Below, one piece after another: positions 1-64,000 of a stretch of DNA of 64,000 nt. The DNA is taken from positions 5,949 through 69,948 of the forward strand of contig CAZWYI010000006.1 in the NCBI GenBank assembly GCA_964638155.1, written 5' to 3'. This DNA comes from an uncultured Thermoplasmatales archaeon (GTDB lineage Archaea; Thermoplasmatota; E2; DHVEG-1). Under the pieces are notes generated by a model. It had not been told where the DNA came from and did no database searches. It saw only the letters and a list, made by a program, of their open reading frames with translations. A program made the position numbers and the translations under genes. How positions within the stretch are numbered: position 1 is the stretch's first letter; each line of letters starts with the position of its first letter.

Positions 1-112
1 TCTATTTTTTTCATAGGAGCAGGATAAAGCAAAAACAGATATATAAAAACTATTATCTCTTAATAATCTAAACCTAAAAAAGACCTCGCTGTAATATATG
101 TTGGCGAACAAA

Positions 113-442
113 TTAATTTTGCTTTGTATAATCCCAGTTTTTATACAAATTTTTCCTATTGCCTTCTTTTTTCTTTAAATCCTTTCCACCGTTATATTGA
201 ATATCTATAATAGTTCCTTCTGAATCTCTAAGAAGTATTTTTGATTCGTCTTCTGAAAAATCAGTTGTGAAATATTTACCATTTTTAAAAATTAAGCCGT
301 TTTCAGAATTATATACTGCGTTTTCACCAAATAAAAGCTCTGTATCAACTTCTAAGATGCTGTCCATCTTCTTCATTTTATATGCATCCTCTGCCATTCC
401 TATCATAGTGCGGAAAATTCTTGTTTTTCCTTTGTCTTCCAC
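113..442 (-). CDS. hypothetical protein immediately downstream of hypD. The reading frame stays open upstream to 685 with no ATG/GTG/TTG before the GTG at 442.
   Basis: ORF track gives 109 aa from a GTG start. I translated the upstream frame by hand and it is open for ~80 more codons (…ILWPKKPPEHVNARASKTYNWFWKK…) back to a TAG at 686-688. No recognisable motif. Confidence 0.35.
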   Translation of the reverse strand: MEDKGKTRIFRTMIGMAEDAYKMKKMDSILEVDTELLFGENAVYNSENGLIFKNGKYFTTDFSEDESKILLRDSEGTIIDIQYNGGKDLKKKEGNRKNLYKNWDYTKQN

Positions 443-729
443 ATTTTTTATCTGATCACGAATGTTTGAAATTATAGCAGGGATCTCCTCAATTTTTGTT
501 GGAAGAAGTACTTTTTTCCAAAACCAATTATAAGTTTTACTTGCTCTTGCATTAACATGTTCAGGTGGTTTTTTAGGCCATAGTATGATTTTACCATTTA
601 AAATGCGATGTTTTTTACGCCATTCATTTCTGGCAGTGTCAAGTGCTTTTTTTCTTTCTGAAGTTTTGGAAATATTGTATACCTCCTAAGACCAATTATA
701 GAAATATAGTACGAACTTATGAATGTTGT

Positions 730-1821
730 CTATTTTTCATCGTTTTTTGACGAATAACGGTACTCTATATTGCATGAACCCTCCATACTAACCATGCAGG
801 GACCAACCGGAGAGTCCGGGGTGCATTTTTTTCCAAATAAAGGACAATCAAAGGGTGATACAAGCCCCCTTAGTAGTTCTCCACATCTACAACCTTTTGG
901 TTCAGAAAAATCCTTATTTTTTAATTTAGAAAGAATATTTTTATATTTCTTACGTGCATCATATTTTCCGTATCTATTTTTTAGTTTAAGACCAGATTTT
1001 TTTATTACCGTAAAACCACGCCATTTCATATCGTACTCTTCAAAAACTTTGTTCATAGCTTTTTGAGCGATTTCATTTCCATTTTTGTGGACTGCTCTTT
1101 TGTATTCATTTTCAAGTTTTGGTTTATTATTTTTTATTTGTTTTACAAGCATATAAGATGCCATTAATACATCAATTGGCTCAAAACCAGCAATTACTTG
1201 TGGAACCTTATAATCTTTTGATATGAATTCGTATGGTTTTGATCCAATAATAGTTGATACATGCCCTGGTTCAATTAAACCATCTATTTTTATTTCACCC
1301 ATATCAAGGATAGTTTTCAAAGCATTTGGCATGGTTCTATGGCATGAAAGTATAGAAAAATTATCTGGAGGATTACTTAAAATTGCAGAAGCAGTAGTTG
1401 GTGCTGTTGTCTCAAAACCAACTGCCATAAAAACTACTTCTTTGTCTTTATTTTCTTCTGCTATTTTTACTGCATCTTCAATTCCATAAACTGTTCTAAC
1501 ATCGTGTCCTTCAGATTTTATATCATTTAGAGAGTCTTTTTCTCCAGGAACCCTCATCATATCTCCAAAACTTGTAACAATAATATCATTTTTTGCAAGA
1601 AGAAGCATTTCTTCTATTTCACGAGGTGTTGTAACACATACCGGACAACCCGGCCCCTGTCCAATATATATTCCAGACTCTTTTAAGAGAGAGTCTAAAC
1701 CATTTTTTACAAGTGTGTCTTGATGTGTACCACATACATGCATGAATCTAAGAGTTACATTTTCTTTTTTGATTTTGGAGGTTATTTCTTTTGCTAATTC
1801 TTTATCTTTTAAAGAAAACAA
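730..1821 (-). CDS. hypD: [NiFe]-hydrogenase maturation factor HypD
   Basis: 363 aa with the HypD signature motifs: HVCGTHQ (CGxH), GQGPGCPVC, and a C-terminal CxxC…CPLFGKKC cluster. Confidence 0.9.
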   Translation of the reverse strand: MFSLKDKELAKEITSKIKKENVTLRFMHVCGTHQDTLVKNGLDSLLKESGIYIGQGPGCPVCVTTPREIEEMLLLAKNDIIVTSFGDMMRVPGEKDSLNDIKSEGHDVRTVYGIEDAVKIAEENKDKEVVFMAVGFETTAPTTASAILSNPPDNFSILSCHRTMPNALKTILDMGEIKIDGLIEPGHVSTIIGSKPYEFISKDYKVPQVIAGFEPIDVLMASYMLVKQIKNNKPKLENEYKRAVHKNGNEIAQKAMNKVFEEYDMKWRGFTVIKKSGLKLKNRYGKYDARKKYKNILSKLKNKDFSEPKGCRCGELLRGLVSPFDCPLFGKKCTPDSPVGPCMVSMEGSCNIEYRYSSKNDEK

Positions 1822-2052
1822 TTATCTCTCCTCCATCTCCATCATTTCTTTGAAAAGAGCAAGTGTTTTTTTTGCTTCGGATTCATCTATTATTTCTATT
1901 GCAAAACCAGCATGGACTAGTACATAATCTCCTTTTTTTGGCTTTACTAGTGTAACATTTATTTTTCTTTTTGTCCCGTCTCCATAATCTACTAAAGCAT
2001 GGTTTTTATCTGAATCGATATTTATTATTTTACCAGGTATAGCTAGACACAC
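1822..2052 (-). CDS. hypC: hydrogenase maturation factor HypC
   Basis: 76 aa starting MCLAIPGKI (conserved Cys2 of HypC/HupF), directly upstream of and coupled to hypD. Confidence 0.9.
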   Translation of the reverse strand: MCLAIPGKIINIDSDKNHALVDYGDGTKRKINVTLVKPKKGDYVLVHAGFAIEIIDESEAKKTLALFKEMMEMEER

Positions 2053-2172
2053 AAATCTGGTTTATAAATAACTTTGATATAAAACTAATGGATAGAATTA
2101 ATAACAAAAGCTAAATAACACCATATATTTAGCCTCTCTCAGTTTATCATATATCTATTGGGTGAAAATAGT

Positions 2173-3699
2173 ATGAAAAAATTAGAAGATACCTATTCAG
2201 TATGCCCAGCATGTAATAAGGAAGGAAAAATTGTTAAAATTCCAGCTGAAATAGTAGAAGAAAACGGTAAGGTCTATATTAAAAAGACATGCAAAGAGCA
2301 CGGGACTTTTAAAGAGATTTATTTCAGTGATGCTGATATATATAAAAAATGGATGAAATATAAGGTCATTGGTACAGATTCACCAGATGTAAAAACTAGT
2401 GTTCTTGGTTTTCCTGCTCTTTATGATATTCATAAGTCACAAAGTGTTCTAACTAATCTTCTTGTAACAAATAGATGTAACCTGCGCTGTAGCTATTGTT
2501 TTATGAATGCAGGAGCCTCAGGAATGGTCTATGAACCGTCTTTAAATCAAATAAGGGAGTTACTTATACAAGCAAGAAATGAGCGTCCATTAGGCTCTAA
2601 AGCCCTTCAAATTACAGGCGGCGAACCTACAATTCGGGAGGATCTTTTTGATATAATTGATATGGGAAAGGAACTTGGTTTTTCACATATGCAGCTTAAT
2701 ACAAATGCTTTGAAACTTGCTGATAGCGCTGAATACTGTAGAAAAATAAAAGAACACGGTGTAAACACAATTTACATGAGTTTTGATGGTGTCACAAAGG
2801 ACACAAACCCTTGGATTGATATGAATAAAAAAGCAATTGATAATATGCGAGAGGTTAATTTAAAATGTGTTTTAGTCCCTGTTTTAATCAATGGTAAAAA
2901 TCTTCATGAGACAGGTAAAATAGTTCAATTTGCACTGGATAACATGGATATAATACGTGGTGTTAATTTTCAGCCAATTAGTTTCTGCGGGAGAGTTACA
3001 AAGGTTAAAGATGAACGAAGAGACAGTCAGCGTGTTGATTATGTCACAATGATTGAAGCAATTGAAAAAGAGTTTGATAATAAGATATCTAGAGATGATT
3101 TTTATCCTGTACCATTTGTTTTTCCTATTTCAAAATTAATAGAGATGCTTAAAGGCGAAAGCCAGGTAGAGTTTACTGCTCATCCGGGTTGTGGTGGTGC
3201 AACATATGTATTTGTAGATGATAGTGGAGAACCAATTCCTGTTACTCGTTTTATAGATGTGGAAGGTTTATTTGATTTTATTGATAAAGAGAGTCAAATA
3301 AAAGGTCCGCTTAAAAAAATACGGATTGCATCTGCTTTTCTAAAACATATTGATGATTATGTTGATTATGATAAAGCACCACATGGCTTTAATCTTAAAA
3401 AACTACTTAAGGATGCAGCAATAGGTGGAAGCTATGATTCTTTACGCGGTTTTCATTACAAGAGTCTTTTTATTGGCTCTATGTGGTTCCAGGATTCATT
3501 TAATTTAAATATTGATAGGCTTAAGAGATGTGTAATTCACTATACCACGTTTGAAGGAATAATTCCATTCTGTACATATAATGGACTAGGAATTGGCGAT
3601 AAAATACGGGAGAAACATTCAACTCCTATAAAAGAATGGGAAGAAAAAACTGGTAAGAAATTAAAGGATGATCTTAGAAAAGATGTACCTTTAACCTAG
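2173..3699 (+). CDS. radical SAM protein with an N-terminal CxxC…CxxH zinc-ribbon/rubredoxin-like motif; possibly Tes/GDGT-MAS-like
   Basis: CNLRCSYCF (CxxxCxxC radical-SAM cluster motif); an N-terminal CPACN…(22 aa)…CKEHG motif; ~9 additional Cys that could ligate auxiliary clusters. Start moved from the track's TTG at 2158 to the ATG at 2173, which follows a GGTGA RBS. Confidence 0.7.
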   Translation: MKKLEDTYSVCPACNKEGKIVKIPAEIVEENGKVYIKKTCKEHGTFKEIYFSDADIYKKWMKYKVIGTDSPDVKTSVLGFPALYDIHKSQSVLTNLLVTNRCNLRCSYCFMNAGASGMVYEPSLNQIRELLIQARNERPLGSKALQITGGEPTIREDLFDIIDMGKELGFSHMQLNTNALKLADSAEYCRKIKEHGVNTIYMSFDGVTKDTNPWIDMNKKAIDNMREVNLKCVLVPVLINGKNLHETGKIVQFALDNMDIIRGVNFQPISFCGRVTKVKDERRDSQRVDYVTMIEAIEKEFDNKISRDDFYPVPFVFPISKLIEMLKGESQVEFTAHPGCGGATYVFVDDSGEPIPVTRFIDVEGLFDFIDKESQIKGPLKKIRIASAFLKHIDDYVDYDKAPHGFNLKKLLKDAAIGGSYDSLRGFHYKSLFIGSMWFQDSFNLNIDRLKRCVIHYTTFEGIIPFCTYNGLGIGDKIREKHSTPIKEWEEKTGKKLKDDLRKDVPLT

Positions 3700-3705
3700 T
3701 ATCTA

Positions 3706-4233
3706 TTAAAAAAAATCTTTTAACTTATCGATCTCAGGATTAACTATCCCTTGTATTTTTGCTGGAAATATACCTTCTATCAAGGTTACCTCTGTTAAAA
3801 CTTTTTTATATCTTTCTCTAAAAAGTTCACTTACTTTTTTTGCTTGTGTGATATCTGGAGCGGTAAAAATAATAAGCCAATCATAGGGACCATGGATAAA
3901 CATACTTGTAATCATCTCACAGCCAATATTTTTTATGTGGTCATCTATCTCTCGAGAGGTAATATTTTCTATTATAGACGGTTTTACAGGTACTGGTGAT
4001 CTTTTTAAAAGTAAAACATAGGTATTTAGATCATTTTTTTCTTCATCTATAACTGCACTATATCCCCAGATATTATTATTTTTTTCAAGTCTTTTAATAA
4101 TTCTCCATACCTTCTGTCTGGAGAAACCACATTTTTTAGCTATTTCATTTATACTTTTATTAGAGTTTTTCTTAAGTTCTTCAATAACCTTTTTTTCATC
4201 AATATCTATTTGTTTTTTACTATTTTTAGGCAT
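3706..4233 (-). CDS. Lrp/AsnC family transcriptional regulator
   Basis: N-terminal HTH (SINEIAKKCGFSRQKVWRIIKRLE) plus a C-terminal AsnC-type RAM domain; 175 aa. Confidence 0.8.
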   Translation of the reverse strand: MPKNSKKQIDIDEKKVIEELKKNSNKSINEIAKKCGFSRQKVWRIIKRLEKNNNIWGYSAVIDEEKNDLNTYVLLLKRSPVPVKPSIIENITSREIDDHIKNIGCEMITSMFIHGPYDWLIIFTAPDITQAKKVSELFRERYKKVLTEVTLIEGIFPAKIQGIVNPEIDKLKDFF

Positions 4234-4339
4234 TTAAAATACACCTTAATTATATTCTAATATATTTACTCATATAAATACTAGTCAGTTCTTTTTATTT
4301 ATCCTTTTACATCATTTTTCTTATTATCATAAATAAGTT

Positions 4340-4768
4340 TCATTCAATGATTTTGTAAGAATAATCAATTTTTACTCCTGCTTTTGATAGCATAGCAGCA
4401 ACTGGACAGTATTTATTCTGCGAGAGTTCAATTGCTTTTTTTACTTGTTTTTTACTTATTTTTCCATAGAAAATATATTCTAGATTTATTTTTGTAAAAA
4501 CCTTCGGATGTTCTTTTTGTTTTTCTCCTATAATATTTATTTCCATTTTTTCATATTCTGCACGTTTTTTCTTTAATATAGATGCAACGTCACTTCCGGT
4601 ACAACTACCAAGTGAAATTAAAATAAGTTCCATAGGTCGAGAAGCTGCTTCAGCGCCTCCAAATTTTTCTGGGCCATCTATTGTTATCCAGTGATTAGTG
4701 TCTCCTTTTCCTACAAATGTTAAGCCTTCAACTTGTTTGATTTTTACTTCCATGAAAGATTGAAACAA
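4340..4768 (-). CDS. OsmC/Ohr family peroxiredoxin-like protein
   Basis: 142 aa; conserved Cys pair (GSCTGSD … KYCPVAAML), as in OsmC. Confidence 0.75.
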   Translation of the reverse strand: MFQSFMEVKIKQVEGLTFVGKGDTNHWITIDGPEKFGGAEAASRPMELILISLGSCTGSDVASILKKKRAEYEKMEINIIGEKQKEHPKVFTKINLEYIFYGKISKKQVKKAIELSQNKYCPVAAMLSKAGVKIDYSYKIIE

Positions 4769-4774
4769 TAAAAC

Positions 4775-5425
4775 CTATATTTCAATCTTTCTTCCTACTC
4801 CGCCTGAGATAAAAGATTCTGAATATAGTTTTTTAATTTCTTTTATATGTTTTGTACAATGTGTAGGACATATTAGTTCCATATTTTTTAAAATAGAAAA
4901 TTCATTAAAACCATGAAGTCCTCCAATTATTCCTCTAATCTCTCCATATTCTTTAGCTTTATTTAATATATTTTTTACACCGTTATGTGAGCATCCAGCA
5001 AGGACAAACCAACCGTTTTTTCCTTTTAATATAAGGGATTGTTCATCCACTGGAGTTCCTGGCATTTTGCCAGTTGAATAGATCTTTTCAGAAATCTTGA
5101 TAGGATCCGTAACAGATACAAAAGAATTTTTTTCTGTTTTAGTTTCGTTGAATCTATAGATAGTAGTACCCTTTTTTAGAAAAGCAATAAGACCTTTTAA
5201 TCCGCCGTTATGATCCCCGTGCTCATGAGATATAACAATCTTTGAGATTGTTTTTGGGTCAATCTCAAGGATTTTCATATTATTAGTTAGAATATCACTT
5301 TTACCTCCTGTATCAAACAGTATGGTCTCTTCGTCTGTTTTTATAATACAAGAAAATCCCCAATCTGATTTAAGATTTAGATTTTTGTTATGAACTTTAT
5401 TGTCATATACTATGATCAATTTCAT
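4775..5425 (-). CDS. MBL-fold metallo-hydrolase
   Basis: HEHGDHNGG (HxHxDH zinc-binding motif); 216 aa. Confidence 0.8.
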   Translation of the reverse strand: MKLIIVYDNKVHNKNLNLKSDWGFSCIIKTDEETILFDTGGKSDILTNNMKILEIDPKTISKIVISHEHGDHNGGLKGLIAFLKKGTTIYRFNETKTEKNSFVSVTDPIKISEKIYSTGKMPGTPVDEQSLILKGKNGWFVLAGCSHNGVKNILNKAKEYGEIRGIIGGLHGFNEFSILKNMELICPTHCTKHIKEIKKLYSESFISGGVGRKIEI

Positions 5426-5427
5426 GT

Positions 5428-6138
5428 TTATTCTCCTATATTTTCTATTTTTTTTAAGGCAAATTTAACTGCAGCTTTTGCATGTATATTTATTGTATCA
5501 AAAATTGGAATATCAACATCTTCTTGTTTTATTAATAAAGGAATCTCTGTACATCCTAAAATTATTCCTTGAGCATTTTTTGATATTAGTTTTTCTATTA
5601 TTTTTTTGAATTTTTGTTTTGATTTTTCTTTTATGATTTCGTTGGATAATTCATTAAAAATTATATTTTCTATTAGTTCTTGGTCTTTTTTTTCTGGTAC
5701 TATTACTTCAATATTATATTTTTCTTTTATTCTTTTTTTGATGAAATCTTCGTTCATTGTATATTTTGTTCCGAGAAGCCCCACTTTTTTTAGATTTTTT
5801 TCTTTTATCTTTTCTGCTGTTGCATCTGCTATATGTATAAGAGGAATTTTTATGTTCTCTATTATTTTATCTGCAATTTTATGAGGAGTATTAGCACATA
5901 TTATAAGTAATTCAGCTCCAGAAATTTCTAATATATTTGCAATTTTTATAAAACGCTTTTCAATTTCTTTCCAGTTATTCCAGTTTTTAGTCATAGTTTC
6001 TTCAAAATCAATAGAATAAAGTATGCATTCTGCAGAATGGGTTTTTCCAAGCTTTTCATTTACTTCTTTATTTATTATCTTATAATATTCCTTTGTTGAT
6101 GCCCATGTAGTTCCACCTATCATACCAATTGTTTTCAT
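5428..6138 (-). CDS. aspartate/glutamate racemase family protein
   Basis: 236 aa; MIGGTTWASTKEYY N-terminus and GCTEIPLL catalytic-Cys region typical of Asp racemase. Confidence 0.8.
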   Translation of the reverse strand: MKTIGMIGGTTWASTKEYYKIINKEVNEKLGKTHSAECILYSIDFEETMTKNWNNWKEIEKRFIKIANILEISGAELLIICANTPHKIADKIIENIKIPLIHIADATAEKIKEKNLKKVGLLGTKYTMNEDFIKKRIKEKYNIEVIVPEKKDQELIENIIFNELSNEIIKEKSKQKFKKIIEKLISKNAQGIILGCTEIPLLIKQEDVDIPIFDTINIHAKAAVKFALKKIENIGE

Positions 6139-6203
6139 ATTTATTCTTCCTCAACAGAATTTCTAAAAACTATAATTATTTAAGGTTTCATAAACAATCT
6201 CTT

Positions 6204-6440
6204 TTATTTTGTTTCAAAAGAGTGCTGTTTCATATCAATCATTTTCTTTTTTTCTATTCCAAGAATATTGCCACAAATGCATTTTACCACTTTTTTATCA
6301 TGAATGCTTTCATCTTCAAGAATTCTATTTTTCCATAAATGAATTATTTTTCCTTTGCCAAATTTTATATATCGAAAAACTTTTTTCCCGCATTTGTTAC
6401 ATAAGACATCATATGTTTTTCTTCTCATAATATACATCAA
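6204..6440 (-). CDS. small zinc-ribbon protein (CxxC…CxC), hypothetical
   Basis: 78 aa, basic, with C14/C17 and C54/C56. No other homology recognised. The sense assignment against the overlapping + strand ORFs is uncertain. Confidence 0.4.
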   Translation of the reverse strand: MMYIMRRKTYDVLCNKCGKKVFRYIKFGKGKIIHLWKNRILEDESIHDKKVVKCICGNILGIEKKKMIDMKQHSFETK

Positions 6441-6446
6441 TTGATA

Positions 6447-7361
6447 TTATTCTAATTTAAATAAATCTGTACTAAGATATCTATCGCCCCTATCTGGAAA
6501 AATAGTGACAATTACTCCTTTTTCTGCATTTTTTGCTGTTTCAATTGATGCAAGCATAGCTGCACCACTGCTCATTCCTGCAAAAATCCCTTCATTTTTT
6601 GCAAGTTTTCTTGTCATCTCAAATGCTTTTTCAGATTCTATCATAACTTCTATATCTATATTTGATGGATCATAAATTGATGGGACTATTGCCTCTTCCA
6701 TATTTTTTAACCCCTGGATGTAGTGTCCAGTTACCGGATGAGCACATACGATTTTTACATTTGGATTGCATTCTTTTAAATATTTTCCAACACCCATAAT
6801 TGTTCCAGAGGTTCCAATTGCTGATACAAAATAATCAATTCTACCGCGGGTTTGTTCTAGTATTTCTCCTGCTGTTGTTTCATAGTGTGCAATTTTATTA
6901 TATTTATTTGTAAATTGATCTGTGCAAAAATATTTATCAGGATGTTTTTTGAGAAGTTCATTTACTTTTAAAATAGCTCCATCTGTACCCTTTTCTGCAT
7001 CTGTGAGAATTATATCAGCACCGAATGCCTTAATTGTTTTCCTTCTTTCTTTTGATACCGCACTGCTCATAACTATTGAAACATTGTATCCTTTAATTGA
7101 ACCTATCATGGATAGAGCTATACCAGTATTTCCTGATGTTGCTTCAATAATTGTTTTATCTTTTGTTAGTTTCCCCTCAGATTCAGCTTGCTCTATCATT
7201 TTTAAAGCTATCCTATCTTTAATACTTCCCCCAGGATTATTTCCTTCAAGCTTTGCATAAATTTCAACATTAGGATTAGGATTAAGATTATTTATTTTTA
7301 CAAGAGGAGTATTTCCTATTAAATCAAGAATGTTATTTCCTACATTTTTGTTGTTTATCAT
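6447..7361 (-). CDS. cysK: cysteine synthase / O-acetylserine sulfhydrylase (PLP-dependent)
   Basis: KLEGNNPGGSIKDRIA PLP-lysine motif and a GTSGT-like glycine loop; 304 aa. Confidence 0.85.
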   Translation of the reverse strand: MINNKNVGNNILDLIGNTPLVKINNLNPNPNVEIYAKLEGNNPGGSIKDRIALKMIEQAESEGKLTKDKTIIEATSGNTGIALSMIGSIKGYNVSIVMSSAVSKERRKTIKAFGADIILTDAEKGTDGAILKVNELLKKHPDKYFCTDQFTNKYNKIAHYETTAGEILEQTRGRIDYFVSAIGTSGTIMGVGKYLKECNPNVKIVCAHPVTGHYIQGLKNMEEAIVPSIYDPSNIDIEVMIESEKAFEMTRKLAKNEGIFAGMSSGAAMLASIETAKNAEKGVIVTIFPDRGDRYLSTDLFKLE

Positions 7362-7495
7362 TACTAACCCTCTAAAAATAATTTTTAAAAACTATTTAAT
7401 ACATATGAAAAAAAAGAATTAACAACAGCTACAGATTAGATTGTTCATATGTATCGTTCCAGAAATAAAAATAAAAAATAGGTTCTTAAATTTTT

Positions 7496-7867
7496 TTATA
7501 GATGTTTTTTGATTATTTTTTTTATTTCACCAACAGACTTTGTACCTCTAATATTTGCAATTTCTTTTCCATTTTTAAAAAGGATAAAATTAGGTATACT
7601 CATGACCTTATATTTTTTTGCTATATCTTGATTTTTTTGTGTATTTACTTTTCCAAAAGCAACGTTTCCTTCAAATAATTTAGAGAGTCTTCTCATACGC
7701 GGACTCATTTTTCTACATGGTGCACACCACGGTGCCCAAAAATCTATAAAACACAGAGGATATTTTTCAATAAATTCATAAAAATTTTTTTCATTTAAAT
7801 TTTCAGTGTAGCTAGGCCATTTAATGTTTTCTTTGTTTTTTTCGTCCTTTTTTTTAAAAAATTTCAT
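7496..7867 (-). CDS. trx: thioredoxin
   Basis: WAPWCAPCRKM (WCxPC active site); 123 aa with an N-terminal extension. Confidence 0.85.
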   Translation of the reverse strand: MKFFKKKDEKNKENIKWPSYTENLNEKNFYEFIEKYPLCFIDFWAPWCAPCRKMSPRMRRLSKLFEGNVAFGKVNTQKNQDIAKKYKVMSIPNFILFKNGKEIANIRGTKSVGEIKKIIKKHL

Positions 7868-7871
7868 TTTA

Positions 7872-8222
7872 TCAATTTTTTATTGGTATTAGACAAAGAA
7901 ACTTAAGTATTTTAGATCCAGTATTCACAAACTGATGCCATTCCATAGGTTTTACAAAAAATACATCACCTTTTTTAAAAGGTTTTTTTGTTTCTTTGTT
8001 TCTAGCTTCACCTTTTCCTTGTAAAATAAAAACTTCATGTTCCCAGTCATGCCTGTGAAGTGGTGTATGTCCATCTGGTTTTATTTCGAAAAGACGCATT
8101 GCAAAGTTTTCTGCTCCATCTTTTTTACCTATTAACCATCGCAATTTAGTATCTTTAACTCCTTCTTCAGAAGGAGTATCAAGCTTAACATCTGTATAAT
8201 GTACATGTTTCATAAATAACAC
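7872..8222 (-). CDS. cupin domain protein
   Basis: HRHDWEHEVFILQGKG cupin motif 1; 116 aa. Confidence 0.7.
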   Translation of the reverse strand: MLFMKHVHYTDVKLDTPSEEGVKDTKLRWLIGKKDGAENFAMRLFEIKPDGHTPLHRHDWEHEVFILQGKGEARNKETKKPFKKGDVFFVKPMEWHQFVNTGSKILKFLCLIPIKN

Positions 8223-9137
8223 CTAGATTTTTTCTTTTATTTTATTCCACATATATTTGATTTCTTTTGAAATATTTAAATCAGGATCATATTCAATAAT
8301 ATTTTTTTCTTCGATAAGTGCTTTTGTAATATTAGTATCATATGGTATTTTTCCAACTACTTCTACATTTTTAGTTTTACAATATTTTTCAATTCGTTCA
8401 GAATTTTTTTTATTTATATCATATTTATTGATGCATAATAAAGCAGGTATATCAAAATGGTTTGCAACATCAATTATTCTTTCCATATCACTTATTCCAG
8501 AAAGAGTAGGTTCAGTAACAATTAAAACAAGATCCACACCCGTTATCGCTGAAATTACAGGACAACCTATCCCTGGTGGTCCATCAATTATTATTAAATC
8601 AAGGTTTTTTTCTTCAGCTATTTTTTTTGCATTTTCCCTAACTACTGTTACTAGTTTACCTGATGCTTCTTCAGCAGTTTTTAAAACAGCATGTGCCATA
8701 GGTCCAAAGCGTGATTCAGAAATATATGAAAAACCAGATTCTCGATCAACCATTTTTATTGCATCTACTGGACACACATATTCACATACCCCGCATCCTT
8801 CACATAATGATTTTTTAACAATTATTCTATCATCTATTGCATCAAATCTACAGTTTTCAATGCATTTTTTACATTCAATACATTTATCATTATCTATTTT
8901 AGCTAATTTTAAACCATGAAAACCCATGGTTTTTTTAATTTCAGGTCTTAAAATTAAATGTAGATCTGCTGCATCTACATCACAATCAGCAAAAACAGAA
9001 TTTTCTGCAAGGCTTGCAAAGGCACCTGTAATACTAGTTTTTCCAGTTCCTCCTTTTCCGCTAATTACTGTTAACTCTTTGATTTTTCCACCTCCTCTGT
9101 AATTTTGGAAAAAACTTTTTTGAATTCTTCTTTCCAA
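8223..9137 (-). CDS. MinD/ParA-family P-loop ATPase with an inserted 2x[4Fe-4S] ferredoxin domain
   Basis: ISGKGGTGKT Walker A; CIECKKCIENC and CEGCGVCEYVCP ferredoxin motifs. The 67-nt overlap with the upstream paralogue leaves the true start uncertain. Confidence 0.8.
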   Translation of the reverse strand: MERRIQKSFFQNYRGGGKIKELTVISGKGGTGKTSITGAFASLAENSVFADCDVDAADLHLILRPEIKKTMGFHGLKLAKIDNDKCIECKKCIENCRFDAIDDRIIVKKSLCEGCGVCEYVCPVDAIKMVDRESGFSYISESRFGPMAHAVLKTAEEASGKLVTVVRENAKKIAEEKNLDLIIIDGPPGIGCPVISAITGVDLVLIVTEPTLSGISDMERIIDVANHFDIPALLCINKYDINKKNSERIEKYCKTKNVEVVGKIPYDTNITKALIEEKNIIEYDPDLNISKEIKYMWNKIKEKI

Positions 9138-9916
9138 AAAGAAAGCCTCTTTACAAAAGGAGTTCCATCTGAATAAAGCTCTGCTATTTCTTCACTTTGA
9201 GGAATCTTTAATAGAATTGGGATTTTTTCCTGCTGGCAGTAAATTTCTACTTTGTTGTCACCTACGCCATCCCTGTTTATAATAACACCAAATGGTACAT
9301 TAAGAAGCCTTACTGTTTCTACTGCAATTTTTAAATCATTAAGGCCAAAGGGCGTAGGTTCAGTAACTAAAATACAGTAATCTGATTCTTCAACTGTTTC
9401 AACAAAGGGACAGGCTGCTCCTGGTGGAGCGTCAAGTATTACATTTTTATTTTTATCAATTTTTTTCTTTAATTTTTTTAAAACAGGTATAGCTTGTATT
9501 TCACCAATATTTAAAAAACCTTGATAGAAATCAATATCTTCTTTTTTTCCATGTTCTATTTTACCAATTTTCCTTGTTTTATAATCTATTGCATTTTCTG
9601 GGCAGACTAGTTTGCATCCTCCGCAGGAGTGACACAGCTCATGGAAAACAAGTACATCTTTTTTAATTACAGCAAGTGCATTATATTTACAGAAATTTGA
9701 GCATTTACCACAAAAACTGCATTTTTCTTTGTCTATTTCAGGAATCAAAACATTTACATTTTCAGATTCAAAAATATCTGTTTTTAAAAAAATATTTGAA
9801 TCCGGTTCTTCTACATCGCAGTCTAAAAACTGAACATTATCAATACTTAATGCAAGGTTTGTTGAAACTGTAGTTTTTCCGGTTCCACCTTTTCCACTTG
9901 CAACAGATATTATCAT
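9071..9916 (-). CDS. MinD/ParA-family P-loop ATPase with an inserted 4Fe-4S ferredoxin domain (paralogue)
   Basis: ASGKGGTGKT Walker A; CSFCGKCSNFC and CHSCGGCKLVCP motifs. Confidence 0.8.
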   Translation of the reverse strand: MIISVASGKGGTGKTTVSTNLALSIDNVQFLDCDVEEPDSNIFLKTDIFESENVNVLIPEIDKEKCSFCGKCSNFCKYNALAVIKKDVLVFHELCHSCGGCKLVCPENAIDYKTRKIGKIEHGKKEDIDFYQGFLNIGEIQAIPVLKKLKKKIDKNKNVILDAPPGAACPFVETVEESDYCILVTEPTPFGLNDLKIAVETVRLLNVPFGVIINRDGVGDNKVEIYCQQEKIPILLKIPQSEEIAELYSDGTPFVKRLSFWKEEFKKVFSKITEEVEKSKS

Positions 9917-10776
9917 TTATTCACCTTTAAAATTAGTTTTCCAACTTTTGATTTTATATCGTTAGCAACTAGAGGACATTTTGCAACTAGTAAAAAGAAC
10001 ACTCTTCTGTTTATACTACTTAATCCTTCATAGTTTCCTTGTCCTTTTGAAATAACCATATCAGATTTTTCAAATAGTTCTTTGAACTTATCTGATGCAT
10101 ATTTTGTTACAATACCTGGAGTTGATATTTTTTGTCCTTTATCATATGTTATAACATCTGCAATTTTATCTATTCCCGCGTATTTTGCATCATCAACGAG
10201 TACATCATTTATTATAGGATTTTCTTTTACAACATAAGTTATTTTTTTACCTCTTTTTTTTAGTTCTTCTAATAAAAGTCTATCAAAAAATATTTCACCA
10301 GAGTTATCTGCTAGATATAAAATGTCATTTGATTTATCTAATTCTTTTTTAAAAAGAGGATAGTCTCTATCGTCAAATTCACGTTCAAGTGCGTGGGAAA
10401 TCATCTCATCGACATTAAACCTGTTCATTGTTCCAAAATCAATTACATTTCCAACAATTGCAAGTTTAATTGATGTTATCAAAGGATCATCTGATTCTTC
10501 AATTTTTTCTTTTAAATGGTCAAAGATTTTTTTAACCATTTCGTTTGATTCGTTTTTTACTTTTTTATAGGGATCATTGTTTTTTGTAATGGTTCTAATA
10601 ATTCTATGTACTTCTCTAGATAATTCTGGAGGAGATTTTTCAAAATTAATATTTTGTAAGTGCTTAAGCACCTCTTTCATGACATATGTATGTATTTCTG
10701 TATCGTCTGTTGCCATCCTTGCTGCTTCAAGAGATTGCTTTAAAAAACATGGTATACAATCTAGATGTACTTTCAT
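9913..10776 (-). CDS. DUF89 (ARMT1-like) family damage-control phosphatase
   Basis: N-terminal CIPCFLKQ and a LADNSGEIFFD motif (the DNAGE-like metal site of DUF89); 287 aa. Confidence 0.7.
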   Translation of the reverse strand: MKVHLDCIPCFLKQSLEAARMATDDTEIHTYVMKEVLKHLQNINFEKSPPELSREVHRIIRTITKNNDPYKKVKNESNEMVKKIFDHLKEKIEESDDPLITSIKLAIVGNVIDFGTMNRFNVDEMISHALEREFDDRDYPLFKKELDKSNDILYLADNSGEIFFDRLLLEELKKRGKKITYVVKENPIINDVLVDDAKYAGIDKIADVITYDKGQKISTPGIVTKYASDKFKELFEKSDMVISKGQGNYEGLSSINRRVFFLLVAKCPLVANDIKSKVGKLILKVNK

Positions 10777-10791
10777 TTAAATTCACTTTTT

Positions 10792-11178
10792 TTAAAAATG
10801 TTTATGTTTTCCCTGTCCTCGGAAGGCGTGCTCTTGACATGCATCTCCTTCGTTTGCTTTTTTTAATTCTTCATTTTTATATGCATCTATTGCATCTTTT
10901 ACTGTTCCTTTTGCTCCAATATATACAGTTATTCCAAAATCAGAAAACATGCCGATTGCTTTTCTACCTAGGCCACTGCAGAGCATTACATTTACTCCTT
11001 CTTTAGTTAGAAGTTCAGGTGGATATCCTCTTCCGCCCATGTGATGGCTGTCATTTGAAATCACTTTTACATCATTTTTATCAAGATCAACAATTGTATA
11101 AGTTGGAACTCTTCCGAAATGTTCTCCTACTGTTTCATCAAGTCCTCTATTTCCATTTGTTGGTATACATACTTTCAT
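10792..11178 (-). CDS. NifX/NafY-like dinitrogenase FeMo-cofactor-binding domain protein
   Basis: 128 aa; MKVCIPTNG…GEHFGR…TIVDLD pattern of the Nitro_FeMo-Co fold. Confidence 0.7.
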   Translation of the reverse strand: MKVCIPTNGNRGLDETVGEHFGRVPTYTIVDLDKNDVKVISNDSHHMGGRGYPPELLTKEGVNVMLCSGLGRKAIGMFSDFGITVYIGAKGTVKDAIDAYKNEELKKANEGDACQEHAFRGQGKHKHF

Positions 11179-11183
11179 AATTT

Positions 11184-11549
11184 TTACCTCATTCCATGAT
11201 GGCTTCCTACATTAGGATTTTCTGTTTCATTTAAATCTCCTTTTTTGTAGCTTTCGATAGCCTCTTTTATAGAACCTCTTGCACCAGTAAAAATCTTCAT
11301 TCCGCCTGCAACAAGAGTTCTGTGTGCGTTTGGCCCGATGTTTCCTGTGATTAGTACTTCTGCTCCGTTGTTTACAACTGTTTCAGCAGCTTTAATCCCT
11401 GCTCCTCCTGTGGCCATACTACTTTCATTTGAAATTACATTAAAATCCATATTTTCAGAATCAACTATTAAAAAATATTTACAGCGTCCAAAACGCTGGT
11501 CAACTTCTGCATTTAAATCTTTATCTGTTGATGATACTGCAATTTTCAT
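11184..11549 (-). CDS. NifX/NafY-like FeMo-cofactor-binding domain protein (paralogue)
   Basis: 121 aa; MKIAVSS…VDQRFGRCKYFLIVD…. Confidence 0.7.
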   Translation of the reverse strand: MKIAVSSTDKDLNAEVDQRFGRCKYFLIVDSENMDFNVISNESSMATGGAGIKAAETVVNNGAEVLITGNIGPNAHRTLVAGGMKIFTGARGSIKEAIESYKKGDLNETENPNVGSHHGMR

Positions 11550-11606
11550 AATTATTCCTCCCTTGTTTTTCTCAAATATTAAGTGGTGTTAATAACTCTT
11601 TGTATT

Positions 11607-11819
11607 TTATGCGCGAGTCATGGGCTGACCGCACTTGGGGCATTTTCTGTTAAAACAAGGTACCGATCTTTGATGCGGCTCACGGTGTCCACAATTAGGG
11701 CAATAACATTTGCCTTCAGGGCCAAGACCATAACCTGGTCCTCTACCACGGTCTCTTCCTTGACCTCGACCTGCTACTGGACCAGTACCATCTGGTCCTG
11801 TACCATTTCCACCTGGCAT
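11607..11819 (-). CDS. DUF5320-like small Gly/Arg-rich protein with a C-terminal zinc ribbon
   Basis: MPGGNGTGPDGTGPVAGRGQGRDRG… then CYCPNCG…CPKCG. I moved the start to the MPGG ATG at 11819 because a 27-nt context is identical to the paralogue at 13032. Confidence 0.65.
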   Translation of the reverse strand: MPGGNGTGPDGTGPVAGRGQGRDRGRGPGYGLGPEGKCYCPNCGHREPHQRSVPCFNRKCPKCGQPMTRA

Positions 11820-11820
11820 C

Positions 11821-12627
11821 TTATTTTTCACCTCCCACAATTTTTTCTACATTTTCAACAAAATCGATATAGTTTTTTTCGGTATCTTTATTTTTTATAT
11901 CTATTTTTTTTGCGCTATCTCCTATTTCTACTATATCTGGATCAAGTGGAATTGAACCTAAGAATGGTATTTTAAAATCTTCTGCTGCTTTTTTACCTCC
12001 TCCTGTTTTAAAGATATCTACTTTTTTTCCACAGTGAGGACAGGTAAAACCACTCATGTTTTCAACAATTCCTATTACATTTAATTTTAGCTTTTTAACA
12101 AAATTAATTGATTTACGTACACTTACAAGTGCCACGTCCTGAGGGGTTGTTACAATTATCACTCCATCTACATCTGGAAGTAATTGTGCGATACTTAATG
12201 GTTCATCTCCTGTACCCGGTGGTAAATCAATAATTAAATAATCAAGTTCTCCCCAATCAACTTGTCCGAGAAGTTGTCTTATTGCGCCCATCTTCATAGG
12301 CCCGCGCCAAATAACAGGGGAGTCTTTTCCTGGCAGTAAATATCCCATGGACATTATTTTTAGTCCTTCATTTGTTTTGATTGGTTGGATAAGATTATTT
12401 TTCATTATTCCTTTTTCATCTTCCACACCCATTATTTTTGGAATGCTTGGGCCGTGTATGTCGCTGTCAAGTATTCCTGTTTTGTATCCTTTTTTTGCTA
12501 GATACATTGCAAGGTTTGAAGAGATTGTACTCTTTCCTACTCCTCCTTTTCCACTTAGGACTACTATTTTATGTTTTACTTTCTCTAGATTTTTTTTAAC
12601 ATCTATTTCATCTTTCTTTTTTTTCAT
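11821..12627 (-). CDS. apbC: Mrp/NBP35/ApbC family Fe-S cluster carrier ATPase
   Basis: [18 protein letters not shown] deviant Walker A; C-terminal CPHCGKK; 268 aa. Confidence 0.85.
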
Positions 12628-12675
12628 ATTAAGCCTCTGTATTGTTTATGTGTAAAAATAAAATAAAGATTAATT

Positions 12676-13032
12676 TTATTGTTTTTCTTTTGAAAGAGTG
12701 TTTAGTCTTTCTTTCATGGTCTTTAGGTCTTCTTCTAGTGCTTTTATTGTGTCTTCAAGATATCTTTTTTCTTCATCTTTTGTTGGTTCTGGGGATACTG
12801 ATCTGTATTGTGCTGGTTCGTAGTGTGATTCTGGATAGTAATAGTCTCTATACACTCCTCTTCGGCCAAAGCCTCTACCACGACCGAATCTTCTTCCAAA
12901 GCCGCGTCCGAAGCCACGACCTCTTGGTGTGCCTTTTGTATATCCTGGGCTGTTATATCCACTGCAGTAACCTAAGGCTCTTCCGGTTTTTGGACCATAT
13001 CCTTCTGGACCTGTTCTATCGCCACCTGGCAT
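12676..13032 (-). CDS. DUF5320-like Gly/Arg-rich protein with a C-terminal coiled coil
   Basis: MPGGDRTGPEGYGPKTGRALGYC… then RGRGFGRGFGRRFGRGRGFGRRG (RGG/FGR low-complexity box) and a KALEEDLKTMKERLNTL coiled coil. Start moved from the track's 13080 to the conserved MPGG ATG at 13032, which also removes the overlap with DUF134. Confidence 0.6.
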   Translation of the reverse strand: MPGGDRTGPEGYGPKTGRALGYCSGYNSPGYTKGTPRGRGFGRGFGRRFGRGRGFGRRGVYRDYYYPESHYEPAQYRSVSPEPTKDEEKRYLEDTIKALEEDLKTMKERLNTLSKEKQ

Positions 13033-13033
13033 C

Positions 13034-13372
13034 TTATTTTTCACCTCCTTTGTTTCTTTTGATGAATTCTCCATGCTCAATTTTAATTTGATAATCGTTT
13101 ACTAGGGCGTTTGTTACCTTTTTTCTTGCTTTGTGTAGATCGTTCCATAGTGTTTTTCTTGATACACCCATCATTGCTGCTGCTTCTTCTTGTGTGAGAT
13201 CTTCGAGATCTACTAGTCTTAATGCTTCGATTTCGTAGGTTTTAAGAAGTATTGTTGGTTTTGGTCTTTGGAAGTTTTTATCTTGTGGTGGAGTTGTTTC
13301 ATATGGATAATTTATCCATCTTCTTCCTCGGCAACGCCCTCGACCTCTTTGTCTTCGTCCGCCTCTTGGCAT
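13034..13372 (-). CDS. DUF134 (UPF0251) family sigma-70 region-4-like HTH protein
   Basis: MPRGGRRQRGRGRCRGRR…LVDLEDLTQEEAAAMMGVSRKTLWNDLHKARKKV matches the DUF134 signature. Confidence 0.75.
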   Translation of the reverse strand: MPRGGRRQRGRGRCRGRRWINYPYETTPPQDKNFQRPKPTILLKTYEIEALRLVDLEDLTQEEAAAMMGVSRKTLWNDLHKARKKVTNALVNDYQIKIEHGEFIKRNKGGEK

Positions 13373-13527
13373 GGTTTTTACACCTAATTAATTACTCATA
13401 TGAGAACTATTATATAAATATTTGCTTTTAGAAGGGGCGCTGTCGCATTGTCGACTGGTAAATTCTAATGTCGTATACGGCTGATAATCTATTTTTCACT
13501 TTTTTAGTTAAATTCTCAAAGGAAATG

Positions 13528-16500
13528 TTAGAAAAATTTCCTAACAATTACAGTATCTTCTGCTGGATTACCTGCATAGTCATAAGCAACTGTTTTTATT
13601 GTATGTTTACCAAATGTTTTTTCTTCCCAGTTAAAAACTAAATCACCACTTGTAATATTTGCCTTTAATTTATTGTCAACAAAGATTTTTACATAGTTTA
13701 TTCCTGATATATTATCAAAAGCATCAATTTCTATTTCTATTTCTCCTAATATCAAAGGAATTGGAAATGAAAATAGTTCCTTGTTTCTTAAATAAAATTT
13801 GTTTTCAGGTTTTAAAATTTGAACATTAGGATTAGAGTTATCCTCTCCATAAAAATAATCAGGTTTTATTTCTCTATCATTATTTCCATCTCCATCATCA
13901 TCAAAATAAATTATAGGATCGACTGCCTCACCATCAATATTCATTTTACCTATTGAATTTTCAAATATTGATATGTTATTGTAATAAAGATATGTTCTAT
14001 TACCATCAGATAACTGTTTAGTTGTTGAAAAATTAAAATCTCCATCGCCTGTTCCTTTCATTATAAATTTATATTTACCATTCCCATAAGGAATAGATAT
14101 TTCTTCGATTGTGTGATTCCATTTTGAAGAATTTGTTTCATTTGTTACAAATAGCGGATCAAAAGAATAAGAAACATTTTCAATTTCAAGATCTACCCCA
14201 TTTGTGTTATTTCTACCAACATGGTTACCATATTCATCATATAGGTGTAACTCAACTGGGCATCCTGTGATTTTTGCTTTAAATTTATCTTCAACAAATT
14301 TTTCTTTGTGAACTATGATTTCATCTTGTTTGAATTCTATTATCCTAAAGGCAGTATCAAGTGTGGAATCTGTTATAACATACAAAGGTTTATCATCTTC
14401 GTGTATGGGGAAATTTGTATAACCCGACCAATAATATGTTCCATCCATATCTCGATTGTATACACGATTTTTGTGTGTATGCCCACTAAGAACAATATCT
14501 ACATCATACTTATCGCAAGCATCTAGAAATCTTTCTTTTTCAGATGTAATGCATCCTGCATCCCAAATTCCATCTTCAGTATATCCTCCCCAGTGTTTCC
14601 AGTCTTCATTTTTTCTATAATATATAACTGGGTGATGCATAAATATAATTTTTTTATAATCACTTGTATCTTTATTGTTGTCACTACCATCTAAGTCATC
14701 TAATTCTGATTCTAATAGGTCTACTTGTTCGGGATCAAGACCTGTCCCTACAGGCGGCCACTTTGTTCCAGTGGTAAGTTTTTTATCATATCCTGAATCT
14801 ATAGATATAATACACGTTTTTGTTGTCTCGTCTTTCCAAGATTTATACCACGTTTGATGATCAATATATTCAATGTAATTATCAAGTACATCTGTCCAAG
14901 GTATTGAACCTTTTAAAGGAGAATATATTCGGTGATCATGGTTGCCAGGGCAATGATATATAGGTATCGTAAAATCAGAATTATGAATCCAATTAATATA
15001 CCAATTAGATTTTATTCCGTTAATTAAACTCCTGTATTCTAAATAATTATTTGCACCAATATCTCCTGATCCCCCACAATCAACAACATCTCCTGAGTTA
15101 ATGACAAATGAAGGCGGAATTGCAAAGTTTTTTATTTTCTTTAAAGTTTTATCTAAATTGCTAACACTGTTTTCTTTATCTAGATAAATTGGCCATTCTT
15201 CATGTATAATATGAGTATCAGTGATATGCACAAAATAAAAATTAGCATAAATTCCAGCATATGAACATCTAGATTCTAGTCCATTTTTATCTTTTATTTC
15301 TGCATGGATTTCTTTTTCCCCACCAGAATAAAAAGTCCATTTCAATATTTTATCATCAGCATTCCAACTATCAAAACTAGTATCCCAGTCAAACCATTCA
15401 GTCCAAATAAAACCATCATCGACCGTTCCATTTTGATCCTCATCACTTAGGAATCTTACTTTATCTATATTGTCTGTATAATCATAAATATGGATATCAA
15501 ACTCTAGCCCCATATCAATATTATCTATTTCTTTTCCATCTTTTTCAAGCCTTAAAAAACATTGAGGCATATCTGATAGTTCAAAATATAGATGATCTGA
15601 AAATAAACTCCAGCCATTAGTGTTATGAGAGCGCATATTCCATCTATATTTTTCTCCATATTCCAATATATCGCTGGGTAACTCATTAAAGGATGTTCCG
15701 TATATCTTTCCATCTGTATAATCTTCTTCACTATCATAAACTAAATTTGCTGGACCATAAGGATATTTACTAATATATAATCCATAATAATCAGCATCTG
15801 GCAGATTTTCCCATTGGAATGTAGGTGTATTTTCATATATAATTTCTCCTGGTTCAGAATTATATCCTGGGGAAATAAGTGTTGGTGGATTAGGTGGTTG
15901 ATTACCGCCCATTTTATATTTATAAAAAATATCATAGTCGTTTCCACTTTCATCGTAATCAGTATCATCCTGCCAGGCAACATGTACTATTTCACTACTG
16001 TCCACAAACAAAGAAGGATCCCAACAATATGTGCTTTCTGTGCTTACCAGTTCAGGGGAACTCCAGCTACCCTCAGCCGACTTATGTTTATAAAAAATAT
16101 TAGGGCCACTGCCGCTATCATCATAATCCATGTAATCAGTCCAAACAACATGTACCATGTCACTGCTATCTAAAAACAATGAGGGACAATAACTTGAGCT
16201 TGCGCTTTCCGTGCTTACTACTTGAGTAGTAGTCCAGATGTCATCAGCCGACTTGTATTTGTAAAATATATCATAATCACTACCACTTTCTCCATAAGAT
16301 GCTCCATCTTGCCAGGCAACATGAATCGTGCCGTTGCTTTCTACCGTCGATGAAGGATATTTACTATTACTGGTACTTTCTGTACTTACTACCTCTGTTG
16401 AACTCCAGCTTTCACCCGCTGGCTTGTATTTGTAAAAAATATCATAGTCGCTCTCACTTTCTACATAAGGTGTTTCATCCTGCCAAATAACGTGAATTGT

Positions 16501-17253
16501 GCTACTGCTGTCCACTATCAATGAAGGTTGTGAACTACTTCTTGTACTTTCTGTGCTTACAACTTCTGTTGCACTCCAACCACCGCCAGCTGGCTTGTAT
16601 TTGTAAAAAATGTCAGTATCACTACTGCTTCCACTATAATTAGTAACATCCTGCCAGGCAACATGAATCTTTCCAGCACTGTCCACGGCCAAAGAAGGAC
16701 AATAACTATATCCATTACTTTCTGTACTTACTACCTCTGTTGTACTCCAGCTTCCACCTGCAGACTTATACTTATAATAGATATCAAAGTCATTCCCACT
16801 ATCGCTATAACTAGTCCAATCATCCCATACTACATGAATCGTTCCAGAATTGTCCACAGTCAATGAAGGAGAAGAATAACTATCACTTGTGCTTTCTGTG
16901 CTTACCACTTCAGTTGTACTCCAGCTACCACCTGCAGGTTTGTATTTGTAAAAAATATCAATATCGCTACCGCTATTCCCATATGCCGTTTCATCCCGCC
17001 AGGCAATGTAAACTGTTCCACTGCTATCAACAACCAACGAACTATACTTGCTATCACTGCTGCTTTCTGCGCTTACTAATTCAGTAATATTCCAACCATC
17101 ATTATTTTTTTCTGTGGATAAGGAAACTGGTTTAGCATTTGTGAAGTTCTCTTCAAAGTCTTCATATTTTCTTAAACTTGGCACGAGACTTGCTACAATA
17201 AACAAGACTATAATAAAAAAAGCCAAATATCTGCTTGGTTTTACCTTTTTCAT
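13528..17253 (-). CDS. secreted multidomain protein: signal/TM anchor, 8 tandem ~50-aa BNR/Asp-box-like propeller repeats, FN3-like domain, calcineurin-like metallophosphoesterase, C-terminal Ig/CARDB-like domain
   Basis: N-terminal hydrophobic stretch (LAFFIIVLFIVASLVP). Repeats of the form DxDIFYKYK.AGGSWS.TEVVSTES….PSL.VD..G.IHV.WQD. Metallophosphoesterase motifs HITDTHI, GDVVDCG, GNHDH, FMHHP, GHTH. Confidence 0.8.
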   Translation of the reverse strand: MKKVKPSRYLAFFIIVLFIVASLVPSLRKYEDFEENFTNAKPVSLSTEKNNDGWNITELVSAESSSDSKYSSLVVDSSGTVYIAWRDETAYGNSGSDIDIFYKYKPAGGSWSTTEVVSTESTSDSYSSPSLTVDNSGTIHVVWDDWTSYSDSGNDFDIYYKYKSAGGSWSTTEVVSTESNGYSYCPSLAVDSAGKIHVAWQDVTNYSGSSSDTDIFYKYKPAGGGWSATEVVSTESTRSSSQPSLIVDSSSTIHVIWQDETPYVESESDYDIFYKYKPAGESWSSTEVVSTESTSNSKYPSSTVESNGTIHVAWQDGASYGESGSDYDIFYKYKSADDIWTTTQVVSTESASSSYCPSLFLDSSDMVHVVWTDYMDYDDSGSGPNIFYKHKSAEGSWSSPELVSTESTYCWDPSLFVDSSEIVHVAWQDDTDYDESGNDYDIFYKYKMGGNQPPNPPTLISPGYNSEPGEIIYENTPTFQWENLPDADYYGLYISKYPYGPANLVYDSEEDYTDGKIYGTSFNELPSDILEYGEKYRWNMRSHNTNGWSLFSDHLYFELSDMPQCFLRLEKDGKEIDNIDMGLEFDIHIYDYTDNIDKVRFLSDEDQNGTVDDGFIWTEWFDWDTSFDSWNADDKILKWTFYSGGEKEIHAEIKDKNGLESRCSYAGIYANFYFVHITDTHIIHEEWPIYLDKENSVSNLDKTLKKIKNFAIPPSFVINSGDVVDCGGSGDIGANNYLEYRSLINGIKSNWYINWIHNSDFTIPIYHCPGNHDHRIYSPLKGSIPWTDVLDNYIEYIDHQTWYKSWKDETTKTCIISIDSGYDKKLTTGTKWPPVGTGLDPEQVDLLESELDDLDGSDNNKDTSDYKKIIFMHHPVIYYRKNEDWKHWGGYTEDGIWDAGCITSEKERFLDACDKYDVDIVLSGHTHKNRVYNRDMDGTYYWSGYTNFPIHEDDKPLYVITDSTLDTAFRIIEFKQDEIIVHKEKFVEDKFKAKITGCPVELHLYDEYGNHVGRNNTNGVDLEIENVSYSFDPLFVTNETNSSKWNHTIEEISIPYGNGKYKFIMKGTGDGDFNFSTTKQLSDGNRTYLYYNNISIFENSIGKMNIDGEAVDPIIYFDDDGDGNNDREIKPDYFYGEDNSNPNVQILKPENKFYLRNKELFSFPIPLILGEIEIEIDAFDNISGINYVKIFVDNKLKANITSGDLVFNWEEKTFGKHTIKTVAYDYAGNPAEDTVIVRKFF
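15870..17060. repeat. intragenic tandem repeats (~150 nt unit, ~8 copies) encoding the propeller blades of the 1241-aa protein
   Basis: Recurring nucleotide strings such as gcttgtatttgtaaaaaatatca…ctaccact near 16255, 16425, 16595 and 16940. Confidence 0.6.
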
Positions 17254-17726
17254 AAGAAAGTCCCCTTATTAATATAAATAAATCAAATTTAAATTTATGT
17301 GAAAAAATATTAAATGAGTAATGTTAAACTCAATTTCCTTCTTTTGATACTATCAAAATCAGTATAATATTAGTTTAATATCAAGGAATTAAAGCTAAAT
17401 TTAATGATTTTAATTTATTTTAATATTTTTTTCTTTTTTGACGCTTTTCACCAAAATTAATATAAACTAGAACATGACAAAATATATTATGTCATGAATT
17501 ACCATGGCAACATAAAAGGGGTTGTTTAAAAAATGAATGAAGCAACAAAAAAACTACAAAAATTTGCGGGAAAGAAAACAAAAAAAGTAGTATCAAAACA
17601 AAAGGATTATAATCCTTATAAAAATAACAATTCAACTTCTGATTATGGGTATAACTAATTCCATTAATTCTTTTTTTTATTATTTTTCACAAAGGTATTT
17701 ACAAGGTTTTACATTAGCAATAAAAT
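17254..17726. promoter_or_regulatory. divergent AT-rich promoter region between the metallophosphoesterase gene (-) and xth (+); contains a 41-aa lysine-rich small ORF (17532..17657, +)
   Basis: 473 nt non-coding with multiple TATA-like tracts. ORF MNEATKKLQKFAGKKTKKVVSKQKDYNPYKNNNSTSDYGYN sits after an AAGGGG RBS. Confidence 0.3.
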
Positions 17727-18491
17727 ATGAAACTCATTTCATGGAATGTAAATGGGATAAGAGCAGCTGATAGAAAAGGATTATTTGATTTTATAAAAAC
17801 TAAAAAACCAGATATACTATGTCTTCAGGAAATAAAGGCAGAACCAGATCAACTTCCACCGCATTTGAAAAACACTCCAGGTTACAATGTTTTTATTAAT
17901 TCAGCTGAAAGAAAAGGATACAGTGGAGTTACAAATTACTCAAAAATAAAACCAAAAAAAGTTAAACATGGTTTTGGAATAGAAAAATTTGACAGTGAAG
18001 GAAGAACACTTATCACTGAATTCGATGATTTTGTTTTATTTAATATATATTACCCGAATGGAAAAAAGAACCAGGAAAGACTAGACTATAAACTAGATTT
18101 CTATGATACCTTTTTATCATATGCTGATAATCTAAAAGCAGAAGGAAAAAATATAGTTGTATGCGGTGATTTTAACACAGCTCACAAAGAAATAGATCTA
18201 GCACGTCCAAAGGAGAACGAAAAAATCTCTGGTTTTTTACCAATAGAACGTGCATGGATTGATACATTTATAGACCATGGATATGTTGATACTTTCAGGC
18301 ATTTTAATAAAAAATCAAACAACTATACCTGGTGGAGTATGAGAACAAAAGCACGGGAAAGAAACGTCGGTTGGAGACTAGATTATTTTTTTGTAAACAA
18401 AGAATTCATAAAAAATGTAAAAAACGCCTTTATATTGGATGATGTGATGGGATCGGATCACTGTCCAGTGGGAATAGAGCTTGAGGTATAA
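17727..18491 (+). CDS. xth: exodeoxyribonuclease III (AP endonuclease, Xth family)
   Basis: [14 protein letters not shown]-terminus, the DILCLQE motif and a C-terminal SDHCPV motif; 254 aa. Confidence 0.9.
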
Positions 18492-18493
18492 AA

Positions 18494-20002
18494 ATGAAAG
18501 AATCACTAGATTTCATCTACAAACAGCAAAAAGAGCTATCAGTTCTTGGAGGAATTGGAGCTTTAATTGGCTGGGATCAAATGACCTATATGCCAAAGAA
18601 GGCTGCAATTGATAAATCAGAACAATCAGCACTTCTTTCAAAGATTGCACATAACAAAGTTATATCAAACAAATTCTGGAATCATATTGAAAAACTAAAC
18701 AAAGAAACAATATACAAAGATCTGTCAGAGAAAGACAAAAATGTTGTAAAAAGACTATATATAGATGTAGAAAAAGCTAGATGCGTTCCATCTAAGTTTG
18801 TAGAAAAAATGTCAAAGACTACAACTCTAGCCTATCAAGAATGGGAAAAAGCAAGAGAAAAAAATGATTACAAAAGTTTTTCTCCGCATCTTAAAAAAAT
18901 AATAGATTTAGAAAAAGAATACTGTACTTTTTTTGAAATACCTGGTCCAAGATATGATACTCTACTTGATGACTATGAAGAAGGAATGACTGTAGACAAA
19001 TTAAGAAAAGAATTTACTTATCTGAAAAAAGAGCTTATAAAAATACTTGATAAAATAAAGGATTCAAATGTTTACAAAAATCAAAAAGAAATTAATATTA
19101 AAATAAGCCCAGATGATCAAAAAAAACTGTGTAATAAAATAATTAAAAAAATGCTTCTTCCTGAAGATAAAACCCGTCTTGATGAATCAACCCATCCTTT
19201 TACTACAAGCATGGGTGATGACGATGTTAGAATTACTACAAGTTTTAAAAGAAAAGGACCTCTTTTTTCCTTTTTTTCAACAATACATGAGGCAGGACAT
19301 GCCTTATATGAACTAGGAATGCCAAAAGATGGATACAAAGATACTGTTATTTCTGATTCACCATCTCTTGGTCTACATGAATCTCAATCTCGGTTCTGGG
19401 AAAATATGATAGCTAGAAGTACTTTTTTCTGGAGTAATTTCTATCAAGATTTTAAAAAAACAAATCCTAGTTTTTTTAAAAAAATTGATTTTGATTACTG
19501 GTATAGAATGGTAAACTTGGTTAAACCCTCTTTTATTAGAGTAGAAGCAGATGAGTTAACCTATCCATTGCATGTGATACTTCGTTTTGAAATTGAAACA
19601 GATATGATGCAGGATAAAATTAGTGTAAAAGAGTTACCGCAGGTATGGAATGAAAAAATGGATGAAATGCTTGGAATCATTCCAGAGAATGACAATGATG
19701 GAATACTTCAGGATATGCACTGGAGTGGAGGGAATATAGGCTACTTTCCAACATATGCAATAGGTACGATATATTCAGCTCAGATTTACAATCAAATTTG
19801 TAAAGAAAATAAAAACATTGAATCTGAAATAGAAGAAGGTAATTTTAAAAATATTTTAAATTGGCTTAGGGGGAATATTCACAGTAAAGGGAGAAGTATG
19901 ATGGCTGATGATATTGTAAAGGAGTGCTGTGGAGAAGGGCTTAATTCAAAAGTATTTGTAGATTATATTAAAGAAAAATATTATGGAATATATCTTTCAT
20001 AA
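18494..20002 (+). CDS. M32 family carboxypeptidase (carboxypeptidase Taq-like)
   Basis: HEAGHALYE (HExxH) plus STHPFTTS and DVRITT motifs typical of M32; 502 aa. Confidence 0.85.
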   Translation: MKESLDFIYKQQKELSVLGGIGALIGWDQMTYMPKKAAIDKSEQSALLSKIAHNKVISNKFWNHIEKLNKETIYKDLSEKDKNVVKRLYIDVEKARCVPSKFVEKMSKTTTLAYQEWEKAREKNDYKSFSPHLKKIIDLEKEYCTFFEIPGPRYDTLLDDYEEGMTVDKLRKEFTYLKKELIKILDKIKDSNVYKNQKEINIKISPDDQKKLCNKIIKKMLLPEDKTRLDESTHPFTTSMGDDDVRITTSFKRKGPLFSFFSTIHEAGHALYELGMPKDGYKDTVISDSPSLGLHESQSRFWENMIARSTFFWSNFYQDFKKTNPSFFKKIDFDYWYRMVNLVKPSFIRVEADELTYPLHVILRFEIETDMMQDKISVKELPQVWNEKMDEMLGIIPENDNDGILQDMHWSGGNIGYFPTYAIGTIYSAQIYNQICKENKNIESEIEEGNFKNILNWLRGNIHSKGRSMMADDIVKECCGEGLNSKVFVDYIKEKYYGIYLS

Positions 20003-20014
20003 TTTTATTTCAGG

Positions 20015-20036
20015 GGTTCAAATCCCTTCCCCTGCA
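20015..20036 (+). repeat. 22-nt direct repeat GGTTCAAATCCCTTCCCCTGCA (tRNA T-arm/acceptor-3'-like), upstream copy
   Basis: Identical 22-mer at 29320..29341. It resembles a tRNA T-loop plus 3' acceptor strand, but no 5' half is present. Confidence 0.7.
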
Positions 20037-20053
20037 TTTTTATATGCTTTTTA

Positions 20054-20112
20054 ACAGGAGAAAAATATGATTTTATTCAATTTTATTCCCTTGCACGATT
20101 TCACCGGTGAAA
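20054..20112 (+). repeat. repeat motifs ACAGGAGAAAAA (20054-20065) and palindrome TTTCACCGGTGAAA (20099-20112), upstream copies
   Basis: Both motifs recur at 29284-29295 and 29303-29316 respectively. Confidence 0.6.
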
Positions 20113-20309
20113 ATTAATAAAGAGTAGAAAGTATATTCTCATATCTTTAATATTTTTCTTAAAAAATTACGCAAAATCTTTATATAACAAATTAATAGAG
20201 TTTGGTGAGTCTGCAATATTTTTTTTATATATGTGGATTTAATATTTCGTGAGGAGTAAGGGGTAGGTAAAATCATTAATTTAAGGTTTGAGTGGAGGTA
20301 TTTTTTGTG

Positions 20310-23300
20310 AATAAAAGCGGTGTATGTATTCTTATAGTATTGATGCTAGTGTTTTCTTTTGTTGGTGTGACAAATGCAGATTTTTTATCAGAAAATGATA
20401 TAGATGTCAATGGTTCTGATTCTAATTTTATTAATAAAGATTTTAATAGCATAGATGGTGTCCCTGATGGTCTTTCTGATGATGAATGGTCAGGTATTTT
20501 GGAAAGCATTGAAAATTATGATTATCAGCTTGGTTATGATGATCTTTTAGATTGTTATCATGCTGAGAATAGTGTTCATGGTTTAGATGTAAGGTTTGGT
20601 TCAGATGGTGGTGTTAAGACTGTTTTTTCTGATGAAAATTCTTTTTCGTTGAAACCAGTTGGTTTTGGTTATAGTGGTTTTTTATCGGGTTTGAGTAATG
20701 ATCCAGATGTTGAGGTAGGTTTTAATAGAATAGATTATAGTTACTCTGAAGATTTTATTGGTTGGTATAAAAATTCTGTTGATGGTTTGGAGCATGGTTT
20801 TGATATTCTTGAGCCGATTGAACCTCGTTTGAACTCTGAGATCTGTATTGAGATTTCTTATGATTCTAGTTTTACTGCTGAAAAAGTTGGTGATGGTATT
20901 GTGTTTTCTGATGAAAGTGGTGTTTCTCAGTTAAAATATGATAAACTTAAGGTTGTTGATGCAAAAGGAAGTACTCTTCCGTCTTCAATGAGTTTAGAAG
21001 AAGAAACAAGATCTATTTGTTTATCCTTTGATGACAGTGATGCGGTGTATCCTGTGGTTGTTGATCCATTGGTTACCAGTTTTGTAAAGAAAATTACTGC
21101 ATCTGATGGTGCAGCAGAGGATCGTTTTGGTTATTCCGTTTCTATATCTGGTGATACTATTGTAGTTGGTGCATATTGGGATGATGTTGATGGTAATACT
21201 GATCAGGGTTCGGCGTATGTGTTCACTCGGAATAATCAGACTATGGATGATTGGGGACAGGTAAAAAAACTTACTGTATCAGATGGTGCAGCAGAGGATT
21301 ATTTTGGTGGTTCTGTTTCTATTAGTGGTGATACATTGGTTGTTGGCGCATATAAAGATGATGTTGATGGTAATACTGATCAGGGTTCGGCGTATGTGTT
21401 CACTCGTAATAATCAGACTATGGATGATTGGGGCCGGGTAACGAAATTGACGGCGTCTGATGGTGCATCATCTGATCAATTTGGTGGTTCTGTTTCTATT
21501 AGTGGTGATACATTGGTTGTTGGTGCATCTTTTGATGATGTTGATGGTAATACTGATCAGGGTTCGGCGTATGTTTTTAGTCGTAATAATGGTAGTATGG
21601 ATGGTTGGGGTCAGGTAACGAAATTGACGGCTTCTGATGGTGCAGCATATGATTATTTTGGTTATTCTGTTTCTATTAGTGGCGATACATTGGTTGTTGG
21701 TGCATCTTATGATGATGTTGATGGTATTGCGGATCAGGGTTCGGCGTATGTTTTTAGTCGTAATAATGGAGGTATGGATGGTTGGGGTCAGGTAACAAAA
21801 TTGACGGCGTCTGATGGCGCAGAAGATGATTATTTTGGTTGGAGTGTTTCTATCAGTGGTGATACATTGGTTGTTGGCGCATATGGTGATGATGATGTTG
21901 ATGGTAATAATTTTCAGGGTTCGGCGTATGTGTTTACTCGTAATAATCAGACTATGGATGATTGGGGTCAGGTAACAAAGTTGACTGCTTCTGATGGTGC
22001 AGAAGATGATTGGTTTGGTACTTCTGTTTCTATCAGTGGTGATACGATCGTGGTTGGTGCAGATAAAGGTGATGGTGGTAATAGAAATCAGGGTTCGGCG
22101 TATGTGTTTACTCGTAATAATCAGACTATGGATGACTGGGGTCAGGTAACGAAATTGACGGCTTCTGATGGTGCAACACATGATTATTTTGGTTATTCTG
22201 TTTCTATTAGTGGCGATACATTGGTTGTTGGTGCATTTGGTGACGAATCTTTCTCTGGTTCTGCATATACTTACGTTATGGAAGGTGATGCTTGGACACA
22301 GATTGCTAAACCAGTTGCTTCTGATGGCGAAGAAGATGATTATTTTGGTTATTCTGTTTCAATTAGTGGCGATACGATTGTGGTTGGTGCAAGGGATGAT
22401 GATGGCTGTAAGGGTTCTGCGTATGTGTATACTCGTAATAATCTAACCGCAGACGACTGGGGTCAGGTGGTGAAGCTTACTGCTTCTGATGGTGAAGCAG
22501 GTGATGAGTTTGGTTGTTCTCTTTCTATATCTGGTGATACGATTGTGGTTGGTGCACATTGGGATGATAATCCTGATAGATCTGGTTCTGCGTATGTATA
22601 TACGCGGAATAATGAAACTGCTGATGACTGGGGTGAGGTAACAAAACTTACTGCATCAGATGGTGAAGCAAGTGATTATTTTGGTTATTCTGTTTCAATT
22701 AGTGGCGATACGATTGTTGTCGGTGCATATGGTGATGATGATGGTGGTGATTATCAGGGTTCTGCGTATGTATTCGTTCGTAATAATCAGACTGCAGATG
22801 ACTGGGGGCAGGCAGCAAAACTGAATGCTTCTGATGGCGAAGAAGATGATTATTTTGGTCGTTCTGTTTCAATTAGTGGTGATACGATTGTGGTTGGATC
22901 AGATGGTGATGATGATAATGGTGGTGAGTCTGGTTCTGCGTATGTATATACGCGGAATAATGAAACCGCTGATGACTGGGGTGAGGTAACAAAACTTACT
23001 GCATCAGATGGTGCAGCAGATGATGAGTTTGGTCATTCTGTTTCTATATCTGGTGATACGATTGTGGTTGGTGCATATTATGATGATGATAATGGTCTTA
23101 GTTCTGGTTCTGCGTATGTGTTCACGCGGAATAATCAAACCGCAGATGACTGGGGTGAGGTAACAAAATTAACTGCATCTGATGGTGCGGAATTTGATAA
23201 TTTTGGTTGTAGTGTTTCAATATCTGGTGATACGATTGTTGTCGGCGCCAATTATGATGATGATAATGGTGATAATTCTGGTTCTGCATATGTTTTTACT

Positions 23301-26300
23301 CGTAATCAAGGGGGTGCTGATAGTTGGGGTCAGGTAAATAAGTTGACTGCGTCTGATGGAGAAGCACAGGATGTTTTTGGTTGGTCTGTTTCTATTAGTG
23401 GTGATACTATTGTTGTTGGAGCAAGAGATGGTGATGGTGAAGGAACTAATTCTGGTGCTGCGTATGTTTATTATGAATATTCAATTCCCCCCCCACTTGA
23501 CCCACCAACAAGTTTTAAGGCAAACTCAGTAAATTCCACAAAAATAGATTTATCCTGGACTAAAGCATCAACAGCTTCACATACACATATACAACGAAAC
23601 ACAGGTAGCTATCCAACCAGTATCACTGATGGAACCACAGTATACAATGGAACCGCTTCAACCTACTCAGATACTAGTTTAACAGAAGGAACAACATATT
23701 ATTACCGTGCTTGGAGTTATAATGCAACTGATAACGAATATAGCAGCAGCTATGTCTCAGCAACAAGCACAGCAAATAATATTCCAATGATATCAGGCGA
23801 ATCTCCAAGTAATGAAAGTACGAATATAGATCCTCTTACAATATCTTCAATATCAATAAATGACTCTGATAGCGATACCATGAACATCACCTGGTACAGC
23901 AACACCAGCGGATCATGGACTGTTTTTGGAACAAACAACAGTGTTTCAAATGGTACATATCATCAGACCAACAACAATTTCAGTTCATATAATGAAACAT
24001 ATTACTGGAATGTAACGGTAACTGATGGTAAAGATACTAACTCCAGTAACATTTTTTATTTTTCCACAAAAATAGGATCGCCCACGGTAACAACAAACAG
24101 TTCAACAGGGATAGAAGAAACCAATGTTACCCTACAAGGATATCTTTCATCAAATGGTGGAGAAGCATGTACGGTCCGATTTGAATATGGTACTACTAGT
24201 GATTATGGGACTAATACCAGTAATCAGACAAAAAACAGTGGACAAGAATATTCAGAGGAAATAACTGGGTTGACTGAAGGTCAACTTTATCATTATCGGG
24301 CATATGCAAACAATACCGCAGGGAGTAATACTGGTAGTGATATGACCCTGCTGACTAAACCAGAAGTGCCAACAAACCTACAAGCCCAAACAAACAGTAG
24401 CTCTCTGATTTATCTTACTTGGACAACGGCAGATGGGGCGAATAATACCTATATTGAACGAAATACAGCAGCAGACTGGGCACGAAGCACGGGTTCAGAA
24501 GTGTATAATGGTAGTTTATCCTCTTATGAAAACACAGGGCTTACTGATGGTACAACCTACTATTACCAGGCATGGTCATATACCAATTGGAGTGATCTGC
24601 ATCAATATTCAGATGATAATGATAGTGCATTTAATACAACAAAACATGTACCAACTCTGACGGGTGAATCACCCAGTAACCAAACAACAAATGTAAACCC
24701 ATTACCCACCTGTTCAATCACCGTTAATGACCTTGATGGTGATAATATGGATCTTACCTGGTATAGTAATTCATCAGGGCCATGGGTGGTATTTGGGTCT
24801 AACACCAGTGTTAGTAATGGTACATATTATCAGACGAATAGTAATTTCAGCAGTTATAATACCACTTATTATTGGAATGTAACCGTGAATGATAGCAATG
24901 ATACTAACAATAGTGATATTTTCTGGTTTACCATAAGAAAGCATTATCTGCCGGATCCACCAAATAGTTTTACTGCCACTGTTAACAGTTCAACTGAATT
25001 GTATCTTTCTTGGTCAAAAGGAACGAATACATCATTTACGAGAATACAGCGAAAAACCAGTGGTTATCCAAACAGCATAAGTGATGGAACAAATATCTAT
25101 AATGATACTGGTTCGTCATATTCTGATACTGGTCGTTCTGAAGGAACCACTTATTATTATCGTGCTTGGAGCTATAATGTCACAGATGGTTTATGGTCAA
25201 CCAATAACGCTAGTGCTGCAAATACAACCAACTCTATACCAGTTATAACGAATGAAGGACCAAGTAATGAGAGCACAAATATTGATCCCATACCGCAGAT
25301 GAACATCACCATAAATGATATTGATGGTGATAGTATGAATCTTACTTGGTATAGTAATTCTTCAGGGTCATGGGTTATCTTTGGAACAAATAATAGTGTG
25401 GGTAATGGTACGTATCATCAGACTAATAGTAATTTCAGTAGTTATAATACCACATATTACTGGAATATCACAGTAACAGATGAAAAAGATACAAACACAA
25501 GCTCTGTTTTCTGTTTTACAATTAGAAATCAGTATATTCCTGATCCTGCGGATACTTTTACCGCGACAACAATAAACAGTACAAAAATTAATCTAGAATG
25601 GGACAAAGGATCCAATGCAGATTATACAAGAATTCAACGAAAAACCAATGTTTATCCCACAGGTATAAGTGATGGCACCAATATCTACAACGACACCAGC
25701 ACCTCATATAACGACACTGGCCTTACACAAGGAACCACTTATCACTATCGAGCATGGAGCTATAATAATACTGATAACTCATGGTCAGAAACTAATATTT
25801 CAGTTTATAATACCACAAATTATCTACCAATCATAACTGCAGAATCACCAGATGATGAAAGTACAAATATTAACATTCTACCTACTCTTGCTATAACCGT
25901 AAATGATTTTGAAGAAGACACCATGAATGTTACATGGCGGTGGAACAATAGTGGTACATGGAATATTTTTGGAACAAACAATAGTATCGGCAACGGAACG
26001 TATTATCAAACTAATAGTAATTTCAGTAGTTATAATATCACATATTACTGGAATGTAACTGTGAGTGATAGTACGAATACGAACATTAGCTCTGTTTATC
26101 AGTTCACCATTAAAAACAATGATGTCATCCGGGTTGATCCAAATAAACCAGATGATTGGTATGATGATCTTCATGTGAGAAATATCACTGAAGCAATAAA
26201 CAATGTAACTGAAAATGGAACATTGTATGTTTGGGAAGGAACGTACAATGAAACACTGACCATTAATAAATCAATAAACATCGTTGGCAATGGAACCGGT

Positions 26301-29225
26301 AGTACGATTATTGATGGTGGGGAGAATGGTAGTGTTATCACGGTTAATGCAGATAATGTAAGTATCTCAGGGTTCACTATTCAAAATAGTTCTAATTCAA
26401 GTGGAAGTGCAGGGATACAGATCAATGGGAATCATACCACGGTTTCAAATACAACTATTTCAGATTCCTGGAATGGGATCATCTGCGGGAATCGTAGTTT
26501 TCCAACCACTAATAACACTTTTGAAAACAATACGTTTACCAATAACAGTGATGGTGCAGGAATCCTGGTAACGAATACATCAGATGGAACCAGTATTAGA
26601 AACAATACCTTCCAACATAATTATGATGGTGTTAAAGTAACATCAGATAACATTACAATTGATAATAACACTATCCAGAATTCAACTAATAACGGAATAA
26701 ACCTTGAAGATAGTAATGATTCTACAATCACCAATAATATCTGTAACCAAAACCAGTATGGTATTGTTCTCAATAATACCAATGTTATAACTATTCATAC
26801 AAACAATGTTTCAGATAATACAAAGGCTGGATTATTTTTTACAGATACATATAATACGACAACATATAATAATTATTTAGATAACATTAATCAGACATTG
26901 TTTTCTGGTTTAAATATCGATACTGTTTGGAATACAACAAAAACAAGTGGTACAAACATTATTGGTGGAAACTATCTTGGCGGTAATTACTGGAGTGACT
27001 ATAATGGGTACGATACCGATGGCGATGGACTTGGAAATCTAAACTATACTATTAACCAAACACATAATTTCTATGATATATTAGCATTAACAGTTGCAAA
27101 TATGGAGTCTGTACCAGGGGGTATAAACCCTGCAAATGGAAGTAGTAACCAGAATCCACATAGTTTAAACTGGACAATAGCAATTAGTGATTCAGATGGA
27201 GATCTATTTGACTGGACAATAGAATGTGCAGGTCAGAGTAATACTGGTTCAAACGAAGAAAATGGTACAAAAAATATAGTTCTAACATCACTGTCATATA
27301 ACACAACATACAAAGTATATGTTAATGTGTCAGATGGAACATGTTGGGTGAATGAAAGCTATAATTTTTCAACAAGAACTCAGTATCTGCCAACCCTGCC
27401 AACTAGTTTTACTGCAACAACAATAAACCCTGTAAATATCACTTTAACATGGTCTAAAGGAACAAATACGGATTACACCCGGATACAAAGGAAAACAACA
27501 GAGTATCCTGAAACCATTTCAGATGGAACAAATGTGGCAAACACTACAGGTACAACACATTCAGATACAGTATCTGAAGGAGATACCTACTACTACCGTG
27601 CATGGAGCTATAATATTACTGATAACGTATGGTCGACAAACAACGCTAGTGATTACAATATCACAACATATTACGCAGATATTCCTAGTAAAACTCCTGT
27701 AAATGATTCTACGGGTGTTTCATTATTGCCTGTTTTGCAGGTTTCTGCAAACGACTCTGATGGTGATACTATGAATATAACATGGTATAGCAATAGCAGT
27801 GGCACTTGGCAGGTTTTTGGAACAAACAATAGCGTTTCAAATGGAACATATAGTATGAGTAACAGTAACTTTAGCCAGTATTCAACAAAATATTTCTGGA
27901 AAGTAACAATTTTTGATGGAACTTATTGGGTAAATAATACTTATTGTTTTACAACTATTGCAAACAATCTACCTATTCAATCAAATCATACTATTGTAAA
28001 CAGCAGTATAAGTTACAATCTATCTTTGAATACTACCATTTCGGCACTATATCCATCTTATCTATCAATTGATTTTTCAGATGAAGAAAATCATTCAATG
28101 GCAATCAACATCATTACAAATGCATCTGGCACTTGGCAGGTTGTTAATTCAAGTTCAGGGCTGTCTAATGGCACGTATAAAGCATATAATTTCTCATGGA
28201 TCAATCAATCTAGCACAACATATTATTTGTGGGTCAATCTTTCTGATGGACATGATTGGAATAACAAATCATACACAATAACGACACTTGGCGAATATGT
28301 ACCATTTAAACCAATTAGTTTTACTGCAACTGCGGCAAGTTCAAGTAAAATCAATTTAGCTTGGACAAAAGGAAACAAAGCTAATAAAACCTATATTAGA
28401 TACAAGGAGGGATCAACTGCACCAGTTAATCGTTCTGATGGAACACTACTTTATAATGGAACAGATACATCTACTAGTGCAACATCCCTTTCATCAAGTA
28501 CTACATATAGTTTTAAAGCCTGGAGTTACAATGACTCTGGAAACTGTTTTAGCATATTCAACTCGACTTGCAGTGCTACATCAAATTCAGCAAGTACTGG
28601 TGGTACTACTTCACCTGGTACTGGAACTACAGCTCCATCAGATGATCCTGAGGATTCAGATGGTGATGGTATTCCTGATGAGGAGGATGAATTCCCTGAT
28701 GATCCCAGTGAATCAAAGGATTCAGATGGTGATGGAATAGGTGATAACTCTGATAACAGCCCAGAGGTTCCTAATCCTGATCAGACTGATAATGATAATG
28801 ATGGTGTAGGTGATGCAAGTGATACGGATGATGATAACGATGGTGTTTCTGATGATATGGAAGAAGAAATAGGTAGTGATCCTAAAACAGATGGTGATGT
28901 TGAAGATATTGATCCTTTTATTTCAGATAGTTATGTTGCTGATACCAATGGTGATGGCAGATATGATAAGTTCTATAATTCTAGTTCTGGTGTTAAAACA
29001 GATGTTATGTATGTGGAATCAGAAGGTTATTATATAGATAGTGATGGCGATGGATCCTGGGATTATGTTTATAATCCAACAGATGGAAGTCTTACTCCTG
29101 CTGAAGAAGAAACAACAGATGGGGGTAACTTATGGTTTATAATTGGTGGTGCTCTTGTCGGTGTTTTAGTATTGCTATTTATTATTATTTTTGTCTTTAA
29201 AAGACGTAAAAAAGACAAAAAATAA
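20310..29225 (+). CDS. giant (~2970 aa) surface protein: signal peptide, ~14 FG-GAP/integrin-alpha-like propeller repeats, ~7 FN3 + accessory-module repeats, right-handed parallel beta-helix (NosD/pectin-lyase-like), thrombospondin type-3 Ca-binding repeats, C-terminal TM anchor with a basic tail
   Basis: GTG start at 20310, 8 nt after a GGAGGT RBS; signal NKSGVCILIVLMLVFSFVGVTNA. FG-GAP units SAYVFTRNN…DWGQVTKLTASDG…FGYSVSISGDTLVVGA. FN3-like units …YRAWSYN…. Beta-helix repeats N.S.GI.L…N.I.NN. TSP3 repeats DSDGDGIPDEEDEFPDDP. C-terminus LWFIIGGALVGVLVLLFIIIFVFKRRKKDKK. The ORF track's start is 20292. Confidence 0.85.
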   Translation, partial: NKSGVCILIVLMLVFSFVGVTNADFLSENDIDVNGSDSNFINKDFNSIDGVPDGLSDDEWSGILESIENYDYQLGYDDLLDCYHAENSVHGLDVRFGSDGGVKTVFSDENSFSLKPVGFGYSGFLSGLSNDPDVEVGFNRIDYSYSEDFIGWYKNSVDGLEHGFDILEPIEPRLNSEICIEISYDSSFTAEKVGDGIVFSDESGVSQLKYDKLKVVDAKGSTLPSSMSLEEETRSICLSFDDSDAVYPVVVDPLVTSFVKKITASDGAAEDRFGYSVSISGDTIVVGAYWDDVDGNTDQGSAYVFTRNNQTMDDWGQVKKLTVSDGAAEDYFGGSVSISGDTLVVGAYKDDVDGNTDQGSAYVFTRNNQTMDDWGRVTKLTASDGASSDQFGGSVSISGDTLVVGASFDDVDGNTDQGSAYVFSRNNGSMDGWGQVTKLTASDGAAYDYFGYSVSISGDTLVVGASYDDVDGIADQGSAYVFSRNNGGMDGWGQVTKLTASDGAEDDYFGWSVSISGDTLVVGAYGDDDVDGNNFQGSAYVFTRNNQTMDDWGQVTKLTASDGAEDDWFGTSVSISGDTIVVGADKGDGGNRNQGSAYVFTRNNQTMDDWGQVTKLTASDGATHDYFGYSVSISGDTLVVGAFGDESFSGSAYTYVMEGDAWTQIAKPVASDGEEDDYFGYSVSISGDTIVVGARDDDGCKGSAYVYTRNNLTADDWGQVVKLTASDGEAGDEFGCSLSISGDTIVVGAHWDDNPDRSGSAYVYTRNNETADDWGEVTKLTASDGEASDYFGYSVSISGDTIVVGAYGDDDGGDYQGSAYVFVRNNQTADDWGQAAKLNASDGEEDDYFGRSVSISGDTIVVGSDGDDDNGGESGSAYVYTRNNETADDWGEVTKLTASDGAADDEFGHSVSISGDTIVVGAYYDDDNGLSSGSAYVFTRNNQTADDWGEVTKLTASDGAEFDNFGCSVSISGDTIVVGANYDDDNGDNSGSAYVFTRNQGGADSWGQVNKLTASDGEAQDVFGWSVSISGDTIVVGARDGDGEGTNSGAAYVYYEYSIPPPLDPPTSFKANSVNSTKIDLSWTKASTASHTHIQRNTGSYPTSITDGTTVYNGTASTYSDTSLTEGTTYYYRAWSYNATDNEYSSSYVSATSTANNIPMISGESPSNESTNIDPLTISSISINDSDSDTMNITWYSNTSGSWTVFGTNNSVSNGTYHQTNNNFSSYNETYYWNVTVTDGKDTNSSNIFYFSTKIGSPTVTTNSSTGIEETNVTLQGYLSSNGGEACTVRFEYGTTSDYGTNTSNQTKNSGQEYSEEITGLTEGQLYHYRAYANNTAGSNTGSDMTLLTKPEVPTNLQAQTNSSSLIYLTWTTADGANNTYIERNTAADWARSTGSEVYNGSLSSYENTGLTDGTTYYYQAWSYTNWSDLHQYSDDNDSAFNTTKHVPTLTGESPSNQTTNVNPLPTCSITVNDLDGDNMDLTWYSNSSGPWVVFGSNTSVSNGTYYQTNSNFSSYNTTYYWNVTVNDSNDTNNSDIFWFTIRKHYLPDPPNSFTATVNSSTELYLSWSKGTNTSFTRIQRKTSGYPNSISDGTNIYNDTGSSYSDTGRSEGTTYYYRAWSYNVTDGLWSTNNASAANTTNSIPVITNEGPSNESTNIDPIPQMNITINDIDGDSMNLTWYSNSSGSWVIFGTNNSVGNGTYHQTNSNFSSYNTTYYWNITVTDEKDTNTSSVFCFTIRNQYIPDPADTFTATTINSTKINLEWDKGSNADYTRIQRKTNVYPTGISDGTNIYNDTSTSYNDTGLTQGTTYHYRAWSYNNTDNSWSETNISVYNTTNYLPIITAESPDDESTNINILPTLAITVNDFEEDTMNVTWRWNNSGTWNIFGTNNSIGNGTYYQTNSNFSSYNITYYWNVTVSDSTNTNISSVYQFTIKNNDVIRVDPNKPDDWYDDLHVRNITEAINNVTENGTLYVWEGTYNETLTINKSINIVGNGTGSTIIDGGENGSVITVNADNVSISGFTIQNSSNSSGSAGIQINGNHTTVSNTTISDSWNGIICGNRSFPTTNNTFENNTFTNNSDGAGILVTNTSDGTSIRNNTFQHNYDGVKVTSDNITIDNNTIQNSTNNGINLEDSNDSTITNNICNQNQYGIVLNNTNVITIHTNNVSDNTKAGLFFTDTYNTTTYNNYLDNINQTLFSGLNIDTVWNTTKTSGTNIIGGNYLGGNYWSDYNGYDTDGDGLGNLNYTINQTHNFYDILALTVANMESVPGGINPANGSSNQNPHSLNWTIAISDSDGDLFDWTIECAGQSNTGSNEENGTKNIVLTSLSYNTTYKVYVNVSDGTCWVNESYNFSTRTQYLPTLPTSFTATTINPVNITLTWSKGTNTDYTRIQRKTTEYPETISDGTNVANTTGTTHSDTVSEGDTYYYRAWSYNITDNVWSTNNASDYNITTYYADIPSKTPVNDSTGVSLLPVLQVSANDSDGDTMNITWYSNSSGTWQVFGTNNSVSNGTYSMSNSNFSQYSTKYFWKVTIFDGTYWVNNTYCFTTIANNLPIQSNHTIVNSSISYNLSLNTTISALYPSYLSIDFSDEENHSMAINIITNASGTWQVVNSSSGLSNGTYKAYNFSWINQSSTTYYLWVNLSDGHDWNNKSYTITTLGEYVPFKPISFTATAASSSKINLAWTKGNKANKTYIRYKEGSTAPVNRSDGTLLYNGTDTSTSATSLSSSTTYSFKAWSYNDSGNCFSIFNSTCSATSNSASTGGTTSPGTGTTAPSDDPEDSDGDGIPDEEDEFPDDPSESKDSDGDGIGDNSDNSPEVPNPDQTDNDNDGVGDASDTDDDNDGVSDDMEEEIGSDPKTDGDVEDIDPFISDSYVADTNGDGRYDKFYNSSSGVKTDVMYVESEGYYIDSDGDGSWDYVYNPTDGSLTPAEEETTDGGNLWFIIGGALVGVLVLLFIIIFVFKRRKKDKK
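21090..23470 (+). repeat. intragenic tandem nucleotide repeats (~170-nt unit) encoding the FG-GAP blades
   Basis: Near-identical stretches such as ggttcggcgtatgtgtt[c/t]actcg[g/t]aataatcagactatggatga[t/c]tgggg at ~21211, 21391, 21921 and 22091. Confidence 0.7.
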
Positions 29226-29231
29226 AATACA

Positions 29232-29258
29232 TTTTTTTTTCTTTTTTTTATATTTTTA
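29232..29258 (+). terminator. oligo-T terminator tract after the giant gene (archaeal-style T-runs)
   Basis: TTTTTTTTTC TTTTTTTTT ATATTTTT immediately after the TAA at 29223-29225. Confidence 0.45.
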
Positions 29259-29283
29259 GATTTAAATGATTAAAAATGTTTTT

Positions 29284-29341
29284 ACAGGAGAAAAAAGTAT
29301 TTTTTCACCGGTGAAACTAGGTTCAAATCCCTTCCCCTGCA
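29284..29341 (+). repeat. downstream copies of ACAGGAGAAAAA, TTTCACCGGTGAAA and the 22-nt tRNA-3'-like repeat
   Basis: 29284-29295, 29303-29316 and 29320-29341. The order is X-Y-Z here versus Z-X-Y upstream of the giant gene. Confidence 0.65.
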
Positions 29342-29413
29342 TAAATTACCATTTATAAAGTTATAGCTTAATTCATTTCCATGTGAGTTATAAAAAAATG
29401 AAAGATTATTAGT

Positions 29414-30280
29414 TTAAACGTGCTCTTCAATTAAATCTGCGATATCTGTAGGAAATTGGGCGATTTTAACACCTGCTTCTTTGAATGCTTTTACTTTTGA
29501 TGCAGCTGTTCCTTTCCCTCTGGCAATAATTGCTCCTGCATGCCCCATTCTTTTTCCTGGTGGTGCAGTTCTTCCCGCAATAAAGGCAAACACAGGTTTT
29601 GAGATTTGTTCTTTTATGTATTCTGCAGCATCTTCTTCAGCTGTACCACCGATTTCTCCCACTAACACCATTGCTTTTGTTTCTTTGTCTTTTTCAAAAG
29701 CATCTAGAGAATCAATAAATGTAGTCCCAATAATCGGGTCGCCTCCAAGACCAATACAGGTACTCTGTCCAATTTTCTTTTCAGAAAGAGAGTTTACTAT
29801 TTCATAAGTAAGGGTTCCCGATCGACTGGCCACACCAATATTTCCTTTAAGGAATATACTTCCCGGAAGGATTCCTATTTTTGTCTTCCCTGGGCTTGCA
29901 ATACCTGGGCAATTTGGACCGATAATTACTGCATTTTTGTATTTTGCATAATGAACAAAATCCATTGCATCATGAAAAGGAATATTTTCAGTAATTACTA
30001 CAATAGTTTTTATTCCAGCATCAAGTGCTTCAAAGACAGCATCTTTTGCATAACGCGCAGGAACAAGGACAAGTGAAGTGTTTGCATGAGTTTCATTTAC
30101 ACCTTTTTGTACGTTATCAAAAATTGGTACACCATTGACATCCTGTCCACCTTTACCAGGTGTTACTCCTGCAACAACATTAGTTCCAAAGTTTTTCATC
30201 TCACCAATATGGAAAACTCCTTGATGACCGGTTGCACCTTGAACAATAACCTTGCTTTTTTCATCTACAAAAATTGCCAT
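29414..30280 (-). CDS. sucD: succinyl-CoA synthetase alpha subunit
   Basis: MAIFVDEKSKVIVQGATGHQG…, the CoA-binding GxxG motif and the phosphohistidine loop (GHAGA); 288 aa. Confidence 0.9.
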   Translation of the reverse strand: MAIFVDEKSKVIVQGATGHQGVFHIGEMKNFGTNVVAGVTPGKGGQDVNGVPIFDNVQKGVNETHANTSLVLVPARYAKDAVFEALDAGIKTIVVITENIPFHDAMDFVHYAKYKNAVIIGPNCPGIASPGKTKIGILPGSIFLKGNIGVASRSGTLTYEIVNSLSEKKIGQSTCIGLGGDPIIGTTFIDSLDAFEKDKETKAMVLVGEIGGTAEEDAAEYIKEQISKPVFAFIAGRTAPPGKRMGHAGAIIARGKGTAASKVKAFKEAGVKIAQFPTDIADLIEEHV

Positions 30281-30283
30281 TGA

Positions 30284-31390
30284 CTATTCACCTCCAGCTA
30301 AATCAGATGATCTTTTTGCTGCATCCTGCAGGGTAGTAGCAGTGATAAGGCCTGCATCTTTTAATATCTCTTTAGCGGCATCTTCATTCATACCTTTAAT
30401 ACGAGTAATAACAGGGCAGTCAATACCTTCTTTTGTAATAACTGCTTTAACACCTTTTGCAACTGTATCACATTTTGTAATTCCACCAAAAAGATTTAAG
30501 AAAATAACTTTTGGTTTTGCTTTTTTCATAAGTTCAAAAGCCTGTTTTACTTTTTCAGGATCATCAGTACCACCAAGGTCAAGAAAAACACCACCTGAGC
30601 CTTTAAAATAAGTTAAGGCATCAAGTGTTGCCATTGTAAGACCTGCCCCATTTGCAATAACACCGATGTTTCCTCCGAGTTGAACAAAAGATATTCCCAT
30701 TTCCTCAGCTTCTTTTTCTAAATCTGTCAGCTCTATATTCTCAGGAGTAATATCTTTGTGGCGGTACATTGCATCATCGTTGATAATCACCTTTGAATCA
30801 ATTGCCATTGCTTTTCCTTTTTTTGTAATAATAAGAGGATTAATCTCTACTAATTCACAATCATATTCCCGGAATAATTTATAAATTTTTGAAAGTACAT
30901 TGGATATTTGTTTTGCTTCTTCTTTTTCAACATTTAATTTTGAAATAATATTTCTACGGTTAAAAGATTGTATTCCAATCAACGGGTTTACCCATTCCTT
31001 GAAGATTTTATTATCTGGGACACTTTCTATATCCATCCCGCCAGAGGCACTAGCCATAATCAAAGGCATTTTTTTAGTTCTATCAAGTGATATACTAAGG
31101 TATAACTCTTTTTTGATGTCAGCCATTTCTTCTGCAAGTACTTTTCCAACTTTATAAGAACGGATAGCCATCCCCATGATTTCAGAAAGCTTTTCTTTAG
31201 CATCATCTAGGTTTTTTGTTGTTTTTATTCCACCAGCTTTTCCTCGTCCACCAATTGGAACTTGTGCTTTTAGAACAAGTGGGAATTTAAGATCTGAAAA
31301 ATCTTTTTCTCCTGAAACAAGTTTGCCGTTTGGGACTGAAATATCATATTTAACAAACAGCTTTTTACCTTGGTACTCAAAAAGTTTCAT
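30284..31390 (-). CDS. sucC: succinyl-CoA synthetase beta subunit (ATP-grasp)
   Basis: MKLFEYQGKKLF N-terminus; 368 aa; coupled to sucD. Confidence 0.9.
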   Translation of the reverse strand: MKLFEYQGKKLFVKYDISVPNGKLVSGEKDFSDLKFPLVLKAQVPIGGRGKAGGIKTTKNLDDAKEKLSEIMGMAIRSYKVGKVLAEEMADIKKELYLSISLDRTKKMPLIMASASGGMDIESVPDNKIFKEWVNPLIGIQSFNRRNIISKLNVEKEEAKQISNVLSKIYKLFREYDCELVEINPLIITKKGKAMAIDSKVIINDDAMYRHKDITPENIELTDLEKEAEEMGISFVQLGGNIGVIANGAGLTMATLDALTYFKGSGGVFLDLGGTDDPEKVKQAFELMKKAKPKVIFLNLFGGITKCDTVAKGVKAVITKEGIDCPVITRIKGMNEDAAKEILKDAGLITATTLQDAAKRSSDLAGGE

Positions 31391-31409
31391 AGGAAACCGT
31401 AATACAAAT

Positions 31410-32498
31410 TCACATATTTAAGAGCTTTTTAACCCAGAAATCAGATCCTACAATCTTGTTTGCTATTGGAGCAAATATTAAATCTTTAATAAAAACCATC
31501 GTATTCAAACTATAGGTCTTAATTACTGGATCTCTTGCAATCCATTTATTTTGTTTTAAAGTCTGCATCAAATTCAGTGTATCTAATTTATAATCATCAT
31601 AATCTCTATAAATTGATATCATTATTGCTTCAAATTGTCTACATGCAAAAAGAACAGTTGAATCGCTCATTAACATCGCTGCTTCATCATTGTCCATGTT
31701 TGGCGGGTTACTGGGATCAAAACGTATATGACAAAAAGTAAGGATTTCAAAACCCATCTTTTTGATATTAGGTAGGCTTATATGTCTTATGAGATTGTCT
31801 TTTTCAAATCCACGGCGCAAGCGTGAAACAGTATGCCGAGAAACATCTATCTCCTTACCAATATCATTATCAGACATCTCGGGATAGCTAATCATCATGG
31901 AATAAACATTTTTTTGGATATCTGAAAAATCTACATCTGTTTCTTTTTGAAATGCAAGATTTACTGTTTCTTCTGAATTTTGAGATTTGATATTAAAATT
32001 TTTTTTAAGTAAAGGTGCATAATCAAAAAATCTGTATATCCGACTTATTTCAAATGGGAAAACAACCATAATTGGATATTCATCTTCGAGTAGTCCTCTT
32101 TTACCAAATGTTTGAGTTCTTATGTCATTAATTCTACCAATTGTTGAATAATCACTTGAAAGACTTAATGAAAAACCTTTGTCATATTCACCTACTGAAA
32201 AAAATATTTCTTCAAAGACTTCTATTGCTTTGCCTGTTATATCTGTACGTTCCTGAAGTGGTATAAGCGGACTAAAGTTCGTATAAATTGCAACTAACAT
32301 TTTACAACCCATATTTTGAAGTCTGGGTATAATCAATCTTCTAAAATAATCGCTTTCCTTTAGCCTATGCCTTATGGAAGTAACTGTTGAATGTTTTATT
32401 TTGAATGTTTCCGAAAGTTCCTTATCAGTAAATGTTGGATATTTGACTAAACCATATAGAACAAGTTTTTCTTTTGGAGTGAGATTTAGTGATTTCAT
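31410..32498 (-). CDS. transcriptional regulator with two winged-HTH-like modules (hypothetical)
   Basis: Duplicated HTH-like segments: residues ~5-60 (LVLYGLVKYPTFTDKELSETFKIKHSTVTSIRHRL) and ~190-245 (YSMMISYPEMSDNDIGKEIDVSRHTVSRLRRGF); 362 aa. Confidence 0.5.
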   Translation of the reverse strand: MKSLNLTPKEKLVLYGLVKYPTFTDKELSETFKIKHSTVTSIRHRLKESDYFRRLIIPRLQNMGCKMLVAIYTNFSPLIPLQERTDITGKAIEVFEEIFFSVGEYDKGFSLSLSSDYSTIGRINDIRTQTFGKRGLLEDEYPIMVVFPFEISRIYRFFDYAPLLKKNFNIKSQNSEETVNLAFQKETDVDFSDIQKNVYSMMISYPEMSDNDIGKEIDVSRHTVSRLRRGFEKDNLIRHISLPNIKKMGFEILTFCHIRFDPSNPPNMDNDEAAMLMSDSTVLFACRQFEAIMISIYRDYDDYKLDTLNLMQTLKQNKWIARDPVIKTYSLNTMVFIKDLIFAPIANKIVGSDFWVKKLLNM

Positions 32499-32701
32499 TA
32501 TTACAAGAATAAGTAAAATTTATATATAAATGTTTTCACCATTTTACTAAATTAAGTCTTAAATATTGAGAAAAAGATATTTTTAATTACAAAATATACA
32601 CAAATTCTTATTTAAATAGCGTTAATTTATTTTTTTGATAATATTAACAATAAGTATTTAATACTAGTATCTTATACAAAACTTACTCAGGAGGAACCAT
32701 C

Positions 32702-32800
32702 TTGATTAAACATATGGTAGAAAAAACTAACCTGTTTGATATAATAATAACTTGTAATTTTACAATTTTTAAAAATTTTGATTTATGTTTTGTGGGGTAA
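32702..32800 (+). promoter_or_regulatory. possible 32-aa upstream leader ORF (TTG start) ending 5 nt before the frdB ATG
   Basis: An AGGAGG at 32689-32694 is followed 7 nt later by TTG; the ORF reads MIKHMVEKTNLFDIIITCNFTIFKNFDLCFVG, and its stop overlaps the frdB RBS. Confidence 0.25.
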
Positions 32801-32805
32801 ACAAA

Positions 32806-33564
32806 ATGACCAAAACTAAACAGGCCCTTGTTAAAGAATCAAAGAAAAAAAACAAGGAAGAAAAATCAGATGAAGTTGAAGTTTACATAATGGGTAAAAG
32901 CTACAAAGTCCCAGCAGGTCTTACAATAATGAAAGCTCTTGAATATGCTGGTTATCGTTTTATCCGTAGTTGCGGTTGTCGAGCAGGTTTTTGCGGAGCT
33001 TGTTCAACAGTTTATAGAATAGAAGATGAACAAAAACTTGGTTTTGATCTGGCTTGTCAAAAAGTTGTAGAGGATCAAATGTATCTTGTTCAGCTTCCTT
33101 TTGTTCCTGGATTAAAAGCTGAATATGACATTGAAAAAATTGAACCAAGCGATACAACTCTTATAGAAATTTATCCAGAACTTGCTAGATGTGTTTCATG
33201 TAATACCTGTACAAAATCCTGTCCACAAGATATTGAAACTATGAAGTATATTCAAATGGCAGTTAGAGGTGATATCGAACGTTGCGCAGAGTTATCCTTT
33301 GACTGCATTCAATGTGGGTTATGTGCTATGAGATGCCCGGCAGACATTAAACATTATCATTTAGCTCAACTTGCCCGTAGACTACGCGGTAAATATCTTG
33401 ACTCAAAATCAAAAAATCTTGCAAAAAGATTAAAAGAAATTGACCAAAGAAAATACGATGAAGAAATTGCAAAACTAATGAAAATGCAGAAAAAAGAAAT
33501 CATTGATCTCTATAATTCAAGAAAAATAGAAGCAGAACAAGAAGAAGATGAAGGGGGCAGCTAA
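32806..33564 (+). CDS. frdB: succinate dehydrogenase/fumarate reductase iron-sulfur subunit (soluble type: 2Fe-2S + 2x[4Fe-4S])
   Basis: CGCRAGFCGAC (Cx4Cx2C plant-type 2Fe-2S), CVSCNTCTKSCP and CIQCGLCAMRCP. Start taken at the ATG at 32806, after a GGGGT RBS; the track gives 32785. Confidence 0.75.
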   Translation: MTKTKQALVKESKKKNKEEKSDEVEVYIMGKSYKVPAGLTIMKALEYAGYRFIRSCGCRAGFCGACSTVYRIEDEQKLGFDLACQKVVEDQMYLVQLPFVPGLKAEYDIEKIEPSDTTLIEIYPELARCVSCNTCTKSCPQDIETMKYIQMAVRGDIERCAELSFDCIQCGLCAMRCPADIKHYHLAQLARRLRGKYLDSKSKNLAKRLKEIDQRKYDEEIAKLMKMQKKEIIDLYNSRKIEAEQEEDEGGS

Positions 33565-33566
33565 TT

Positions 33567-35213
33567 TTGACAGATATTGAAGGATATCCAGATTATATGC
33601 TGGAATCTATTAAAAAAGTAGAGGAAAAAAGAGAGCGTAACCTTAAAAAAACTGTAAAACCAATGAGCATGGAAGAAAGAGAGTCGATGCTTAGTAAATA
33701 CCATCCAGATTATATGAAAGGTACTCGCCGTAAATTAAAAGTAGGTATTAATAAAGGAGAAGTTTTTTACAACGGGCTTTCTGATCTTTTAGAGGCTAGA
33801 CCTATTCTTGGTCCTAAGGATGTTGATCTCGATAAAATTGATTATGATGTAGATACCTTAATTATTGGTGGAGGGGGAGCAGGAACAGTTGCAGCACTTT
33901 TTGCTCATGAATCAGGAGTTTCAATTGATAAAATATTGGTTGTTACTAAACTTCGACATGGTGATGCAAATAGTATGATGGCACAAGGCGGCATCCAAGC
34001 AGCTGATCGACCAGAGGATAGTCCAGCACTGCATTATCTTGACATTTATGGAGGAGGACATTTTACCAATAAACCTGAACTTGCACGTGCTCTTGCTCTT
34101 GATGCACCAAGAATCATAAATTGGCATGAAAATCTTGGTGTAATGTATGATCGTCAAGAAGATGGAGAATTCCAAGAGCTCTCCGGGGGCGGAACCTGTC
34201 GCAACCGTATGCATAGTTGCAAAGACTATTCAGGTATGGAAATAATGAGAAACATCCGTGATAGAGCAAGAAACCTTGAAATCCCTGTTCTAGAATTTGC
34301 ACCTATTGCAGAATTAATCATGGATGATAAAGGGCAAGTTGCAGGAGCAGTAGCATTTAATCTTGAAACCCATGAGTATTATGTAATAAGAGCAAAAGCA
34401 ACAATTCTTGCAACAGGCGGTTCTGGTAGACTTCATCTTTCAAATTATCCAACTACAAATCATTATGGTGCAACTGGTGATGGTCTTATAATGGCCTATC
34501 ATGCAGGGGCAAACCTACGTGATCTTGATACAATTCAAATTCATCCAACTGGTGATGCATTTCCAGAACCAATTGTTGGAATTCTATCAACTGAAAAAAT
34601 TCGAGGTCTAGGGGCAAAACCGCTTAATAAAGACGGTGATCCATTTGTATTCCCACTAGAACCACGTGATGTTGAAGCAGCATCTTTTATTCATGAGTGT
34701 AAAGAAGGTCGAGGAATAATAACACCAACAGGAATGCCAGGTGTCTGGCTTGATACACCTATGATAGAAGAAATTCACGGCGAAGGGACTATAGCTACAA
34801 AACTAGCTGGTGAAGTACGCAAATTCAAACGTTTTGGAATTGATATTACAGAACAACCAATTTTAGTTTATCCAACTCTTCACTATCAAAATGGCGGGGT
34901 TGAAATAAATGAAAAATGTGAGACTCGCGTTCCAGGACTCTTTGCCGCAGGAGAAGTAAGCGGAGGAGTACATGGTAAAAACAGACTAATGGGCAATTCA
35001 CTTCTTGATTTTAATGTCTTCGGACGTAGAGCAGGAATTTATGCTGCTAAATATGTTAAAAAAGCAAAAGTTGGAAAGCTCACACTAAGACATCTTGACA
35101 AATATACCAAAATGCTAGAAGAATCAGGAGTTAAACCAAAGAAAACAGCCCCAATATTACTTCCAGATTATCGTGGTGAAATGGCTATTTCTAGATCACT
35201 TGATATTTTATGA
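33567..35213 (+). CDS. frdA: fumarate reductase/succinate dehydrogenase flavoprotein-family subunit (non-covalent FAD type)
   Basis: IIGGGGAGTVAAL (FAD GxGxxG), AQGGIQAA and a C-terminal GLFAAGEVSGGVHGKNRLMGNSLLD. The ~90-aa N-terminal extension makes the start uncertain (TTG at 33567, alternative ATGs at 33598 or 33713). Confidence 0.75.
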   Translation: MTDIEGYPDYMLESIKKVEEKRERNLKKTVKPMSMEERESMLSKYHPDYMKGTRRKLKVGINKGEVFYNGLSDLLEARPILGPKDVDLDKIDYDVDTLIIGGGGAGTVAALFAHESGVSIDKILVVTKLRHGDANSMMAQGGIQAADRPEDSPALHYLDIYGGGHFTNKPELARALALDAPRIINWHENLGVMYDRQEDGEFQELSGGGTCRNRMHSCKDYSGMEIMRNIRDRARNLEIPVLEFAPIAELIMDDKGQVAGAVAFNLETHEYYVIRAKATILATGGSGRLHLSNYPTTNHYGATGDGLIMAYHAGANLRDLDTIQIHPTGDAFPEPIVGILSTEKIRGLGAKPLNKDGDPFVFPLEPRDVEAASFIHECKEGRGIITPTGMPGVWLDTPMIEEIHGEGTIATKLAGEVRKFKRFGIDITEQPILVYPTLHYQNGGVEINEKCETRVPGLFAAGEVSGGVHGKNRLMGNSLLDFNVFGRRAGIYAAKYVKKAKVGKLTLRHLDKYTKMLEESGVKPKKTAPILLPDYRGEMAISRSLDIL

Positions 35214-35223
35214 GGAAAAAATT

Positions 35224-35478
35224 ATGATAGAAGTTAGAGAAGACTGGTGCAAAGGTTGCAACATCTGCATAGAAAGGTGTCCAGTTAACGCTTTAGAAGA
35301 ATCTGACAATCTCAACAAGAGAGGTGTGCGCCCACCAACACTCAAAAAAAATAATGAATGCAATTATTGCAGGCTCTGTGAATTGTTATGTCCAGATCTT
35401 GCAATAACTGTTATTGCTGAAGAAAAGAAAAGAGAGAATAAAAAAACCCTTTTAACACCAGTAGGGGGAAGAAAATAA
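35224..35478 (+). CDS. korD: 2-oxoacid:ferredoxin oxidoreductase delta subunit (2x[4Fe-4S] ferredoxin)
   Basis: CKGCNICIERCP and CNYCRLCELLCP; start at the ATG at 35224 after a GAGGA RBS. Confidence 0.8.
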   Translation: MIEVREDWCKGCNICIERCPVNALEESDNLNKRGVRPPTLKKNNECNYCRLCELLCPDLAITVIAEEKKRENKKTLLTPVGGRK

Positions 35479-35479
35479 A

Positions 35480-36664
35480 ATGATATATGAGCGAGATCCT
35501 AAGAAAATAAGGGAAATATTGGGAGGAAAAGTCCAATTTTTACTAGGTGATATGGCCTGCGTTTATGGTGGCATACTCGCCGGTGTTTCATTTTTCGGCG
35601 GATATCCTATTACTCCCGCATCAGAGGTCGCCGAAGGAATGGCTAGATTACTACCGCGTGCAGGCGGAACATATATTCAAATGGAAGATGAAATCGGAAG
35701 TATCGCAGCAGTGATAGGCGCAGCATGGGGTGGTGCAAAATCAATGACTGCAACATCTGGACCTGGTTTTTCACTTATGATGGAAAATTATGGATTTGCT
35801 GTAATGACTGAAACACCATGTGTGATAGTAAATGTTCAAAGAACAGGCCCAAGCACAGGTCAGCCAACTCTAGGTGCACAAGGCGATATGATGCAGGCAC
35901 GATATGGAACACATGGAGACTTTGAAGCAATTGCATTTGCACCCAGCACTGTACAGGAATGCCTTGATTTTACAATTGAAGCTTCTAATCTTTCCGAGAA
36001 ATATCGTAATCCAGTTTGTGTTATGGCAGACGGAGAAATTGGACATCTTCGTGAAAGAATTGTAATCCCTGATGAAAAAGATCTTAAACTAATAAATAGA
36101 GTCGAAGCAACAGTTCCAAAAAAGAAATACATTCCTTTTACCAGATCACAAACCCAAAAGAATTCTAAGGTTCCTGATTTTCCAACATTTGGAACAGGAT
36201 ACCGAACATATGTTACAGGCTTAACACATAATGAAAAAGGTTTCCCGGCAACTGATAAACAAAAAGATCATGAAAAACTTGTGAAAAGAATCACCTCTAA
36301 GATTACTGATGATGCTGATAAACTTGTAAAGGTTGAAAAATTAAACCTCGATGACGCAGATATTGCATTTGTAACTTACGGTGCTAGTGCTCGTCCTGCA
36401 GAAACTGCTATGGAAATTGCCCGCTCAAAAGGTAAAAAAGTAGGTTTACTAAGACTTCAAATAGTCTGGCCTTTCCCAGAAAAAGTTATATCAAAACTTG
36501 CAAAACAAGTCGATAAAATAATTGTTCCAGAGATGAATCTAGGCCAAATATATCATCCTATAAAAGAAGCTGCAAGTGGGAACTGTGAAGTAGAAGTAGC
36601 CCCAAAAATAGGCGGTGAGATGCATCTACCATCTGAACTTTTAAAATATCTGGGGGTGAAATAA
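35480..36664 (+). CDS. korA: 2-oxoacid:ferredoxin oxidoreductase alpha subunit
   Basis: 394 aa with the Por/Kor alpha fold signature (GYPITPASEV…); TCA-cycle context suggests 2-oxoglutarate, but this is inferred from neighbours only. Confidence 0.8.
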   Translation: MIYERDPKKIREILGGKVQFLLGDMACVYGGILAGVSFFGGYPITPASEVAEGMARLLPRAGGTYIQMEDEIGSIAAVIGAAWGGAKSMTATSGPGFSLMMENYGFAVMTETPCVIVNVQRTGPSTGQPTLGAQGDMMQARYGTHGDFEAIAFAPSTVQECLDFTIEASNLSEKYRNPVCVMADGEIGHLRERIVIPDEKDLKLINRVEATVPKKKYIPFTRSQTQKNSKVPDFPTFGTGYRTYVTGLTHNEKGFPATDKQKDHEKLVKRITSKITDDADKLVKVEKLNLDDADIAFVTYGASARPAETAMEIARSKGKKVGLLRLQIVWPFPEKVISKLAKQVDKIIVPEMNLGQIYHPIKEAASGNCEVEVAPKIGGEMHLPSELLKYLGVK

Positions 36665-36665
36665 A

Positions 36666-37553
36666 ATGGTAGAAATTAAAACAGCAGATCAATTGAATAA
36701 AAAATATCTCAGAGAGGGAATGTGGCCAACAATTTTTTGTAACGGATGTGGAAATGGAGTAGTACTTGAATATACTTTATGGGCACTTGAGGAACTCGGC
36801 TGGGATATGGATAAAACAGTTTTTGCTTCAGGAATAGGGTGTTCATCTAGAATGCCTGGCTATATAAATGCTGATGCTCTTCATACAACTCATGGACGGG
36901 CAATAGCATTTGCAACCGGAATAAAAGCTGCAAATCCAGATCTTAATGTTGTAATTTTCACAGGAGATGGAGACTGCTCAGGAATAGGTGGTAACCATTT
37001 TATCCATGCAGCTAGAAGAAATATAGATATGACGGTGATTATGATTAATAACTTCATTTATGGTATGACCGGTGGGCAGCTTGCTCCAACTGCACCTTTA
37101 GGAAGCATTGCAACCACAGCACCATATGGAAATATAGAGCCGCCGTTTGATATTTGCAATCTAGCAAAATCACTCGGTGCAAATTATGTAGCAAGATGGT
37201 CTGTTACTCATCCTTATCAGCCTATAAAATCAGTAAAGGCAGCACTAGAGAAAACAGGTTTTTCACTTGTTGAATTTTTAGCCCCATGTCCAACTGCTTA
37301 TGGCCGACGTAATAAGCTAGGAGATATCAAAAAACAATGGGAATGGTATGATAATAACACAATTCTGATTGAAGATTACGAACGAATTATGAACTATGGA
37401 TCTGAAAAAGAAAAAGAAGAAATCAAACACATGTTTCCAGTTGGTGTTTTTCAGGATTTGGAAAAACCAGGATTTTTCGAGCAATACGAAAAACTAGTTG
37501 AAAGACTTGATGGAAAAAAGACTGCTAAATCAAAGAAGGTGATCCACAAATGA
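36666..37553 (+). CDS. korB: 2-oxoacid:ferredoxin oxidoreductase beta subunit (TPP-binding)
   Basis: GDGDCSGIGGNHFIHAARRNIDMTVIMINN (TPP GDG…NN motif) plus Cys ligands; 295 aa. Confidence 0.85.
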   Translation: MVEIKTADQLNKKYLREGMWPTIFCNGCGNGVVLEYTLWALEELGWDMDKTVFASGIGCSSRMPGYINADALHTTHGRAIAFATGIKAANPDLNVVIFTGDGDCSGIGGNHFIHAARRNIDMTVIMINNFIYGMTGGQLAPTAPLGSIATTAPYGNIEPPFDICNLAKSLGANYVARWSVTHPYQPIKSVKAALEKTGFSLVEFLAPCPTAYGRRNKLGDIKKQWEWYDNNTILIEDYERIMNYGSEKEKEEIKHMFPVGVFQDLEKPGFFEQYEKLVERLDGKKTAKSKKVIHK

Positions 37554-38092
37554 AAAAGGAGATACGCATCTGCGGTTTTGGAGGACAGGGCGTTATTCTA
37601 TCAGGCTATATCATTGGAAAAGCAGCATCTGTCTTTATGGATTATAATGCTGTTCAATCTCAATCATATGGCCCTGAAGCACGAGGGGGTGCAGCACGCT
37701 CAGAGGTAATTGTTTCTGACGAAAAAATAGGATATCCAAGACCCATGGGGGTAGATTTACTTGTTGCAATGAGTCAGGAATCATTTGATACATATAGAGA
37801 TGACCTTAACAAAGATACTAAGATTGTTATCGACCCTGATCTTGTTCCAAGACATGACATCGGAACACCAGTTTATAAAATTCAAGCCCAAAAAATCGCA
37901 GAAGAACTTGGCAACAAAATTGTGACAAATATCGTAATGGTTGGTGCATCTACTGCAATCTTTGGACTCTTAGATGAAGATGCTGTAAAAAAATCTGTTA
38001 TGGAAAGCGTTCCGAAAAAATTTATCGATTTAAATGAAAAAGCTTATTTAAAAGGATTAGAGGCAGGAAAAAATGCCCTCAAGAGATTATAA
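37550..38092 (+). CDS. korG: 2-oxoacid:ferredoxin oxidoreductase gamma subunit
   Basis: 180 aa; MKKEIRICGFGGQGVILSGY… typical of the gamma subunit. Confidence 0.8.
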   Translation: MKKEIRICGFGGQGVILSGYIIGKAASVFMDYNAVQSQSYGPEARGGAARSEVIVSDEKIGYPRPMGVDLLVAMSQESFDTYRDDLNKDTKIVIDPDLVPRHDIGTPVYKIQAQKIAEELGNKIVTNIVMVGASTAIFGLLDEDAVKKSVMESVPKKFIDLNEKAYLKGLEAGKNALKRL

Positions 38093-41000
38093 TCAAAAAA
38101 TGGATCATAACCAAGGAATTCCTCTTACTGATGATTACTTTTTAGAAGAACCAGAATTAGCACTATTGAAAGATAAAATGCCAGCTCCTGAGACTACCGT
38201 TAAGGCGTTAGAACAAAGGCTTGCTAAAAAGAAAAAAAGAGTAATCAATGCAGATGTATTAGTTGTTGGTGCAGGTATTTCAGGAATGCAATCTGCACTG
38301 GATATTGCAGATAAAGGCTACAAAGTTGTAATAATTGATAAAACTTCAACTATTGGCGGGGCAATGGTAAAACTTGATAAGACTTTTCCTACAAATGATT
38401 GTAGTATTTGTACAGCGGCACCTAAGATGGTCGAGCTTGCTCGTCACCCAAACGTTGAACTAATCACTTATGCAGAGCTAAATAAATTAGATGGTGAAAA
38501 AGGTGATTTTTCCGCACAAATTTGGAAGAAAACCAAATATGTTGATCCTGATAAGTGTACCGGTTGTGATGACTGTACAGAAGTGTGTCCTGTAGATGTG
38601 GTGAGTAGTTTTAATGAAAAAATTTCAACTCGTAAAGCAATTTATATCGAGTTTCCACAGGCAGTTCCAATAGTCTATACAATTGATCATGAACACTGTA
38701 CCGGATGTGGAGCCTGCGATAGAGTTTGTGAACCAGAGGCAATTAATTTTCTAGAAAAATCCCAAGAAATAGAAGTAAAAGTAGGTGCTGTAGTTGTTGC
38801 TACTGGTTTTGAAGTATTTGAACCAAATGAGATACGTAAAGAATATGGTTATGGAAAATATGATAATGTTATGACTGCAATGCAGTTTGAAAGACTTTTA
38901 TCAAGTTTTGGTCCTACATCAGGAAAAGTACTACGCCCTTCAGATTTAAAGAAACCAAAAAAAATTGGTTGGATACAATGCGTCGGATCACGTAGTGAAC
39001 AAGATGGATATCCCTATTGTTCACGGGTTTGCTGTATGTATGCCACAAAAGAAGCAAGCATTGTAAAAGAATCAAACCCAGATATTGATATTAACATATA
39101 TTATATGGATATTAGAGCCTATGGTAAAGATTTCCAACAATATTATGATCATGCAAAAGACCTTGGTGTAAAATACAAAAGAGGCCGCCCTTCAAATGTT
39201 TATGAAAACAAGGATAAAAGCCTAACTGTAAGATATAAAGATACACTCTCTGGAAAAGTAGAGGAAGACAAAGTTGACTTACTTGTACTTTCCACATCTA
39301 TTATTCCTTCAAAACACAATAAAAAATTAGCAAAAATCCTTGGAATTGAAGTTGATGAAAACGGCTTTTTTAAACAAGATTCGCTTTTGAATAACCCTGT
39401 TCAATCAACTAAAGATGGTATATTTTTAGCAGGGTGTATTCAGGGGCCAAAGGATATTCCAGATAGTGTAAGTATGGCAAGCGGTGCAGCTGCAAAAGCA
39501 GTTTCACCTGTAAAAGATAGAAAAAGACATATCGGCCGTGACTTTCCAGCGGAAAAAGATGTATCTTTAGAAGAACCTAGAATTGGTGTTTTCATATGCC
39601 ATTGCGGTAAAAACATTGCAGGTTATCTTGATGTTGAAAAGCTAACTGAAAAAGTCAAAAAACAAGCAAATGTTGAATATGCAGAACATGTGATGTTTGC
39701 ATGTTCTGAGGATACTTGTAAAAAAATCCGTGAAACAATAAAAGAGAAAAAACTCAATAGAATTGTAGTTGCTGCCTGCTCACCAAGAACTCATGGTGGC
39801 TTGTTTCAGGATACATTACTTGAGGCAGGTTTAAACAAATATCTATTTGAAATGGCAAATATTCGTAACCACTGCAGTTGGGTTCACTCTGATGACTGGG
39901 ATAAGGCAACTGAAAAAGCAATAGGCCTTATTGATGCAGCTATAGCTAAAGTAAGATTACTAGAGCCTCTTAGTGAAGAGGAATTTTCAATTATCCCTAA
40001 AGTACTTGTTATCGGAGGGGGAGTATCAGGGATGAAGGCATCTCTTGCACTAGCTGATATGGGTATTAAATCATATTTAATTGAAAAAGAAAAAGAGCTG
40101 GGCGGGAGACTAAAACACCTACATTCCATGTTTCCATCTGATACCAAAGCAAAAGATATAATTAATCCATTAATTAAGAAAGTCAATAAAAACAAACTTA
40201 TTACTGTAATGAGAGAAGCAACACTTGCAGATATTGATGGTTTTATTGGTAACTACGAAGGCACAATTAAACATAAAGGTAAAAAGAAAAAACTGGAGTT
40301 TGGAACAATAATTGTTTCAACTGGTTTTAAAGAAGTAGACCTTAAAGGGCAGTATCAATATGGAAAAAATAAAAATATTCTTTCTCAAACAGAACTTGAA
40401 GAAAAAATCAAGAAAGGAGAATTAAAGAAGAAACCAAAAAACGTGGTAATGGTAAACTGCGCTGGCGCTATGGATGAAAAAAGACCTTATTGTTGTCGTA
40501 TAGGTTGCGGTGTTGCAATTAAAAATGCAAAGCTTATTTCTGAGAAATATCCTGGTGCAAAGATTTGGTTACTATATAGAGATATGCGTGTTTTTGGAAA
40601 AGAAGAAGAGGAATATTATTCTGATGTATTAGAGAATCAACATGTCACAATGGTTCGTTATCCTAGTGAGAAAAAACCAGAGGTAGTCTTAGACAAAAAA
40701 GATCCAATAGATGGGCCTATAAAAATAAAAGTATATGATGATATTTTAGGTGAAGAACTAACAATAGACTCAGATTTAGTTGTACTTACAGTTAATACTG
40801 AGGGTGAGGTTTTAACTGATACTTTGAAAAATATGCTAAAGATACCTGCAGATGCCGGTGGATTCTTTTTAGAAGCACATGCAAAAATCAGACCTCTTGA
40901 TTTTGCAACTGATGGTATATTCCTATGTGGTGCTGCTCATTTTCCAAAAAATTTAGTTGATTCAATTGCTCAGGCAGAAGGTGCTGCATCTCGGGCGGCA

Positions 41001-41288
41001 ATTCCAATAATGCAGGAGAAAATGAAAGGAGAAGGTCAGGTTGCAGAGGTAAATGAAGACCTCTGCAGTGGATGTAAGACATGTGAATCACTTTGCCCGT
41101 ATTCTGCAATAAGTGTTGAGCCTAAAAAGGATGATCCTGATCATCTTGTTGCAGAAGTAAATCGCGCTCTTTGCAAAGGATGTGGTGCATGTGCCGCTGG
41201 TTGTCCATCTGGTGCTATAGAACAGATGGGATTTAAAACAAAGCAGATACAAGTCATGGTAAATGCTCTTTTAGGGGAGTGTAAATAA
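38073..41288 (+). CDS. hdrA: tandem fusion of two HdrA-like flavoproteins: an N-terminal HdrA/QmoA-like FAD module with an inserted 2x4Fe-4S ferredoxin, plus a complete HdrA (N-domain + FAD + C-terminal ferredoxin)
   Basis: First FAD motif VVGAGISGMQSALD; inserted CTGCDDCTEVCP and CTGCGACDRVCEP. Then the HdrA N-domain PRIGVFICHCGKNIAGYLD. Second FAD motif VIGGGVSGMKASL; C-terminal CSGCKTCESLCP and CKGCGACAAGCP. An alternative start is the ATG at 38100. Confidence 0.8.
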   Translation: MPSRDYNQKMDHNQGIPLTDDYFLEEPELALLKDKMPAPETTVKALEQRLAKKKKRVINADVLVVGAGISGMQSALDIADKGYKVVIIDKTSTIGGAMVKLDKTFPTNDCSICTAAPKMVELARHPNVELITYAELNKLDGEKGDFSAQIWKKTKYVDPDKCTGCDDCTEVCPVDVVSSFNEKISTRKAIYIEFPQAVPIVYTIDHEHCTGCGACDRVCEPEAINFLEKSQEIEVKVGAVVVATGFEVFEPNEIRKEYGYGKYDNVMTAMQFERLLSSFGPTSGKVLRPSDLKKPKKIGWIQCVGSRSEQDGYPYCSRVCCMYATKEASIVKESNPDIDINIYYMDIRAYGKDFQQYYDHAKDLGVKYKRGRPSNVYENKDKSLTVRYKDTLSGKVEEDKVDLLVLSTSIIPSKHNKKLAKILGIEVDENGFFKQDSLLNNPVQSTKDGIFLAGCIQGPKDIPDSVSMASGAAAKAVSPVKDRKRHIGRDFPAEKDVSLEEPRIGVFICHCGKNIAGYLDVEKLTEKVKKQANVEYAEHVMFACSEDTCKKIRETIKEKKLNRIVVAACSPRTHGGLFQDTLLEAGLNKYLFEMANIRNHCSWVHSDDWDKATEKAIGLIDAAIAKVRLLEPLSEEEFSIIPKVLVIGGGVSGMKASLALADMGIKSYLIEKEKELGGRLKHLHSMFPSDTKAKDIINPLIKKVNKNKLITVMREATLADIDGFIGNYEGTIKHKGKKKKLEFGTIIVSTGFKEVDLKGQYQYGKNKNILSQTELEEKIKKGELKKKPKNVVMVNCAGAMDEKRPYCCRIGCGVAIKNAKLISEKYPGAKIWLLYRDMRVFGKEEEEYYSDVLENQHVTMVRYPSEKKPEVVLDKKDPIDGPIKIKVYDDILGEELTIDSDLVVLTVNTEGEVLTDTLKNMLKIPADAGGFFLEAHAKIRPLDFATDGIFLCGAAHFPKNLVDSIAQAEGAASRAAIPIMQEKMKGEGQVAEVNEDLCSGCKTCESLCPYSAISVEPKKDDPDHLVAEVNRALCKGCGACAAGCPSGAIEQMGFKTKQIQVMVNALLGECK

Positions 41289-41290
41289 AT

Positions 41291-41719
41291 ATGCCAAAGG
41301 AAAAACTACCAAAGAACAAAGAAATAAGTCAGCTAACTTTTAAAAAAGGTGAACTGGCAAGAGAAGTCGAAGAAATCAGTGGTGAAAATCTCTTTGGCTG
41401 TTATCAATGCGGAACATGTTCTGCAGGTTGTCCATATGTTGATGATATGGATCTTACACCAGATGAGGTTATTAGATACATTATACTTGATAGAACGGAG
41501 GTACTAAACTCTAAAACGATTTGGCTTTGCTCAGCATGTTTTACATGCGCTGAACGCTGCCCCCGCAATATCAATATCACAAAAATTATGGAGGCTCTCC
41601 GCCAGATTATTCTTAGAAGAAAAATAGATCATAGTAATGCTCATAAAACAACAAAGAAAGAAAGAGAAAAGATACCGCAAATTGCGTTTGTAAGTTTATT
41701 TAGGAAAAATATTGGCTGA
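41291..41719 (+). CDS. hdrC: heterodisulfide reductase subunit C
   Basis: CYQCGTCSAGCP and CSACFTCAERCP; 142 aa. Confidence 0.85.
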   Translation: MPKEKLPKNKEISQLTFKKGELAREVEEISGENLFGCYQCGTCSAGCPYVDDMDLTPDEVIRYIILDRTEVLNSKTIWLCSACFTCAERCPRNINITKIMEALRQIILRRKIDHSNAHKTTKKEREKIPQIAFVSLFRKNIG

Positions 41720-41724
41720 TTGTT

Positions 41725-42606
41725 ATGAAATTATTATACTACCCTGGTTGCACACTTAAAACATCTGCAAAAAATCTTGAAAAAACAGCTTTTGCAATAA
41801 TGGATAAACTTGGCCATGAACTAAAGGAGATGGATGATTGGGTATGCTGCGGCGTTGTATCATCACTTTCTGATGATGATTTAATGAGACATCTGGCACC
41901 GCTTCGTTCATTGATTCATGTTGAAGATCAAGGTGAAAAAAAAGTAATTAGTCTCTGTGACATGTGCTGCAACACTCTCAAACAGACTAATCTTAGGGTT
42001 AAGGAAAAACCTGATGATTTTGAAACTCTAAATGATTTTATGGATCAGGAAAATGATTATAAAAAAACAGTTGAGGTCTATCATTTCTTGGAGTTCTTAC
42101 GGGATGATATAGGTTTTGACAAATTGAAAAAAATGGTTAAAAACCCACTTTCTGGTCTAAAAATTATGCCTTATTACGGGTGTATGTTGTTAAGACCAAG
42201 AGAGGTTGCAATTGATGATGCCGAAGATCCAACTATTATGAGCGATCTTTTAAGGGCTCTTGGTGCAGAAGTAGTTGACAATCCATTTAAGATAGAATGT
42301 TGTGGTTCTTATCATACTATAGAAAATAAAGATATTGTTATAAATCGTGCATATCGTATCACAAATTTTGCAATTGAAAGAGATGCCGATGCAATTATGC
42401 TTTCTTGTCCGCTATGCCGTTTTAATTTAGATGAAAGGGGAAAAGAAGCAGAAAAGTTACACAAGGGATACCAACAGATTCCTGTTTATTATTACACACA
42501 ATTGATGGCAATAGCACTGGGAATTGATCCTTCATTATGCGGTTTTGATCAGCATGCTGTTGATCCAAAATTGTTATTGAAAAGAAAAGGGGTTTATGAA
42601 AAATAA
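41725..42606 (+). CDS. hdrB: heterodisulfide reductase subunit B (two CCG domains)
   Basis: YYPGCTLK…, and CCG motifs (VCCG…, ECCGS…); 293 aa. Confidence 0.85.
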   Translation: MKLLYYPGCTLKTSAKNLEKTAFAIMDKLGHELKEMDDWVCCGVVSSLSDDDLMRHLAPLRSLIHVEDQGEKKVISLCDMCCNTLKQTNLRVKEKPDDFETLNDFMDQENDYKKTVEVYHFLEFLRDDIGFDKLKKMVKNPLSGLKIMPYYGCMLLRPREVAIDDAEDPTIMSDLLRALGAEVVDNPFKIECCGSYHTIENKDIVINRAYRITNFAIERDADAIMLSCPLCRFNLDERGKEAEKLHKGYQQIPVYYYTQLMAIALGIDPSLCGFDQHAVDPKLLLKRKGVYEK

Positions 42607-42629
42607 AAAGTTAGGTGGTATTATATATG

Positions 42630-43628
42630 ACTAAAAAAAAGAAAAACAAAGAAAAAAAGAAACTCCAATTAGCATTCTACTGGGCTGCTAGTTGTGGCGG
42701 CTGTGAAATAGCAGTCCTTGATATTGATGAAAAGATTTTAGATGTAATAGAAATAGCTGATATCTTGTTTTGGCCTGTTGCTATGGATTTCAAATATAAA
42801 GATGTTGAAGCTATGAAAGATAACCATATCGATGTATGTTTCTTCAATGGCTCTATTAGAACAGAGGAACAAGAACATATTGCAAAATTACTTCGTAAAA
42901 AATCAAAAGTCCTTGTAGCATTTGGGGCATGTGCTGTAAGTGGCGGGATCCCTGGTCTTGGTAATGTTGCTAACAAAAAAGAAATTTTTGAGGTTGCCTA
43001 CTTAGATAATCCATCCACTGTTAACAAAAAGAAAATAACACCAAAACCAAAAGTGAAAGTAAAAGAAGGGGATCTAACACTCCCTGAATTTTATGATACT
43101 GTAAAAACTCTAGATCAGACAGTTGATGTTGATTACTATTTGCCAGGTTGTCCACCTACTCCTGACATGATTATGACAGCGGTCGAGGCTATAGCAGAAA
43201 ATAAACTACCACCAAAAGGCTCTATCCTTGGGCCATCAAAATCTGTCTGTGATGAATGTCGTTTTGAAAAAACAGAGAAAAAAATCAAGGAAATAAAACG
43301 TGTATATGAGGTCGATAAAATCGAAGATAAATGTCTACTTGAACAAGGAATCATCTGTCTCGGTCCTGCAACACGCGGTGGGTGTGACGCCCGCTGTCTT
43401 GATGCAAATATGCCCTGTACAGGATGCGGTGGGCCTACACCACACTCCATGGATCAAGGTGCAAGTATGATATCAGCAATTGCGTCTATTCTTGGATTAG
43501 AAGGTGAAGAAAAAATGAGTGATGAAGAAGTTCAAAAACTTATCGACCAAGTAATAGATCCAATTGGAACTTTCTATAAATATGGTTTACCTAGTGCCAT
43601 TCTTAATAGGAGGCTTGTTAAAAAATGA
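42630..43628 (+). CDS. mvhG: [NiFe]-hydrogenase small subunit (group 3c, Mvh type)
   Basis: LAFYWAASCGGCEIAVLD proximal-cluster motif and no Tat signal. Start at the ATG at 42630 after an AGGTGG RBS. Confidence 0.85.
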   Translation, partial: TKKKKNKEKKKLQLAFYWAASCGGCEIAVLDIDEKILDVIEIADILFWPVAMDFKYKDVEAMKDNHIDVCFFNGSIRTEEQEHIAKLLRKKSKVLVAFGACAVSGGIPGLGNVANKKEIFEVAYLDNPSTVNKKKITPKPKVKVKEGDLTLPEFYDTVKTLDQTVDVDYYLPGCPPTPDMIMTAVEAIAENKLPPKGSILGPSKSVCDECRFEKTEKKIKEIKRVYEVDKIEDKCLLEQGIICLGPATRGGCDARCLDANMPCTGCGGPTPHSMDQGASMISAIASILGLEGEEKMSDEEVQKLIDQVIDPIGTFYKYGLPSAILNRRLVKK

Positions 43629-45085
43629 AAACTGTAACAATTGATCCCATTACAAGACTTGAGGGACATGGAAAAATAAGTATATTTTTAGATGACATAG
43701 GTGATGTAGCAAATGCCTACCTTCAGATACCTGAACTTAGAGGATTTGAACGATTCAGCGAAGGTAGACGTGCAGAAGATATGCCACAAATCACAAGTAG
43801 AATATGTGGGGTATGTCCGGTTGCTCATCACTTTGCAGCAACAAAAGCACTTGATGATGCTTTTAATGTCACTCCTCCATCTGCAGCAAAAAAACTCCGT
43901 GAATTAATGTACATGGGATATATCATCTATGATCATATTCTGCATTTTTATTATTTAGGGGGGCCTGATTTTGTAGTAGGTCCAGATGCACCTCCATCAA
44001 AAAGAAATATTCTTGGTGTTATAGAAAAAGCAGGTGTTGATATTGGAAAAGAAGTAATAAAACACAGGGCATATGGCCAGAAAATAACAGCAATTCTCGG
44101 TGGAAAGGCAACTCATCCAGTATGTGGTCTTCCTGGTGGTGTATCAAAGGGGCTTAATAAAGATGAAGTAATAGACATTGAAAAAATGACAAAGTCCTGT
44201 GTTGATTTTGCTAAGTTTTCTTTAAAACTTTTTGATGACATAGTTCTACAAAATAAAGATTATGTGGATATGATACTTAGTGACCCATATCAGTTAAAAA
44301 CATATAATATGGGGCTTGTTGATAAGAATAATAAGTTAAATTTTTATGATGGCACAATCCGTGTTACTGATCAAAAAGGAAAGGAATACAAAAAGTTTGA
44401 TGTGAAAGATTATTATAAAAATATTTCAGAACATGTAGAAGAATGGTCCTATATGAAATTCCCTTATCTTAATAGTATAGGCTGGAAGGGATTTAAAGAT
44501 GGAAAAGATAGTGGAATATATCGTGTGGGGCCATTAGGAAGACTTAATGCAGCTGAGGGCATGGCAACTCCTCTAGCAGATAAAGAATACAACAAATTTT
44601 ATGAAACACTTGGTGGAAAAGCAGTCAATAGTACCCTTGCCTTTCACTGGGCTCGGTTAATAGAACTTTTGTATGCAACAGAGAGGGCAACTGAACTTTT
44701 AAAAGACAAGGAACTCACTTCAGAAAAAGTAAAAAATCCAGTTGGAAAACCAGGTGAAGGATTTGGTGTAATAGAAGCTGCCCGTGGTACACTTATTCAT
44801 CATTATAAACTTGATAAAAACGGGCTTATTGATAAAGCAAATTTAATTGTTGCAACTACAAACAATGCAGGTGCAATAAACATGAGCATACGCGATGCAG
44901 CAAAAGGTTTGATAAAAAACGGTAATGTTGATGATGCAACATTAAACATGGTTGAAATGGCATTTCGTGCATATGATCCATGTTTTGCCTGTGCAACGCA
45001 CACTCTACCTGGTGGTATGCCACTTAAAGTTGAAATCTATGATCATAATAAAAAACACATTAAAACATTAAAACAAAATCTATAG
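43625..45085 (+). CDS. mvhA: [NiFe]-hydrogenase large subunit (Mvh type)
   Basis: N-terminal RICGVCPVAHH and C-terminal DPCFACATH Ni-Fe ligand motifs, all Cys with no in-frame TGA; 486 aa. Confidence 0.9.
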   Translation: MKTVTIDPITRLEGHGKISIFLDDIGDVANAYLQIPELRGFERFSEGRRAEDMPQITSRICGVCPVAHHFAATKALDDAFNVTPPSAAKKLRELMYMGYIIYDHILHFYYLGGPDFVVGPDAPPSKRNILGVIEKAGVDIGKEVIKHRAYGQKITAILGGKATHPVCGLPGGVSKGLNKDEVIDIEKMTKSCVDFAKFSLKLFDDIVLQNKDYVDMILSDPYQLKTYNMGLVDKNNKLNFYDGTIRVTDQKGKEYKKFDVKDYYKNISEHVEEWSYMKFPYLNSIGWKGFKDGKDSGIYRVGPLGRLNAAEGMATPLADKEYNKFYETLGGKAVNSTLAFHWARLIELLYATERATELLKDKELTSEKVKNPVGKPGEGFGVIEAARGTLIHHYKLDKNGLIDKANLIVATTNNAGAINMSIRDAAKGLIKNGNVDDATLNMVEMAFRAYDPCFACATHTLPGGMPLKVEIYDHNKKHIKTLKQNL

Positions 45086-45094
45086 GAATAAAAA

Positions 45095-45565
45095 ATGAAA
45101 ACTATAATATTAGGAGTTGGAAACCAGATTCTAGGTGATGACGGTGTAGGAATACACGTAGTAAAAGAGTTAAAAAAACACCTTCAAAATAATTCAAATG
45201 TCACTATAGATGAGGCGATAACTGGCGGAATGAATCTATTAGACCTACTCCTAGGATATGAAAAAGCAATAATAGTTGATGCTGTAAAATCAGATGATGC
45301 AAAAGAGGGGGAGGTTAAAAGAATTCCTCTCGGTGATTTTAAGACTATGCATTCCTGTAATCCTCATGATGTAAGCTTAACTGAAGCAATTGAAATGGCA
45401 GAAAAATTAGGGGAGAAAAGAATTCCAACAGAAATAGTTGTCATTGGAATAATGATGAAACAAATTCCTTGTGAATTCAAAGAAAACCTCAGTAGTAATA
45501 TTGCTTCTGCTGTTCCAAAAGCTGTAAAAATGACTATCAACGAATTAAAAAATGAAAATAATTAG
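45095..45565 (+). CDS. hydrogenase maturation endopeptidase (HycI/HybD family)
   Basis: IILGVGNQILGDDGVGIHVV; 156 aa. Confidence 0.8.
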   Translation: MKTIILGVGNQILGDDGVGIHVVKELKKHLQNNSNVTIDEAITGGMNLLDLLLGYEKAIIVDAVKSDDAKEGEVKRIPLGDFKTMHSCNPHDVSLTEAIEMAEKLGEKRIPTEIVVIGIMMKQIPCEFKENLSSNIASAVPKAVKMTINELKNENN

Positions 45566-45585
45566 ATTTGAGGTGAAAAAAATAG

Positions 45586-46008
45586 ATGGCAAAAAAAGAA
45601 TTTGAACCAAAAATTATTGGGTTTTTATGTAACTGGTGTAGTTATGCTGGAGCAGACTTGGCAGGCACAAGTCGTATGAGATATCCACCAAACATAAAAA
45701 GCATTCGTGTGATGTGCTCAGGCCGTGTGGAACCTGCATTTGTACTTGAAGCATTAAAAAAAGGAGCTGATGGAGTGCTTATTGCTGGATGCCATCCAGG
45801 TGATTGTCATTATCAGTCTGGTAATTACAAAACAAACCGCCGTATTAAACTTCTAAAAAAACTTTTAAAGGATATGGGAGTTGAACCAGAGCGGGTAAGA
45901 TTTGAGTATATATCTGCATCTGAGGGGCAGAAATTTGCAGATACTGTTACTGATTTTGTAAAAGAACTCAAAAAATTAGGGCCAAATCCAATAAAGGTTG
46001 AATTATGA
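45586..46008 (+). CDS. mvhD: methyl-viologen-reducing hydrogenase delta subunit
   Basis: [16 protein letters not shown]…CSGRVEP…GCHPGDCHY (MvhD/FlpD family Cys pattern); 140 aa. Confidence 0.85.
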
Positions 46009-47441
46009 ATAAAAATGTAGATATCGATAAATTAAAAGATATAGTCGGCGAAAATAATGTTAGAGATAATATCGCTGATTTATACGTTTATTCATCTGAT
46101 GCATCAGTTCATAGTAAATTGCCTGATGTAGTTGTAAGACCAGAATCTACAAAACAAGTACAAGAAATTATGCGTTATGCAAATAAAAATAAAATACCAG
46201 TAGTCACAAGAGGTGCCGGTTCAGGAATGAGTGGACAAACAGTTCCACTTGATGGCGGCATCATTCTTGATATTAAAAAAATGGATAAAATAATTGAAAT
46301 CCGCCCTGAAGATGTTATTTGTAAAGTTGAACCGGGGGTTGTAAACGATGAATTAAACCGTGTTTTAAAACCATATGGTTTCTTTTTCCCACCAACACCT
46401 TCCTCCGGTCGTATATGTACAATTGGTGGTATGATAGGAACAAATGCATCAGGAAACCGCTCTGTTAAATATGGTGCAACTCGTGATGCTGTACTTGGAA
46501 TGAAAGTAGTTCTTGCAAATGGAGATTTAGTAACCCTTGGGTCAAACACTAAAGTCGATTCATCAGGGTATCAACTTGCAAGACTTATGGTTGGTTCTGA
46601 AGGAACACTTGGGATTGTTGTTGAGGCAACCCTTCTGATATCACCCACTCCAAAATATCGTGCTATGGGTATTGCAAACTTTAAAACACTTCAAGATGCA
46701 GGAAAAATGATTAGTGATACTATTGCAAATGGTATAACTCCGTCTATGCTTGAACTTATGGATAATGTTGCAATAACTGCAGTAAATAACGCTCAAGATA
46801 TGGATCTTCCTGATGTTGAAGCAATTGTTATTTTTGAATGTAATGGTATGACTAAAGAAACAGTTGATTATGAAATAAATCAATTAAAAAAGATTTGTAA
46901 AAAACATAATGGAAATGGTATTAAAATCACTCATGATGAAAAAGAAATGACAAAAATATACACAGGAAGGAAAAAACTGTTTCCATCTCTATCCAGATAC
47001 AAAGAGGGCCTATATACAACTGCTCTAGCTGATGATATGGCAGTACCTATGAGTAAAATTGCTGATACCATAAATAAAATCCATGAAATAGCAGGTAAAA
47101 ATAAGGTTGTAATGAGTGCATATGGTCACTGTGGTGCAGGTTTAATACACACTAAAATTCTTATGGATACAACTAAGGAATCCCAATGGAAAAATGCAAA
47201 AAATGCAGTAAAAGAAGTATATGATTATGTTCACTCCATTGGTGGTACTACTTCAGGTGAACATGGTATAGGTTTTTCCAAAGGACCTTCTTTTAAAGAA
47301 GAAAAAAAGGACTCACTTGAGATGATGCGTGCAATAAAATATGCACTTGATCCAAATAATATTCTAAATCCAAATAAACTTATGGATTCACCTGACGATT
47401 GGCTTACTGCAACTAAATTACGTTATCGAGTTGAAACATAA
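46005..47441 (+). CDS. FAD-linked oxidase, GlcD/D-lactate dehydrogenase-like
   Basis: 478 aa; FAD-binding PCMH domain with the [10 protein letters not shown] motif and a C-terminal GEHGIG motif; ATGA overlap with the mvhD stop. Confidence 0.75.
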
Positions 47442-47470
47442 AATTAATATAATTGTTTGAGGGAGAAAAT

Positions 47471-48568
47471 TTGGCTACAAAAACTAAAACAAAAAGCAAA
47501 CATCTAAAAGAGTATGAAGAACAGATGAACATGTGCATACGCTGTGCATATTGTTTTGAGAAATGCCCTGTTATTAAAGAAATTAAGTGGGATACAGATG
47601 GTGCACGTGGAAAAGTAATAATGAGCTATGGAATCCTTACTGGAGAATTAGAGCCATCTAAATATATAGCTGATAAACTCTTTAGATGTACATTTTGCAG
47701 AGATTGTATGGAGAGATGCCCATCAAAACTTGAAATACTTGAAATTTTTTCAAATGCTCGTGCAGAATTAGTAGATGCAGGTTTTGCATCTGATACTCAC
47801 AAATATATTATCAAAAACATCAAAAAAACAGGTAACATCTATGGAGATACAGAAGTAATATATCCTGAAAAAAAAGGTAAAACTCCCTTGTTTATAGGAT
47901 GTCAGTATCTAGGCCGTCCTAATAAAACAAAAAAATATATAAAAATTCTTGAAAAACTTGGAATGGAGCCAACAGTTGTAAAAGAAATATGCTGTGGTTT
48001 TCCAATGGACGTACTTGGGTTTAAAAAAGAATATAACAAACATAAAGAAGAATTCAAGGAAAAATTCCCATTTGATAACGCAGTAGCTCTTTGCCCTACT
48101 TGCACAGTTTTTTTAAAAGAGGGATATGAAATAAAAGCAAAACACGTACTAGAATTTATACTTGAAAAATTACCAGAGGTAAATTTAGATATGAAAGTTA
48201 CCTATCATGATCCCTGTGATTTTTCGCGTGGCTTGAAAATAATTGAGGAACCTAGAAAAATTTTAGAAAAACTTGGTGTAGAAATAGTTGAAATGGAAAA
48301 CAATAGAGAAAATAGCAGATGCTGTGGCGGCGGAGGCGGAATTTTGATGACAGATCAAGAATTATCAAATGATATAGCTAAAAAAAGAATCCATGAAGCG
48401 CTTGAAACAGGTGTAGACCTGCTTGTTACAAGTTGTCCTACATGTGAAACAACTCTTAAAAAAGCAGCTCAAGAAATATCTGAATCTGAGGGAAAAACAA
48501 TATCTGTTAGAAATATTGAAGATATAATTTGGAAAGGATTAAGAAAAGCAACAAAGGAGAAAAAATAA
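47471..48568 (+). CDS. Fe-S/CCG-domain protein (GlcF / LldF / HdrD-like)
   Basis: CIRCAYCFEKCP and CTFCRDCMERCP, plus two CCG-type motifs (ICCGFP…, RCCGGGGG). Start uncertain: TTG at 47471 after a GGGAG RBS, the track's TTG at 47453, or the ATG at 47525. Confidence 0.7.
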   Translation: MATKTKTKSKHLKEYEEQMNMCIRCAYCFEKCPVIKEIKWDTDGARGKVIMSYGILTGELEPSKYIADKLFRCTFCRDCMERCPSKLEILEIFSNARAELVDAGFASDTHKYIIKNIKKTGNIYGDTEVIYPEKKGKTPLFIGCQYLGRPNKTKKYIKILEKLGMEPTVVKEICCGFPMDVLGFKKEYNKHKEEFKEKFPFDNAVALCPTCTVFLKEGYEIKAKHVLEFILEKLPEVNLDMKVTYHDPCDFSRGLKIIEEPRKILEKLGVEIVEMENNRENSRCCGGGGGILMTDQELSNDIAKKRIHEALETGVDLLVTSCPTCETTLKKAAQEISESEGKTISVRNIEDIIWKGLRKATKEKK

Positions 48569-58300: not shown

Positions 58301-58400
58301 TTTTTTCCCTCTAATTTTTATAGATTATCGAATTTCAATACTCGCTGTGTTTTATGCTTAAAGATTTATTTGTAATATTTAAAAAATGGTTGTGATTTGA

Positions 58401-59771
58401 ATGGTATTAAAATCTATTAATCCGTCTAATAAAGAGATTTTAAAAGAATTTAGAGAAGATAGTCAAAAAGAAATTGAAGATAAGATTAAAAAAAGTACTA
58501 GGGCCTTTGATAATTGGAAAAATATTACTTTTAAAAAGAAAAGATTTCTTTTAAAAAACGTTGGAAAAATCCTTAGAAAAAATAAAAGTAAATATGCAAA
58601 AATTATGACCATTGAAATGGGAAAACCTATATCTCAATCAGAGGCTGAAGTTGAAAAATGTGTATGGCTTTGTGATTTTTACGCGGAGAATGGATCCAAA
58701 TTTTTAGAAAAAGAAATAATTGAAACTGATGCTGAATCGAGTTATATTCAGTATACTCCACTAGGTGTTATACTTGGGATTATGCCTTGGAATTTTCCAT
58801 TCTGGCAGATTTTTCGTTTTGCAGTACCAACTCTTCTAGCAGGTAACACTGTTTTACTTAAACATTCATCAAATGTCCCTCAATGTTCACTTGCTATTGA
58901 AGATATCTTTAAAAAAGCAGGATTTAATAAATATGAATTTCAAAACCTATTGATATGTTCTAAAAATATATCTAATATCATTGAAGATGATAGAATTAAA
59001 GCAGTGTCACTTACAGGTAGTACTGAAGCTGGGATGAAAACTGCAGAGAAAGCTGGTAAAAATATTAAAAAAACAGTTCTTGAACTTGGTGGTAGTGATC
59101 CATTTATTGTTTTTGATGATGCAGATTTAAATTATACAGTTGATATGGCAGTTAAAGCTAGGATGTTAAATAATGGTCAGAGTTGTATTGCTGCTAAAAG
59201 ATTTATTGTTTTTGATAGTATTTTTGATAAATTTCAAAAATTATTAACAGAAAAGATCAGTGAGTTAAAAGTTGGTGATCCTTTAGATAAAAATGTAGAT
59301 ATCGGACCACTTGCAACAAAGGATGGTTTAGATCAAATTAATAGGCAAGTTTTAAAATCTGTAGAAATGGGGGCAAAGGTTTTAGTTGGCGGGAAAAAAC
59401 CAGATATGTCAGGTTTTTTTTATCTACCAACTGTTATTACAAATATAAAAAAAGAAATGCCAGTTTATAATGAGGAAACCTTTGGGCCAGTAGCTACAAT
59501 AATAAAGGTAAAAGATGAAAAAGAAACAGTAAAAATTGCAAATGATACCTGTTATGGTCTAGGTGCAAGCGTTTGGACTAAAGATTTTAAAAAAGCAGAA
59601 AGACTTAGTAAATATATTGAGGCAGGTAATGTTTTTGTAAATGAAATAGTAAAATCTGATCCAAGACTTCCTTTTGGCGGTGTTAAAAAATCTGGTTTTG
59701 GAAGAGAACTTTCATATTATGGCATTAAAGAGTTTGTAAATATTCAAACAGTTTATATTAAAAAAACATAG
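58401..59771 (+). CDS. NAD(P)+-dependent aldehyde dehydrogenase (succinate-semialdehyde DH-like)
   Basis: ELGGSDP (catalytic Glu region) and GQSCIAAKR (catalytic Cys); 456 aa. Confidence 0.85.
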   Translation: MVLKSINPSNKEILKEFREDSQKEIEDKIKKSTRAFDNWKNITFKKKRFLLKNVGKILRKNKSKYAKIMTIEMGKPISQSEAEVEKCVWLCDFYAENGSKFLEKEIIETDAESSYIQYTPLGVILGIMPWNFPFWQIFRFAVPTLLAGNTVLLKHSSNVPQCSLAIEDIFKKAGFNKYEFQNLLICSKNISNIIEDDRIKAVSLTGSTEAGMKTAEKAGKNIKKTVLELGGSDPFIVFDDADLNYTVDMAVKARMLNNGQSCIAAKRFIVFDSIFDKFQKLLTEKISELKVGDPLDKNVDIGPLATKDGLDQINRQVLKSVEMGAKVLVGGKKPDMSGFFYLPTVITNIKKEMPVYNEETFGPVATIIKVKDEKETVKIANDTCYGLGASVWTKDFKKAERLSKYIEAGNVFVNEIVKSDPRLPFGGVKKSGFGRELSYYGIKEFVNIQTVYIKKT

Positions 59772-59792
59772 AGGGGCTTACGGCCTGCATAC

Positions 59793-61007
59793 TTACATAT
59801 TTAATTTATATGATAAAAACTCTTTACCAAGAAGCTCTCTTGCAATTATTATTTTCATAATGTTCATAGTACCTTCTGCCCCAATAGAGTATGATCTCAC
59901 ACCACGGATACCCATCTCAATTGGGTATTCCTTGGTATATCCTGCAGCGCCAAGCCAATCTGCTACTTCATTCATAACTATAAAGGTATGAACAGGAGCA
60001 CGAAGTTTACTCATAGCTGCGGCAAGTGCTACATCATGATGGTCAAATCCTTTTTTCTGATACATTTGATCCATAATCCAAGCGGCACGATATGTCAAAA
60101 GTTTGTCACTTTCTATATCTCCATAGTGCTCTGCTAATGGAAACTGGATGCCTTCAAAACTTGCTATTGGTTTTCCAAAAGACTTTCGATTTTTAATATG
60201 ATCTATTCCAAATTCAAGTGCTCCTTCTGCTGCACCAACACAGGTTGCACCAATAAGTGTTCGAGCAGCTGAAAATCCTTCCATAGCATAATAAAAACCA
60301 CGATTTTCTTCTCCAACAAGATAATCATCAGATAACTCTAAGTTATTCATTTTAAAACCACCAGTTGATATACCCATCCTGCCCATATCTTCAAGGAAAG
60401 TAGTTTCAATATCAGATCTGTTTTTGAGAGGTACTGCAAAAAAACTAAATCCTTTATGGCCTTTAGAAGAATCAGTACGAGCAAGTGTAAGATGTACTCC
60501 TCCCCATTTACTAGATTCAGATATACCGCTGATATACATCTTCTCGCCGTTAATAGCCCATTTATTGTTTTTCTTCTCTGCCTTAGTTTTAGCAGATCCA
60601 ACTATGTCTGAGCCTCCTTCAGATTCAGTTACAGCAATACCACAAAAAGCATCCCCCGATGTTACTTTAGGTAGATATTCTTCTTTTAATTTCTTTGTAC
60701 CGTATCTATTAAATATAAATCCCCAAGAAGCCTCTACTAAATACAATACAGGAACTGCAAGGCTGATATCAGCACGACCTAATTCTTCAGCAGCAATACA
60801 TGCCATGGTCCAATCAAGATCTGCGCCGCCATATTCTTTTGAGACAGTTGGAGCAAGGAGCCCTAATTTCCCCATTTTTTTAATGATATCTATAGGAATT
60901 TGACCTGTTGTATCATTTTCTCTTACCTTTGGCGTGATATTTTTTTGTGCAAATTCACGAACAATTTTTCTCCATAATTTTTGTTCTTCTGTCCAATTAA
61001 ATTCCAT
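59793..61007 (-). CDS. acyl-CoA dehydrogenase family protein
   Basis: 404 aa; ACAD N-terminus (MEFNWTEEQKLWRKIVREFA) and C-terminal catalytic region. Confidence 0.8.
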   Translation of the reverse strand: MEFNWTEEQKLWRKIVREFAQKNITPKVRENDTTGQIPIDIIKKMGKLGLLAPTVSKEYGGADLDWTMACIAAEELGRADISLAVPVLYLVEASWGFIFNRYGTKKLKEEYLPKVTSGDAFCGIAVTESEGGSDIVGSAKTKAEKKNNKWAINGEKMYISGISESSKWGGVHLTLARTDSSKGHKGFSFFAVPLKNRSDIETTFLEDMGRMGISTGGFKMNNLELSDDYLVGEENRGFYYAMEGFSAARTLIGATCVGAAEGALEFGIDHIKNRKSFGKPIASFEGIQFPLAEHYGDIESDKLLTYRAAWIMDQMYQKKGFDHHDVALAAAMSKLRAPVHTFIVMNEVADWLGAAGYTKEYPIEMGIRGVRSYSIGAEGTMNIMKIIIARELLGKEFLSYKLNM

Positions 61008-61011
61008 TTGA

Positions 61012-62268
61012 TTAATCCCTCTTTAAGAATGGTATAGTTAAACTACCATATGGCATTACAAGGATTTTGGGTTGTTTTGTTTTTTCTTTAATAATTTTGA
61101 TTGCATCTTCAACTGCTTTTTGAATTTCTGAATATGGTTTCAGCTGGGCTTTTTTAATAATGGGATCATCTAAATCTGTTACAGCCCACATCTCAGCACG
61201 AGTTCCAATTTGTGCCATTTTTGCAGCTTTATGATATCCCAGTTTATATTCTTCACCAAGTTTTTCAAGCACTTCATGGCATGATGTCTCTGAACCAAGA
61301 AGATCTAAAAATTTATCTTCTCCAACACCCATTCTGCATTTTGAAACAAGAATAATAATTCCATCATCCTCAAGAGCATGTTTTCCATTATCTAAAGCTT
61401 TCTGGGATTGATATAAATCAACATCCATAGGATATGGTGCTGCAGTTATGACAATATTTGCTTTTTGTTTTAATGGAACACAAAAGATCTGCTTTGCATG
61501 TTCAATAGCTGCATCAAATGATTTATGTAAATCACCTGCTGTTGCTGCATATACCTTATGCTCTCCTGTTAAAATGGTTTGTATTGAAAATACATTGATA
61601 TTTTTTAATACGTTCATGGCATCAACCATATCTTCATGAACAGGATTTCCTTTTAGAGCAAGGGAACAAGCTTTATCACTTAAGGCGAGCTTATGGTTCA
61701 TCTCAATTGTTTTGTATGAAGCTACTCCAGGAAGAAATGATTTTCGTCCTCCTGTAAATCCTGCAAAGTAATGAGGTTCCACACTTCCTATAACAAGTAC
61801 ATTTTCATACTCGGAAACAAGCTTATTTATATACATCTCAGTTCCATTTTTAGATGTTCCAAGATAAACCATTTCCTCTTCATTTCGTGCATTATGTATT
61901 ATAATTTGATTTTTAAATAAATTATATGTTTTTCCAAATATGTATTTCAATTCTTCATCGGTAGGTGCTCGGTGTACCCCTGTTGCTATAAGAAATGTAA
62001 CATGTGGATGTGACGAAAGAATAGGGGATAAATATTCCAATATTTTTGCTGTTGGAGTAGGTCTTGTAGCATCATTAACAATAACTAGAAGTTTTTCTGA
62101 TTTTTCAGCAAATTGTTCAAATGTTTCCATGTCAATTGGTTTTTCCAAAGCTTTTTTTATAACTTTGTTTTCATTTTTTATTTTAATTTTTTTTGGATAA
62201 ATCACTTCAACAGGTTCACTTATTGAAACAGTAATCTCTTTTTCCCCGTATGGTATATTTACATCCAT
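61012..62268 (-). CDS. larA: LarA-family nickel-dependent lactate racemase (DUF2088)
   Basis: 418 aa; MDVNIPYGEKEITVSISEP N-terminus, VATGVHRAPT and SVEPHYFAGFTGGRK motifs typical of LarA. Confidence 0.75.
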   Translation of the reverse strand: MDVNIPYGEKEITVSISEPVEVIYPKKIKIKNENKVIKKALEKPIDMETFEQFAEKSEKLLVIVNDATRPTPTAKILEYLSPILSSHPHVTFLIATGVHRAPTDEELKYIFGKTYNLFKNQIIIHNARNEEEMVYLGTSKNGTEMYINKLVSEYENVLVIGSVEPHYFAGFTGGRKSFLPGVASYKTIEMNHKLALSDKACSLALKGNPVHEDMVDAMNVLKNINVFSIQTILTGEHKVYAATAGDLHKSFDAAIEHAKQIFCVPLKQKANIVITAAPYPMDVDLYQSQKALDNGKHALEDDGIIILVSKCRMGVGEDKFLDLLGSETSCHEVLEKLGEEYKLGYHKAAKMAQIGTRAEMWAVTDLDDPIIKKAQLKPYSEIQKAVEDAIKIIKEKTKQPKILVMPYGSLTIPFLKRD

Positions 62269-62358
62269 TTATCTCCCTCAGATTATTCTGTCTTTTCAGA
62301 TATATTATAAGATAAATCACCTAATATATTTATATGTTTACTTATATTCGCCGAACTG

Positions 62359-63819
62359 ATGAAAAATTACCATGTTGCAATTATTGGAGGGGGTGTTATC
62401 GGTTCTGCCATTGCATGGGAACTTTCAAAGTATAAAGTTGATGTAATTGTTTTTGAAGCAGGATCAGATGTTGCATCAGCTGCAAGCAAAGCAAACAGCG
62501 GTGTATTGCATAGTGGTATAAATTCTGCTGAAAATTCAATTAAAGCTCGTTTTTGTGTAAAAGGAAATGAGATGTTTAATGATCTTTCTAAAAAACTAAA
62601 TATTTCAGTAAAATGGATTGGAAAATATGTAATTGCAAAAAATCCAAATGAAGAAAAAAAACTAAAAAGACTTAAAAAAATCGGTGAAAATAACGGGGTA
62701 ATGGGTTTAAAAATTGTAGAAGGTTCAGATGTAACAGAACCCAATGTTTCATGTTACTCTGCATTATGGGTGCCAAGTGCAGGAATCACTCTCCCCTATG
62801 AGTTTACTATTGCCCTTGCTGAGAATGCTGTTGAAAATAATTCAAAAATATTACTTGAAACAAAAGTAACTGATCTTAAAAAACAAAATGATAAATTTCT
62901 AATTAAAACAAATAAAGGGGAATTCAAATCAAATATAATTATAAATGCAGCAGGGATGAATTGCAGAAAAATAGTTGCAATGCTTGAAAAATCAGATTTT
63001 AATGTTTATCCATGTAGAGGAGAATATCTTGTTTTAGATAAAAAATACAGTAATTTGGTAACTTCAATGATTTATCCAGTACCTGATACAAAAAAAGGAG
63101 TTTTAGGTGTTCATATTACACCAACAATTGAGGGGAATTTGCTTCTTGGTCCAAGTGCAGAGTTTATTTATGATCCAGATGATAAAAGGACAACATCTGG
63201 AAAAATGAAAGTTTTATACAAAGAAGCAAAAGAAATAATCCCTAGCCTGCCATCAGATGCAGTAATAAATGCATACTCCGGCATTCGATGTAAACTTGCA
63301 TCAGAAAAAGAAGGTGCTTGGGCAGACTATAGAATTTTCGAAAGCAAAAAAACTCCAGATTTGATAAATCTTTTAGGAATAGAGTCTCCGGGTCTAACTG
63401 CTGCTCCTGCAATTGCAGAAGAAATTAGAAAAATGATAGATAATAAAATGGTTTTGAAAAAAAAGGAAAAATTCATTTTACCAAAAAAACAAAAACGTTT
63501 TTCTGAAATGAACTTAGAAGAAAAAACAAAATTAATCCAAAAGGATAAATCCTGGGGGAGAATTGTTTGTAGATGTGAGCATGTCACAGAAGCAGAAGTG
63601 ATTAGAGCTTTATCAAATCCATTGGGTGCAAAAACATTATCTGCAGTTAAATATCGATGTAGAGCAGGAATGGGTAGATGTCAAGGTGGGTTTTGCACAC
63701 AGCATATTGTTAGAATTATGGAAGAAAATTTTAATATGAATTTTAAAAATATAAACCTAAAATCACCAAATTCAAATTTATTTTACAGAAGAAATCGAGA
63801 GGTAGAACATGATAAATAA
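62359..63819 (+). CDS. FAD-dependent oxidoreductase (GlpA/LhgO-like) with a C-terminal BFD-like [2Fe-2S] domain
   Basis: VAIIGGGVIGSAIAWEL (FAD motif) and C-terminal CRCEHVTEAEV…CRAGMGRCQGGFC (BFD-type); 486 aa. Confidence 0.75.
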   Translation: MKNYHVAIIGGGVIGSAIAWELSKYKVDVIVFEAGSDVASAASKANSGVLHSGINSAENSIKARFCVKGNEMFNDLSKKLNISVKWIGKYVIAKNPNEEKKLKRLKKIGENNGVMGLKIVEGSDVTEPNVSCYSALWVPSAGITLPYEFTIALAENAVENNSKILLETKVTDLKKQNDKFLIKTNKGEFKSNIIINAAGMNCRKIVAMLEKSDFNVYPCRGEYLVLDKKYSNLVTSMIYPVPDTKKGVLGVHITPTIEGNLLLGPSAEFIYDPDDKRTTSGKMKVLYKEAKEIIPSLPSDAVINAYSGIRCKLASEKEGAWADYRIFESKKTPDLINLLGIESPGLTAAPAIAEEIRKMIDNKMVLKKKEKFILPKKQKRFSEMNLEEKTKLIQKDKSWGRIVCRCEHVTEAEVIRALSNPLGAKTLSAVKYRCRAGMGRCQGGFCTQHIVRIMEENFNMNFKNINLKSPNSNLFYRRNREVEHDK

Positions 63820-64000
63820 ATCTGTAGAGGTAGCAGTAATTGGCGGTGGTCCTGCAGGTCTTGCTTCTGCAATTTCAGCAAAAGAACATGGTGCAAAAAA
63901 AGTTTTAGTTTTAGATAGAAATAATTGGCTTGGAGGAATTCTACCTCAATGTATTCATGATGGATTTGGAGTTGAAGAAACTGGAACTTCTATGACTGGA
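63809..64000 (+). CDS. NAD(P)/FAD-dependent oxidoreductase (partial, runs off the window end)
   Basis: MINKSVEVAVIGGGPAGLASAISAKEHGAKKVLVLD…, an FAD GxGxxG motif. This is the usual partner of the GlpA-like/BFD protein. Confidence 0.6.
   Translation, partial: MINKSVEVAVIGGGPAGLASAISAKEHGAKKVLVLDRNNWLGGILPQCIHDGFGVEETGTSMTG

Follow-up and report, generated by a model that had tools for sequence, protein, structure and literature searches.

The question raised by positions 7496..13372 of the window (the whole 64,000-nucleotide stretch of DNA analyzed here, from an uncultured Thermoplasmatales archaeon) is whether eleven closely packed genes form one system and, if they do, what this system handles. 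A preliminary description had proposed Fe-S/metallocofactor trafficking, and this is still the best-supported theme. We consider, with moderate confidence, that the locus represents an archaeal gene cluster of the ORP type (orange-protein complex), serving ATP-driven metal-sulfur cluster handling under a DUF134 autorepressor. Its host is probably a member of the Thermoplasmatota, of the Marine Benthic Group D type. The ORP identity is proposed because gene 3 scores best against MrpORP, gene 5 matches the orange protein structure 2wfb, and the MinD-ferredoxin ATPases FdA and FdB share the architecture of Orp3 and Orp4. ORP-type proteins, comprising ATPases and small metal-sulfur-binding proteins, occur across anaerobes. 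The finding is real, yet the locus is no new kind of system, as the ORP cluster has already been described in sulfate-reducing bacteria. The earlier statement that the function of this gene set is unassigned holds only in part: the ORP cluster has a name and some biochemistry, but its physiological function is still called unclear (PMC6345978; PMC8359166).

All eleven open reading frames reported previously were found on the minus strand with unchanged coordinates, and Pfam and NCBIfam profiles uphold the family assignments of ten of them; the exception is gene 4, which had been called DUF5320 and has no Pfam match in the profile search. The junctions are tight or overlapping as claimed, with successive gaps of 1, 48, 1, 57, 5, 15, and -4 nt, an overlap, and gaps of 0-9 and 4 nt, all being at most 57 nt. 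Nine genes constitute the conserved core, and the cupin and thioredoxin genes that follow are a local add-on, probably co-transcribed with the core here. Directly 3' of the thioredoxin stop codon, a T-rich tract (T6, T5; 7462..7480, minus strand) resembles archaeal terminators and may function as one; an additional T8 run is found at 7415, and the 134-nt spacer between the thioredoxin gene and cysK is T-rich. The 48-nt gap after the DUF5320 gene contains a T5 run and an A/T-rich stretch, which could mark a second transcription unit.

Recurrence was assessed in 80 loci (L006-L085) anchored on one ATPase, from 26 archaeal and 54 bacterial genomes, percentages being profile-based counts over the 43 loci with full flanks. 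In 20-79 of the 80 loci, a partner family is present no more than 6 kb from the anchor, compared with only 0-5 loci for positions beyond 6 kb, which bears out the earlier notion of a recurring neighborhood of strict anaerobes; this recurrence is far beyond chance. The anchor ATPase is accompanied by FdB (100%), NifXa (88%), NifXb (86%), DUF5320 (70%), and Mrp (56%), and less commonly by DUF134 (47%), the Cys-rich small protein (42%), NifU (35%), and DUF89 (26%), while cupin and thioredoxin reach 5-7% among related loci. A Thermoplasmatota relative has the same nine-gene order with NifU_N added. Further recurrent neighbors share a metal/Fe-S theme: radical SAM (25 of 80 loci), FmdB-type zinc ribbon (24), DUF364/DUF4213 (11), Fur family (10), DUF1847 (7), and FeoB (6). 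The radical SAM protein (245 aa) has weak similarity to MoaA and tungsten-cofactor maturases (42-58 bits, under the cut-offs). That the eleven genes are an accidental same-strand run, or several independent units, is extremely improbable. The possible signal in the 48-nt gap would fit it, as would the separable cupin and thioredoxin genes, recurring only in close relatives, and the DUF134 and DUF5320 genes, which in other genomes frequently run divergently from the structural genes or lie apart from them. Against this, the nine-gene order is conserved in Thermoplasmatota, partners are strongly enriched near the anchor in two domains of life, components are joined by multiple gene fusions, and the gaps here are short; the comparative data argue against chance grouping of the core genes.

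At the head of the cluster, an archaeal TATA-box-like element, TTTATATA (13411..13418, minus strand), precedes the DUF134 start codon by about 40 nt and may serve as the promoter; an A/T-rich box occupies the equivalent position in relatives L002, L006, and L086. Between this element and the Shine-Dalgarno site is a perfect palindrome, CTCATATGAG (13395..13404), a candidate DUF134 operator with a single match in the window when one mismatch is allowed. The 16-mer GTTCTCATATGAGTAA upstream of the DUF134 gene is identical in L002-L004 and L006, and the core CTCATATGAG is present in L086 and L088 too. Of 29 DUF134 upstream regions, 12 contain related palindromes with a CATATG core, where 0.016 would be expected per region; a CATATG-centered palindrome at DUF134 gene promoters, spread across phyla, is a new observation. 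Gene 1 (13034..13372, minus strand) encodes the DUF134/UPF0251 helix-turn-helix protein of 112 aa (PF02001, 70.9 bits; Sigma70_r4_2, 36 bits). An extra PF04060 Fe-S domain is present in homologues that are 59-62% identical, and one such fusion (P0142) stands first in the same cluster and has the same operator; the occurrence of this fusion in close relatives is also newly observed. Because the operator position is conserved and relatives are fused to an Fe-S domain, gene 1 is, judging from sequence, a probable autoregulating repressor acting at CTCATATGAG.

Gene 3 (11821..12627, minus strand) encodes an Mrp/NBP35-type Fe-S carrier ATPase of 268 aa (PF10609, 339.5 bits), with a deviant Walker A motif (GKGGVGKS) and a CPHC motif at residues 196-199. 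It scores 368.6 bits against NF041136 (MrpORP), over model positions 1-242 of 365, and 237 bits against ApbC. The MrpORP score falls short of the curated cut-off of 450, as the NifX half is encoded by its own gene in this locus; the C-terminal half of the model is matched by genes 5 and 6. Gene 3 is equated with the P-loop part of MrpORP, separated from the NifX-like part.

The paired ATPases are encoded by gene 8 (FdA; 9071..9916, minus strand; 281 aa), an Orp3/Orp4-like MinD-type ATPase with CbiA/ParA and Fer4 matches, and by its paralog gene 9 (FdB; 8223..9083, minus strand), which has 286 aa from ATC 9083, most likely the true start, or 304 aa from TTG 9137. FdB is 30% identical to FdA and adjoins it in 100% of the loci with full flanks (n=43). 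A 2x[4Fe-4S] ferredoxin domain is inserted in the MinD-type ATPase of FdA, whose family comprises 757 representative clusters at E<=1e-30, and both proteins have two CX2CX2CX3C motifs. The eight ferredoxin Cys of FdA are 100% conserved, and C33 (DCDV) and C169 (DxPPGxxCP) 98% over 83 sequences; C174 of FdB is 99% conserved. The nearly invariant switch II Cys of both proteins follows the Walker B Asp at a distance of seven residues, the spacing found in NifH; this equivalence with NifH Cys132 rests on motif spacing, profile alignment being unreliable there. About 32 of the best 150 representatives appear to be FdA-FdB fusions, counted from the table by a length of about 600 aa and at least two matched stretches; in P0243, alignment confirmed that FdB is fused after FdA. 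Such natural fusions are a new observation.

The best solved-structure matches of the FdA/FdB ATPase part are archaeal MinD proteins, and the C-terminal segments of both have a top-percentile helical hydrophobic moment, like the membrane-targeting helix of MinD. These features would suit the hypothesis put forward for Desulfovibrio, in which the MinD-like ATPases determine where the division site or some other polar structure lies, the remaining proteins maturing their clusters, as would the morphological defects caused by orpR inactivation and the polar localization of MrpORP (PMC6345978; PMC8359166). A positioning role is nevertheless quite unlikely here: recurrent neighbor families in the 80 loci include no division gene and are metal, Fe-S, or regulatory instead, the cluster is unchanged across archaea and bacteria with very different division machineries, and fusions tie the NifX domain to NifU, Mrp, and the ATPases.

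Two NifX-like proteins are encoded upstream of the ATPases. Gene 5 (11184..11549, minus strand; 121 aa; PF02579, 89.5 bits) belongs to the MTH1175/TM1290/ORP clade (orange protein, IssA-type), with PDB matches to MTH1175 (1eo1, 6.3e-22), 1rdu (3.1e-20), and D. gigas ORP (2wfb, 4e-16). Gene 6 (10792..11178, minus strand; 128 aa; PF02579, 72.5 bits) falls in the TM1816/PH0822 clade, matching 1t3v (1.4e-16), 1o13 (1.9e-16), and 2yx6 (1.3e-14), but ORP only at 1.2e-3; its C-terminal tail contains His/Cys. The orange protein of D. gigas is reported to carry a [S2MoS2CuS2MoS2] cluster (PMC6345978), and it could be hypothesized that the NifX-like proteins sequester Mo(W)-Cu-S while the ATPases drive its assembly or disposal, thereby securing Mo/W homeostasis or detoxifying copper in sulfidic habitats. 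Such thiomolybdate/thiotungstate-copper handling would agree with the homology of gene 5 to the orange protein, with the strong shift of orp genes on copper surfaces in D. alaskensis G20 (PMC10533852), and with the weak similarities of the radical SAM neighbor. It is unlikely, however, as Mod/Tup transporter and molybdopterin families are absent from the recurrent neighbors, where NifU, Fur, and FeoB are present, gene 5 is nearer to MTH1175 (tail-less IssA type) than to ORP, and the G20 genes shift in step with feoA and flavodoxin, a pattern of the iron type (PMC10533852).

Gene 2 (12676..13032, minus strand) encodes a DUF5320 protein of 118 aa (PF17253, 102.8 bits) consisting of an MPGGDxTGP motif, a disordered Gly/Arg/aromatic-rich region, and a C-terminal coiled coil; residues 1-85 have a pI of 10.2, with 24% Gly, 19% Arg+Lys, and 16% aromatic residues. 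Gene 4 (11607..11819, minus strand; 70 aa) has a DUF5320-like N-terminal motif, a Gly/Arg linker, and CxCPxCG...H...PC...CPxCG. It shares only the MPGGxGTGP motif with DUF5320 and is assigned to a separate, widespread Cys6-His family; a few relatives do score with PF17253. Six Cys and one His are invariant in the family alignment (A1), and 38 of the 80 loci encode a member of the family, in most cases immediately upstream of the first ATPase. The AF2 model of the gene 4 protein shows disorder over residues 1-33 and a small beta domain over 34-70 (pLDDT ~78), for which Foldseek listed zinc ribbons and rubredoxins with no significant match. Fusions of Mrp+NifX, NifX+DUF5320, NifX+Cys-small, and NifX+NifU were seen, DUF5320 being fused behind the NifX-type domain in L028, L029, L042, and L057. 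NifX fusions to DUF5320 or the Cys-rich protein, in an IssA-like layout, are a new observation.

Gene 7 (9913..10776, minus strand) encodes a DUF89/ARMT1-type metal-dependent phosphatase of 287 aa (PF01937, 242.7 bits; NCBIfam damage-control phosphatase, 204.5 bits, under the cut-off of 440). Gene 10 (7872..8222, minus strand) is a small cupin of 113-116 aa (Cupin_2, 57.8 bits), probably starting at ATG 8213, and accompanies the cluster in close Thermoplasmatota relatives alone. It is accompanied by gene 11 (7496..7867, minus strand), a thioredoxin of 123 aa with WCAPC (PF00085, 94.7 bits) that passes TIGR01068 (97.9 bits, cut-off 96.8). The cupin-Trx(-MBL) order is also present in L002, where three opposite-strand genes separate it from the core; both genes lie outside the conserved set, as a lineage-specific add-on.

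Hdr, Mvh, Kor, and class I fumarase are indeed encoded elsewhere in the window, and the preliminary description had seen in the locus a delivery or repair module dedicated to them. The presence of hydrogenase maturation genes (HypD, plus HypC in the relative) a few kb downstream, in conserved synteny, is compatible with this proposal. Only 0-4 of the 80 related loci, however, contain homologues of HdrB/C, MvhA/G/D, KorA/B/G, and fumarase, the enzymes are at least 20 kb away and mostly on the opposite strand, and the organisms that have the cluster differ considerably in their sets of Fe-S enzymes, which makes a dedicated module very unlikely.

For the ORP-type cluster, the following sequence of events can be proposed. 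The DUF134 repressor would bind CTCATATGAG, downstream of the TATA box and ahead of the transcription start. The CPHC motif of the Mrp/NBP35 carrier may hold a bridging [4Fe-4S] cluster and load the ferredoxin inserts of FdA and FdB, as [4Fe-4S] clusters are passed in vitro from MrpORP to Orp3/Orp4 of Desulfovibrio (PMC6345978). FdA and FdB probably form an ATP-dependent heterodimer with two [4Fe-4S] clusters per subunit, given their invariable adjacency, natural A-B fusions, and deviant Walker A motif; the two clusters and the NifH-like switch II Cys suggest that ATP is coupled to electron transfer or cluster release. Both NifX-like proteins would carry a non-covalently bound inorganic metal-sulfide cluster, the precedents in relatives being Mo-Cu-S in ORP and thioferrate in IssA. 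From natural fusions and IssA architecture, DUF5320 and the Cys6-His protein could be detached cationic Gly/Arg-rich "tails" of the NifX domain, adding a coiled coil for oligomerization and a metal site, respectively. Overall, the system would assemble, store, or pass on Fe-S or related metal-sulfide units in a reducing environment. Counting against this reading, the orange protein binds Mo and Cu rather than Fe in its isolated form, and the Desulfovibrio authors favor a link with cell division.

Several known systems share parts with this locus. Nitrogenase cofactor maturation (NifU, NifH, NifB/NifX/NafY) has like parts in the NifU_N scaffold (35% of loci), NifX-family carriers, small radical SAM neighbor (25/80 loci), deviant-Walker-A ATPases, and switch II Cys at NifH Cys132 spacing. 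In contrast, no nitrogenase is encoded among the scanned ORFs of at least 110 aa in the window, as noted before, NifEN is also absent, and FdA/FdB, MinD-like and not NifH-like in sequence, have inserted ferredoxin domains instead of the Cys97 loop. With MinD/ParA positioning ATPases, they share the P-loop fold, the signature lysine of the deviant Walker A motif, and the C-terminal amphipathic segment; they differ by the inserted ferredoxin domain (~60 residues, eight invariant Cys), by a Cys in place of the acidic switch II residue, and by a locus with no MinC/MinE or division genes nearby. Gene 3 shares GKGGVGKS and the family-defining CXXC (CPHC) with Mrp/NBP35/ApbC carriers, including eukaryotic Nbp35-Cfd1, and lacks the N-terminal Cys cluster of Nbp35 and MrpORP as well as the fused NifX-like domain of MrpORP. 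Gene 5 is in the same IPR003731 clade as MTH1175, which is of the IssA type but tail-less; IssA itself stores iron-sulfur as thioferrate nanoparticles in Pyrococcus furiosus. Electrostatic binding of thioferrate by the IssA tail has been proposed (PMC5524996), and the tail is described as having the Gly/Arg/aromatic-rich cationic composition seen in DUF5320; the available portion of the IssA account has no mention of MinD-ferredoxin ATPases. DUF5320 is fused behind NifX in other genomes, IssA-like, whereas here the tail-like protein is a separate polypeptide with its own conserved N-terminal motif and coiled coil.

The closest likeness is with the ORP cluster of D. vulgaris Hildenborough (DVU2103-DVU2109), D. 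alaskensis G20, and D. gigas. Five proteins of the D. vulgaris/D. alaskensis cluster are reported in one complex (PMC6345978; PMC8359166), and orp expression is limited to low redox potential, being switched off as the potential rises (PMC8359166). MrpORP corresponds here to an Mrp gene and free NifX-like genes, one putative operon replaces two divergent sigma-54 operons, a DUF134 gene and conserved palindrome stand at the head instead of an OrpR activator, DUF89, cupin, and thioredoxin are extra, and the host is an archaeon. Equivalences with Orp3/4/5/7 (DVU2103-2109, Dde_3197-3202) rest on architecture and gene position, not alignment, and on position only for the small proteins as Orp5/Orp7. 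Shared with Desulfovibrio are the paired paralogous MinD-type ATPases with two [4Fe-4S] motifs each, a NifX-like protein of the MTH1175/ORP type, an Mrp/NBP35 carrier that best fits the MrpORP model, small accessory proteins whose genes lie immediately upstream, and hosts from anaerobic lineages.

The eleven-gene run given in the preliminary description is borne out, with small corrections, by open reading frame positions, family matches, intergenic gaps and the lack of a nitrogenase: all eleven frames were found on the minus strand, from 13372 down to 7496, and the window's frames of at least 110 aa that were scanned include no nitrogenase. Gene 1, at the upstream end, encodes a DUF134 protein (PF02001, 70.9 bits) with a helix-turn-helix like sigma-70 region 4 according to Pfam, and is followed by a DUF5320 protein (gene 2; PF17253, 102.8 bits, passing the Pfam gathering score of 27) and an Mrp/NBP35 ATPase (gene 3; PF10609, 339.5 bits in Pfam). 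Genes 5 and 6 encode Nitro_FeMo-Co proteins (Pfam PF02579). Gene 7 has a DUF89/ARMT1 phosphatase-type domain (Pfam PF01937, 242.7 bits, above its cut-off), and its scores against NCBIfam equivalogs, 204.5 and 188.7 bits, lie under the cut-offs of 440 and 500. Genes 8 and 9 (FdA and FdB) are CbiA/ParA ATPases with two CX2CX2CX3C motifs apiece and 30% mutual identity, gene 10 is annotated by Pfam/NCBIfam as a small cupin, and gene 11 is a thioredoxin (TIGR01068, 97.9 bits, cut-off 96.8) with the active site WCAPC in its translation. The junctions are indeed tight or overlapping (gaps of 1, 48, 1, 57, 5, 15 and -4 nt, an overlap, then 0-9 and 4 nt), except that the start proposed for the second ATPase at 9137 most probably does not hold, the position at which its orthologues start being an ATC at 9083. 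Between the thioredoxin stop and the cysK/M gene lies a 134-nt spacer with T6, T5 and T8 runs. An Rfam scan of the window gave zero matches, and a scan of the window for sigma-70 promoters and intrinsic terminators, with bacterial models that are not applicable to an archaeon, gave the same counts as shuffles.

The second ATPase has no canonical start where orthologues have ATG or GTG (9071-9137 on the minus strand of the window; 6872-6890 in the related locus L006), and the position occupied by ATC in the window is ATA in the closest relative. It lies 5 nt past a GGAGGTG Shine-Dalgarno site and overlaps the end of the upstream gene, while in L006 zero in-frame ATG, GTG or TTG codons precede the P-loop. 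The missing start codon suggests non-AUG initiation, or reinitiation via translational coupling. One gene caller cut this protein to 234 aa without the P-loop.

In NCBIfam, gene 3 matches MrpORP best (NF041136; 368.6 bits, E 3.9e-110), with ApbC at only 237 bits. Gene 3 spans only positions 1-242 of the 365 in this model and scores below its cut-off of 450, so that it is not a two-domain MrpORP; genes 5 and 6, encoded separately, match the Di-Nase half of the model, and fused forms of the MrpORP type occur in three of the related loci. The deviant Walker A motif GKGGVGKS (residues 26-33) and the CPHC motif (196-199) of Mrp/NBP35/ApbC proteins are both present. Gene 5 has PDB matches to MTH1175 (6.3e-22), TM1290 and the orange protein (ORP) of D. 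gigas (2wfb, 4e-16, residues 2-113), and gene 6 matches the TM1816/PH0822 branch of NifX-like proteins. In D. vulgaris, the ORP complex contains Orp3 and Orp4, which are paralogues with two [4Fe-4S] motifs each, together with Orp5, the orange protein itself (Orp8) and MrpORP (Orp9) (Pardoux et al., PMC6345978). The orange protein is reported to bear a Mo-Cu-S cluster. Judged from the MrpORP match, the homologies of genes 5 and 6 and this described composition, the window cluster is an archaeal ORP-type cluster in which MrpORP is split, with one predicted operon and without a sigma-54 regulator.

A wider survey, with an alignment of both ATPases and their orthologues (A2) as query against one genome per GTDB species, returned at least 513 ATPase relatives. 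The best 80 of these, with identities of 46-83%, are loci of 26 archaeal and 54 bacterial genomes; archaeal hosts include Bathyarchaeia, Methanosarcina, Methanothrix, ANME-1 and Thorarchaeota, and bacterial hosts include Dehalococcoidia, Desulfobacterota, Omnitrophota, Ignavibacteria, Planctomycetota and Clostridia. Most named homologues of genes 1 and 4 come from Thermoplasmatota, including one Marine Benthic Group D single-cell genome, with zero Desulfovibrio entries among the matches listed. The closest locus belongs to an uncultured Thermoplasmatales genome (FdA 83% identical). Another Thermoplasmatota relative, L002, has the identical order from DUF134 to the second ATPase, then a NifU_N scaffold gene, three opposite-strand genes, and cupin, thioredoxin and metallo-beta-lactamase (MBL)-fold genes.

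Six-frame open reading frames of the 80 loci were compared with the window proteins by phmmer and then by two family-profile rounds, and frequencies were counted for a range of 6 kb around FdA, using the 43 loci that reach at least 4 kb to either side. FdB was found in 100% of these loci, NifXa and NifXb (the types of genes 5 and 6) in 88% and 86%, DUF5320 in 70%, Mrp in 56%, DUF134 in 47%, the Cys-rich small protein in 42%, NifU_N in 35%, an MBL fold in 30%, DUF89 in 26%, thioredoxin in 7%, and cupin and CysK in 5% each; the same families lay more than 6 kb from FdA in 0-5 loci only. The recurrence anticipated in the preliminary description is thus seen in archaea and bacteria alike, and chance adjacency of the genes is highly improbable. 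It extends to nine of the eleven genes, which form a conserved set, while the low frequencies of cupin and thioredoxin mark these two as a local add-on. Unbiased clustering of all remaining open reading frames near the FdA anchors of the 80 loci gave further recurrent neighbours: a 245-aa radical SAM protein (25 loci), an FmdB-type zinc ribbon with a Cys-rich tail (24), a class I methyltransferase (15), DUF364/DUF4213 'heavy-metal chelation' proteins (11), Fur-family regulators (10), a third NifX type (10), a DnaJ-domain protein with a Gly/Arg/Cys tail (8), DUF1847 (7) and FeoB (6). A role of these MinD-type ATPases in cell-division positioning is improbable, as zero cell-division families are found among the recurrent neighbours of the 80 loci. 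The window also encodes Hdr, Mvh, Kor, fumarase, succinyl-CoA ligase and other genes, and dedicated service to the first four of these enzymes had been proposed; however, their homologues accompany only 0-4 of the 80 related loci, and such service is scarcely to be expected.

Several features of the surrounding DNA were also recorded. Downstream of the cluster lies a block of stress and maturation genes (730-7361, mostly minus strand) with a cysteine synthase (6447-7361), a 78-aa open reading frame containing Cys and with no Pfam match (6204-6440), an Asp/Glu racemase, an MBL-fold protein (4775-5425), OsmC (4340-4768), an HTH_24 regulator, a 513-aa radical SAM protein with an N-terminal zinc ribbon (2158-3699) and HypD (730-1821); L002 (15101-19510) keeps the order cupin-Trx-MBL-radical SAM-HypC-HypD. 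Directly upstream, a 1241-aa protein (13528-17253, minus strand) contains about seven repeats that end in D(I/F)(F/Y)YKYK, with BNR-like matches, and then a calcineurin-like metallophosphoesterase domain; it is missing at this position in L002, which otherwise keeps synteny in the flanking peptidase M32 and Exo_endo_phos genes. Two giant open reading frames are found on the plus strand, of 2977 aa (20292-29225), in the window's highest G+C stretch (0.36-0.41) and with the strongest GC skew (+0.41), and of 1576 aa (50981-55711). The Hdr/Mvh block (38073-50984) also contains a GlcD-like FAD oxidase, an HdrD-like CCG protein, a lipoate-protein ligase and a second HdrC/HdrB pair, and these companions, along with a LarA-type lactate racemase homologue at 61012-62268, suggest lactate- or glycolate-linked electron bifurcation of the heterodisulfide-reductase type in a non-methanogen.

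In the two ATPases, the eight ferredoxin Cys residues are invariant in 83 FdA and 76 FdB sequences, the Cys of switch I (DCDV) is present in 98% and 80% of them, respectively, and a Cys at position +7 from the Walker B Asp, in DxPPGxxCP, in 98% and 99%. The Asp-to-Cys spacing is that of Asp125-Cys132 in Azotobacter NifH, whose sequence was verified against the PDB. Equivalence with NifH Cys132 would hold at the motif level only, because profile alignment left the region unresolved (hhalign probability of 4% for FdA, with a meaningless middle region, and of 96.8% for FdB, with the same region unreliable). Both proteins also have strongly amphipathic C-terminal segments. Among the 757 representative clusters of the family at E<=1e-30, about 32 of the best 150 representatives, as counted from the results table, are 580-710 aa long with at least two matched stretches. 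One of them, P0243, is FdA-like over residues 2-275 and aligns with 49% identity to FdB over residues 290-590. These fusions, together with invariable adjacency, support an FdA-FdB heterodimer.

The small proteins of the cluster required a revision. Gene 4 had been described as a second DUF5320 protein with a Zn-ribbon, but it matches no Pfam family at E<=0.01, and only its N-terminal motif is common to gene 2. The 70-aa product belongs to a family without a Pfam model, of which 3 of 92 relatives have precomputed PF17253 matches, and which follows the pattern MP(R/G)GDGTGP, a Gly/Arg-rich linker and CxCPxCG-x4-H-x4-PC-x4-CPxCG, with six Cys and one His invariant (Cys6-His). In its AlphaFold model, residues 1-33 are disordered and the remainder forms a small beta domain, for which Foldseek listed zinc ribbons and rubredoxins, none of them significant. 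A 21-nt exact repeat, GGAGGTGAAAAATAAGATGCC, occurs on the minus strand at 13048-13028 and 11835-11815, which are the junctions from DUF134 to DUF5320 and from Mrp to the Cys-rich small protein, and covers the Shine-Dalgarno site, the stop codon of the upstream gene and the ATG. In pairwise alignment the repeat extends to 27 exact nt, with about 75% identity onward through the MPGGxGTGP coding region. Genes 2 and 4 have a duplicated 5' module in common, ribosome-binding site included.

Residues 1-85 of gene 2 (pI 10.2; 24% Gly, 19% Arg+Lys, 16% aromatic) precede a coiled coil. The study of IssA, the iron-sulfur storage protein of Pyrococcus furiosus, describes a NifX-type domain with a cationic tail rich in Gly and aromatics, proposes that this tail wraps anionic thioferrate, and names MTH1175 as a tail-less IssA-type protein (Vaccaro et al., PMC5524996). 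Gene 5 is placed in the IssA/MTH1175 clade of IPR003731 by its best solved relative, MTH1175; unlike IssA, it has no tail on the same polypeptide (it ends in ...SHHGMR), and a composition like that of the tail occurs in gene 2, a separate protein. Single open reading frames combine a gene-5-type domain, a Gly/Arg-rich linker and a DUF5320 coiled coil in four loci (L028, L029, L042 and L057), or a gene-5-type domain and the Cys6-His module in L061, and Mrp+NifX, NifX+NifX and NifX+NifU fusions also occur in the fetched loci. The DUF5320 and Cys6-His proteins may accordingly be read as detachable tails of the ORP/IssA-type domain. A full-text literature search on DUF5320, DUF134 and COG1149 found nothing relevant. 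Gly/Arg-rich segments with Cys are also seen on unrelated cluster-adjacent proteins (L069 1563-2063; L064 10084-10392; L081 2791-3192), as at the N-terminus of a Fur-family regulator (MPRGHGHGRGCGPRGWRG), the C-terminus of a DnaJ-domain protein (GWGCGRGRGGGGRCRRW) and the C-terminus of a NifX-like protein (CCGRRRRRRGC), and the window DUF134 protein likewise starts with MPRGGRRQRGRGRCRGRRW. They may represent a common binding or docking motif.

Upstream of DUF134, a TTTATATA box (13418-13411, minus strand) is followed by a perfect palindrome, CTCATATGAG (13404-13395), and an AGGTG Shine-Dalgarno site. The 16-mer GTTCTCATATGAGTAA has the same position before the DUF134 gene in L002-L004 and L006, and the core CTCATATGAG also precedes DUF134 in L086/L088. 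In Zixibacteria, Ignavibacteria and several Chloroflexota, a palindrome of 14-16 bp, ATGAGCATA(T/C)GCTCAT or a close variant, lies past the -10 box of DUF134 genes, ATGAGCATATGCTCAT being the bacterial candidate site for DUF134 homologues; a Nitrososphaeria locus has TGTGCATATGCACA beside a TATA box, and several other TGAGC-type sites lie upstream of the cluster's first gene. Sites between TATA box and transcription start, or just past a -10 box, are typical of repressors. Of 29 DUF134 upstream regions, 12 hold a 14-bp palindrome with a CATATG-like core, while the background density (67 sites in 1.15 Mb) corresponds to 0.016 per region; there is kinship between these loci, yet they span at least five phyla. 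Within the window alone, its count shows no significant excess (1 site, with 1.9 expected when one mismatch is allowed), so the palindrome draws its weight from cross-locus conservation only. Two Thermoplasmatota DUF134 proteins, P0133 and P0142, which are 59-62% identical to that of the window, have a PF04060 'FeS' domain (CGxCGYxTCxEC...C) at the C-terminus, and one of these two DUF134-FeS genes (L086 140-688) is the first of the same cluster, behind the palindrome CTCATATGAG. In 7 of 54 bacterial loci, the cluster has open reading frames with sigma-54-activator motifs beside it, and 6 of these 7 loci are without DUF134. The conserved palindrome, its repressor-like position, the Fe-S-domain fusions and the sigma-54 frames where DUF134 is missing point to DUF134 as the likely regulator specific to the cluster in most lineages, with a possible response to Fe-S or redox status.

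Altogether, the window cluster probably, though by no means surely, encodes an ATP-driven system for handling metal-sulfur clusters, in which Mrp would load the FdA/FdB pair, the NifX-like proteins and tails would hold an inorganic cluster, and DUF134 would repress the operon. A broader proposal is possible but doubtful: the ORP-type cluster would be a near-universal anaerobe store and mobiliser of inorganic iron-sulfide (thioferrate-like) or related metal-sulfide units, with NifX-like proteins and detached, cationic IssA-like tails (DUF5320 and the Cys6-His protein) holding an anionic mineral or cluster, FdA/FdB loading or releasing it with ATP and low-potential electrons, and DUF134 acting on the CATATG palindrome as a hitherto uncharacterised Fe-S- or redox-responsive repressor from Thermoplasmatota to Chloroflexota and Ignavibacteria. 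A Mo/W-Cu thiometallate role is unlikely. The question bears on how strict anaerobes build, store and deliver a very large load of Fe-S and metal-sulfur cofactors, the ORP cluster being among the few conserved 'anaerobe-only' gene sets. The window itself adds one more member, from an uncultured archaeon, and the handles come from comparison: DUF134 gains a candidate operator and Fe-S-domain-fused relatives, and through fusions DUF5320 is linked to the NifX domain in the manner of IssA, and the two ATPases to each other as a heterodimer. As far as could be found, the candidate operator and the DUF134-FeS, IssA-like and FdA-FdB fusions are without earlier description in the literature.

In Desulfovibrio, the MrpORP cluster is passed to Orp3/Orp4 in vitro (PMC6345978), and the two orp operons, which are the sole targets of the sigma-54 activator OrpR, are on at low redox potential only (Fievet et al., PMC8359166). 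The function of the Orp proteins is termed 'still unclear' in the same study, which repeats an earlier suggestion of an archaeal origin of the system. Genes 8 and 9 are likened to Orp3/Orp4, as paired MinD-type ATPases with two [4Fe-4S] motifs, by architecture and gene position, and gene 5 is an Orp8-type (MTH1175-like) Nitro_FeMo-Co protein. Since the D. vulgaris gene orders are orp5-orp4-orp3 and orp7-orp8-orp9 (PMC8359166), and the orders 5320-NifXa and Cys-FdA-FdB are seen in many bacterial loci, gene position alone would pair Orp7 with DUF5320 and Orp5 with the Cys6-His protein. Gene 4 was at first equated with Orp5/Dde_3197, and this was downgraded because one study gives a protein annotated as FeMo-co as the closest homologue of Dde_3197 (PMC10533852); a fusion of NifX and the Cys-rich small protein, as in L061, could reconcile the two. 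In NifH-like reductases, Cys97 and Cys132 of each subunit hold an inter-subunit [4Fe-4S] cluster; FdA/FdB have the deviant Walker A and a Cys spaced as Cys132, and the ferredoxin insert stands in place of the Cys97 loop. MrpORP is fused in Desulfovibrio, whereas here an Mrp gene is accompanied by free NifX-like genes; sigma-54 promoters and OrpR are replaced by an archaeal TATA box and a DUF134 gene; and DUF89, cupin and thioredoxin are extra. Across two domains, the commonest form of the cluster has DUF134, DUF5320 and the Cys6-His protein, in contrast to Desulfovibrio, where the regulator studied is of the sigma-54 type. As a kind, the system is already known and named as ORP, and the present instance is a variant of it: archaeal, with a split MrpORP, DUF134 replacing OrpR, and additional DUF89, cupin and thioredoxin genes.

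Follow-up and report, generated by a model that had tools for sequence, protein, structure and literature searches.

The window, by which we mean the whole 64-kb stretch of DNA analysed, comes from an uncultured Thermoplasmatales archaeon and holds on its forward strand an M32 carboxypeptidase gene (18494–20002; Pfam Peptidase_M32, E = 4e-164), followed by a giant gene (20292–29225) for an FG-GAP-repeat surface protein of 2977 amino acids, or 2972 if read from the GTG at 20307, with a signal-like segment at its N-terminus and a membrane anchor at its C-terminus. Beyond it lies sucD, the gene for the succinyl-CoA ligase alpha subunit (29414–30280, reverse strand; assigned with Pfam), and M32 and sucD constitute the left and right chromosomal flanks of the element described here. 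Within this element the giant gene is the only open reading frame of at least 100 amino acids that is not nested inside another gene. Its G+C content is 36–41%, compared with about 31% in the flanks; other parts of the window are also richer, and base composition is therefore not informative.

Two sites sharing three motifs, all in direct orientation on the forward strand, bracket the giant gene. The left site opens with Z (GGTTCAAATCCCTTCCCCTGCA, 20015–20036), which directly adjoins the M32 stop codon, and continues with X (ACAGGAGAAAAA, 20054–20065, 17 nt 3' of Z), a partial direct copy of the 3' half of Z (TTCCCTTGCA, 20086–20095) and Y (TTTCACCGGTGAAA, 20099–20112). At the right site the order is X (29284–29295, starting 36 nt 5' of Z), Y (29303–29316) and Z (29320–29341), and the interval 29281–29345 forms a full X-Y-Z unit. 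We refer to the left and right Z copies as the putative attL and attR cores, and to the sequences carrying X and Y as the right arm (P', at the left site) and the left arm (P, at the right site). All copies of X and Y are exact, and a direct motif search found the three motifs at these positions, where the initial annotation had placed them, and nowhere else in the window. That annotation described Z as a 22-mer and Y as a 12-nt palindrome; the position of Z holds, but its two copies are identical over 23 nt, the next T included, and the palindrome is indeed perfect but 14 nt long. Only these two matches to Z occur in the window even when three mismatches are allowed (chance expectation 0.01), and none of 100 shuffled windows gave two. 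Besides Z, X and Y the two sites share no non-trivial block of 8 nt or more, and their spacers are otherwise unrelated.

A covariance model built from related X-Y-Z units was run on the window and on 1.12 Mb of relatives' DNA. Its three significant matches in the window lie at 29281–29345 (69 bits, E = 1e-11), 19975–20040 (39 bits) and 20051–20099 (31 bits), the last consisting of X and the partial 3' half of Z, which the model aligns as one unit lacking an internal segment. The relatives' DNA yielded two weak matches only. Across this DNA the unit is not a generic intergenic motif, a REP- or MITE-like repeat or a terminator.

Z has the composition of a tRNA 3' end, comprising the T-stem and T-loop, the acceptor 3' strand and the discriminator A, as had been recognised from the letters alone, and it matches archaeal tRNA-Leu genes. 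The T-stem is better in the upstream copy (AGGGG/CCCTT) and poor in the downstream one (CTAGG/CCCTT), and the TTTCAGG just 5' of the left Z resembles the tRNA-like TCCAGG of array-start sites. Neither site is a tRNA gene: the 5' half is missing from both, no intact tRNA lies at either end of the element, ARAGORN called no tRNA gene in the window, also with introns allowed, and an Rfam search of the window returned nothing at gathering score, only local sub-threshold noise with no tRNA match. The weak Rfam matches to preQ1-II and Mu-gpT-DE, far below their thresholds, were rejected, as was a split, permuted or intron-bearing tRNA, for which threading X...Y and Y-Z by hand showed no D- or anticodon arm and the ARAGORN run with introns was negative.

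Metagenome loci were collected by exact-Z search, so that the variation of Z and the frequency of the family are biased in this set. Among the 140 exact Z copies in the fetched contigs, 65 end tRNA genes called by ARAGORN; 64 of these are called tRNA-Leu (anticodons CAG 25, UAA 19, CAA 11, GAG 6 and UAG 3) and the remaining one is miscalled. Z is common to all five tRNA-Leu anticodon types found, and these gene ends indicate that it derives from the tRNA-Leu 3' end of the presumed host lineage. Within Z, the 7-nt T-loop is enclosed by a short inverted repeat (GGG..CCC). Inverted repeats of this type are the kind of crossover core used by many tyrosine recombinases.

Among the 75 copies outside tRNA genes, 44 have X upstream, at a sharply bimodal spacing of 35–36 or 47 nt (n = 32 and n = 22, respectively, for the X-to-Z spacing in the units of other contigs), and most share the X-Y architecture of the window's downstream site. 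The X-Y-Z unit, arms plus core, measures 58–69 nt in the family and is conserved across unrelated cargo. ACAGGAG stands 14–17 nt 3' of Z at 28 sites in other contigs, and an intact target tRNA-Leu is found at one end of other family contigs (e.g. L087, L171 and L200). At the position of Y, related units carry palindromes of the ACCGGT, ACATGT, AATATT or ACTAGT type with compensating changes (listed variants: the first three and CACCGGTG), symmetric to the very centre across units. Y could be a shared operator, the alternative offered initially; it behaves as a dyad-symmetric site in double-stranded DNA, but it lies within the putative att arms.

The same Y type occurs in both arms of the cassette in the window and in L166; this fails in L188, and we therefore make no claim of a cassette-specific type. 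Two small reading frames were rejected, one across Y and Z (MFFTGN..GFKSLPLH) and one of 16 amino acids after X, starting at 20067: start codon and frame are conserved in neither, and what the Y variants keep is their dyad symmetry, not a reading frame.

Pairs of related contigs, when aligned, switch from identical to unrelated sequence at Z. Rightwards from Z, L085 shows 100% identity to L191, and their left sides are unrelated. In the pairs L087/L171 and L141/L148 it is the left sides that are identical, with unrelated sequence starting about 7 nt after Z. One right-hand module is shared by L101 and L111, where it stands behind two different tRNA-Leu genes. The intervals between neighbouring Z sites (n = 66) include six empty ones of 50–150 nt; most of the 66 span 0.3–2.8 kb with one to three genes, and the family consists mainly of single-gene cassettes of 0.3–3 kb. 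By a crude test, 49 of 91 cassette ORFs have a signal-peptide-like N-terminus, compared with 182 of 592 overall, and Pfam finds beta-helix/NosD and PKD domains in the cargo. Judging from these contigs, X-Y-Z units bound a widespread family of integrase-less cassettes that would be swapped at tRNA-Leu sites. The family is apparently undescribed, since a full-text literature search found no description of such tRNA-Leu-site cassette arrays, an absence that falls short of proof.

Contig L151 holds, on its reverse strand (532–668), a contiguous X-Y-Z-X-partial Z-Y arrangement in which the partial copy of Z precedes Y as in the window (TTCCCCTGCAC-GA-Y). The attR of the window aligns to positions 532–590 of this strand at 86% identity and its attL (20015–20115) to positions 568–668 at 82%, the two alignments being overlapping halves of the L151 junction. 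By this alignment, the window's two sites correspond to the two parts of an attP-like junction divided at Z, the outcome expected if a circle integrates, which makes their motif order a circular permutation. The initial annotation was right that the order differs between the two sides, but the shuffling it assumed is replaced by the permutation of an arrangement that is intact in L151.

The host locus was compared among relatives. About 70 Thermoplasmatales MAG contigs share the conserved exoIII-M32 gene pair, and in about 40 relatives the giant gene is absent downstream of M32. In L202, whose sucD homolog is 94% identical and which shares the sucC-TrmB-ferredoxin synteny, M32 and sucD are convergent and directly adjacent, 43 nt apart, without the giant gene. 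Homology between the window and L202 reaches on the left to position 20022, inside the T-loop; the empty site of L202 retains no more than part of a Z-like sequence (AAGGTTTCAAAAT), and on the right homology resumes about 47 nt beyond attR, a segment of some 46–47 nt (29342–29387) lying between. Since the Z of L202 is partial and the right junction falls this far past attR, a single clean insertion into a site like that of L202 does not account for the window; L202 itself may have arisen by deletion, or trimming of a longer array may be involved. In L001, L002 and L004 a Z-like site follows the M32 stop codon at the same place as in the window, the L002 contig ending inside Z. Behind this site, which is degenerating in L001 and L004, these two contigs carry ribbon-helix-helix and PIN-like genes instead of the giant gene. 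The comparison of relatives, also proposed initially, thus shows both an unoccupied site, which in L202 keeps no more than a partial Z, and different cargo at the same site. In the other sucD relatives, L203–L205, sucD is followed by unrelated genes, and a Z-like site is missing. The giant gene is not syntenic in relatives, and Z, X and Y are missing from the flanks of its closest protein homologs, which are in L206 and L207 and show 62–65% identity along part of the protein. Neither of the two findings named at the outset as refuting the proposal, a generic intergenic motif or a syntenic giant gene without the repeats, was thus encountered.

An integrase was found next to Z outside the window: in five other contigs (L097, with two copies, L101, L111, L175 and L189) a tyrosine recombinase and a 181-aa partner start 55–75 nt after Z. 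The recombinase matches Phage_integrase (Pfam, E = 2e-25), its best NCBIfam match is archaeal XerA (149 bits, below the cutoff of 220) and its nearest solved structure is that of Thermoplasma acidophilum XerA. In the 64-kb window, tblastn found no homolog of recombinase or partner better than E = 0.09.

Taken together, these results make it probable that the giant gene is an att-flanked, integrase-less cassette of about 9.4 kb, with the giant gene as its only cargo, moved via Z by a XerA-like recombinase acting in trans. The tRNA-Leu-derived direct repeats that bracket the insert look like the att sites of a site-specific integrative element, the core being flanked on each side by arms that carry X and Y. 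Mechanistically, the circular cassette would carry X-Y-Z, 17 nt, and X-partial Z-Y, and would recombine at Z with the chromosomal Z-like site just after M32, giving the order M32-Z-X-partial Z-Y-gene-X-Y-Z-sucD that is seen in the window. The XerA-like tyrosine recombinase and the 181-aa partner of the related contigs are the candidates for acting in trans, and Y would probably be bound by a dimeric accessory protein, as predicted from the symmetry kept to its centre. We infer the acting enzyme, the circular intermediate and any present mobility of the cassette from these comparisons, as well as a crossover position within the Z core. The initial proposal of att-like repeats around an acquired or exchanged gene gains from the tRNA-Leu origin of Z, the breakpoints at Z, the Z-adjacent recombinase and the insert-free L202; the integration scar stands, though not as an isolated case, for the cassette belongs to a large integrase-less family.

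The cassettes could instead be swapped by homologous recombination, with X-Y-Z as conserved regulatory or structural intergenic repeats and no dedicated recombinase. Breakpoints at shared repeats of 23–60 nt are equally expected under this explanation, which also fits the window's lack of an integrase and the promoter-like ACAAAGATTTAWAT boxes that often stand 3' of Z in related contigs. We nevertheless regard it as improbable, as site-specific integration classically targets tRNA 3' ends such as Z, five contigs encode the recombinase with its partner 55–75 nt from Z, the arm spacings are rigid, and an archaeal virus contig carries an exact Z outside any tRNA. An identity of 23 nt is also short for efficient homologous recombination.

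It is even less likely that X-Y-Z acts in RNA, as a tRNA-like 3' element marking transcript ends through termination, tRNA-type processing or stability. The unit does usually lie 3' of a gene, and X (aCAGGaGAAa) pairs with the 3' end of Z in an acceptor-stem-like manner, with 92% of cells in helix 1, Z being fixed by the search. However, 36 of 91 cassette ORFs are on the strand opposite to Z, gene-less tandem X-Y-Z units exist, no Rfam match was obtained, and the symmetry of the Y palindrome extends to its centre, beyond what a hairpin loop requires; the breakpoints at Z and the circular permutation would be left unexplained. Folding energies are no better than those of shuffled sequence (z-scores −0.9 to +1.2), and a stable RNA or single-stranded DNA structure was rejected on these grounds.

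Slightly less likely still, Z could be an inert remnant of decayed tRNA-Leu genes or of an old segmental duplication, with X and Y present by descent or chance. The missing tRNA 5' half at both sites and the degenerating Z-like sites after M32 in L001 and L004 would fit such decay, but not the identity of the window's Z over 23 nt and of Y over 14 nt between otherwise unrelated spacers, the same unit architecture kept in dozens of unrelated contexts, or the variation in cargo that relatives show at this site.

The cassette moved in trans, which we favour, has several counterparts among known systems. In archaea, whose tyrosine recombinases have been reviewed, elements may integrate in tandem and may lose their integrase gene (PMC8371274). 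The window element is like the tRNA-gene-targeting elements of the T-loop sublocation class in that its direct repeats are the 3' part of a tRNA, from T-arm to discriminator, and related contigs have an intact tRNA-Leu at one end with a Xer-like integrase just inside. It differs in that its cargo is a single gene, that integrase and intact tRNA are both lacking, and that it occupies a secondary Z site behind a protein-coding gene, while the family differs in its mainly 0.3–3-kb single-gene cassettes with a conserved 58–69-nt arm-plus-core unit. Cis-mobilizable elements (CIMEs) and site-specific accretion are known from bacteria, where CIMEs are described as remnants of decayed conjugative elements (PMC5704250); like a CIME, the window element is att-flanked without recombination or transfer genes of its own and presumed to be moved in trans, and related arrays are tandem at a tRNA-type site, but the host is archaeal, its cassettes are far smaller and occur in greater number, and the arms stay conserved although the cargo is unrelated.

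Casposons use Cas1, have terminal inverted repeats, make duplications of about 14–15 bp and may insert in tandem. They share with the present family the tandem insertions and an archaeal tRNA-Leu 3' end as target; here, by contrast, the repeats are direct and at least 23 nt long, X is in direct orientation in both arms, and the ORF clusters of the fetched loci contained no obvious Cas1, a tyrosine recombinase being seen there instead. Casposon insertion at tRNA-Leu 3' ends is reported for Methanosarcina (PMC4779613).

In its working the family resembles integrons, including archaeal ones (PMC9668308), which also form arrays of small, mostly single-gene cassettes, each ending in a site of about 60 nt, with the recombinase encoded outside and an excess of secreted proteins and toxin-antitoxin-like genes in the cargo. 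The family is not a member: it has no IntI-type integrase, no attC-like fold (the z-scores given above hold for single-stranded DNA) and no long hairpin, its genes are of mixed orientation, its cassettes bear promoter-like boxes and its core is a tRNA-Leu 3' end. The reading as a canonical integron, in which an IntI integrase acts on folded attC sites, can be practically dismissed, as the recombinase scores 41.7 bits against the TIGR02249 integron integrase (cutoff 265) and matches XerA better, the unit folds into no attC-like imperfect hairpin, and arrays begin with a tRNA-Leu gene rather than with an attI beside intI.

Tentatively, and with slightly less than even confidence, we suggest that Thermoplasmatota-type archaea carry an undescribed integron-like system, in which entry occurs at tRNA-Leu or secondary Z sites, the 58–69-nt X-Y-Z unit is the cassette site, and a XerA-like recombinase and its 181-aa partner shuffle promoter-bearing cassettes, mainly of secreted and surface proteins, leading to surface diversification; the giant adhesin-like gene would then be the largest known cassette. 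For practical use, X-Y-Z offers annotators a short signature by which to spot variable cassettes, and Z, X, Y, the recombinase and its partner are defined substrates for in vitro recombination assays. If true, the system would account for the frequent breaks of this clade's MAG contigs at such loci, as in L002. If the family works as we infer, it would provide archaea with their own equivalent of integrons and cis-mobilizable elements, based on a tRNA attachment site, and would give uncultured sediment and gut archaea a simple, testable route for swapping and reshuffling surface-protein genes, giant adhesin-like ones included.

Z, X and Y lie at 20015–20036, 20054–20065 and 20099–20112 at the left border of the giant gene and at 29320–29341, 29284–29295 and 29303–29316 at the right, as the initial annotation had placed them. 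Z occurs exactly twice in the window with three mismatches allowed (chance expectation 0.01), identity between both copies covering 23 nt. X and Y are exact at both sites, and Y is the perfect palindrome it had been called, of 14 nt rather than 12 nt. The enclosed gene (20292–29225, +) encodes an FG-GAP-repeat protein of 2977 aa, signal-like at its N-terminus and membrane-anchored at its C-terminus, and it stands between an M32 carboxypeptidase gene (18494–20002, +) and sucD (29414–30280, −). ARAGORN reported no tRNA in the window, confirming that neither site is a tRNA gene; Rfam gave no match at the gathering score, and permissive local scans returned noise only. Judged by a covariance model built from related X-Y-Z units, the unit is not a generic motif, a possibility raised initially: the three significant matches in the window all fall at the two sites, and 1.12 Mb of relatives' DNA gave two weak matches, one being the site after M32 on contig L004. 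The window also holds a second variable surface-type gene (13528–17253, −), for a 1241-aa BNR/metallophosphatase/Ig-domain protein, occupying a 4.3-kb gap; in two relatives (L003, L005) the genes that flank this gap are only about 0.4 kb apart. The gene lacks Z, X, Y and flanking repeats.

Family loci were collected by scanning metagenome contigs for exact Z, with at least 120 contigs matched. The fetched DNA contains at least 140 exact sites, and 65 of the 140 listed are the 3' end of tRNA genes called by ARAGORN, with anticodons CAG (25), UAA (19, with introns), CAA (11), GAG (6), UAG (3) and one miscall. Z runs from the final two G on the 5' side of the T-stem through the T-loop (TTCAAAT), the 3' side of that stem (CCCTT) and the 3' strand of the acceptor stem (CCCCTGC) to the discriminator A. 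Exact Z also occurs in a terminase-bearing archaeal head-tail virus (IMG/VR contig L081) at 6755–6776, directly after its last gene (481 aa) and 93 nt short of the contig end; neither tRNA nor X-Y accompanies it, and this copy is probably a provirus border or attP.

The motif order, initially described as shuffled, is instead a circular permutation, and the contiguous junction is found in metagenome contig L151, which reads X-Y-Z-17 nt-X-...TTCCCCTGCAC-GA-Y. Downstream of many Z sites, X likewise follows at 14–17 nt and is itself followed by an incomplete copy of Z and a palindrome resembling Y. Window 29284–29342 aligns to L151 (reverse strand) 532–590 at 86%, and window 20015–20115 to 568–668 of the same strand at 82%. 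Their overlap at Z argues that the window's two sites are a single junction split at Z. Independently, the covariance model identified window 20051–20099 as an internally deleted unit that keeps X and TTCCCTTGCA. A circle with that junction, recombining with a chromosomal Z, would be expected to yield the arrangement in the window.

Comparison of loci places breakpoints at Z. Contigs L085 and L191 are 100% identical rightwards from Z with unrelated left sides. In L087 and L171 the shared sequence covers a tRNA-Leu(CAA) gene with the DNA upstream of it and stops about 7 nt after Z; in L141 and L148 it is a non-tRNA left flank and stops 8 nt after Z. The end of a cassette is common to L174 and L200, which differ beyond Z, and one module follows different tRNA-Leu genes in L101 (UAA) and L111 (CAG). 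Homologous recombination may be an alternative mechanism. Different inserts follow a common chromosomal left flank (NifU and desulforedoxin-like genes, TCCAGG-Z site) in L189 (841–9557) and L089 (3520–4726): an 8.7-kb element encoding a serine resolvase as well as a XerA-like recombinase with its partner in the former, a 1.2-kb two-gene cassette in the latter. Contigs L002 (end at 9710), L001, L004 and L205 end inside or shortly after a Z site or just after sucD; Z-site repeats are suggested to break assemblies of the clade's MAG contigs.

M32 places the window among uncultured Thermoplasmatales/Thermoplasmatota MAGs, the best relatives showing 80–81% amino-acid identity, and synteny with these holds for genes upstream of M32. 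None of about 40 relatives carries the giant gene downstream of M32, and none has sucDC there. The closest retrievable sucD homolog (94% identity) is on L202, in the same sucC-TrmB-ferredoxin synteny; its convergent neighbour there is M32 (80% identity to the window's copy), the two stop codons lying 43 nt apart. Homology to L202 extends on the left to 20022, into GGTTCAAA (AAGGTTTCAAA in L202), and starts again near 29388, thus delimiting a window-specific segment of about 9.37 kb. The Z of L202 is incomplete, and some 47 nt past the window's right Z copy lie outside the homology; L202 may have arisen by deletion, or trimming may have shortened an earlier, longer array. A Z-like site occupies the same place after M32 in L001, L002 (whose contig ends within it) and L004, followed in L001 and L004 by small ribbon-helix-helix and PIN-like genes, and is absent there from L003, L005–L007, L009, L016 and L018. 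This pattern, together with the differing cargo, argues that the post-M32 position is an old Z site whose cargo varies. Z/X/Y flanks are absent around the giant protein's nearest homologs. A related 2205-aa FG-GAP/beta-helix giant gene on L207 lies between different direct repeats of about 170 nt (3949–4126 and 11124–11292; 76–79% identical, 7175 nt apart), and direct repeats around giant surface genes may be more general.

Among the matches listed, X lies upstream of 44 of 75 non-tRNA exact Z copies. Relaxed matching gave 190 Z-like sites, 70 with X (≤1 mismatch) no more than 62 nt upstream, a few of these being chance X-like matches within tRNA-Leu genes. X-to-Z spacing is sharply bimodal: 35–36 nt in a short unit, to which the window's right site belongs (36 nt), or 47 nt in a long unit, whose spacer is either TAATTATTATCC...AGAATTTAACCGGTAAT or a duplicated TTTACCGGTAAT. 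Y varies (TTTACCGGTAAA, TTTAATATTAAA, TACATGTA, TTTACTAGTAAA; TTTCACCGGTGAAA in the window), all variants being palindromic up to the centre, and in an alignment of 31 short units its two central pairs show both-sided changes in 13 and 5 sequences. Single-strand folding of the unit is no better than that of shuffled sequence, and Y therefore resembles a site in double-stranded DNA with dyad symmetry rather than a hairpin. X (aCAGGaGAAa) matches the Z 3' end imperfectly in inverted orientation and may pair with it, covariation being precluded by a search that fixed Z. In a third class of Z-like site (L187; L132, 1182; L101, 8663; L151, 496; L087, 8157) the Z 5' half recurs in inverted form immediately before the site (GAGATTTGAACC-TGA-GGTTCAAATCYC), giving a near-perfect palindrome across the T-arm; in L101 it lies just past the recombinase gene, in opposite orientation.

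ORF clustering revealed a pair of proteins of about 315 and 181 aa starting 55–75 nt after Z in L097 (where two copies diverge from a single tRNA-Leu between them), L101, L111, L175 and L189; the window encodes neither. The larger is a tyrosine recombinase (Phage_integrase, E = 2e-25; SAM-like N-terminal domain) with candidate catalytic motifs, by eye, GIRRRE, HCCRH and a C-terminal Y. Among NCBIfam models, archaeal XerA fits it best with 149 bits, short of that model's cutoff of 220; its nearest solved structure is Thermoplasma acidophilum XerA (5HXY), and the integron-integrase model scores only 41.7 bits. The partner matched no family or solved structure; its N-terminus looks, by eye, ribbon-helix-helix-like.

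Tyrosine-recombinase integration at tRNA genes, tandem integration and integrase loss are all known in archaea (PMC8371274), as are integrase-less att-flanked elements (CIMEs) and accretion in bacteria (PMC5704250); archaeal integrons use canonical attC and IntI (PMC9668308). The X-Y-Z cassette family works like an integron or a CIME array without belonging to either. A full-text literature search turned up no account of small-cassette arrays delimited by an X-Y-Z unit that derives from tRNA-Leu.

Of 66 intervals between neighbouring Z-like sites, six are empty (50–150 nt) and most contain one to three genes within 0.3–2.8 kb; at 9283 nt, the window's interval is the largest with a single gene. 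A crude test assigned a signal-peptide-like N-terminus to 49 of 91 cassette ORFs, compared with 182 of 592 among all ORFs; 55 of the cassette ORFs share the strand of Z and 36 are opposite. Pfam domains of the cargo include right-handed beta-helix/NosD and PKD. Genes for Y1 transposases of the IS200/IS605 type occur close to a cassette array (L198, 5042–5437; by eye, N-terminus) and a homologous giant gene (L206, 1213–1608; precomputed Pfam Y1_Tnp), which may be coincidence. A ACAAAGATTTAWAT box recurs about 15–25 nt after Z in L153, L133, L174, L200 and L193 and looks like an archaeal BRE/TATA promoter of the cassette gene; if so, the cassettes would bring their own promoters.

What the first reader, a model, noticed from the sequence alone, without database searches (positions are those of the whole stretch)
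20310..29225. 2972-aa surface protein with exceptional N-x-S/T sequon density and a propeller-FN3-beta-helix-TSP3 architecture
The layout is a signal peptide, ~14 FG-GAP blades (two integrin-alpha-like propellers), at least seven repeats of an FN3-plus-accessory module (…YRAWSYN… / …I.INDSDGD.MN.TWYSNSSG.W..FGTNNSV.NGTY.QTNSNFSSYN.TYYWNVTV…), a NosD/pectin-lyase-like parallel beta-helix, Ca-binding thrombospondin type-3 repeats, and a C-terminal TM helix with a KRRKKDKK tail. Between ~23.5 and 28.6 kb almost every 8-10 residues carry an N-[^P]-[ST] sequon (NGT, NNS, NTS, NVT, NIT, NSS). That implies a heavily N-glycosylated cell-envelope protein and supports an archaeal host. It is a candidate S-layer or adhesin component, possibly mediating cell-cell contact.
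Basis: seen in the sequence. Interest (0 to 1): 0.65.

Follow-up and report, generated by a model that had tools for sequence, protein, structure and literature searches.

The report
Giant sugar-coated archaeal surface protein
This is an intact 2,972-residue membrane-anchored surface protein of an uncultured sediment archaeon (Thermoplasmatota) whose long stalk carries about ten times more N-glycosylation motifs than its neighbours; it is a good example of a known kind of protein, but the gene is unexpectedly bracketed by two copies of a tRNA-Leu fragment, the sort of repeat left by site-specific insertion.

Summary
One intact ORF (GTG 20307 to stop 29225, 2,972 aa) encodes a signal peptide, an N-terminal beta-sandwich domain, 14 FG-GAP_2 blades (7+7), 14 FN3-type sandwiches in two alternating kinds, a NosD-type beta-helix, TSP3 repeats, a conserved DxDGDG juxtamembrane module, one TM helix and a KRRKKDKK tail.

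The protein has 144 N-x-S/T sequons (4.85 per 100 aa, against 0.44 in 48 other window ORFs). Of these, 130 lie in the stalk (aa 1060-2758): 7.65 per 100 aa, twice the composition expectation (z=10), median spacing 10 aa. The propeller head and the membrane-proximal part are sequon-poor.

The host is archaeal. HypD is 73% identical to its closest named relatives, from 'Thermoplasmatales archaeon SG8-52'. The stalk's second domain type occurs almost only in Thermoplasmatota genomes.

The best reading is a type-I anchored, glycan-shielded stalk carrying a bare binding head, that is an adhesin- or receptor-like protein. An S-layer lattice subunit is less likely. Glycosylation itself is inferred, not shown.

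Relatives are equally sequon-rich, so this is a new member of a known kind.

Two extras: the second stalk domain belongs to a large family (3,226 cluster representatives) with no Pfam model, and the gene lies between exact 22-nt tRNA-Leu 3'-end repeats with conserved arm motifs, which looks like an integrase-less cassette.

The parts
20015..20036 (+). Upstream copy of the exact 22-nt repeat M1, GGTTCAAATCCCTTCCCCTGCA. This is the T-loop plus 3' acceptor strand of tRNA-Leu. With the preceding AGG it forms a full T-arm. No 5' half of a tRNA is present.
   Evidence: only 2 copies in 64 kb, 0.01 expected by chance; the same 22-mer is the 3' end of tRNA-Leu genes; no tRNA in the window.
20050..20112 (+). 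Upstream arm motifs: M2 TTTAACAGGAGAAAAA (20050-20065) and the palindrome M3 TTCACCGGTGAAA (20100-20112).
   Evidence: M3 occurs only here and downstream of the gene. Exact M2 also occurs only at these two places.
20179..20299 (+). Candidate expression signals: two TTTATATA boxes (20179-20186, 20224-20231) and the Shine-Dalgarno-like GGAGGT (20294-20299).
   Evidence: Read directly from the sequence. Function is inferred.
20307..29225 (+). Coding sequence of the 2,972-aa surface protein, from the GTG start to the TAA stop.
   Evidence: Identical to P0001.
20307..20378 (+). Sec-type signal peptide (aa 1-24, MNKSGVCILIVLMLVFSFVGVTNA|D).
   Evidence: Sequence reading. No predictor was run.
20379..21080 (+). 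N-terminal head domain (aa 25-258). It is mostly beta-strand and ends in the conserved motif AVYPVVVDP.
   Evidence: No Pfam or NCBIfam hit. Shared with P0005, P0008, P0111, P0006 and P0100. AF2 pLDDT 77. Weak Foldseek matches (E 1.6e-3, TM about 0.35) to chains of GH92/GH38 mannosidases; which part of those enzymes is matched was not determined.
21072..23483 (+). 14 FG-GAP_2 blades (aa 256-1059). They are probably two seven-bladed propellers, with atypical short blades 7 and 8 in the middle.
   Evidence: The 7+7 split is inferred from periodicity, not modelled.
23484..26108 (+). Stalk part 1 (aa 1060-1934): FN3a-AccA-FN3a'-FN3b-AccB-FN3c-AccC-FN3d-AccD, with 64 sequons.
26109..27089 (+). Right-handed parallel beta-helix of NosD type (aa 1935-2261), with 29 sequons.
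27090..28580 (+). Stalk part 2 (aa 2262-2758): AccE-FN3e-AccF-AccG-FN3f, with 37 sequons.
28581..28916 (+). Ser/Thr-rich linker followed by acidic thrombospondin type-3 repeats, which are Ca-binding DxDxDG loops.
   Evidence: TSP_3 30.8 bits, TSP3_bac 18.3 bits; partial MtsC match through the TSP3 repeats.
28917..29120 (+). Conserved juxtamembrane module of about 65 aa with two DxDGDG-type motifs (aa 2871-2938).
   Evidence: the same module lies 30-60 aa from the C-terminus in 12 further proteins, always just before the anchor.
29127..29222 (+). Transmembrane helix (aa 2941-2964) and cytoplasmic tail KRRKKDKK. There is no PGF motif.
   Evidence: GG_III-CTERM scores 20.9 bits, below its cut-off of 22; some relatives have PGF-CTERM instead.
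29231..29256 (+). T-rich run after the stop codon, a candidate archaeal terminator.
   Evidence: Sequence reading. Function is inferred.
29280..29341 (+). Downstream composite M2 (29280-29295), M3 (29304-29316), M1 (29320-29341). This is the same 60-nt element that is found in many sediment metagenome contigs.

Best explanation
The gene encodes a type-I membrane-anchored cell-surface glycoprotein of a Thermoplasmatota archaeon related to MBG-D/SG8-52.

Proposed mechanism:
1. Sec export and cleavage after TNA24 (inferred).
2. The C-terminal helix stays in the membrane with KRRKKDKK inside (positive-inside rule, inferred).
3. Next to the membrane sit a Ca-binding juxtamembrane module, TSP3 repeats and a Ser/Thr linker.
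4. A rod of about 1,700 aa follows: 14 FN3-type sandwiches plus one beta-helix. From typical domain sizes it would be roughly 50-60 nm long (inference).
5. The rod carries 130 sequons. The archaeal oligosaccharyltransferase AglB would decorate them outside the cell, giving a hydrated, protease-resistant glycan sheath (inferred).
6. At the tip, two FG-GAP_2 propellers and an N-terminal beta-rich domain are nearly free of sequons. They are the likely ligand-binding head.

Functionally it is an adhesin- or receptor-like spacer protein, or a glycocalyx component. It is probably not the lattice-forming S-layer subunit. A glycan shield makes sense in a lineage that secretes gingipain- and clostripain-type peptidases.

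The gene is probably an accessory gene that arrived by site-specific recombination, because tRNA-Leu-derived att-like repeats flank it.
For: - Intact ORF and architecture.
- Sequon excess confined to the stalk: 7.65 per 100 aa, z=10. Head: 13 sequons in 1,059 aa. Last 182 extracellular aa: 1 sequon.
- Sequon positions are kept between repeats that share only 28-31% identity.
- They recur at the same columns in 30-50% of 881 homologous domains. Family-wide, S/T follows Asn at +2 in 55% of cases against a 26% background. No such coupling is seen at other offsets or after Asp, Gln, Gly or Lys.
- The enrichment is class-specific. Secreted hydrolases of the same lineage (C25, C11, GH18, LamG3/M73, BNR-phosphoesterase) have 0.1-1.2 sequons per 100 aa, at or below expectation. 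Stalk-type proteins (P0005, a PKD protein) have 4.9-6.7.
- Archaeal assignment.
- Archaea use plain N-X-S/T, and AglB acts on the outer face of the membrane (PMC2952790).
- Paralogues and orthologues P0005 and P0008 keep the head, the stalk modules and the juxtamembrane module plus anchor, but swap internal modules (PKD, LamG). This is typical of modular adhesins.
- Peptidase_C25 and Peptidase_C11 genes lie beside the P0005 homologue.
Against: - No experiment shows expression, localisation or glycosylation.
- No AglB gene lies in the window.
- Part of the Asn richness in the beta-helix is expected from the fold (Asn ladders). The invariant NGT of the accessory domain could be a structural turn. 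Some sequons are therefore probably buried and unused.
- The signal peptide and topology were judged by eye.
- The two-propeller head was not modelled.
- No ligand can be named.
- The N-terminal domain model is of only moderate confidence (pLDDT 77), and its fold matches are weak (E 1.6e-3 at best, none at or below 1e-3).
Confidence: 0.65

Rival explanations
1. It is the S-layer protein, or a lattice subunit, of this archaeon. The glycosylated FN3 and beta-helix part would form the canopy and the C-terminal helix the stalk.
For: It has a C-terminal membrane anchor and many sequons, as archaeal S-layer glycoproteins do (PMC2952790; PMC2948927 abstract). Relatives with the same juxtamembrane module end in PGF-CTERM-like signals, which are typical of archaeosortase-processed S-layer proteins.
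Against: No S-layer family matched in Pfam or NCBIfam, and there is no PGF-CTERM in this protein. Module content differs freely between close relatives, which is unusual for a lattice former. At about 3,000 aa with two propellers at the distal end, it looks like a stalked binding protein. Many paralogous proteins carry the same domains (3,226 cluster representatives).
Confidence: 0.1
2. The sequon density is a by-product of composition and fold (AT-rich genome, Asn/Ser/Thr-rich beta-sandwiches, Asn ladders, NG turns). The protein is little glycosylated, or not at all.
For: GC is about 33-40%. The stalk is 14% Asn and 29% Ser+Thr, so 66 sequons are expected by chance. Right-handed beta-helices are intrinsically Asn-rich. 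N-P-S/T is not clearly depleted family-wide: 210 observed against 237 expected.
Against: Observed sequons are twice the shuffle expectation (z=10). The same residues at other spacings are not enriched: N..[ST] 47, N[ST] 66, reverse motif 79, against 130 sequons. The +2 coupling holds over 8,967 Asn residues in 881 domains. Secreted enzymes of the same lineage lack the enrichment.
Confidence: 0.1
3. It is primarily a cell-surface enzyme. The beta-helix would be a polysaccharide lyase or hydrolase, or the head a glycan-processing or binding unit, tethered far from the membrane to attack polymeric substrates.
For: The beta-helix matches Pect-lyase_RHGA_epim weakly (E 1e-6). The N-terminal domain weakly resembles parts of GH92/GH38 mannosidase structures. 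The lineage is known from neighbouring genes to secrete hydrolases.
Against: The best beta-helix matches are the non-catalytic NosD and generic Beta_helix families. No catalytic family reaches its threshold. The beta-helix lies in the middle of the stalk and is itself the most sequon-dense segment (8.9 per 100 aa), which suits a structural spacer.
Confidence: 0.1

Closest known systems
Archaeal N-glycosylated surface proteins: S-layer glycoproteins of Haloferax, Methanothermus and Sulfolobus, and the Thermoplasma acidophilum membrane glycoprotein
   Same: Exported, anchored by a C-terminal segment, and carrying N-X-S/T sequons for AglB. Thermoplasma, of the same phylum, has a heavily N-glycosylated membrane protein (PMC2952790).
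   Different: Sequon density is much higher. H. volcanii SLG has 7 sequons and M. fervidus SLG has 20, half of them occupied. S. acidocaldarius SlaA has 31 predicted sites. Here there are 144, of which 130 lie in 1,699 aa. There is no S-layer domain family and no PGF-CTERM. A propeller head is present. Lattice formation is unknown.
Integrin alpha subunits (layout only)
   Same: An N-terminal beta-propeller head built of FG-GAP-type repeats, a leg of Ig-like sandwiches, one TM helix and a short basic cytoplasmic tail.
   Different: The repeats are Pfam FG-GAP_2, not FG-GAP. There are 14 blades, not 7. No Integrin_alpha2 domain and no GFFKR motif are found, and no beta subunit is known. This is a resemblance of architecture, not membership.
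Giant repetitive bacterial adhesins (SiiE, RTX adhesins such as LapA and MpIBP)
   Same: A long rod of tandem Ig-like, Ca-stabilised domains holds a ligand-binding region far from the cell (SiiE: PMC6272769, listed; the rest is general knowledge).
   Different: Those are type-1-secreted and retained in the outer membrane, and are not N-glycosylated. This protein uses Sec, a C-terminal TM helix and, presumably, a dense N-glycan coat.
Multi-domain FG-GAP_2 proteins of bacteria (P0002-P0120, e.g. Ca. Magnetomorum, Ignavibacteriales, Ca. Poriferisodalis)
   Same: Blocks of 14 FG-GAP_2 blades at 40-57% identity, often combined with FN3, cadherin or PKD domains.
   Different: Median sequon density is 0.67 per 100 aa against 4.85 here. 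They have different stalk domains and, with few exceptions, lack the accessory domain and the archaeal juxtamembrane module.
HIV-1 Env gp120 glycan shield (analogy only)
   Same: The accessory-domain profile's only PDB sequence 'hits' are the sequon-rich part of gp120, E 0.004. This reflects a similar NxS/T-dominated composition.
   Different: There is no homology. The match is compositional, and the fold is an FN3-type sandwich.
Integrative elements that target the 3' end of tRNA genes with a tyrosine integrase
   Same: An exact direct repeat equal to a tRNA-Leu 3' end lies on both sides of the gene. A Phage_integrase gene sits about 580 nt from the same 22-mer in four metagenome loci.
   Different: Here there is no integrase between the repeats and no intact tRNA at either end, and the cargo is a single gene. 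In other contigs the repeats delimit arrays of units of 0.35-2.8 kb, mostly holding one gene each. This resembles cassette arrays more than proviruses or plasmids.

Membership tests
Archaeal S-layer glycoprotein | Match to a recognised S-layer protein family | tested here: not met
   Pfam and NCBIfam scans of the whole protein and its segments gave only FG-GAP_2, fn3 (weak), Beta_helix/NosD and TSP_3.
Archaeal S-layer glycoprotein | PGF-CTERM or other archaeosortase sorting signal | tested here: not met
   The C-terminus is ...DGGNLWFIIGGALVGVLVLLFIIIFVFKRRKKDKK, with no PGF. NCBIfam gave only GG_III-CTERM at 20.9 bits, below its cut-off of 22. Relatives P0394, P0398 and P0402 do have TPGF/TPGY motifs.
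Archaeal S-layer glycoprotein | Forms a 2-D lattice and is a dominant envelope protein | not testable with these tools
   Needs cryo-ET or proteomics.
AglB-dependent N-glycoprotein | N-X(not P)-S/T sequons in an extracytoplasmic segment, above chance | tested here: met
   130 sequons in aa 1060-2758 against 66 +/- 6.4 expected. Signal peptide and C-terminal TM place this segment outside the cell.
AglB-dependent N-glycoprotein | Oligosaccharyltransferase AglB encoded by the organism | not tested
   No ORF of the window matched STT3/AglB among those scanned. The rest of the genome is not available here.
AglB-dependent N-glycoprotein | Glycan occupancy of the sequons | not testable with these tools
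   Needs glycoproteomics.
Integrin alpha | Seven-bladed propeller of FG-GAP (PF01839) repeats | tested here: inconclusive
   14 FG-GAP_2 (PF14312) stretches with a 7+7 break in periodicity. No PF01839 hit, no structure model and no PDB sequence relative.
Integrin alpha | Integrin_alpha2 thigh/calf domains and a GFFKR membrane-proximal motif | tested here: not met
   No such Pfam hit. The tail is FVFKRRKKDKK.
Fibronectin type III domain | FN3 beta-sandwich fold | tested here: met
   Pfam fn3 is below threshold: 15.5-19.5 bits, cut-off 25. The AF2 model (pLDDT 96) aligns over about 205-220 columns to tandem FN3 crystal structures, E 1e-8 to 1e-7. Both the canonical and the 'accessory' domain are FN3-type.
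NosD / right-handed parallel beta-helix | Match above threshold to PF13229 or PF05048 | tested here: met
   119.9 and 118.2 bits against cut-offs of 25.9 and 23.6. TIGR03804 repeat 38.9 bits against 19.45. PDB 7o0y NosD E 4.9e-7. The full NosD family model TIGR04247 is not reached (112.7 bits against 300), so this is the fold, not NosD itself.
Thrombospondin type-3 repeat | PF02412 above the gathering score | tested here: met
   30.8 bits against 25, two stretches.
Element integrated at a tRNA gene (att duplication) | Direct repeats identical to the 3' part of a tRNA gene at both ends | tested here: met
   Exact 22-mer at 20015-20036 and 29320-29341, with 0.01 copies expected by chance. It is identical to the 3' end of tRNA-Leu genes.
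Element integrated at a tRNA gene (att duplication) | Integrase gene inside the element and an intact tRNA at one end | tested here: not met
   The giant ORF is the only long ORF between the repeats. There is no tRNA in the window. Integrases are seen only in other loci.
Element integrated at a tRNA gene (att duplication) | An empty site in a related genome | not tested
The nearest relatives' contigs could not be reached at this position.

The most novel reading that the evidence does not exclude
The giant glycoprotein gene is the cargo of an integrase-less cassette.

A 9.3-kb unit is bounded by a tRNA-Leu-derived 22-nt core. Conserved arm motifs (ACAGGAG box and a variable palindrome) lie on the element side of both junctions. 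This is what integration of a circle with an attP of the form M2-M3-M1-M2-M3 would leave.

The same 60-nt composite delimits arrays of small units, mostly one gene each, in many sediment metagenome contigs. Those units often encode secreted NosD/beta-helix proteins.

On this reading, sediment Thermoplasmatota would have a tRNA-att-based gene-cassette system, functionally like integrons but with a different site, that shuffles accessory genes including cell-surface proteins.
Probability: 0.3. Interest if true: 0.7.

Novelty: new member of a known kind. Interest (0 to 1): 0.42.

Why it matters
MBG-D-type Thermoplasmatota are abundant, uncultured sediment archaea, and nothing is known about their envelope. 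This protein and its relatives suggest that their surface carries very long stalks with dense predicted glycosylation and bare propeller heads. They provide concrete targets for metaproteomics, glycoproteomics and cryo-ET.

The accessory FN3-type domain is a large family (3,226 cluster representatives at 50% identity). No model in the Pfam copy used here matched it, so it deserves one.

If the flanking tRNA-Leu-derived repeats prove to be recombination sites, they would reveal how these archaea exchange surface and other accessory genes.

Tried and rejected
- Genome-contig scan with aa 1087-2977 of the protein found no relative. The source genome is evidently not a species representative.
- Exact look-up of P0001 for its contig: not on record.
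- tRNA and Rfam scans of the window: nothing.
- Profile of the accessory domain against PDB sequences: only compositional hits to HIV gp120, E 0.004. Rejected as homology.
- FG-GAP region against PDB sequences: no hit.
- Idea that the M2-M3-M1 composite folds as a mini-tRNA, with M2 (ACAGGAG) pairing with the acceptor 3' strand. Two of seven pairs mismatch. The M2 variants (ACAGAAG, ACAGCAG, ACAAGAG) are not compensated, because M1 is fixed by the search. There is no support.
- Idea that the composite is a classical integron attC. The R''/R' consensus and a centred hairpin are not evident by inspection. Not pursued with a model.
- Idea that the cassettes carry only surface proteins: rejected. 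14 of 24 ORFs inside inter-repeat intervals have signal-like N-termini, and the rest look cytoplasmic.
- The repeat motifs are absent from the loci of the homologues P0005 and P0008. The flanking repeats are therefore not a constant companion of this gene family.
- The antisense ORF 21468-22181 (237 aa) inside the FG-GAP repeats was treated as a by-product of the repetitive, skewed sequence.
Full report
**1. Is it there?**

The window holds one uninterrupted ORF at 20292..29225 on the + strand. The first GTG is followed 15 nt later by a second GTG at 20307. That second GTG lies 7 nt after GGAGGT (20294-20299). Translation from 20307 gives 2,972 aa. This is identical over its full length to a database protein, P0001, from an 81-kb NCBI contig that carries no name. 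The internal repeats are only 60-86% identical at the DNA level, so repeat collapse or expansion in assembly is unlikely.

**2. Architecture**

Evidence from domain searches and models:
- Pfam finds 14 FG-GAP_2 stretches, E 6e-288.
- When the protein is scanned in pieces, Pfam finds Beta_helix (E 1e-34), NosD (E 4e-34), TSP_3 (30.8 bits, cut-off 25) and only sub-threshold fn3 (15.5-19.5 bits, cut-off 25).
- NCBIfam agrees for the beta-helix and gives nothing for the N-terminal domain or the FN3/accessory module.
- By alignment of the repeats I count seven canonical FN3-like domains (motif YYYRAWSYN) and seven 'accessory' domains (motif ND.DGD.MN.TWYSNSSG.W..FGTNNSV.NGTY...YYWNVTV.D). Their order is FN3-Acc-FN3-FN3-Acc-FN3-Acc-FN3-Acc / beta-helix / Acc-FN3-Acc-Acc-FN3.
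- An AlphaFold2 model of one FN3+Acc pair is very confident (pLDDT 96, pTM 0.81). It aligns over both halves to crystal structures of tandem FN3 domains (CNTN4, PTP-delta, titin A77-A78, LAR, neogenin), E about 1e-8. The 'accessory module' is therefore a second, divergent FN3-type sandwich.
- The blade spacing is regular at 174-180 nt, except for two short blades in the middle (156 and 165 nt). This fits two seven-bladed propellers, but I could not model them.
- The N-terminal 234 residues form a mostly beta domain (pLDDT 77). It has only weak matches to GH92/GH38 mannosidase structures (E 1.6e-3, TM about 0.35).
- The same N-terminal domain precedes the FG-GAP blades in P0005, P0008/P0121, P0111, P0006 and P0100.

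After the last FN3 come, in order:
- a Ser/Thr-rich linker;
- TSP3 repeats;
- a module of about 65 aa with two DxDGDG-type motifs, which sits immediately before the anchor in this protein and in 12 further proteins;
- one hydrophobic helix;
- the tail KRRKKDKK.

Some relatives with the same module end in TPGF/TPGY plus helix plus a basic tail, that is PGF-CTERM-like signals. This protein does not.

**3. Sequons**

*Whole protein.* It has 144 N-x(not P)-S/T motifs, or 4.85 per 100 aa. The 48 other ORFs of the window together have 0.44 per 100 aa.

*By region:*

| Region | Sequons | Per 100 aa | z vs shuffle |
|---|---|---|---|
| Signal peptide + N-terminal domain | 2 | 0.8 | - |
| FG-GAP blades | 11 | 1.4 | 1.5 |
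| First FN3/Acc block | 64 | 7.3 | 6.8 |
| Beta-helix | 29 | 8.9 | 5.2 |
| Second FN3/Acc block | 37 | 7.4 | 6.1 |
| Last 182 extracellular residues | 1 | - | - |

*Stalk as a whole (aa 1060-2758).*
- There are 130 sequons against 66.0 +/- 6.4 in shuffles (z=10).
- Control motifs built from the same residues are much rarer: reverse motif 79, N[ST] 66, N..[ST] 47.
- 55% of all Asn residues are in sequons.
- Median spacing is 10 residues, mean 13 and maximum 40.

*Conservation.*
- Sequon positions are conserved between repeat copies that share only about 30% identity.
- In 881 homologous accessory domains from 150 other proteins, the same columns hold a sequon in 30-50% of copies.
- Over 8,967 Asn residues, S/T occupies +2 in 55.4%, against a background of 25.6% and 17-30% at other offsets. 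Asp, Gln, Gly and Lys show no such coupling. This is what selection for functional sequons would produce.

*Caveats.*
- Right-handed beta-helices are Asn-rich by fold.
- The invariant NGT may be a turn.
- N-P-S/T is not clearly depleted in the family (210 observed against 237 expected).

**4. How exceptional is it?**

- Against cytoplasmic proteins and bacterial FG-GAP_2 relatives (median 0.67 per 100 aa) it stands far out.
- Against its own class it does not. The 148 representative proteins that share the accessory domain have a median of 3.9 per 100 aa (quartiles 2.9-4.9, maximum 7.6). The homologues P0005 and P0008 have 4.9 and 3.6.
- The enrichment is specific to stalk-type surface proteins. 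Secreted hydrolases of the same lineage have 0.1-1.2 per 100 aa, at or below expectation. These are C25 gingipain-like, C11 clostripain-like, GH18 and LamG3/M73 proteins, and the window's own 1,241-aa BNR/metallophosphoesterase protein. A 630-aa PKD protein next to P0005 has 6.7.
- For comparison with published archaeal glycoproteins: the H. volcanii S-layer glycoprotein has 7 sequons, and that of M. fervidus has 20, half of them occupied (PMC2952790). S. acidocaldarius SlaA has 31 predicted sites (PMC2948927 abstract).

**5. Whose gene is it?**

- The window's other genes include HypD, Hdr/Mvh-type hydrogenase and heterodisulfide-reductase-like proteins, PFOR, succinyl-CoA ligase and an M32 carboxypeptidase.
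- HypD has unnamed relatives at 88-89% identity. The closest named ones, at 73%, are from 'Thermoplasmatales archaeon SG8-52-1/-4'.
- A scan of one genome per species with the accessory domain found it at 44-68% identity in 19 loci. Eighteen are labelled Thermoplasmatales, Thermoplasmata, Thermoplasmatota or 'Methanobacteriota' MAGs, including SG8-52-3, and one is a Bathyarchaeota-labelled bin. Bacterial matches are only weak, at 27-46%.
- The P0005 homologue lies next to Peptidase_C25 and Peptidase_C11 genes.
- The archaeal assignment is therefore well supported.

**6. What it most likely does**

*Shown:*
- an intact gene;
- the domain order;
- a signal-peptide-like N-terminus and a single C-terminal helix with a basic tail;
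- a sequon excess confined to the stalk and conserved in the family.

*Inferred:*
- Sec export.
- Type-I anchoring.
- AglB-dependent glycosylation of many stalk sequons outside the cell. Archaea use the plain N-X-S/T motif and AglB acts on the outer face of the membrane.
- A rod of roughly 50-60 nm (14 sandwiches of about 3.5 nm plus a beta-helix of about 6 nm, from typical domain sizes).
- A distal, sequon-poor binding head made of two propellers and the N-terminal domain.

A glycan sheath would stiffen and hydrate the rod. It would also protect the rod from proteases, including the lineage's own secreted peptidases. Close relatives keep the head and anchor but swap internal modules such as PKD, LamG and the beta-helix, which is the behaviour of modular adhesins.

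I put 0.65 on 'glycan-shielded stalked adhesin- or receptor-like surface protein'. I put about 0.1 each on three rivals: an S-layer lattice subunit, a mostly unglycosylated protein whose sequons are compositional, and a tethered carbohydrate-active enzyme.

**7. Comparison with known families**

- It works like a stalked adhesin. In layout it resembles integrin alpha subunits: propeller head, Ig-like leg, one TM helix and a short basic tail.
- It is not a member of the integrin family. The repeats are FG-GAP_2, there are 14 of them, and there is no Integrin_alpha2 domain and no GFFKR motif.
- It is not demonstrably an S-layer protein (no family match, no PGF-CTERM).
- Its domains are members of the FN3 fold, the right-handed beta-helix/NosD-type fold and the TSP3 repeat family.
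- The accessory domain family is large. An exhaustive HMMER search found 3,226 cluster representatives with E at or below 1e-3, 1,680 at or below 1e-10, and up to 25 copies per protein.
- Yet neither this protein nor five of six other family members scanned gave any Pfam match over those domains. One 551-aa protein with six copies gave none at all.

**8. An unexpected feature of the flanks**

*In the window.*
- The gene is bracketed by three short motifs. Two of them (M1, M3) occur nowhere else in the 64 kb; M2 has only 2-mismatch matches elsewhere.
- M1 is an exact 22-mer, GGTTCAAATCCCTTCCCCTGCA (20015-20036 and 29320-29341; 0.01 copies expected by chance).
- M2 is TTTWACAGGAGAAAAA (20050-20065 and 29280-29295).
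- M3 is the palindrome TTCACCGGTGAAA (20100-20112 and 29304-29316).
- The order is M1-M2-M3 upstream and M2-M3-M1 downstream.

*In metagenomes.*
- M1 is the T-loop plus 3' acceptor strand of tRNA-Leu. ARAGORN places the 22-mer at the 3' end of tRNA-Leu genes in many of them. The window itself has no tRNA.
- Of 136 copies with enough flank, 43 lie in standard tRNA-Leu genes. Another 24 lie in contexts that look like variant or intron-bearing tRNA-Leu. A further 42 are preceded by the same conserved M2-M3 stretch as downstream of the giant gene; aligned without gaps over 63-64 nt, these show 82% mean column identity. The remaining 27 lie in other contexts.
- The palindrome varies while staying palindromic: ACCGGT, ACATGT, AATATT, CACCGGTG.
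- Thirteen contigs hold 2-5 copies. The 19 intervals between copies are 0.35-2.8 kb (median 1.2 kb) and mostly hold one ORF (11 intervals) or two (5 intervals). Of the 24 ORFs, 18 are on the strand of M1 and 14 have signal-like N-termini.
- The largest family among ORFs on these contigs consists of secreted proteins. The four members scanned included three with NosD/Beta_helix domains.
- A Phage_integrase-family gene lies 580-588 nt beyond M1, in the same orientation, in four contigs.

*Interpretation.*
- The arrangement in the window is what integration of a circle with an attP of the form M2-M3-M1-M2-M3 into an M1-like site would leave.
- However, there is no integrase between the repeats and no intact tRNA at either end. 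The homologues P0005 and P0008 lack these motifs.
- I therefore report this as a partly followed-up lead. The gene is probably accessory and recombination-delivered (my estimate is about 0.5). It is possibly part of a cassette system built on a tRNA-Leu-derived site (about 0.3).

**9. Verdict**

It overstates uniqueness, and the S-layer and integrin readings are loose. The protein is a new member of a known kind, a heavily sequon-rich archaeal surface protein. Two by-products are worth recording: a large FN3-type domain family with no Pfam model, and tRNA-Leu-derived repeats that delimit this gene and many small gene units in sediment archaeal contigs.

Noticed in passing
window 20015-20112 and 29280-29341; loci L031-L151: An exact 22-nt tRNA-Leu 3'-end sequence plus two conserved motifs (ACAGGAG box and a palindrome) flank the giant gene, and M1 and M3 occur nowhere else in the window. 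The same 60-nt composite recurs in many sediment metagenome contigs, where it delimits arrays of units of 0.35-2.8 kb, mostly one gene each. A tyrosine integrase lies about 580 nt from the 22-mer in four contigs.
   Followed up: partly
window 23763-24065, 24630-24932, 25218-25520, 25806-26108, 27090-27374, 27654-27956, 27954-28289: The 'accessory' FN3-type domain belongs to a family with 3,226 cluster representatives (E at or below 1e-3) and up to 25 copies per protein. It is almost confined to Thermoplasmatota among named genomes. No Pfam-A or NCBIfam model matched it in the copies used here.
   Followed up: yes
window 28917-29120; also P0005, P0008, P0263, P0353, P0374, P0376, P0394, P0398, P0402: A module of about 65 aa with two DxDGDG-type motifs always sits 30-60 residues from the C-terminus, just before the anchor. 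Some relatives follow it with PGF-CTERM-like signals (TPGF/TPGY), whereas this protein has a plain TM helix.
   Followed up: partly
accessory-domain profile (alignment A1) against PDB sequences: The only sequence 'hits' in the PDB are the sequon-rich region of HIV-1 gp120 (E 0.004). This is a compositional match that shows how glycan-shield-like the stalk sequence is. It is not homology.
   Followed up: yes
L001 (contig of homologue P0005) and window 13528-17253: Secreted hydrolases of this lineage (C25, C11, GH18, LamG3/M73, BNR/metallophosphoesterase) have 0.1-1.2 sequons per 100 aa. Stalk-type surface proteins have 4.9-6.7. Sequon enrichment is therefore specific to a class of protein, not a general property of secreted proteins.
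   Followed up: partly
window 50981-55711: A 1,576-aa ORF combines HdrA2-like regions (five stretches, 1,070 bits) with a GltD-like NAD(P)-binding oxidoreductase part. It lies in a long cluster of Hdr/Mvh/Tfr-like, GlcD-like and lipoate-ligase genes (32.8-55.7 kb).
   Followed up: no
window 13528-17253 (-): A 1,241-aa exported protein combines BNR/sialidase-like repeats, a calcineurin-like phosphoesterase domain and a C-terminal Big_7 domain. It is not sequon-enriched (15 observed, 13 expected).
   Followed up: no
window 21468-22181 (-): A 237-aa antisense ORF lies inside the FG-GAP repeats. It is probably a by-product of the repetitive sequence with strong GC skew (0.41 at 20-22 kb).
   Followed up: no

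Follow-up and report, generated by a model that had tools for sequence, protein, structure and literature searches.

What kind of subunit results when two HdrA-like modules, neither with the full set of HdrA domains, are encoded in one reading frame? Electron-bifurcating complexes of the heterodisulfide-reductase type have HdrA as their flavin subunit. Canonical HdrA is a homodimer with two catalytic units, each built in trans (PMC13580544, PMC12350162). [quoted passage not shown] The role of the Cys pair itself is described in PMC13580544. The gene considered here lies in a window of 64,000 nucleotides, i.e. the whole stretch of DNA analysed, from an uncultured, presumably non-methanogenic Thermoplasmata archaeon of a lineage not known for methanogenesis. 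An initial annotation had read its product as an HdrA-HdrA tandem with complementary domain sets, possibly a 'covalent heterodimer' with two non-equivalent FADs. On balance and with moderate confidence, we favour a reading of the 1071-aa protein as an HdrA pseudo-heterodimer contained in one chain.

The fusion itself is a genuine gene. A single uninterrupted ORF (38073-41288, + strand) encodes 1071 aa with two HdrA-like modules, and this continuous frame, together with alignments to solved HdrAs, confirms the tandem arrangement. More than 120 database proteins with 74-100 % identity are all ~1071 aa long and derive from independent assemblies, including contigs of 1.8 and 2.3 Mb. The junction recurs across Archaea and Bacteria: 137 of the best 150 clusters at 50 % identity share it, as do 77 of the best 80 species genomes. 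Within the linker, conservation of P492, E494 and D496 reaches at least 90 % over 78 aligned sequences. An artefact in which two neighbouring genes were merged during assembly or gene calling, a concern of the initial annotation, is rejected by the continuous frame, the same-length homologues, the shared junction and the conserved linker. The annotation had also named QmoA or another family, unrelated to HdrA function, as a potential identity for the first half; this half, however, matches HdrA 145-518, inserted ferredoxin included, and its best structural match by Foldseek is a methanogen HdrA core (8rwn_A, TM 0.93, 48 % identity). In a comparison of profiles only, no QmoA model occurred among the best 25 NCBIfam matches of the first half, the top ones being HdrA2 and HdrA. 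Nothing was found in favour of a merged gene or a wrong family, and the likelihood of either is negligible.

The layout of the protein and its surroundings is given in Table 1. Module 1 (aa 56-480) comprises an FAD core, the Cys110/Cys113 pair, an HA4 [4Fe-4S] site and the inserted 2x[4Fe-4S] ferredoxin. By phmmer against the PDB, aa 61-433 correspond to M. thermolithotrophicus HdrA 145-518, i.e. the FAD domain including the inserted ferredoxin (E ~1e-209 for the whole match), with Pfam FAD and NAD(P) Rossmann matches at aa 61-99 and, in the first part of the domain, GAGISG (aa 66) and a DKTFPTNDCSIC loop. Upstream of this first FAD fold there is nothing N-domain-like; the N-terminal extension found there is shared by close relatives among the Thermoplasmata (loci L001-L004 at 40-53 % identity, L033 at 30 % in a partial match) and is missing from the remaining homologues. 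Downstream, the FAD fold ends at ~aa 480 and the N-domain of the second half follows directly after a linker of 18 residues, so that the first half lacks a C-terminal ferredoxin. All eight ligands of the inserted ferredoxin (C162/165/168/172 and C209/212/215/219) are kept in 26-27 of 27 homologues. The Cys pair, which is the counterpart of M. marburgensis HdrA Cys202/Cys205 and M. thermolithotrophicus Cys197, is conserved in 25 of 27 short-form homologues. Its second position is an in-frame TGA, inferred to specify selenocysteine, in 19 of 80 fetched loci, among them MAGs of Desulfobacterales, Desulfobacteraceae and Syntrophobacteraceae, which argues that this position is redox-active.

Table 1. 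Features of the fused hdrA gene and neighbouring genes (positions within the window)
Feature	Position	Strand	Basis
N-terminal extension, aa 1-55	38073..38237	+	AlphaFold2 pLDDT <50 for aa 1-53
Half 1 FAD (thioredoxin-reductase-like) domain, first part, aa 56-150	38238..38522	+	Aligns to HdrA 145-236
Half 1 Cys110-x-x-Cys113 pair	38400..38411	+	Aligned to DCSMC/DCSIC of solved HdrAs
Half 1 inserted ferredoxin, aa 151-235, 2x[4Fe-4S], HA5/HA6 equivalents	38523..38777	+	Aligns to HdrA inserted ferredoxin
Half 1 FAD domain, second part, aa 236-480	38778..39512	+	HdrA alignment, Foldseek
Half 1 HA4 [4Fe-4S] site, C303, C316, C320, C321	38979..39035	+	Conserved in 27/27
Inter-module linker, aa 481-498	39513..39566	+	Predicted coil (AlphaFold2)
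Half 2 N-terminal (MvhD-like) domain, aa 499-635	39567..39977	+	Aligns to HdrA 1-140
Half 2 FAD domain, aa 636-985	39978..41027	+	Colinear HdrA alignment, residues ~246-313 deleted
Half 2 HA4-type site, C796-x10-C807-C808-x3-C812	40458..40508	+	Ligand conservation
Half 2 C-terminal ferredoxin, aa 986-1071, 2x[4Fe-4S], and stop codon	41028..41288	+	Aligns to HdrA 568-655
HdrC-like subunit, 2x[4Fe-4S]	41291..41719	+	Pfam Fer4_8, Fer4_17
HdrB-like subunit, two CCG domains	41725..42606	+	Pfam CCG x2
MvhG-like small subunit, [NiFe] hydrogenase	42615..43628	+	Pfam Oxidored_q6
MvhA-like large subunit, [NiFe] hydrogenase	43625..45085	+	Pfam NiFeSe_Hases
Hydrogenase maturation protease	45095..45565	+	Pfam HycI
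MvhD ([2Fe-2S] adaptor)	45586..46008	+	Pfam FlpD, E 1.6e-58
Second module set: HdrC2 (49618-50106), HdrB2 (50103-50984), HdrL-type paralogue (50981-55711)	49618..55711	+	

Module 2 (aa 499-1071) consists of an N-domain, an FAD core with an HA4-type site and a C-terminal ferredoxin. Residues 499-655, which hold the PRIGVFICHCGKNIAGYLD motif picked out in the initial annotation, correspond to M. thermolithotrophicus HdrA 1-157, and residues 930-1064 to HdrA 516-647, a stretch made up of the last part of the FAD domain and the C-terminal ferredoxin (phmmer against the PDB); Pfam Fer4 and Fer4_7 match at aa 992-1050. Aligned alone to M. marburgensis HdrA, this half is colinear with residues 10-245 and 314-655, the sole missing segment (~246-313) being the inserted ferredoxin, as if cleanly deleted. 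The division of domains that the annotation had proposed for each half is thereby borne out, and the complementarity extends further, as TKAKD replaces the Cys pair in half 2 and the pair is confined to half 1. In the N-domain, the four cysteines of the [4Fe-4S] site (C509, C511, C544 and C569) are present in 27/27 homologues, and overall the cluster ligands are invariant in half 1 as well as in the arm that half 2 provides. The FAD-binding determinants of half 2 are also intact: the dinucleotide-binding motif, GGGVSG at aa 648, conforms to a GxGxxG that is invariant, along with E671, GG677-678, G948 and G953, in 27 of 27 diverse homologues. The HA4 pattern of HdrA, C-x(12-13)-C-x3-CC, marks a site in both halves, with a shifted fourth ligand in half 2. 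There, C796, C807 and C812 occur in 27/27 and the fourth ligand moves from the canonical 811 to 808, C811 being paired with S808 in 19 of 27 sequences and C808 with G811 in the other eight, the window protein among them. Judged from these motifs, both FAD sites look occupied and non-equivalent, as had been suggested.

Compared with the methanogen HdrAs (MvhAGD-HdrABC, Fdh-Hdr-Fmd and Elp-Hdr; 5ODC, 7BKB, 8RVU and 9SW2), the fusion shares the four domain types, all cluster ligands and the flavin-adjacent Cys pair, and its operon likewise encodes MvhD, HdrC, HdrB and an Mvh-type hydrogenase. However, a single chain with two unequal modules takes the place of the two identical chains, and the arm, the Cys pair and the inserted ferredoxin are each reduced to a single copy. 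[quoted passage not shown] In the proposed mechanism, half 1 would supply the complete bifurcating core (FAD, Cys110/Cys113, HA4 and inserted ferredoxin) and half 2 the arm (N-domain and C-terminal ferredoxin). One trans unit would be retained and the reciprocal unit lost, half 1 being armless and half 2 devoid of the Cys pair and inserted ferredoxin. The fusion can be seen as a natural deletion experiment, in which one module has kept the arm while flavin, Cys pair, HA4 and inserted ferredoxin have stayed together on its neighbour. Such an asymmetric split lends independent support to the path in trans that cryo-EM had indicated for electrons in the methanogen complexes, and it points to a simpler, single-site enzyme that would be easier to study than the symmetric dimer.

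The genes downstream, in the order hdrAA-hdrC-hdrB-mvhG-mvhA-protease-mvhD, complete an MvhAGD-HdrABC set, with a two-CCG HdrB, a 2x[4Fe-4S] HdrC, MvhD and both [NiFe] subunits. MvhD, which adjoins the fused gene in 66 of 80 related loci, retains the equivalents of M. marburgensis MvhD Cys16, His68 and Asp71, the residues that contact the Cys pair, and its NWC, GCH and GDC motifs are conserved relative to 5odc_D and 9sw2_D. The expected enzyme would be MvhAGD-HdrAA-HdrBC with one bifurcating flavin, presumably that of half 1, per HdrAA chain, and it would couple H2 oxidation to the reduction of ferredoxin and of an acceptor of disulfide type at HdrB, or work in the opposite direction and produce H2. 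By NCBIfam scores, HdrC (82 bits, cut-off 160), HdrB (163 bits, cut-off 345, with SdhE as runner-up) and MvhA (top match VhuA, 428 bits, cut-off 800) fall below their equivalog thresholds. So does the fusion, which was compared with three methanogen HdrA/HdrA2 equivalog models (NF041778, NF041891 and NF040770) and scores 1029 against a cut-off of 1100 for HdrA2, and 818 against 1400 and 775 against 1300 for the other two. CoM-S-S-CoB is not necessarily what HdrB accepts. In genome annotation, fused hdrA genes should not count as evidence for methanogen-type heterodisulfide metabolism.

The pairing of the two halves within one chain is suggested by structure prediction. AlphaFold2 gave a compact full-chain model (mean pLDDT 83, pTM 0.84) whose top structural matches are methanogen HdrA chains (TM 0.81-0.93 by Foldseek) and in which, beyond aa 1-53, pLDDT fell below 50 only at aa 102-110, the loop preceding the Cys pair, and aa 600-604. 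The whole-chain pTM argues for a fixed packing of the halves, and the conserved linker suits a fixed intramolecular geometry, although a pTM from a monomer run does not discriminate against a domain-swapped dimer, in which half 1 of one HdrAA chain would pair with half 2 of another to give two functional trans units. Canonical Hdr complexes are dimers of heterohexamers (PMC9012536), the linker has just 18 residues and the sequence forbids no intermolecular pairing; yet the confident relative placement of the halves in a single chain and the linker residues speak against such a swap, which we regard as quite unlikely. In the fusion the N-domain is also tied to half 1, an extra tether that could hamper movement of the arm. 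Searches by phmmer against the PDB and by Foldseek returned no solved structure of a fused double-HdrA, and essentially no biochemistry of this subfamily was found in the accessible literature.

The role of the second flavin in fused HdrA is a tractable question. The flavin and HA4-type cluster of half 2 are probably the structural partner of a dimer-like core, perhaps with a redox function of secondary importance; the FAD motifs are invariant and the four-Cys site has shifted its fourth ligand instead of losing it, which exceeds what a pure structural remnant needs. It is conceivable, if unlikely, that neither flavin is idle and that the FAD and HA4-type cluster of half 2 form a second, non-bifurcating electron route in a three- or four-way redox hub. 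Besides the invariant motifs and the rescue of the four-Cys site by alternative ligands (C808/G811 or C811/S808), this proposal can call on the Moorella HdrA, purified in 2014 and found by measurement to hold two FAD (PMC5861303), and on the genes directly upstream, which are TfrA/SdhB-like (fumarate-reductase-like) and 2-oxoglutarate:ferredoxin oxidoreductase genes in a synteny kept in L001, L002, L004 and L033 and rearranged in L005. The route could lead to another copy of HdrBC or to the flavoprotein of fumarate-reductase type, whose gene belongs to the same operon. However, half 2 lacks a feeding arm, a Cys pair and a ferredoxin exit, each fused gene is accompanied by one hdrCB pair only, and other pseudo-dimers keep cofactors in their non-catalytic halves, so that conservation by itself is no proof of activity. 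A more specific version, in which the flavin and HA4-type cluster of half 2 form a second electron port from the bifurcating core to the upstream flavoprotein and the ferredoxin exit serves the co-encoded 2-oxoglutarate:ferredoxin oxidoreductase, is highly improbable. If true, it would mean an H2-linked enzyme that bifurcates to fumarate and ferredoxin, or confurcates succinate and reduced ferredoxin to H2, in a non-methanogen without the CoM/CoB heterodisulfide.

The family to which the 1071-aa protein belongs is widespread and has been described before, and the protein is an ordinary representative of it. The idea of fused, complementary HdrAs is not new: Chadwick et al. proposed in 2022 that they are 'their own heterodimeric partners' (PMC9012536), and the two-FAD precedent dates from 2014. 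The ANME HdrA3/HdrA4 fusions and tandem hdrA pairs HdrA5/6 and HdrA12/13 show a like complementary loss of N-domain, C-terminal ferredoxin and Cys197, and were read as a built-in heterodimer that breaks two-fold symmetry (PMC9012536). Compared by description, HdrA3/4 has the N-domain module first and the Cys197 module second according to the text of that paper, whereas the window fusion runs in reverse, core then arm. In MetFV-HdrABC-MvhD of Moorella thermoacetica the partner is MetFV, whereas the window fusion has a complete MvhAGD hydrogenase. sHdrA of sulfur oxidisers (Hyphomicrobium denitrificans, 6TJR; Foldseek rank 12), an FAD core with a single [4Fe-4S], resembles the core of each module but, unlike the fusion, is a minimal unfused homodimer without N-domain or ferredoxin domains.

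The 1576-aa paralogue of the second module set, in which the two-part logic had been said to recur, has the same segment order as the 1071-aa protein plus a ~590-residue insertion (aa ~162-753), which holds a GltD/NfnB-like module, within the inserted ferredoxin; it scores above the cut-off for NCBIfam PRK12771 (534 versus 516 bits). It matches the type of HdrL, described in 2009 in Desulfobacterium autotrophicum as an HdrA/glutamate-synthase fusion (PMC2702500), and resembles ANME-1 HdrA9-11 with their NfnB-like insertion, and it adjoins hdrCB; by Pfam, the 1071-aa protein, in contrast to HdrL, lacks the GltD/NfnB-like module. The two-module logic was not found spelt out in the accessible published HdrL descriptions. 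Proteins of ~1420-1590 aa with an HdrL-type layout are present in many fetched loci. In a neighbour-joining tree that took in the two paralogues of the window, an Asgard archaeon, a Dehalococcoidia bacterium and Desulfosarcina, all first halves fall into one group close to canonical HdrA and all second halves into a separate clade, a split that supports the old origin suggested earlier for the two-part unit. Intermediate relatives have the inserted ferredoxin in both halves and yet lack the Cys pair in half 2, and one library protein (P0172) has the opposite module order to the window fusion, with the N-domain module first.

The 1071-aa HdrA-HdrA fusion of the window, designated here as HdrAA, is encoded by one unbroken ORF whose start shows a 20-nt overlap with the stop of the gene upstream. 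Start/stop overlaps of this size are common within operons. When all PDB chains were searched with phmmer, the top match of HdrAA was methanogen HdrA (E ~1e-209), aligned in three colinear pieces (see the table). Half 2 (the N-domain module), used as a separate query (aa 500-1071), is colinear with residues 10-245 and 314-655 of Methanothermobacter marburgensis HdrA, an alignment that also covers its weakly similar middle, and the sole gap, at approximately 246-313, is the inserted ferredoxin. In the same alignment, the methanogen HdrA loop DKTFPTLDCSMC is HSMFPSDTKAKD in half 2; half 1 (the core module) retains DKTFPTNDCSIC, i.e. the Cys pair C110/C113 next to its flavin. Based on these PDB alignments of the whole chain and of half 2, therefore, the initial annotation was right in all details in describing complementary domain sets, with the inserted ferredoxin in the first half and the N-domain and C-terminal ferredoxin in the second, and the complementarity covers the half-1-only Cys pair as well. 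Its reading of the fusion as a possible covalent heterodimer with two non-equivalent FADs is also supported. A merged-ORF artefact is ruled out by the continuous frame and by the identical architecture of hundreds of independent sequences, while phmmer and Foldseek searches of the PDB and NCBIfam scores gave no support for half 1 being QmoA-like. The N-terminal extension is kept in close Thermoplasmata relatives, with identities of 40-53% in loci L001-L004 and a partial match of 30% identity in L033. Within the linker joining the modules, P492, E494 and D496 are conserved at 90% or above, and this segment is more than a random spacer.

Features of HdrAA and of its surroundings in the window
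Feature	Window position	Strand	HdrAA residues	Detail
HdrAA ORF	38073-41288	+		1071 aa
N-terminal extension	38073-38237	+		55 residues, predicted disordered
Thioredoxin-reductase-like FAD domain with inserted ferredoxin			61-433	M. thermolithotrophicus HdrA 145-518 (phmmer vs PDB)
N-domain			499-655	M. thermolithotrophicus HdrA 1-157 (phmmer vs PDB)
FAD-domain end and C-terminal ferredoxin			930-1064	M. thermolithotrophicus HdrA 516-647 (phmmer vs PDB)
Inter-module linker	39513-39566	+		directly ahead of N-domain
Half 1 cofactors (predicted)			C303/316/320/321 (HA4 cluster)	with FAD and the Cys pair
Half 1 inserted ferredoxin, two clusters (predicted)			C162/165/168/172; C209/212/215/219	
Half 2 cofactors (predicted)			C509/511/544/569 (N-domain site); C796/807/808/812 (HA4-type site)	with FAD and two C-terminal ferredoxin clusters
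Half 2 HA4-type site	40458-40508	+		fourth Cys at 808, the residue after the second Cys, vs canonical CC position 811
Fumarate-succinate-succinyl-CoA-2-oxoglutarate segment around the hdr/mvh genes	32785-38092; 29414-31390; 55724-57135	+; -; -		
hdrC, hdrB, mvhG, mvhA, maturation protease, mvhD	41291, 41725, 42615, 43625, 45095, 45586			downstream of the HdrAA gene, in this order
GlcD-like FAD-linked oxidase, then FeS protein with two CCG domains (GlcF/HdrD-like)	46005-48568	+		
Lipoate-protein ligase	48529-49617	+		
BNR-repeat/metallophosphoesterase protein	13528-17253	-		1241 aa
FG-GAP repeat protein	20292-29225	+		2977 aa, 14 matched stretches
Genes after the redox island	58401-63819			

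The predicted total for the chain is two FAD and seven [4Fe-4S] clusters, whereas the canonical HdrA homodimer carries two FAD and 12 clusters. Across 27 short-form homologues, diverse and drawn from species-representative genomes, the ligands of both halves are conserved in 25-27 sequences, and the FAD motifs of half 2 (GGG648-650, E671, GG677-678, G948 and G953) are invariant. The HA4-type site of half 2 takes its fourth ligand from C811, with S808, in 19 of the 27 and from C808, with G811, in the other eight, including the window's protein; this ligand has shifted rather than disappeared. An AlphaFold2 model of the full chain, built on an alignment of 78 sequences (43-87% identity), had a mean pLDDT of 83.3 and a pTM of 0.84; since that pTM spans two halves of ~500 residues each, their relative placement is confidently predicted. 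Low confidence was confined to aa 1-53, to the loop 102-110 directly before the Cys pair and to aa 600-604. The top Foldseek matches of the model in the PDB were all HdrA chains, including 8rvu_A (TM 0.81, 37% identity over 658 columns) and the HdrA core 8rwn_A (TM 0.93, 48% identity over 428 columns), with sHdrA (6TJR) ranking after them. This comparison was made chain by chain with PDB entries; the two halves may pack against each other as HdrA and HdrA' do, in a putative pseudo-dimer geometry.

In the models of the methanogen complex, the [2Fe-2S] cluster of MvhD nears the flavin of the partner protomer beside the partner's Cys202/Cys205, the high-potential electron exits via the partner's HA4 to HdrC and then HdrB, and the low-potential electron passes to a shuttle cluster on the arm (N-domain plus C-terminal ferredoxin) and on to the partner's inserted ferredoxin clusters, HA5' and HA6' (PMC12350162, PMC13580544). 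Because these steps run from partner to partner, every catalytic unit is assembled in trans. Transferred to the fusion, this scheme makes half 2 the arm and half 1 the complete core of one such unit; the reciprocal unit is gone from both sides, with half 1 having no arm and half 2 neither the Cys pair nor the inserted ferredoxin. The window's MvhD retains equivalents of Cys16, His68 and Asp71, the residues of M. marburgensis MvhD that face the Cys pair. Three library proteins (P0175, P0179 and P0182) have the inserted ferredoxin in both halves yet the Cys pair solely in half 1, and are apparent evolutionary intermediates. The proposed complex is MvhAGD-HdrAA-HdrBC with a single bifurcating flavin, which would lie in half 1 because of the MvhD contacts, the half-1-only TGA codon described below and the loss of the half 2 Cys pair in P0175, P0179 and P0182. 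The half 2 flavin would be retained mainly as a structural partner, and the complex may run toward either H2 uptake or H2 production.

Of the 80 loci fetched, 19 (L012, L018, L029, L036, L038, L039, L048, L050, L051, L062, L063, L065-L068, L076 and L078-L080) have an in-frame TGA precisely where the half 1 pair has its second Cys, a feature confined to half 1. There, an intact Rossmann fold and LDKTFPTNDCAM precede the TGA, giving the context LDKTFPTNDCAM-TGA-IISPKLVE, and the TGA sits just upstream of the starts of the stop-to-stop ORFs. The TGA-bearing fused HdrAs are thus probably selenoproteins with TGA read as selenocysteine, which would mark the position as redox-active. HdrA and HdrL proteins of Desulfobacterium autotrophicum have been reported as selenoproteins (PMC2702500). 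Such genes are easily mis-called as truncated; the apparent lack of the Cys-pair segment in ~950-aa and ~1420-aa Desulfobacterales homologues is a product of stop-to-stop ORF extraction broken by the in-frame TGA.

The distribution of the fusion was assessed with a query spanning the junction (HdrAA aa 401-700) against one genome per species, and the best 80 of 580 relatives, a total that may include canonical HdrAs, were inspected. Loci came from Thermoplasmata, Bathyarchaeia, Promethearchaeota and Hermodarchaeota within the archaea, and from Chloroflexota/Dehalococcoidia, Desulfobacterales, Syntrophaceae, Acidobacteriota, Planctomycetota, Actinomycetota and others within the bacteria. The first FAD domain end leads into the N-domain and the second FAD domain without a gap in 77 of these best 80 loci. 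Likewise, 137 of the best 150 clusters of a library clustered at 50% identity have the HdrAA-type junction (107 below 1200 aa, 30 of at least 1200 aa), and only four of the 150 have an N-terminal N-domain like that of canonical HdrA. Of the 80 loci, 66 have MvhD next to the fused gene and about half have HdrCB. The donor module differs between loci: the window has a full Mvh hydrogenase, Desulfatibacillum a NuoF-like protein and one Desulfobacterales MAG a protein resembling FrhB. In a variant, seen in L074 (8723-11956) and L058 (Desulfatibacillum), a NuoG-like 2Fe-2S N-terminus stands in place of the half 1 Rossmann fold and Cys-pair segment, directly 3' of a NuoF-like flavoprotein gene, which points to another input, perhaps NADH, into the same scaffold. 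A rough neighbour-joining tree without support values was built from the C-terminal parts of the FAD domains of both window paralogues (HdrAA and the 1576-aa HdrL-type protein), an Asgard archaeon, a Dehalococcoidia bacterium, a Desulfosarcina and canonical HdrA; all first halves group beside canonical HdrA, and all second halves form a separate clade. With those of the Dehalococcoidia protein, the two halves of the 1576-aa protein share 63% and 56% identity, against 48% and 41% with those of its 1071-aa neighbour. The ancient origin previously suggested for the two-part unit finds backing in this tree, unsupported by branch values as it is, which fits a single old fusion; one old origin of the asymmetric form and a later split into short and long forms would suit these patterns.

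HdrAA typifies a large family that has already been recognised. Published catalogues include duplicated-HdrA fusions from Asgard and TACK archaea, and HdrL, an HdrA/glutamate-synthase fusion, was defined in D. autotrophicum in 2009 (PMC2702500). ANME HdrA homologues of >1000 aa are fusions of two HdrAs with complementary loss of the N-domain, C-terminal ferredoxin and Cys197 (Chadwick et al. 2022, PMC9012536); by secondary accounts, Moorella HdrA belongs to the same fused type (PMC9012536) and binds two FAD in the Moorella MetFV-HdrABC-MvhD complex (PMC5861303). However, the ANME fusions have the N-domain module first by published description (PMC9012536), whereas HdrAA and nearly all relatives examined have the core module first. 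One fused library protein (P0172) begins with its N-domain, the reverse order, so both module orders may exist. This analysis adds that the domain split matches the trans mobile-arm mechanism exactly, that the second flavin site is conserved across the family, that an HA4 ligand of half 2 has moved and that Cys alternates with probable Sec in the half 1 pair.

The window's Hdr and Mvh proteins all score under the NCBI equivalog cut-offs for methanogen enzymes. The closest named relatives are MAGs of Thermoplasmata/Thermoprofundales, i.e. Marine Benthic Group D. Upstream of the HdrAA gene, in the same direction, lie genes for an SdhB-like iron-sulfur protein, a TfrA-like flavoprotein (best NCBIfam match thiol:fumarate reductase TfrA, below cut-off) and a four-subunit 2-oxoacid:ferredoxin oxidoreductase, with succinyl-CoA synthetase and fumarase genes close by on the opposite strand. 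This Sdh/Oor/HdrAA neighbourhood is kept in the Thermoplasmata relatives L001, L002, L004 and L033, and is rearranged but retained in L005; through it, the ferredoxin and HdrB outputs of the complex could be connected to the fumarate-to-2-oxoglutarate pathway. Further downstream come the GlcD-like oxidase, the FeS/CCG protein, the lipoate-protein ligase, hdrC2, hdrB2 and the 1576-aa paralogue, and the GlcD/GlcF-like pair may be a dehydrogenase module for lactate or glycolate that supplies the second Hdr set. The ligase gene lies between that pair and hdrC2-hdrB2-hdrL. In the sHdr loci of sulfur oxidisers, Hdr-like proteins occur alongside lipoate-binding proteins and dedicated ligases. After the redox island, there are genes for an aldehyde dehydrogenase, an acyl-CoA dehydrogenase, a LarA-like lactate racemase and a DAO/BFD-type flavoprotein. 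Elsewhere in the window, the FG-GAP repeat protein, encoded where the GC skew is strongly positive, and the BNR-repeat protein are probably surface proteins.
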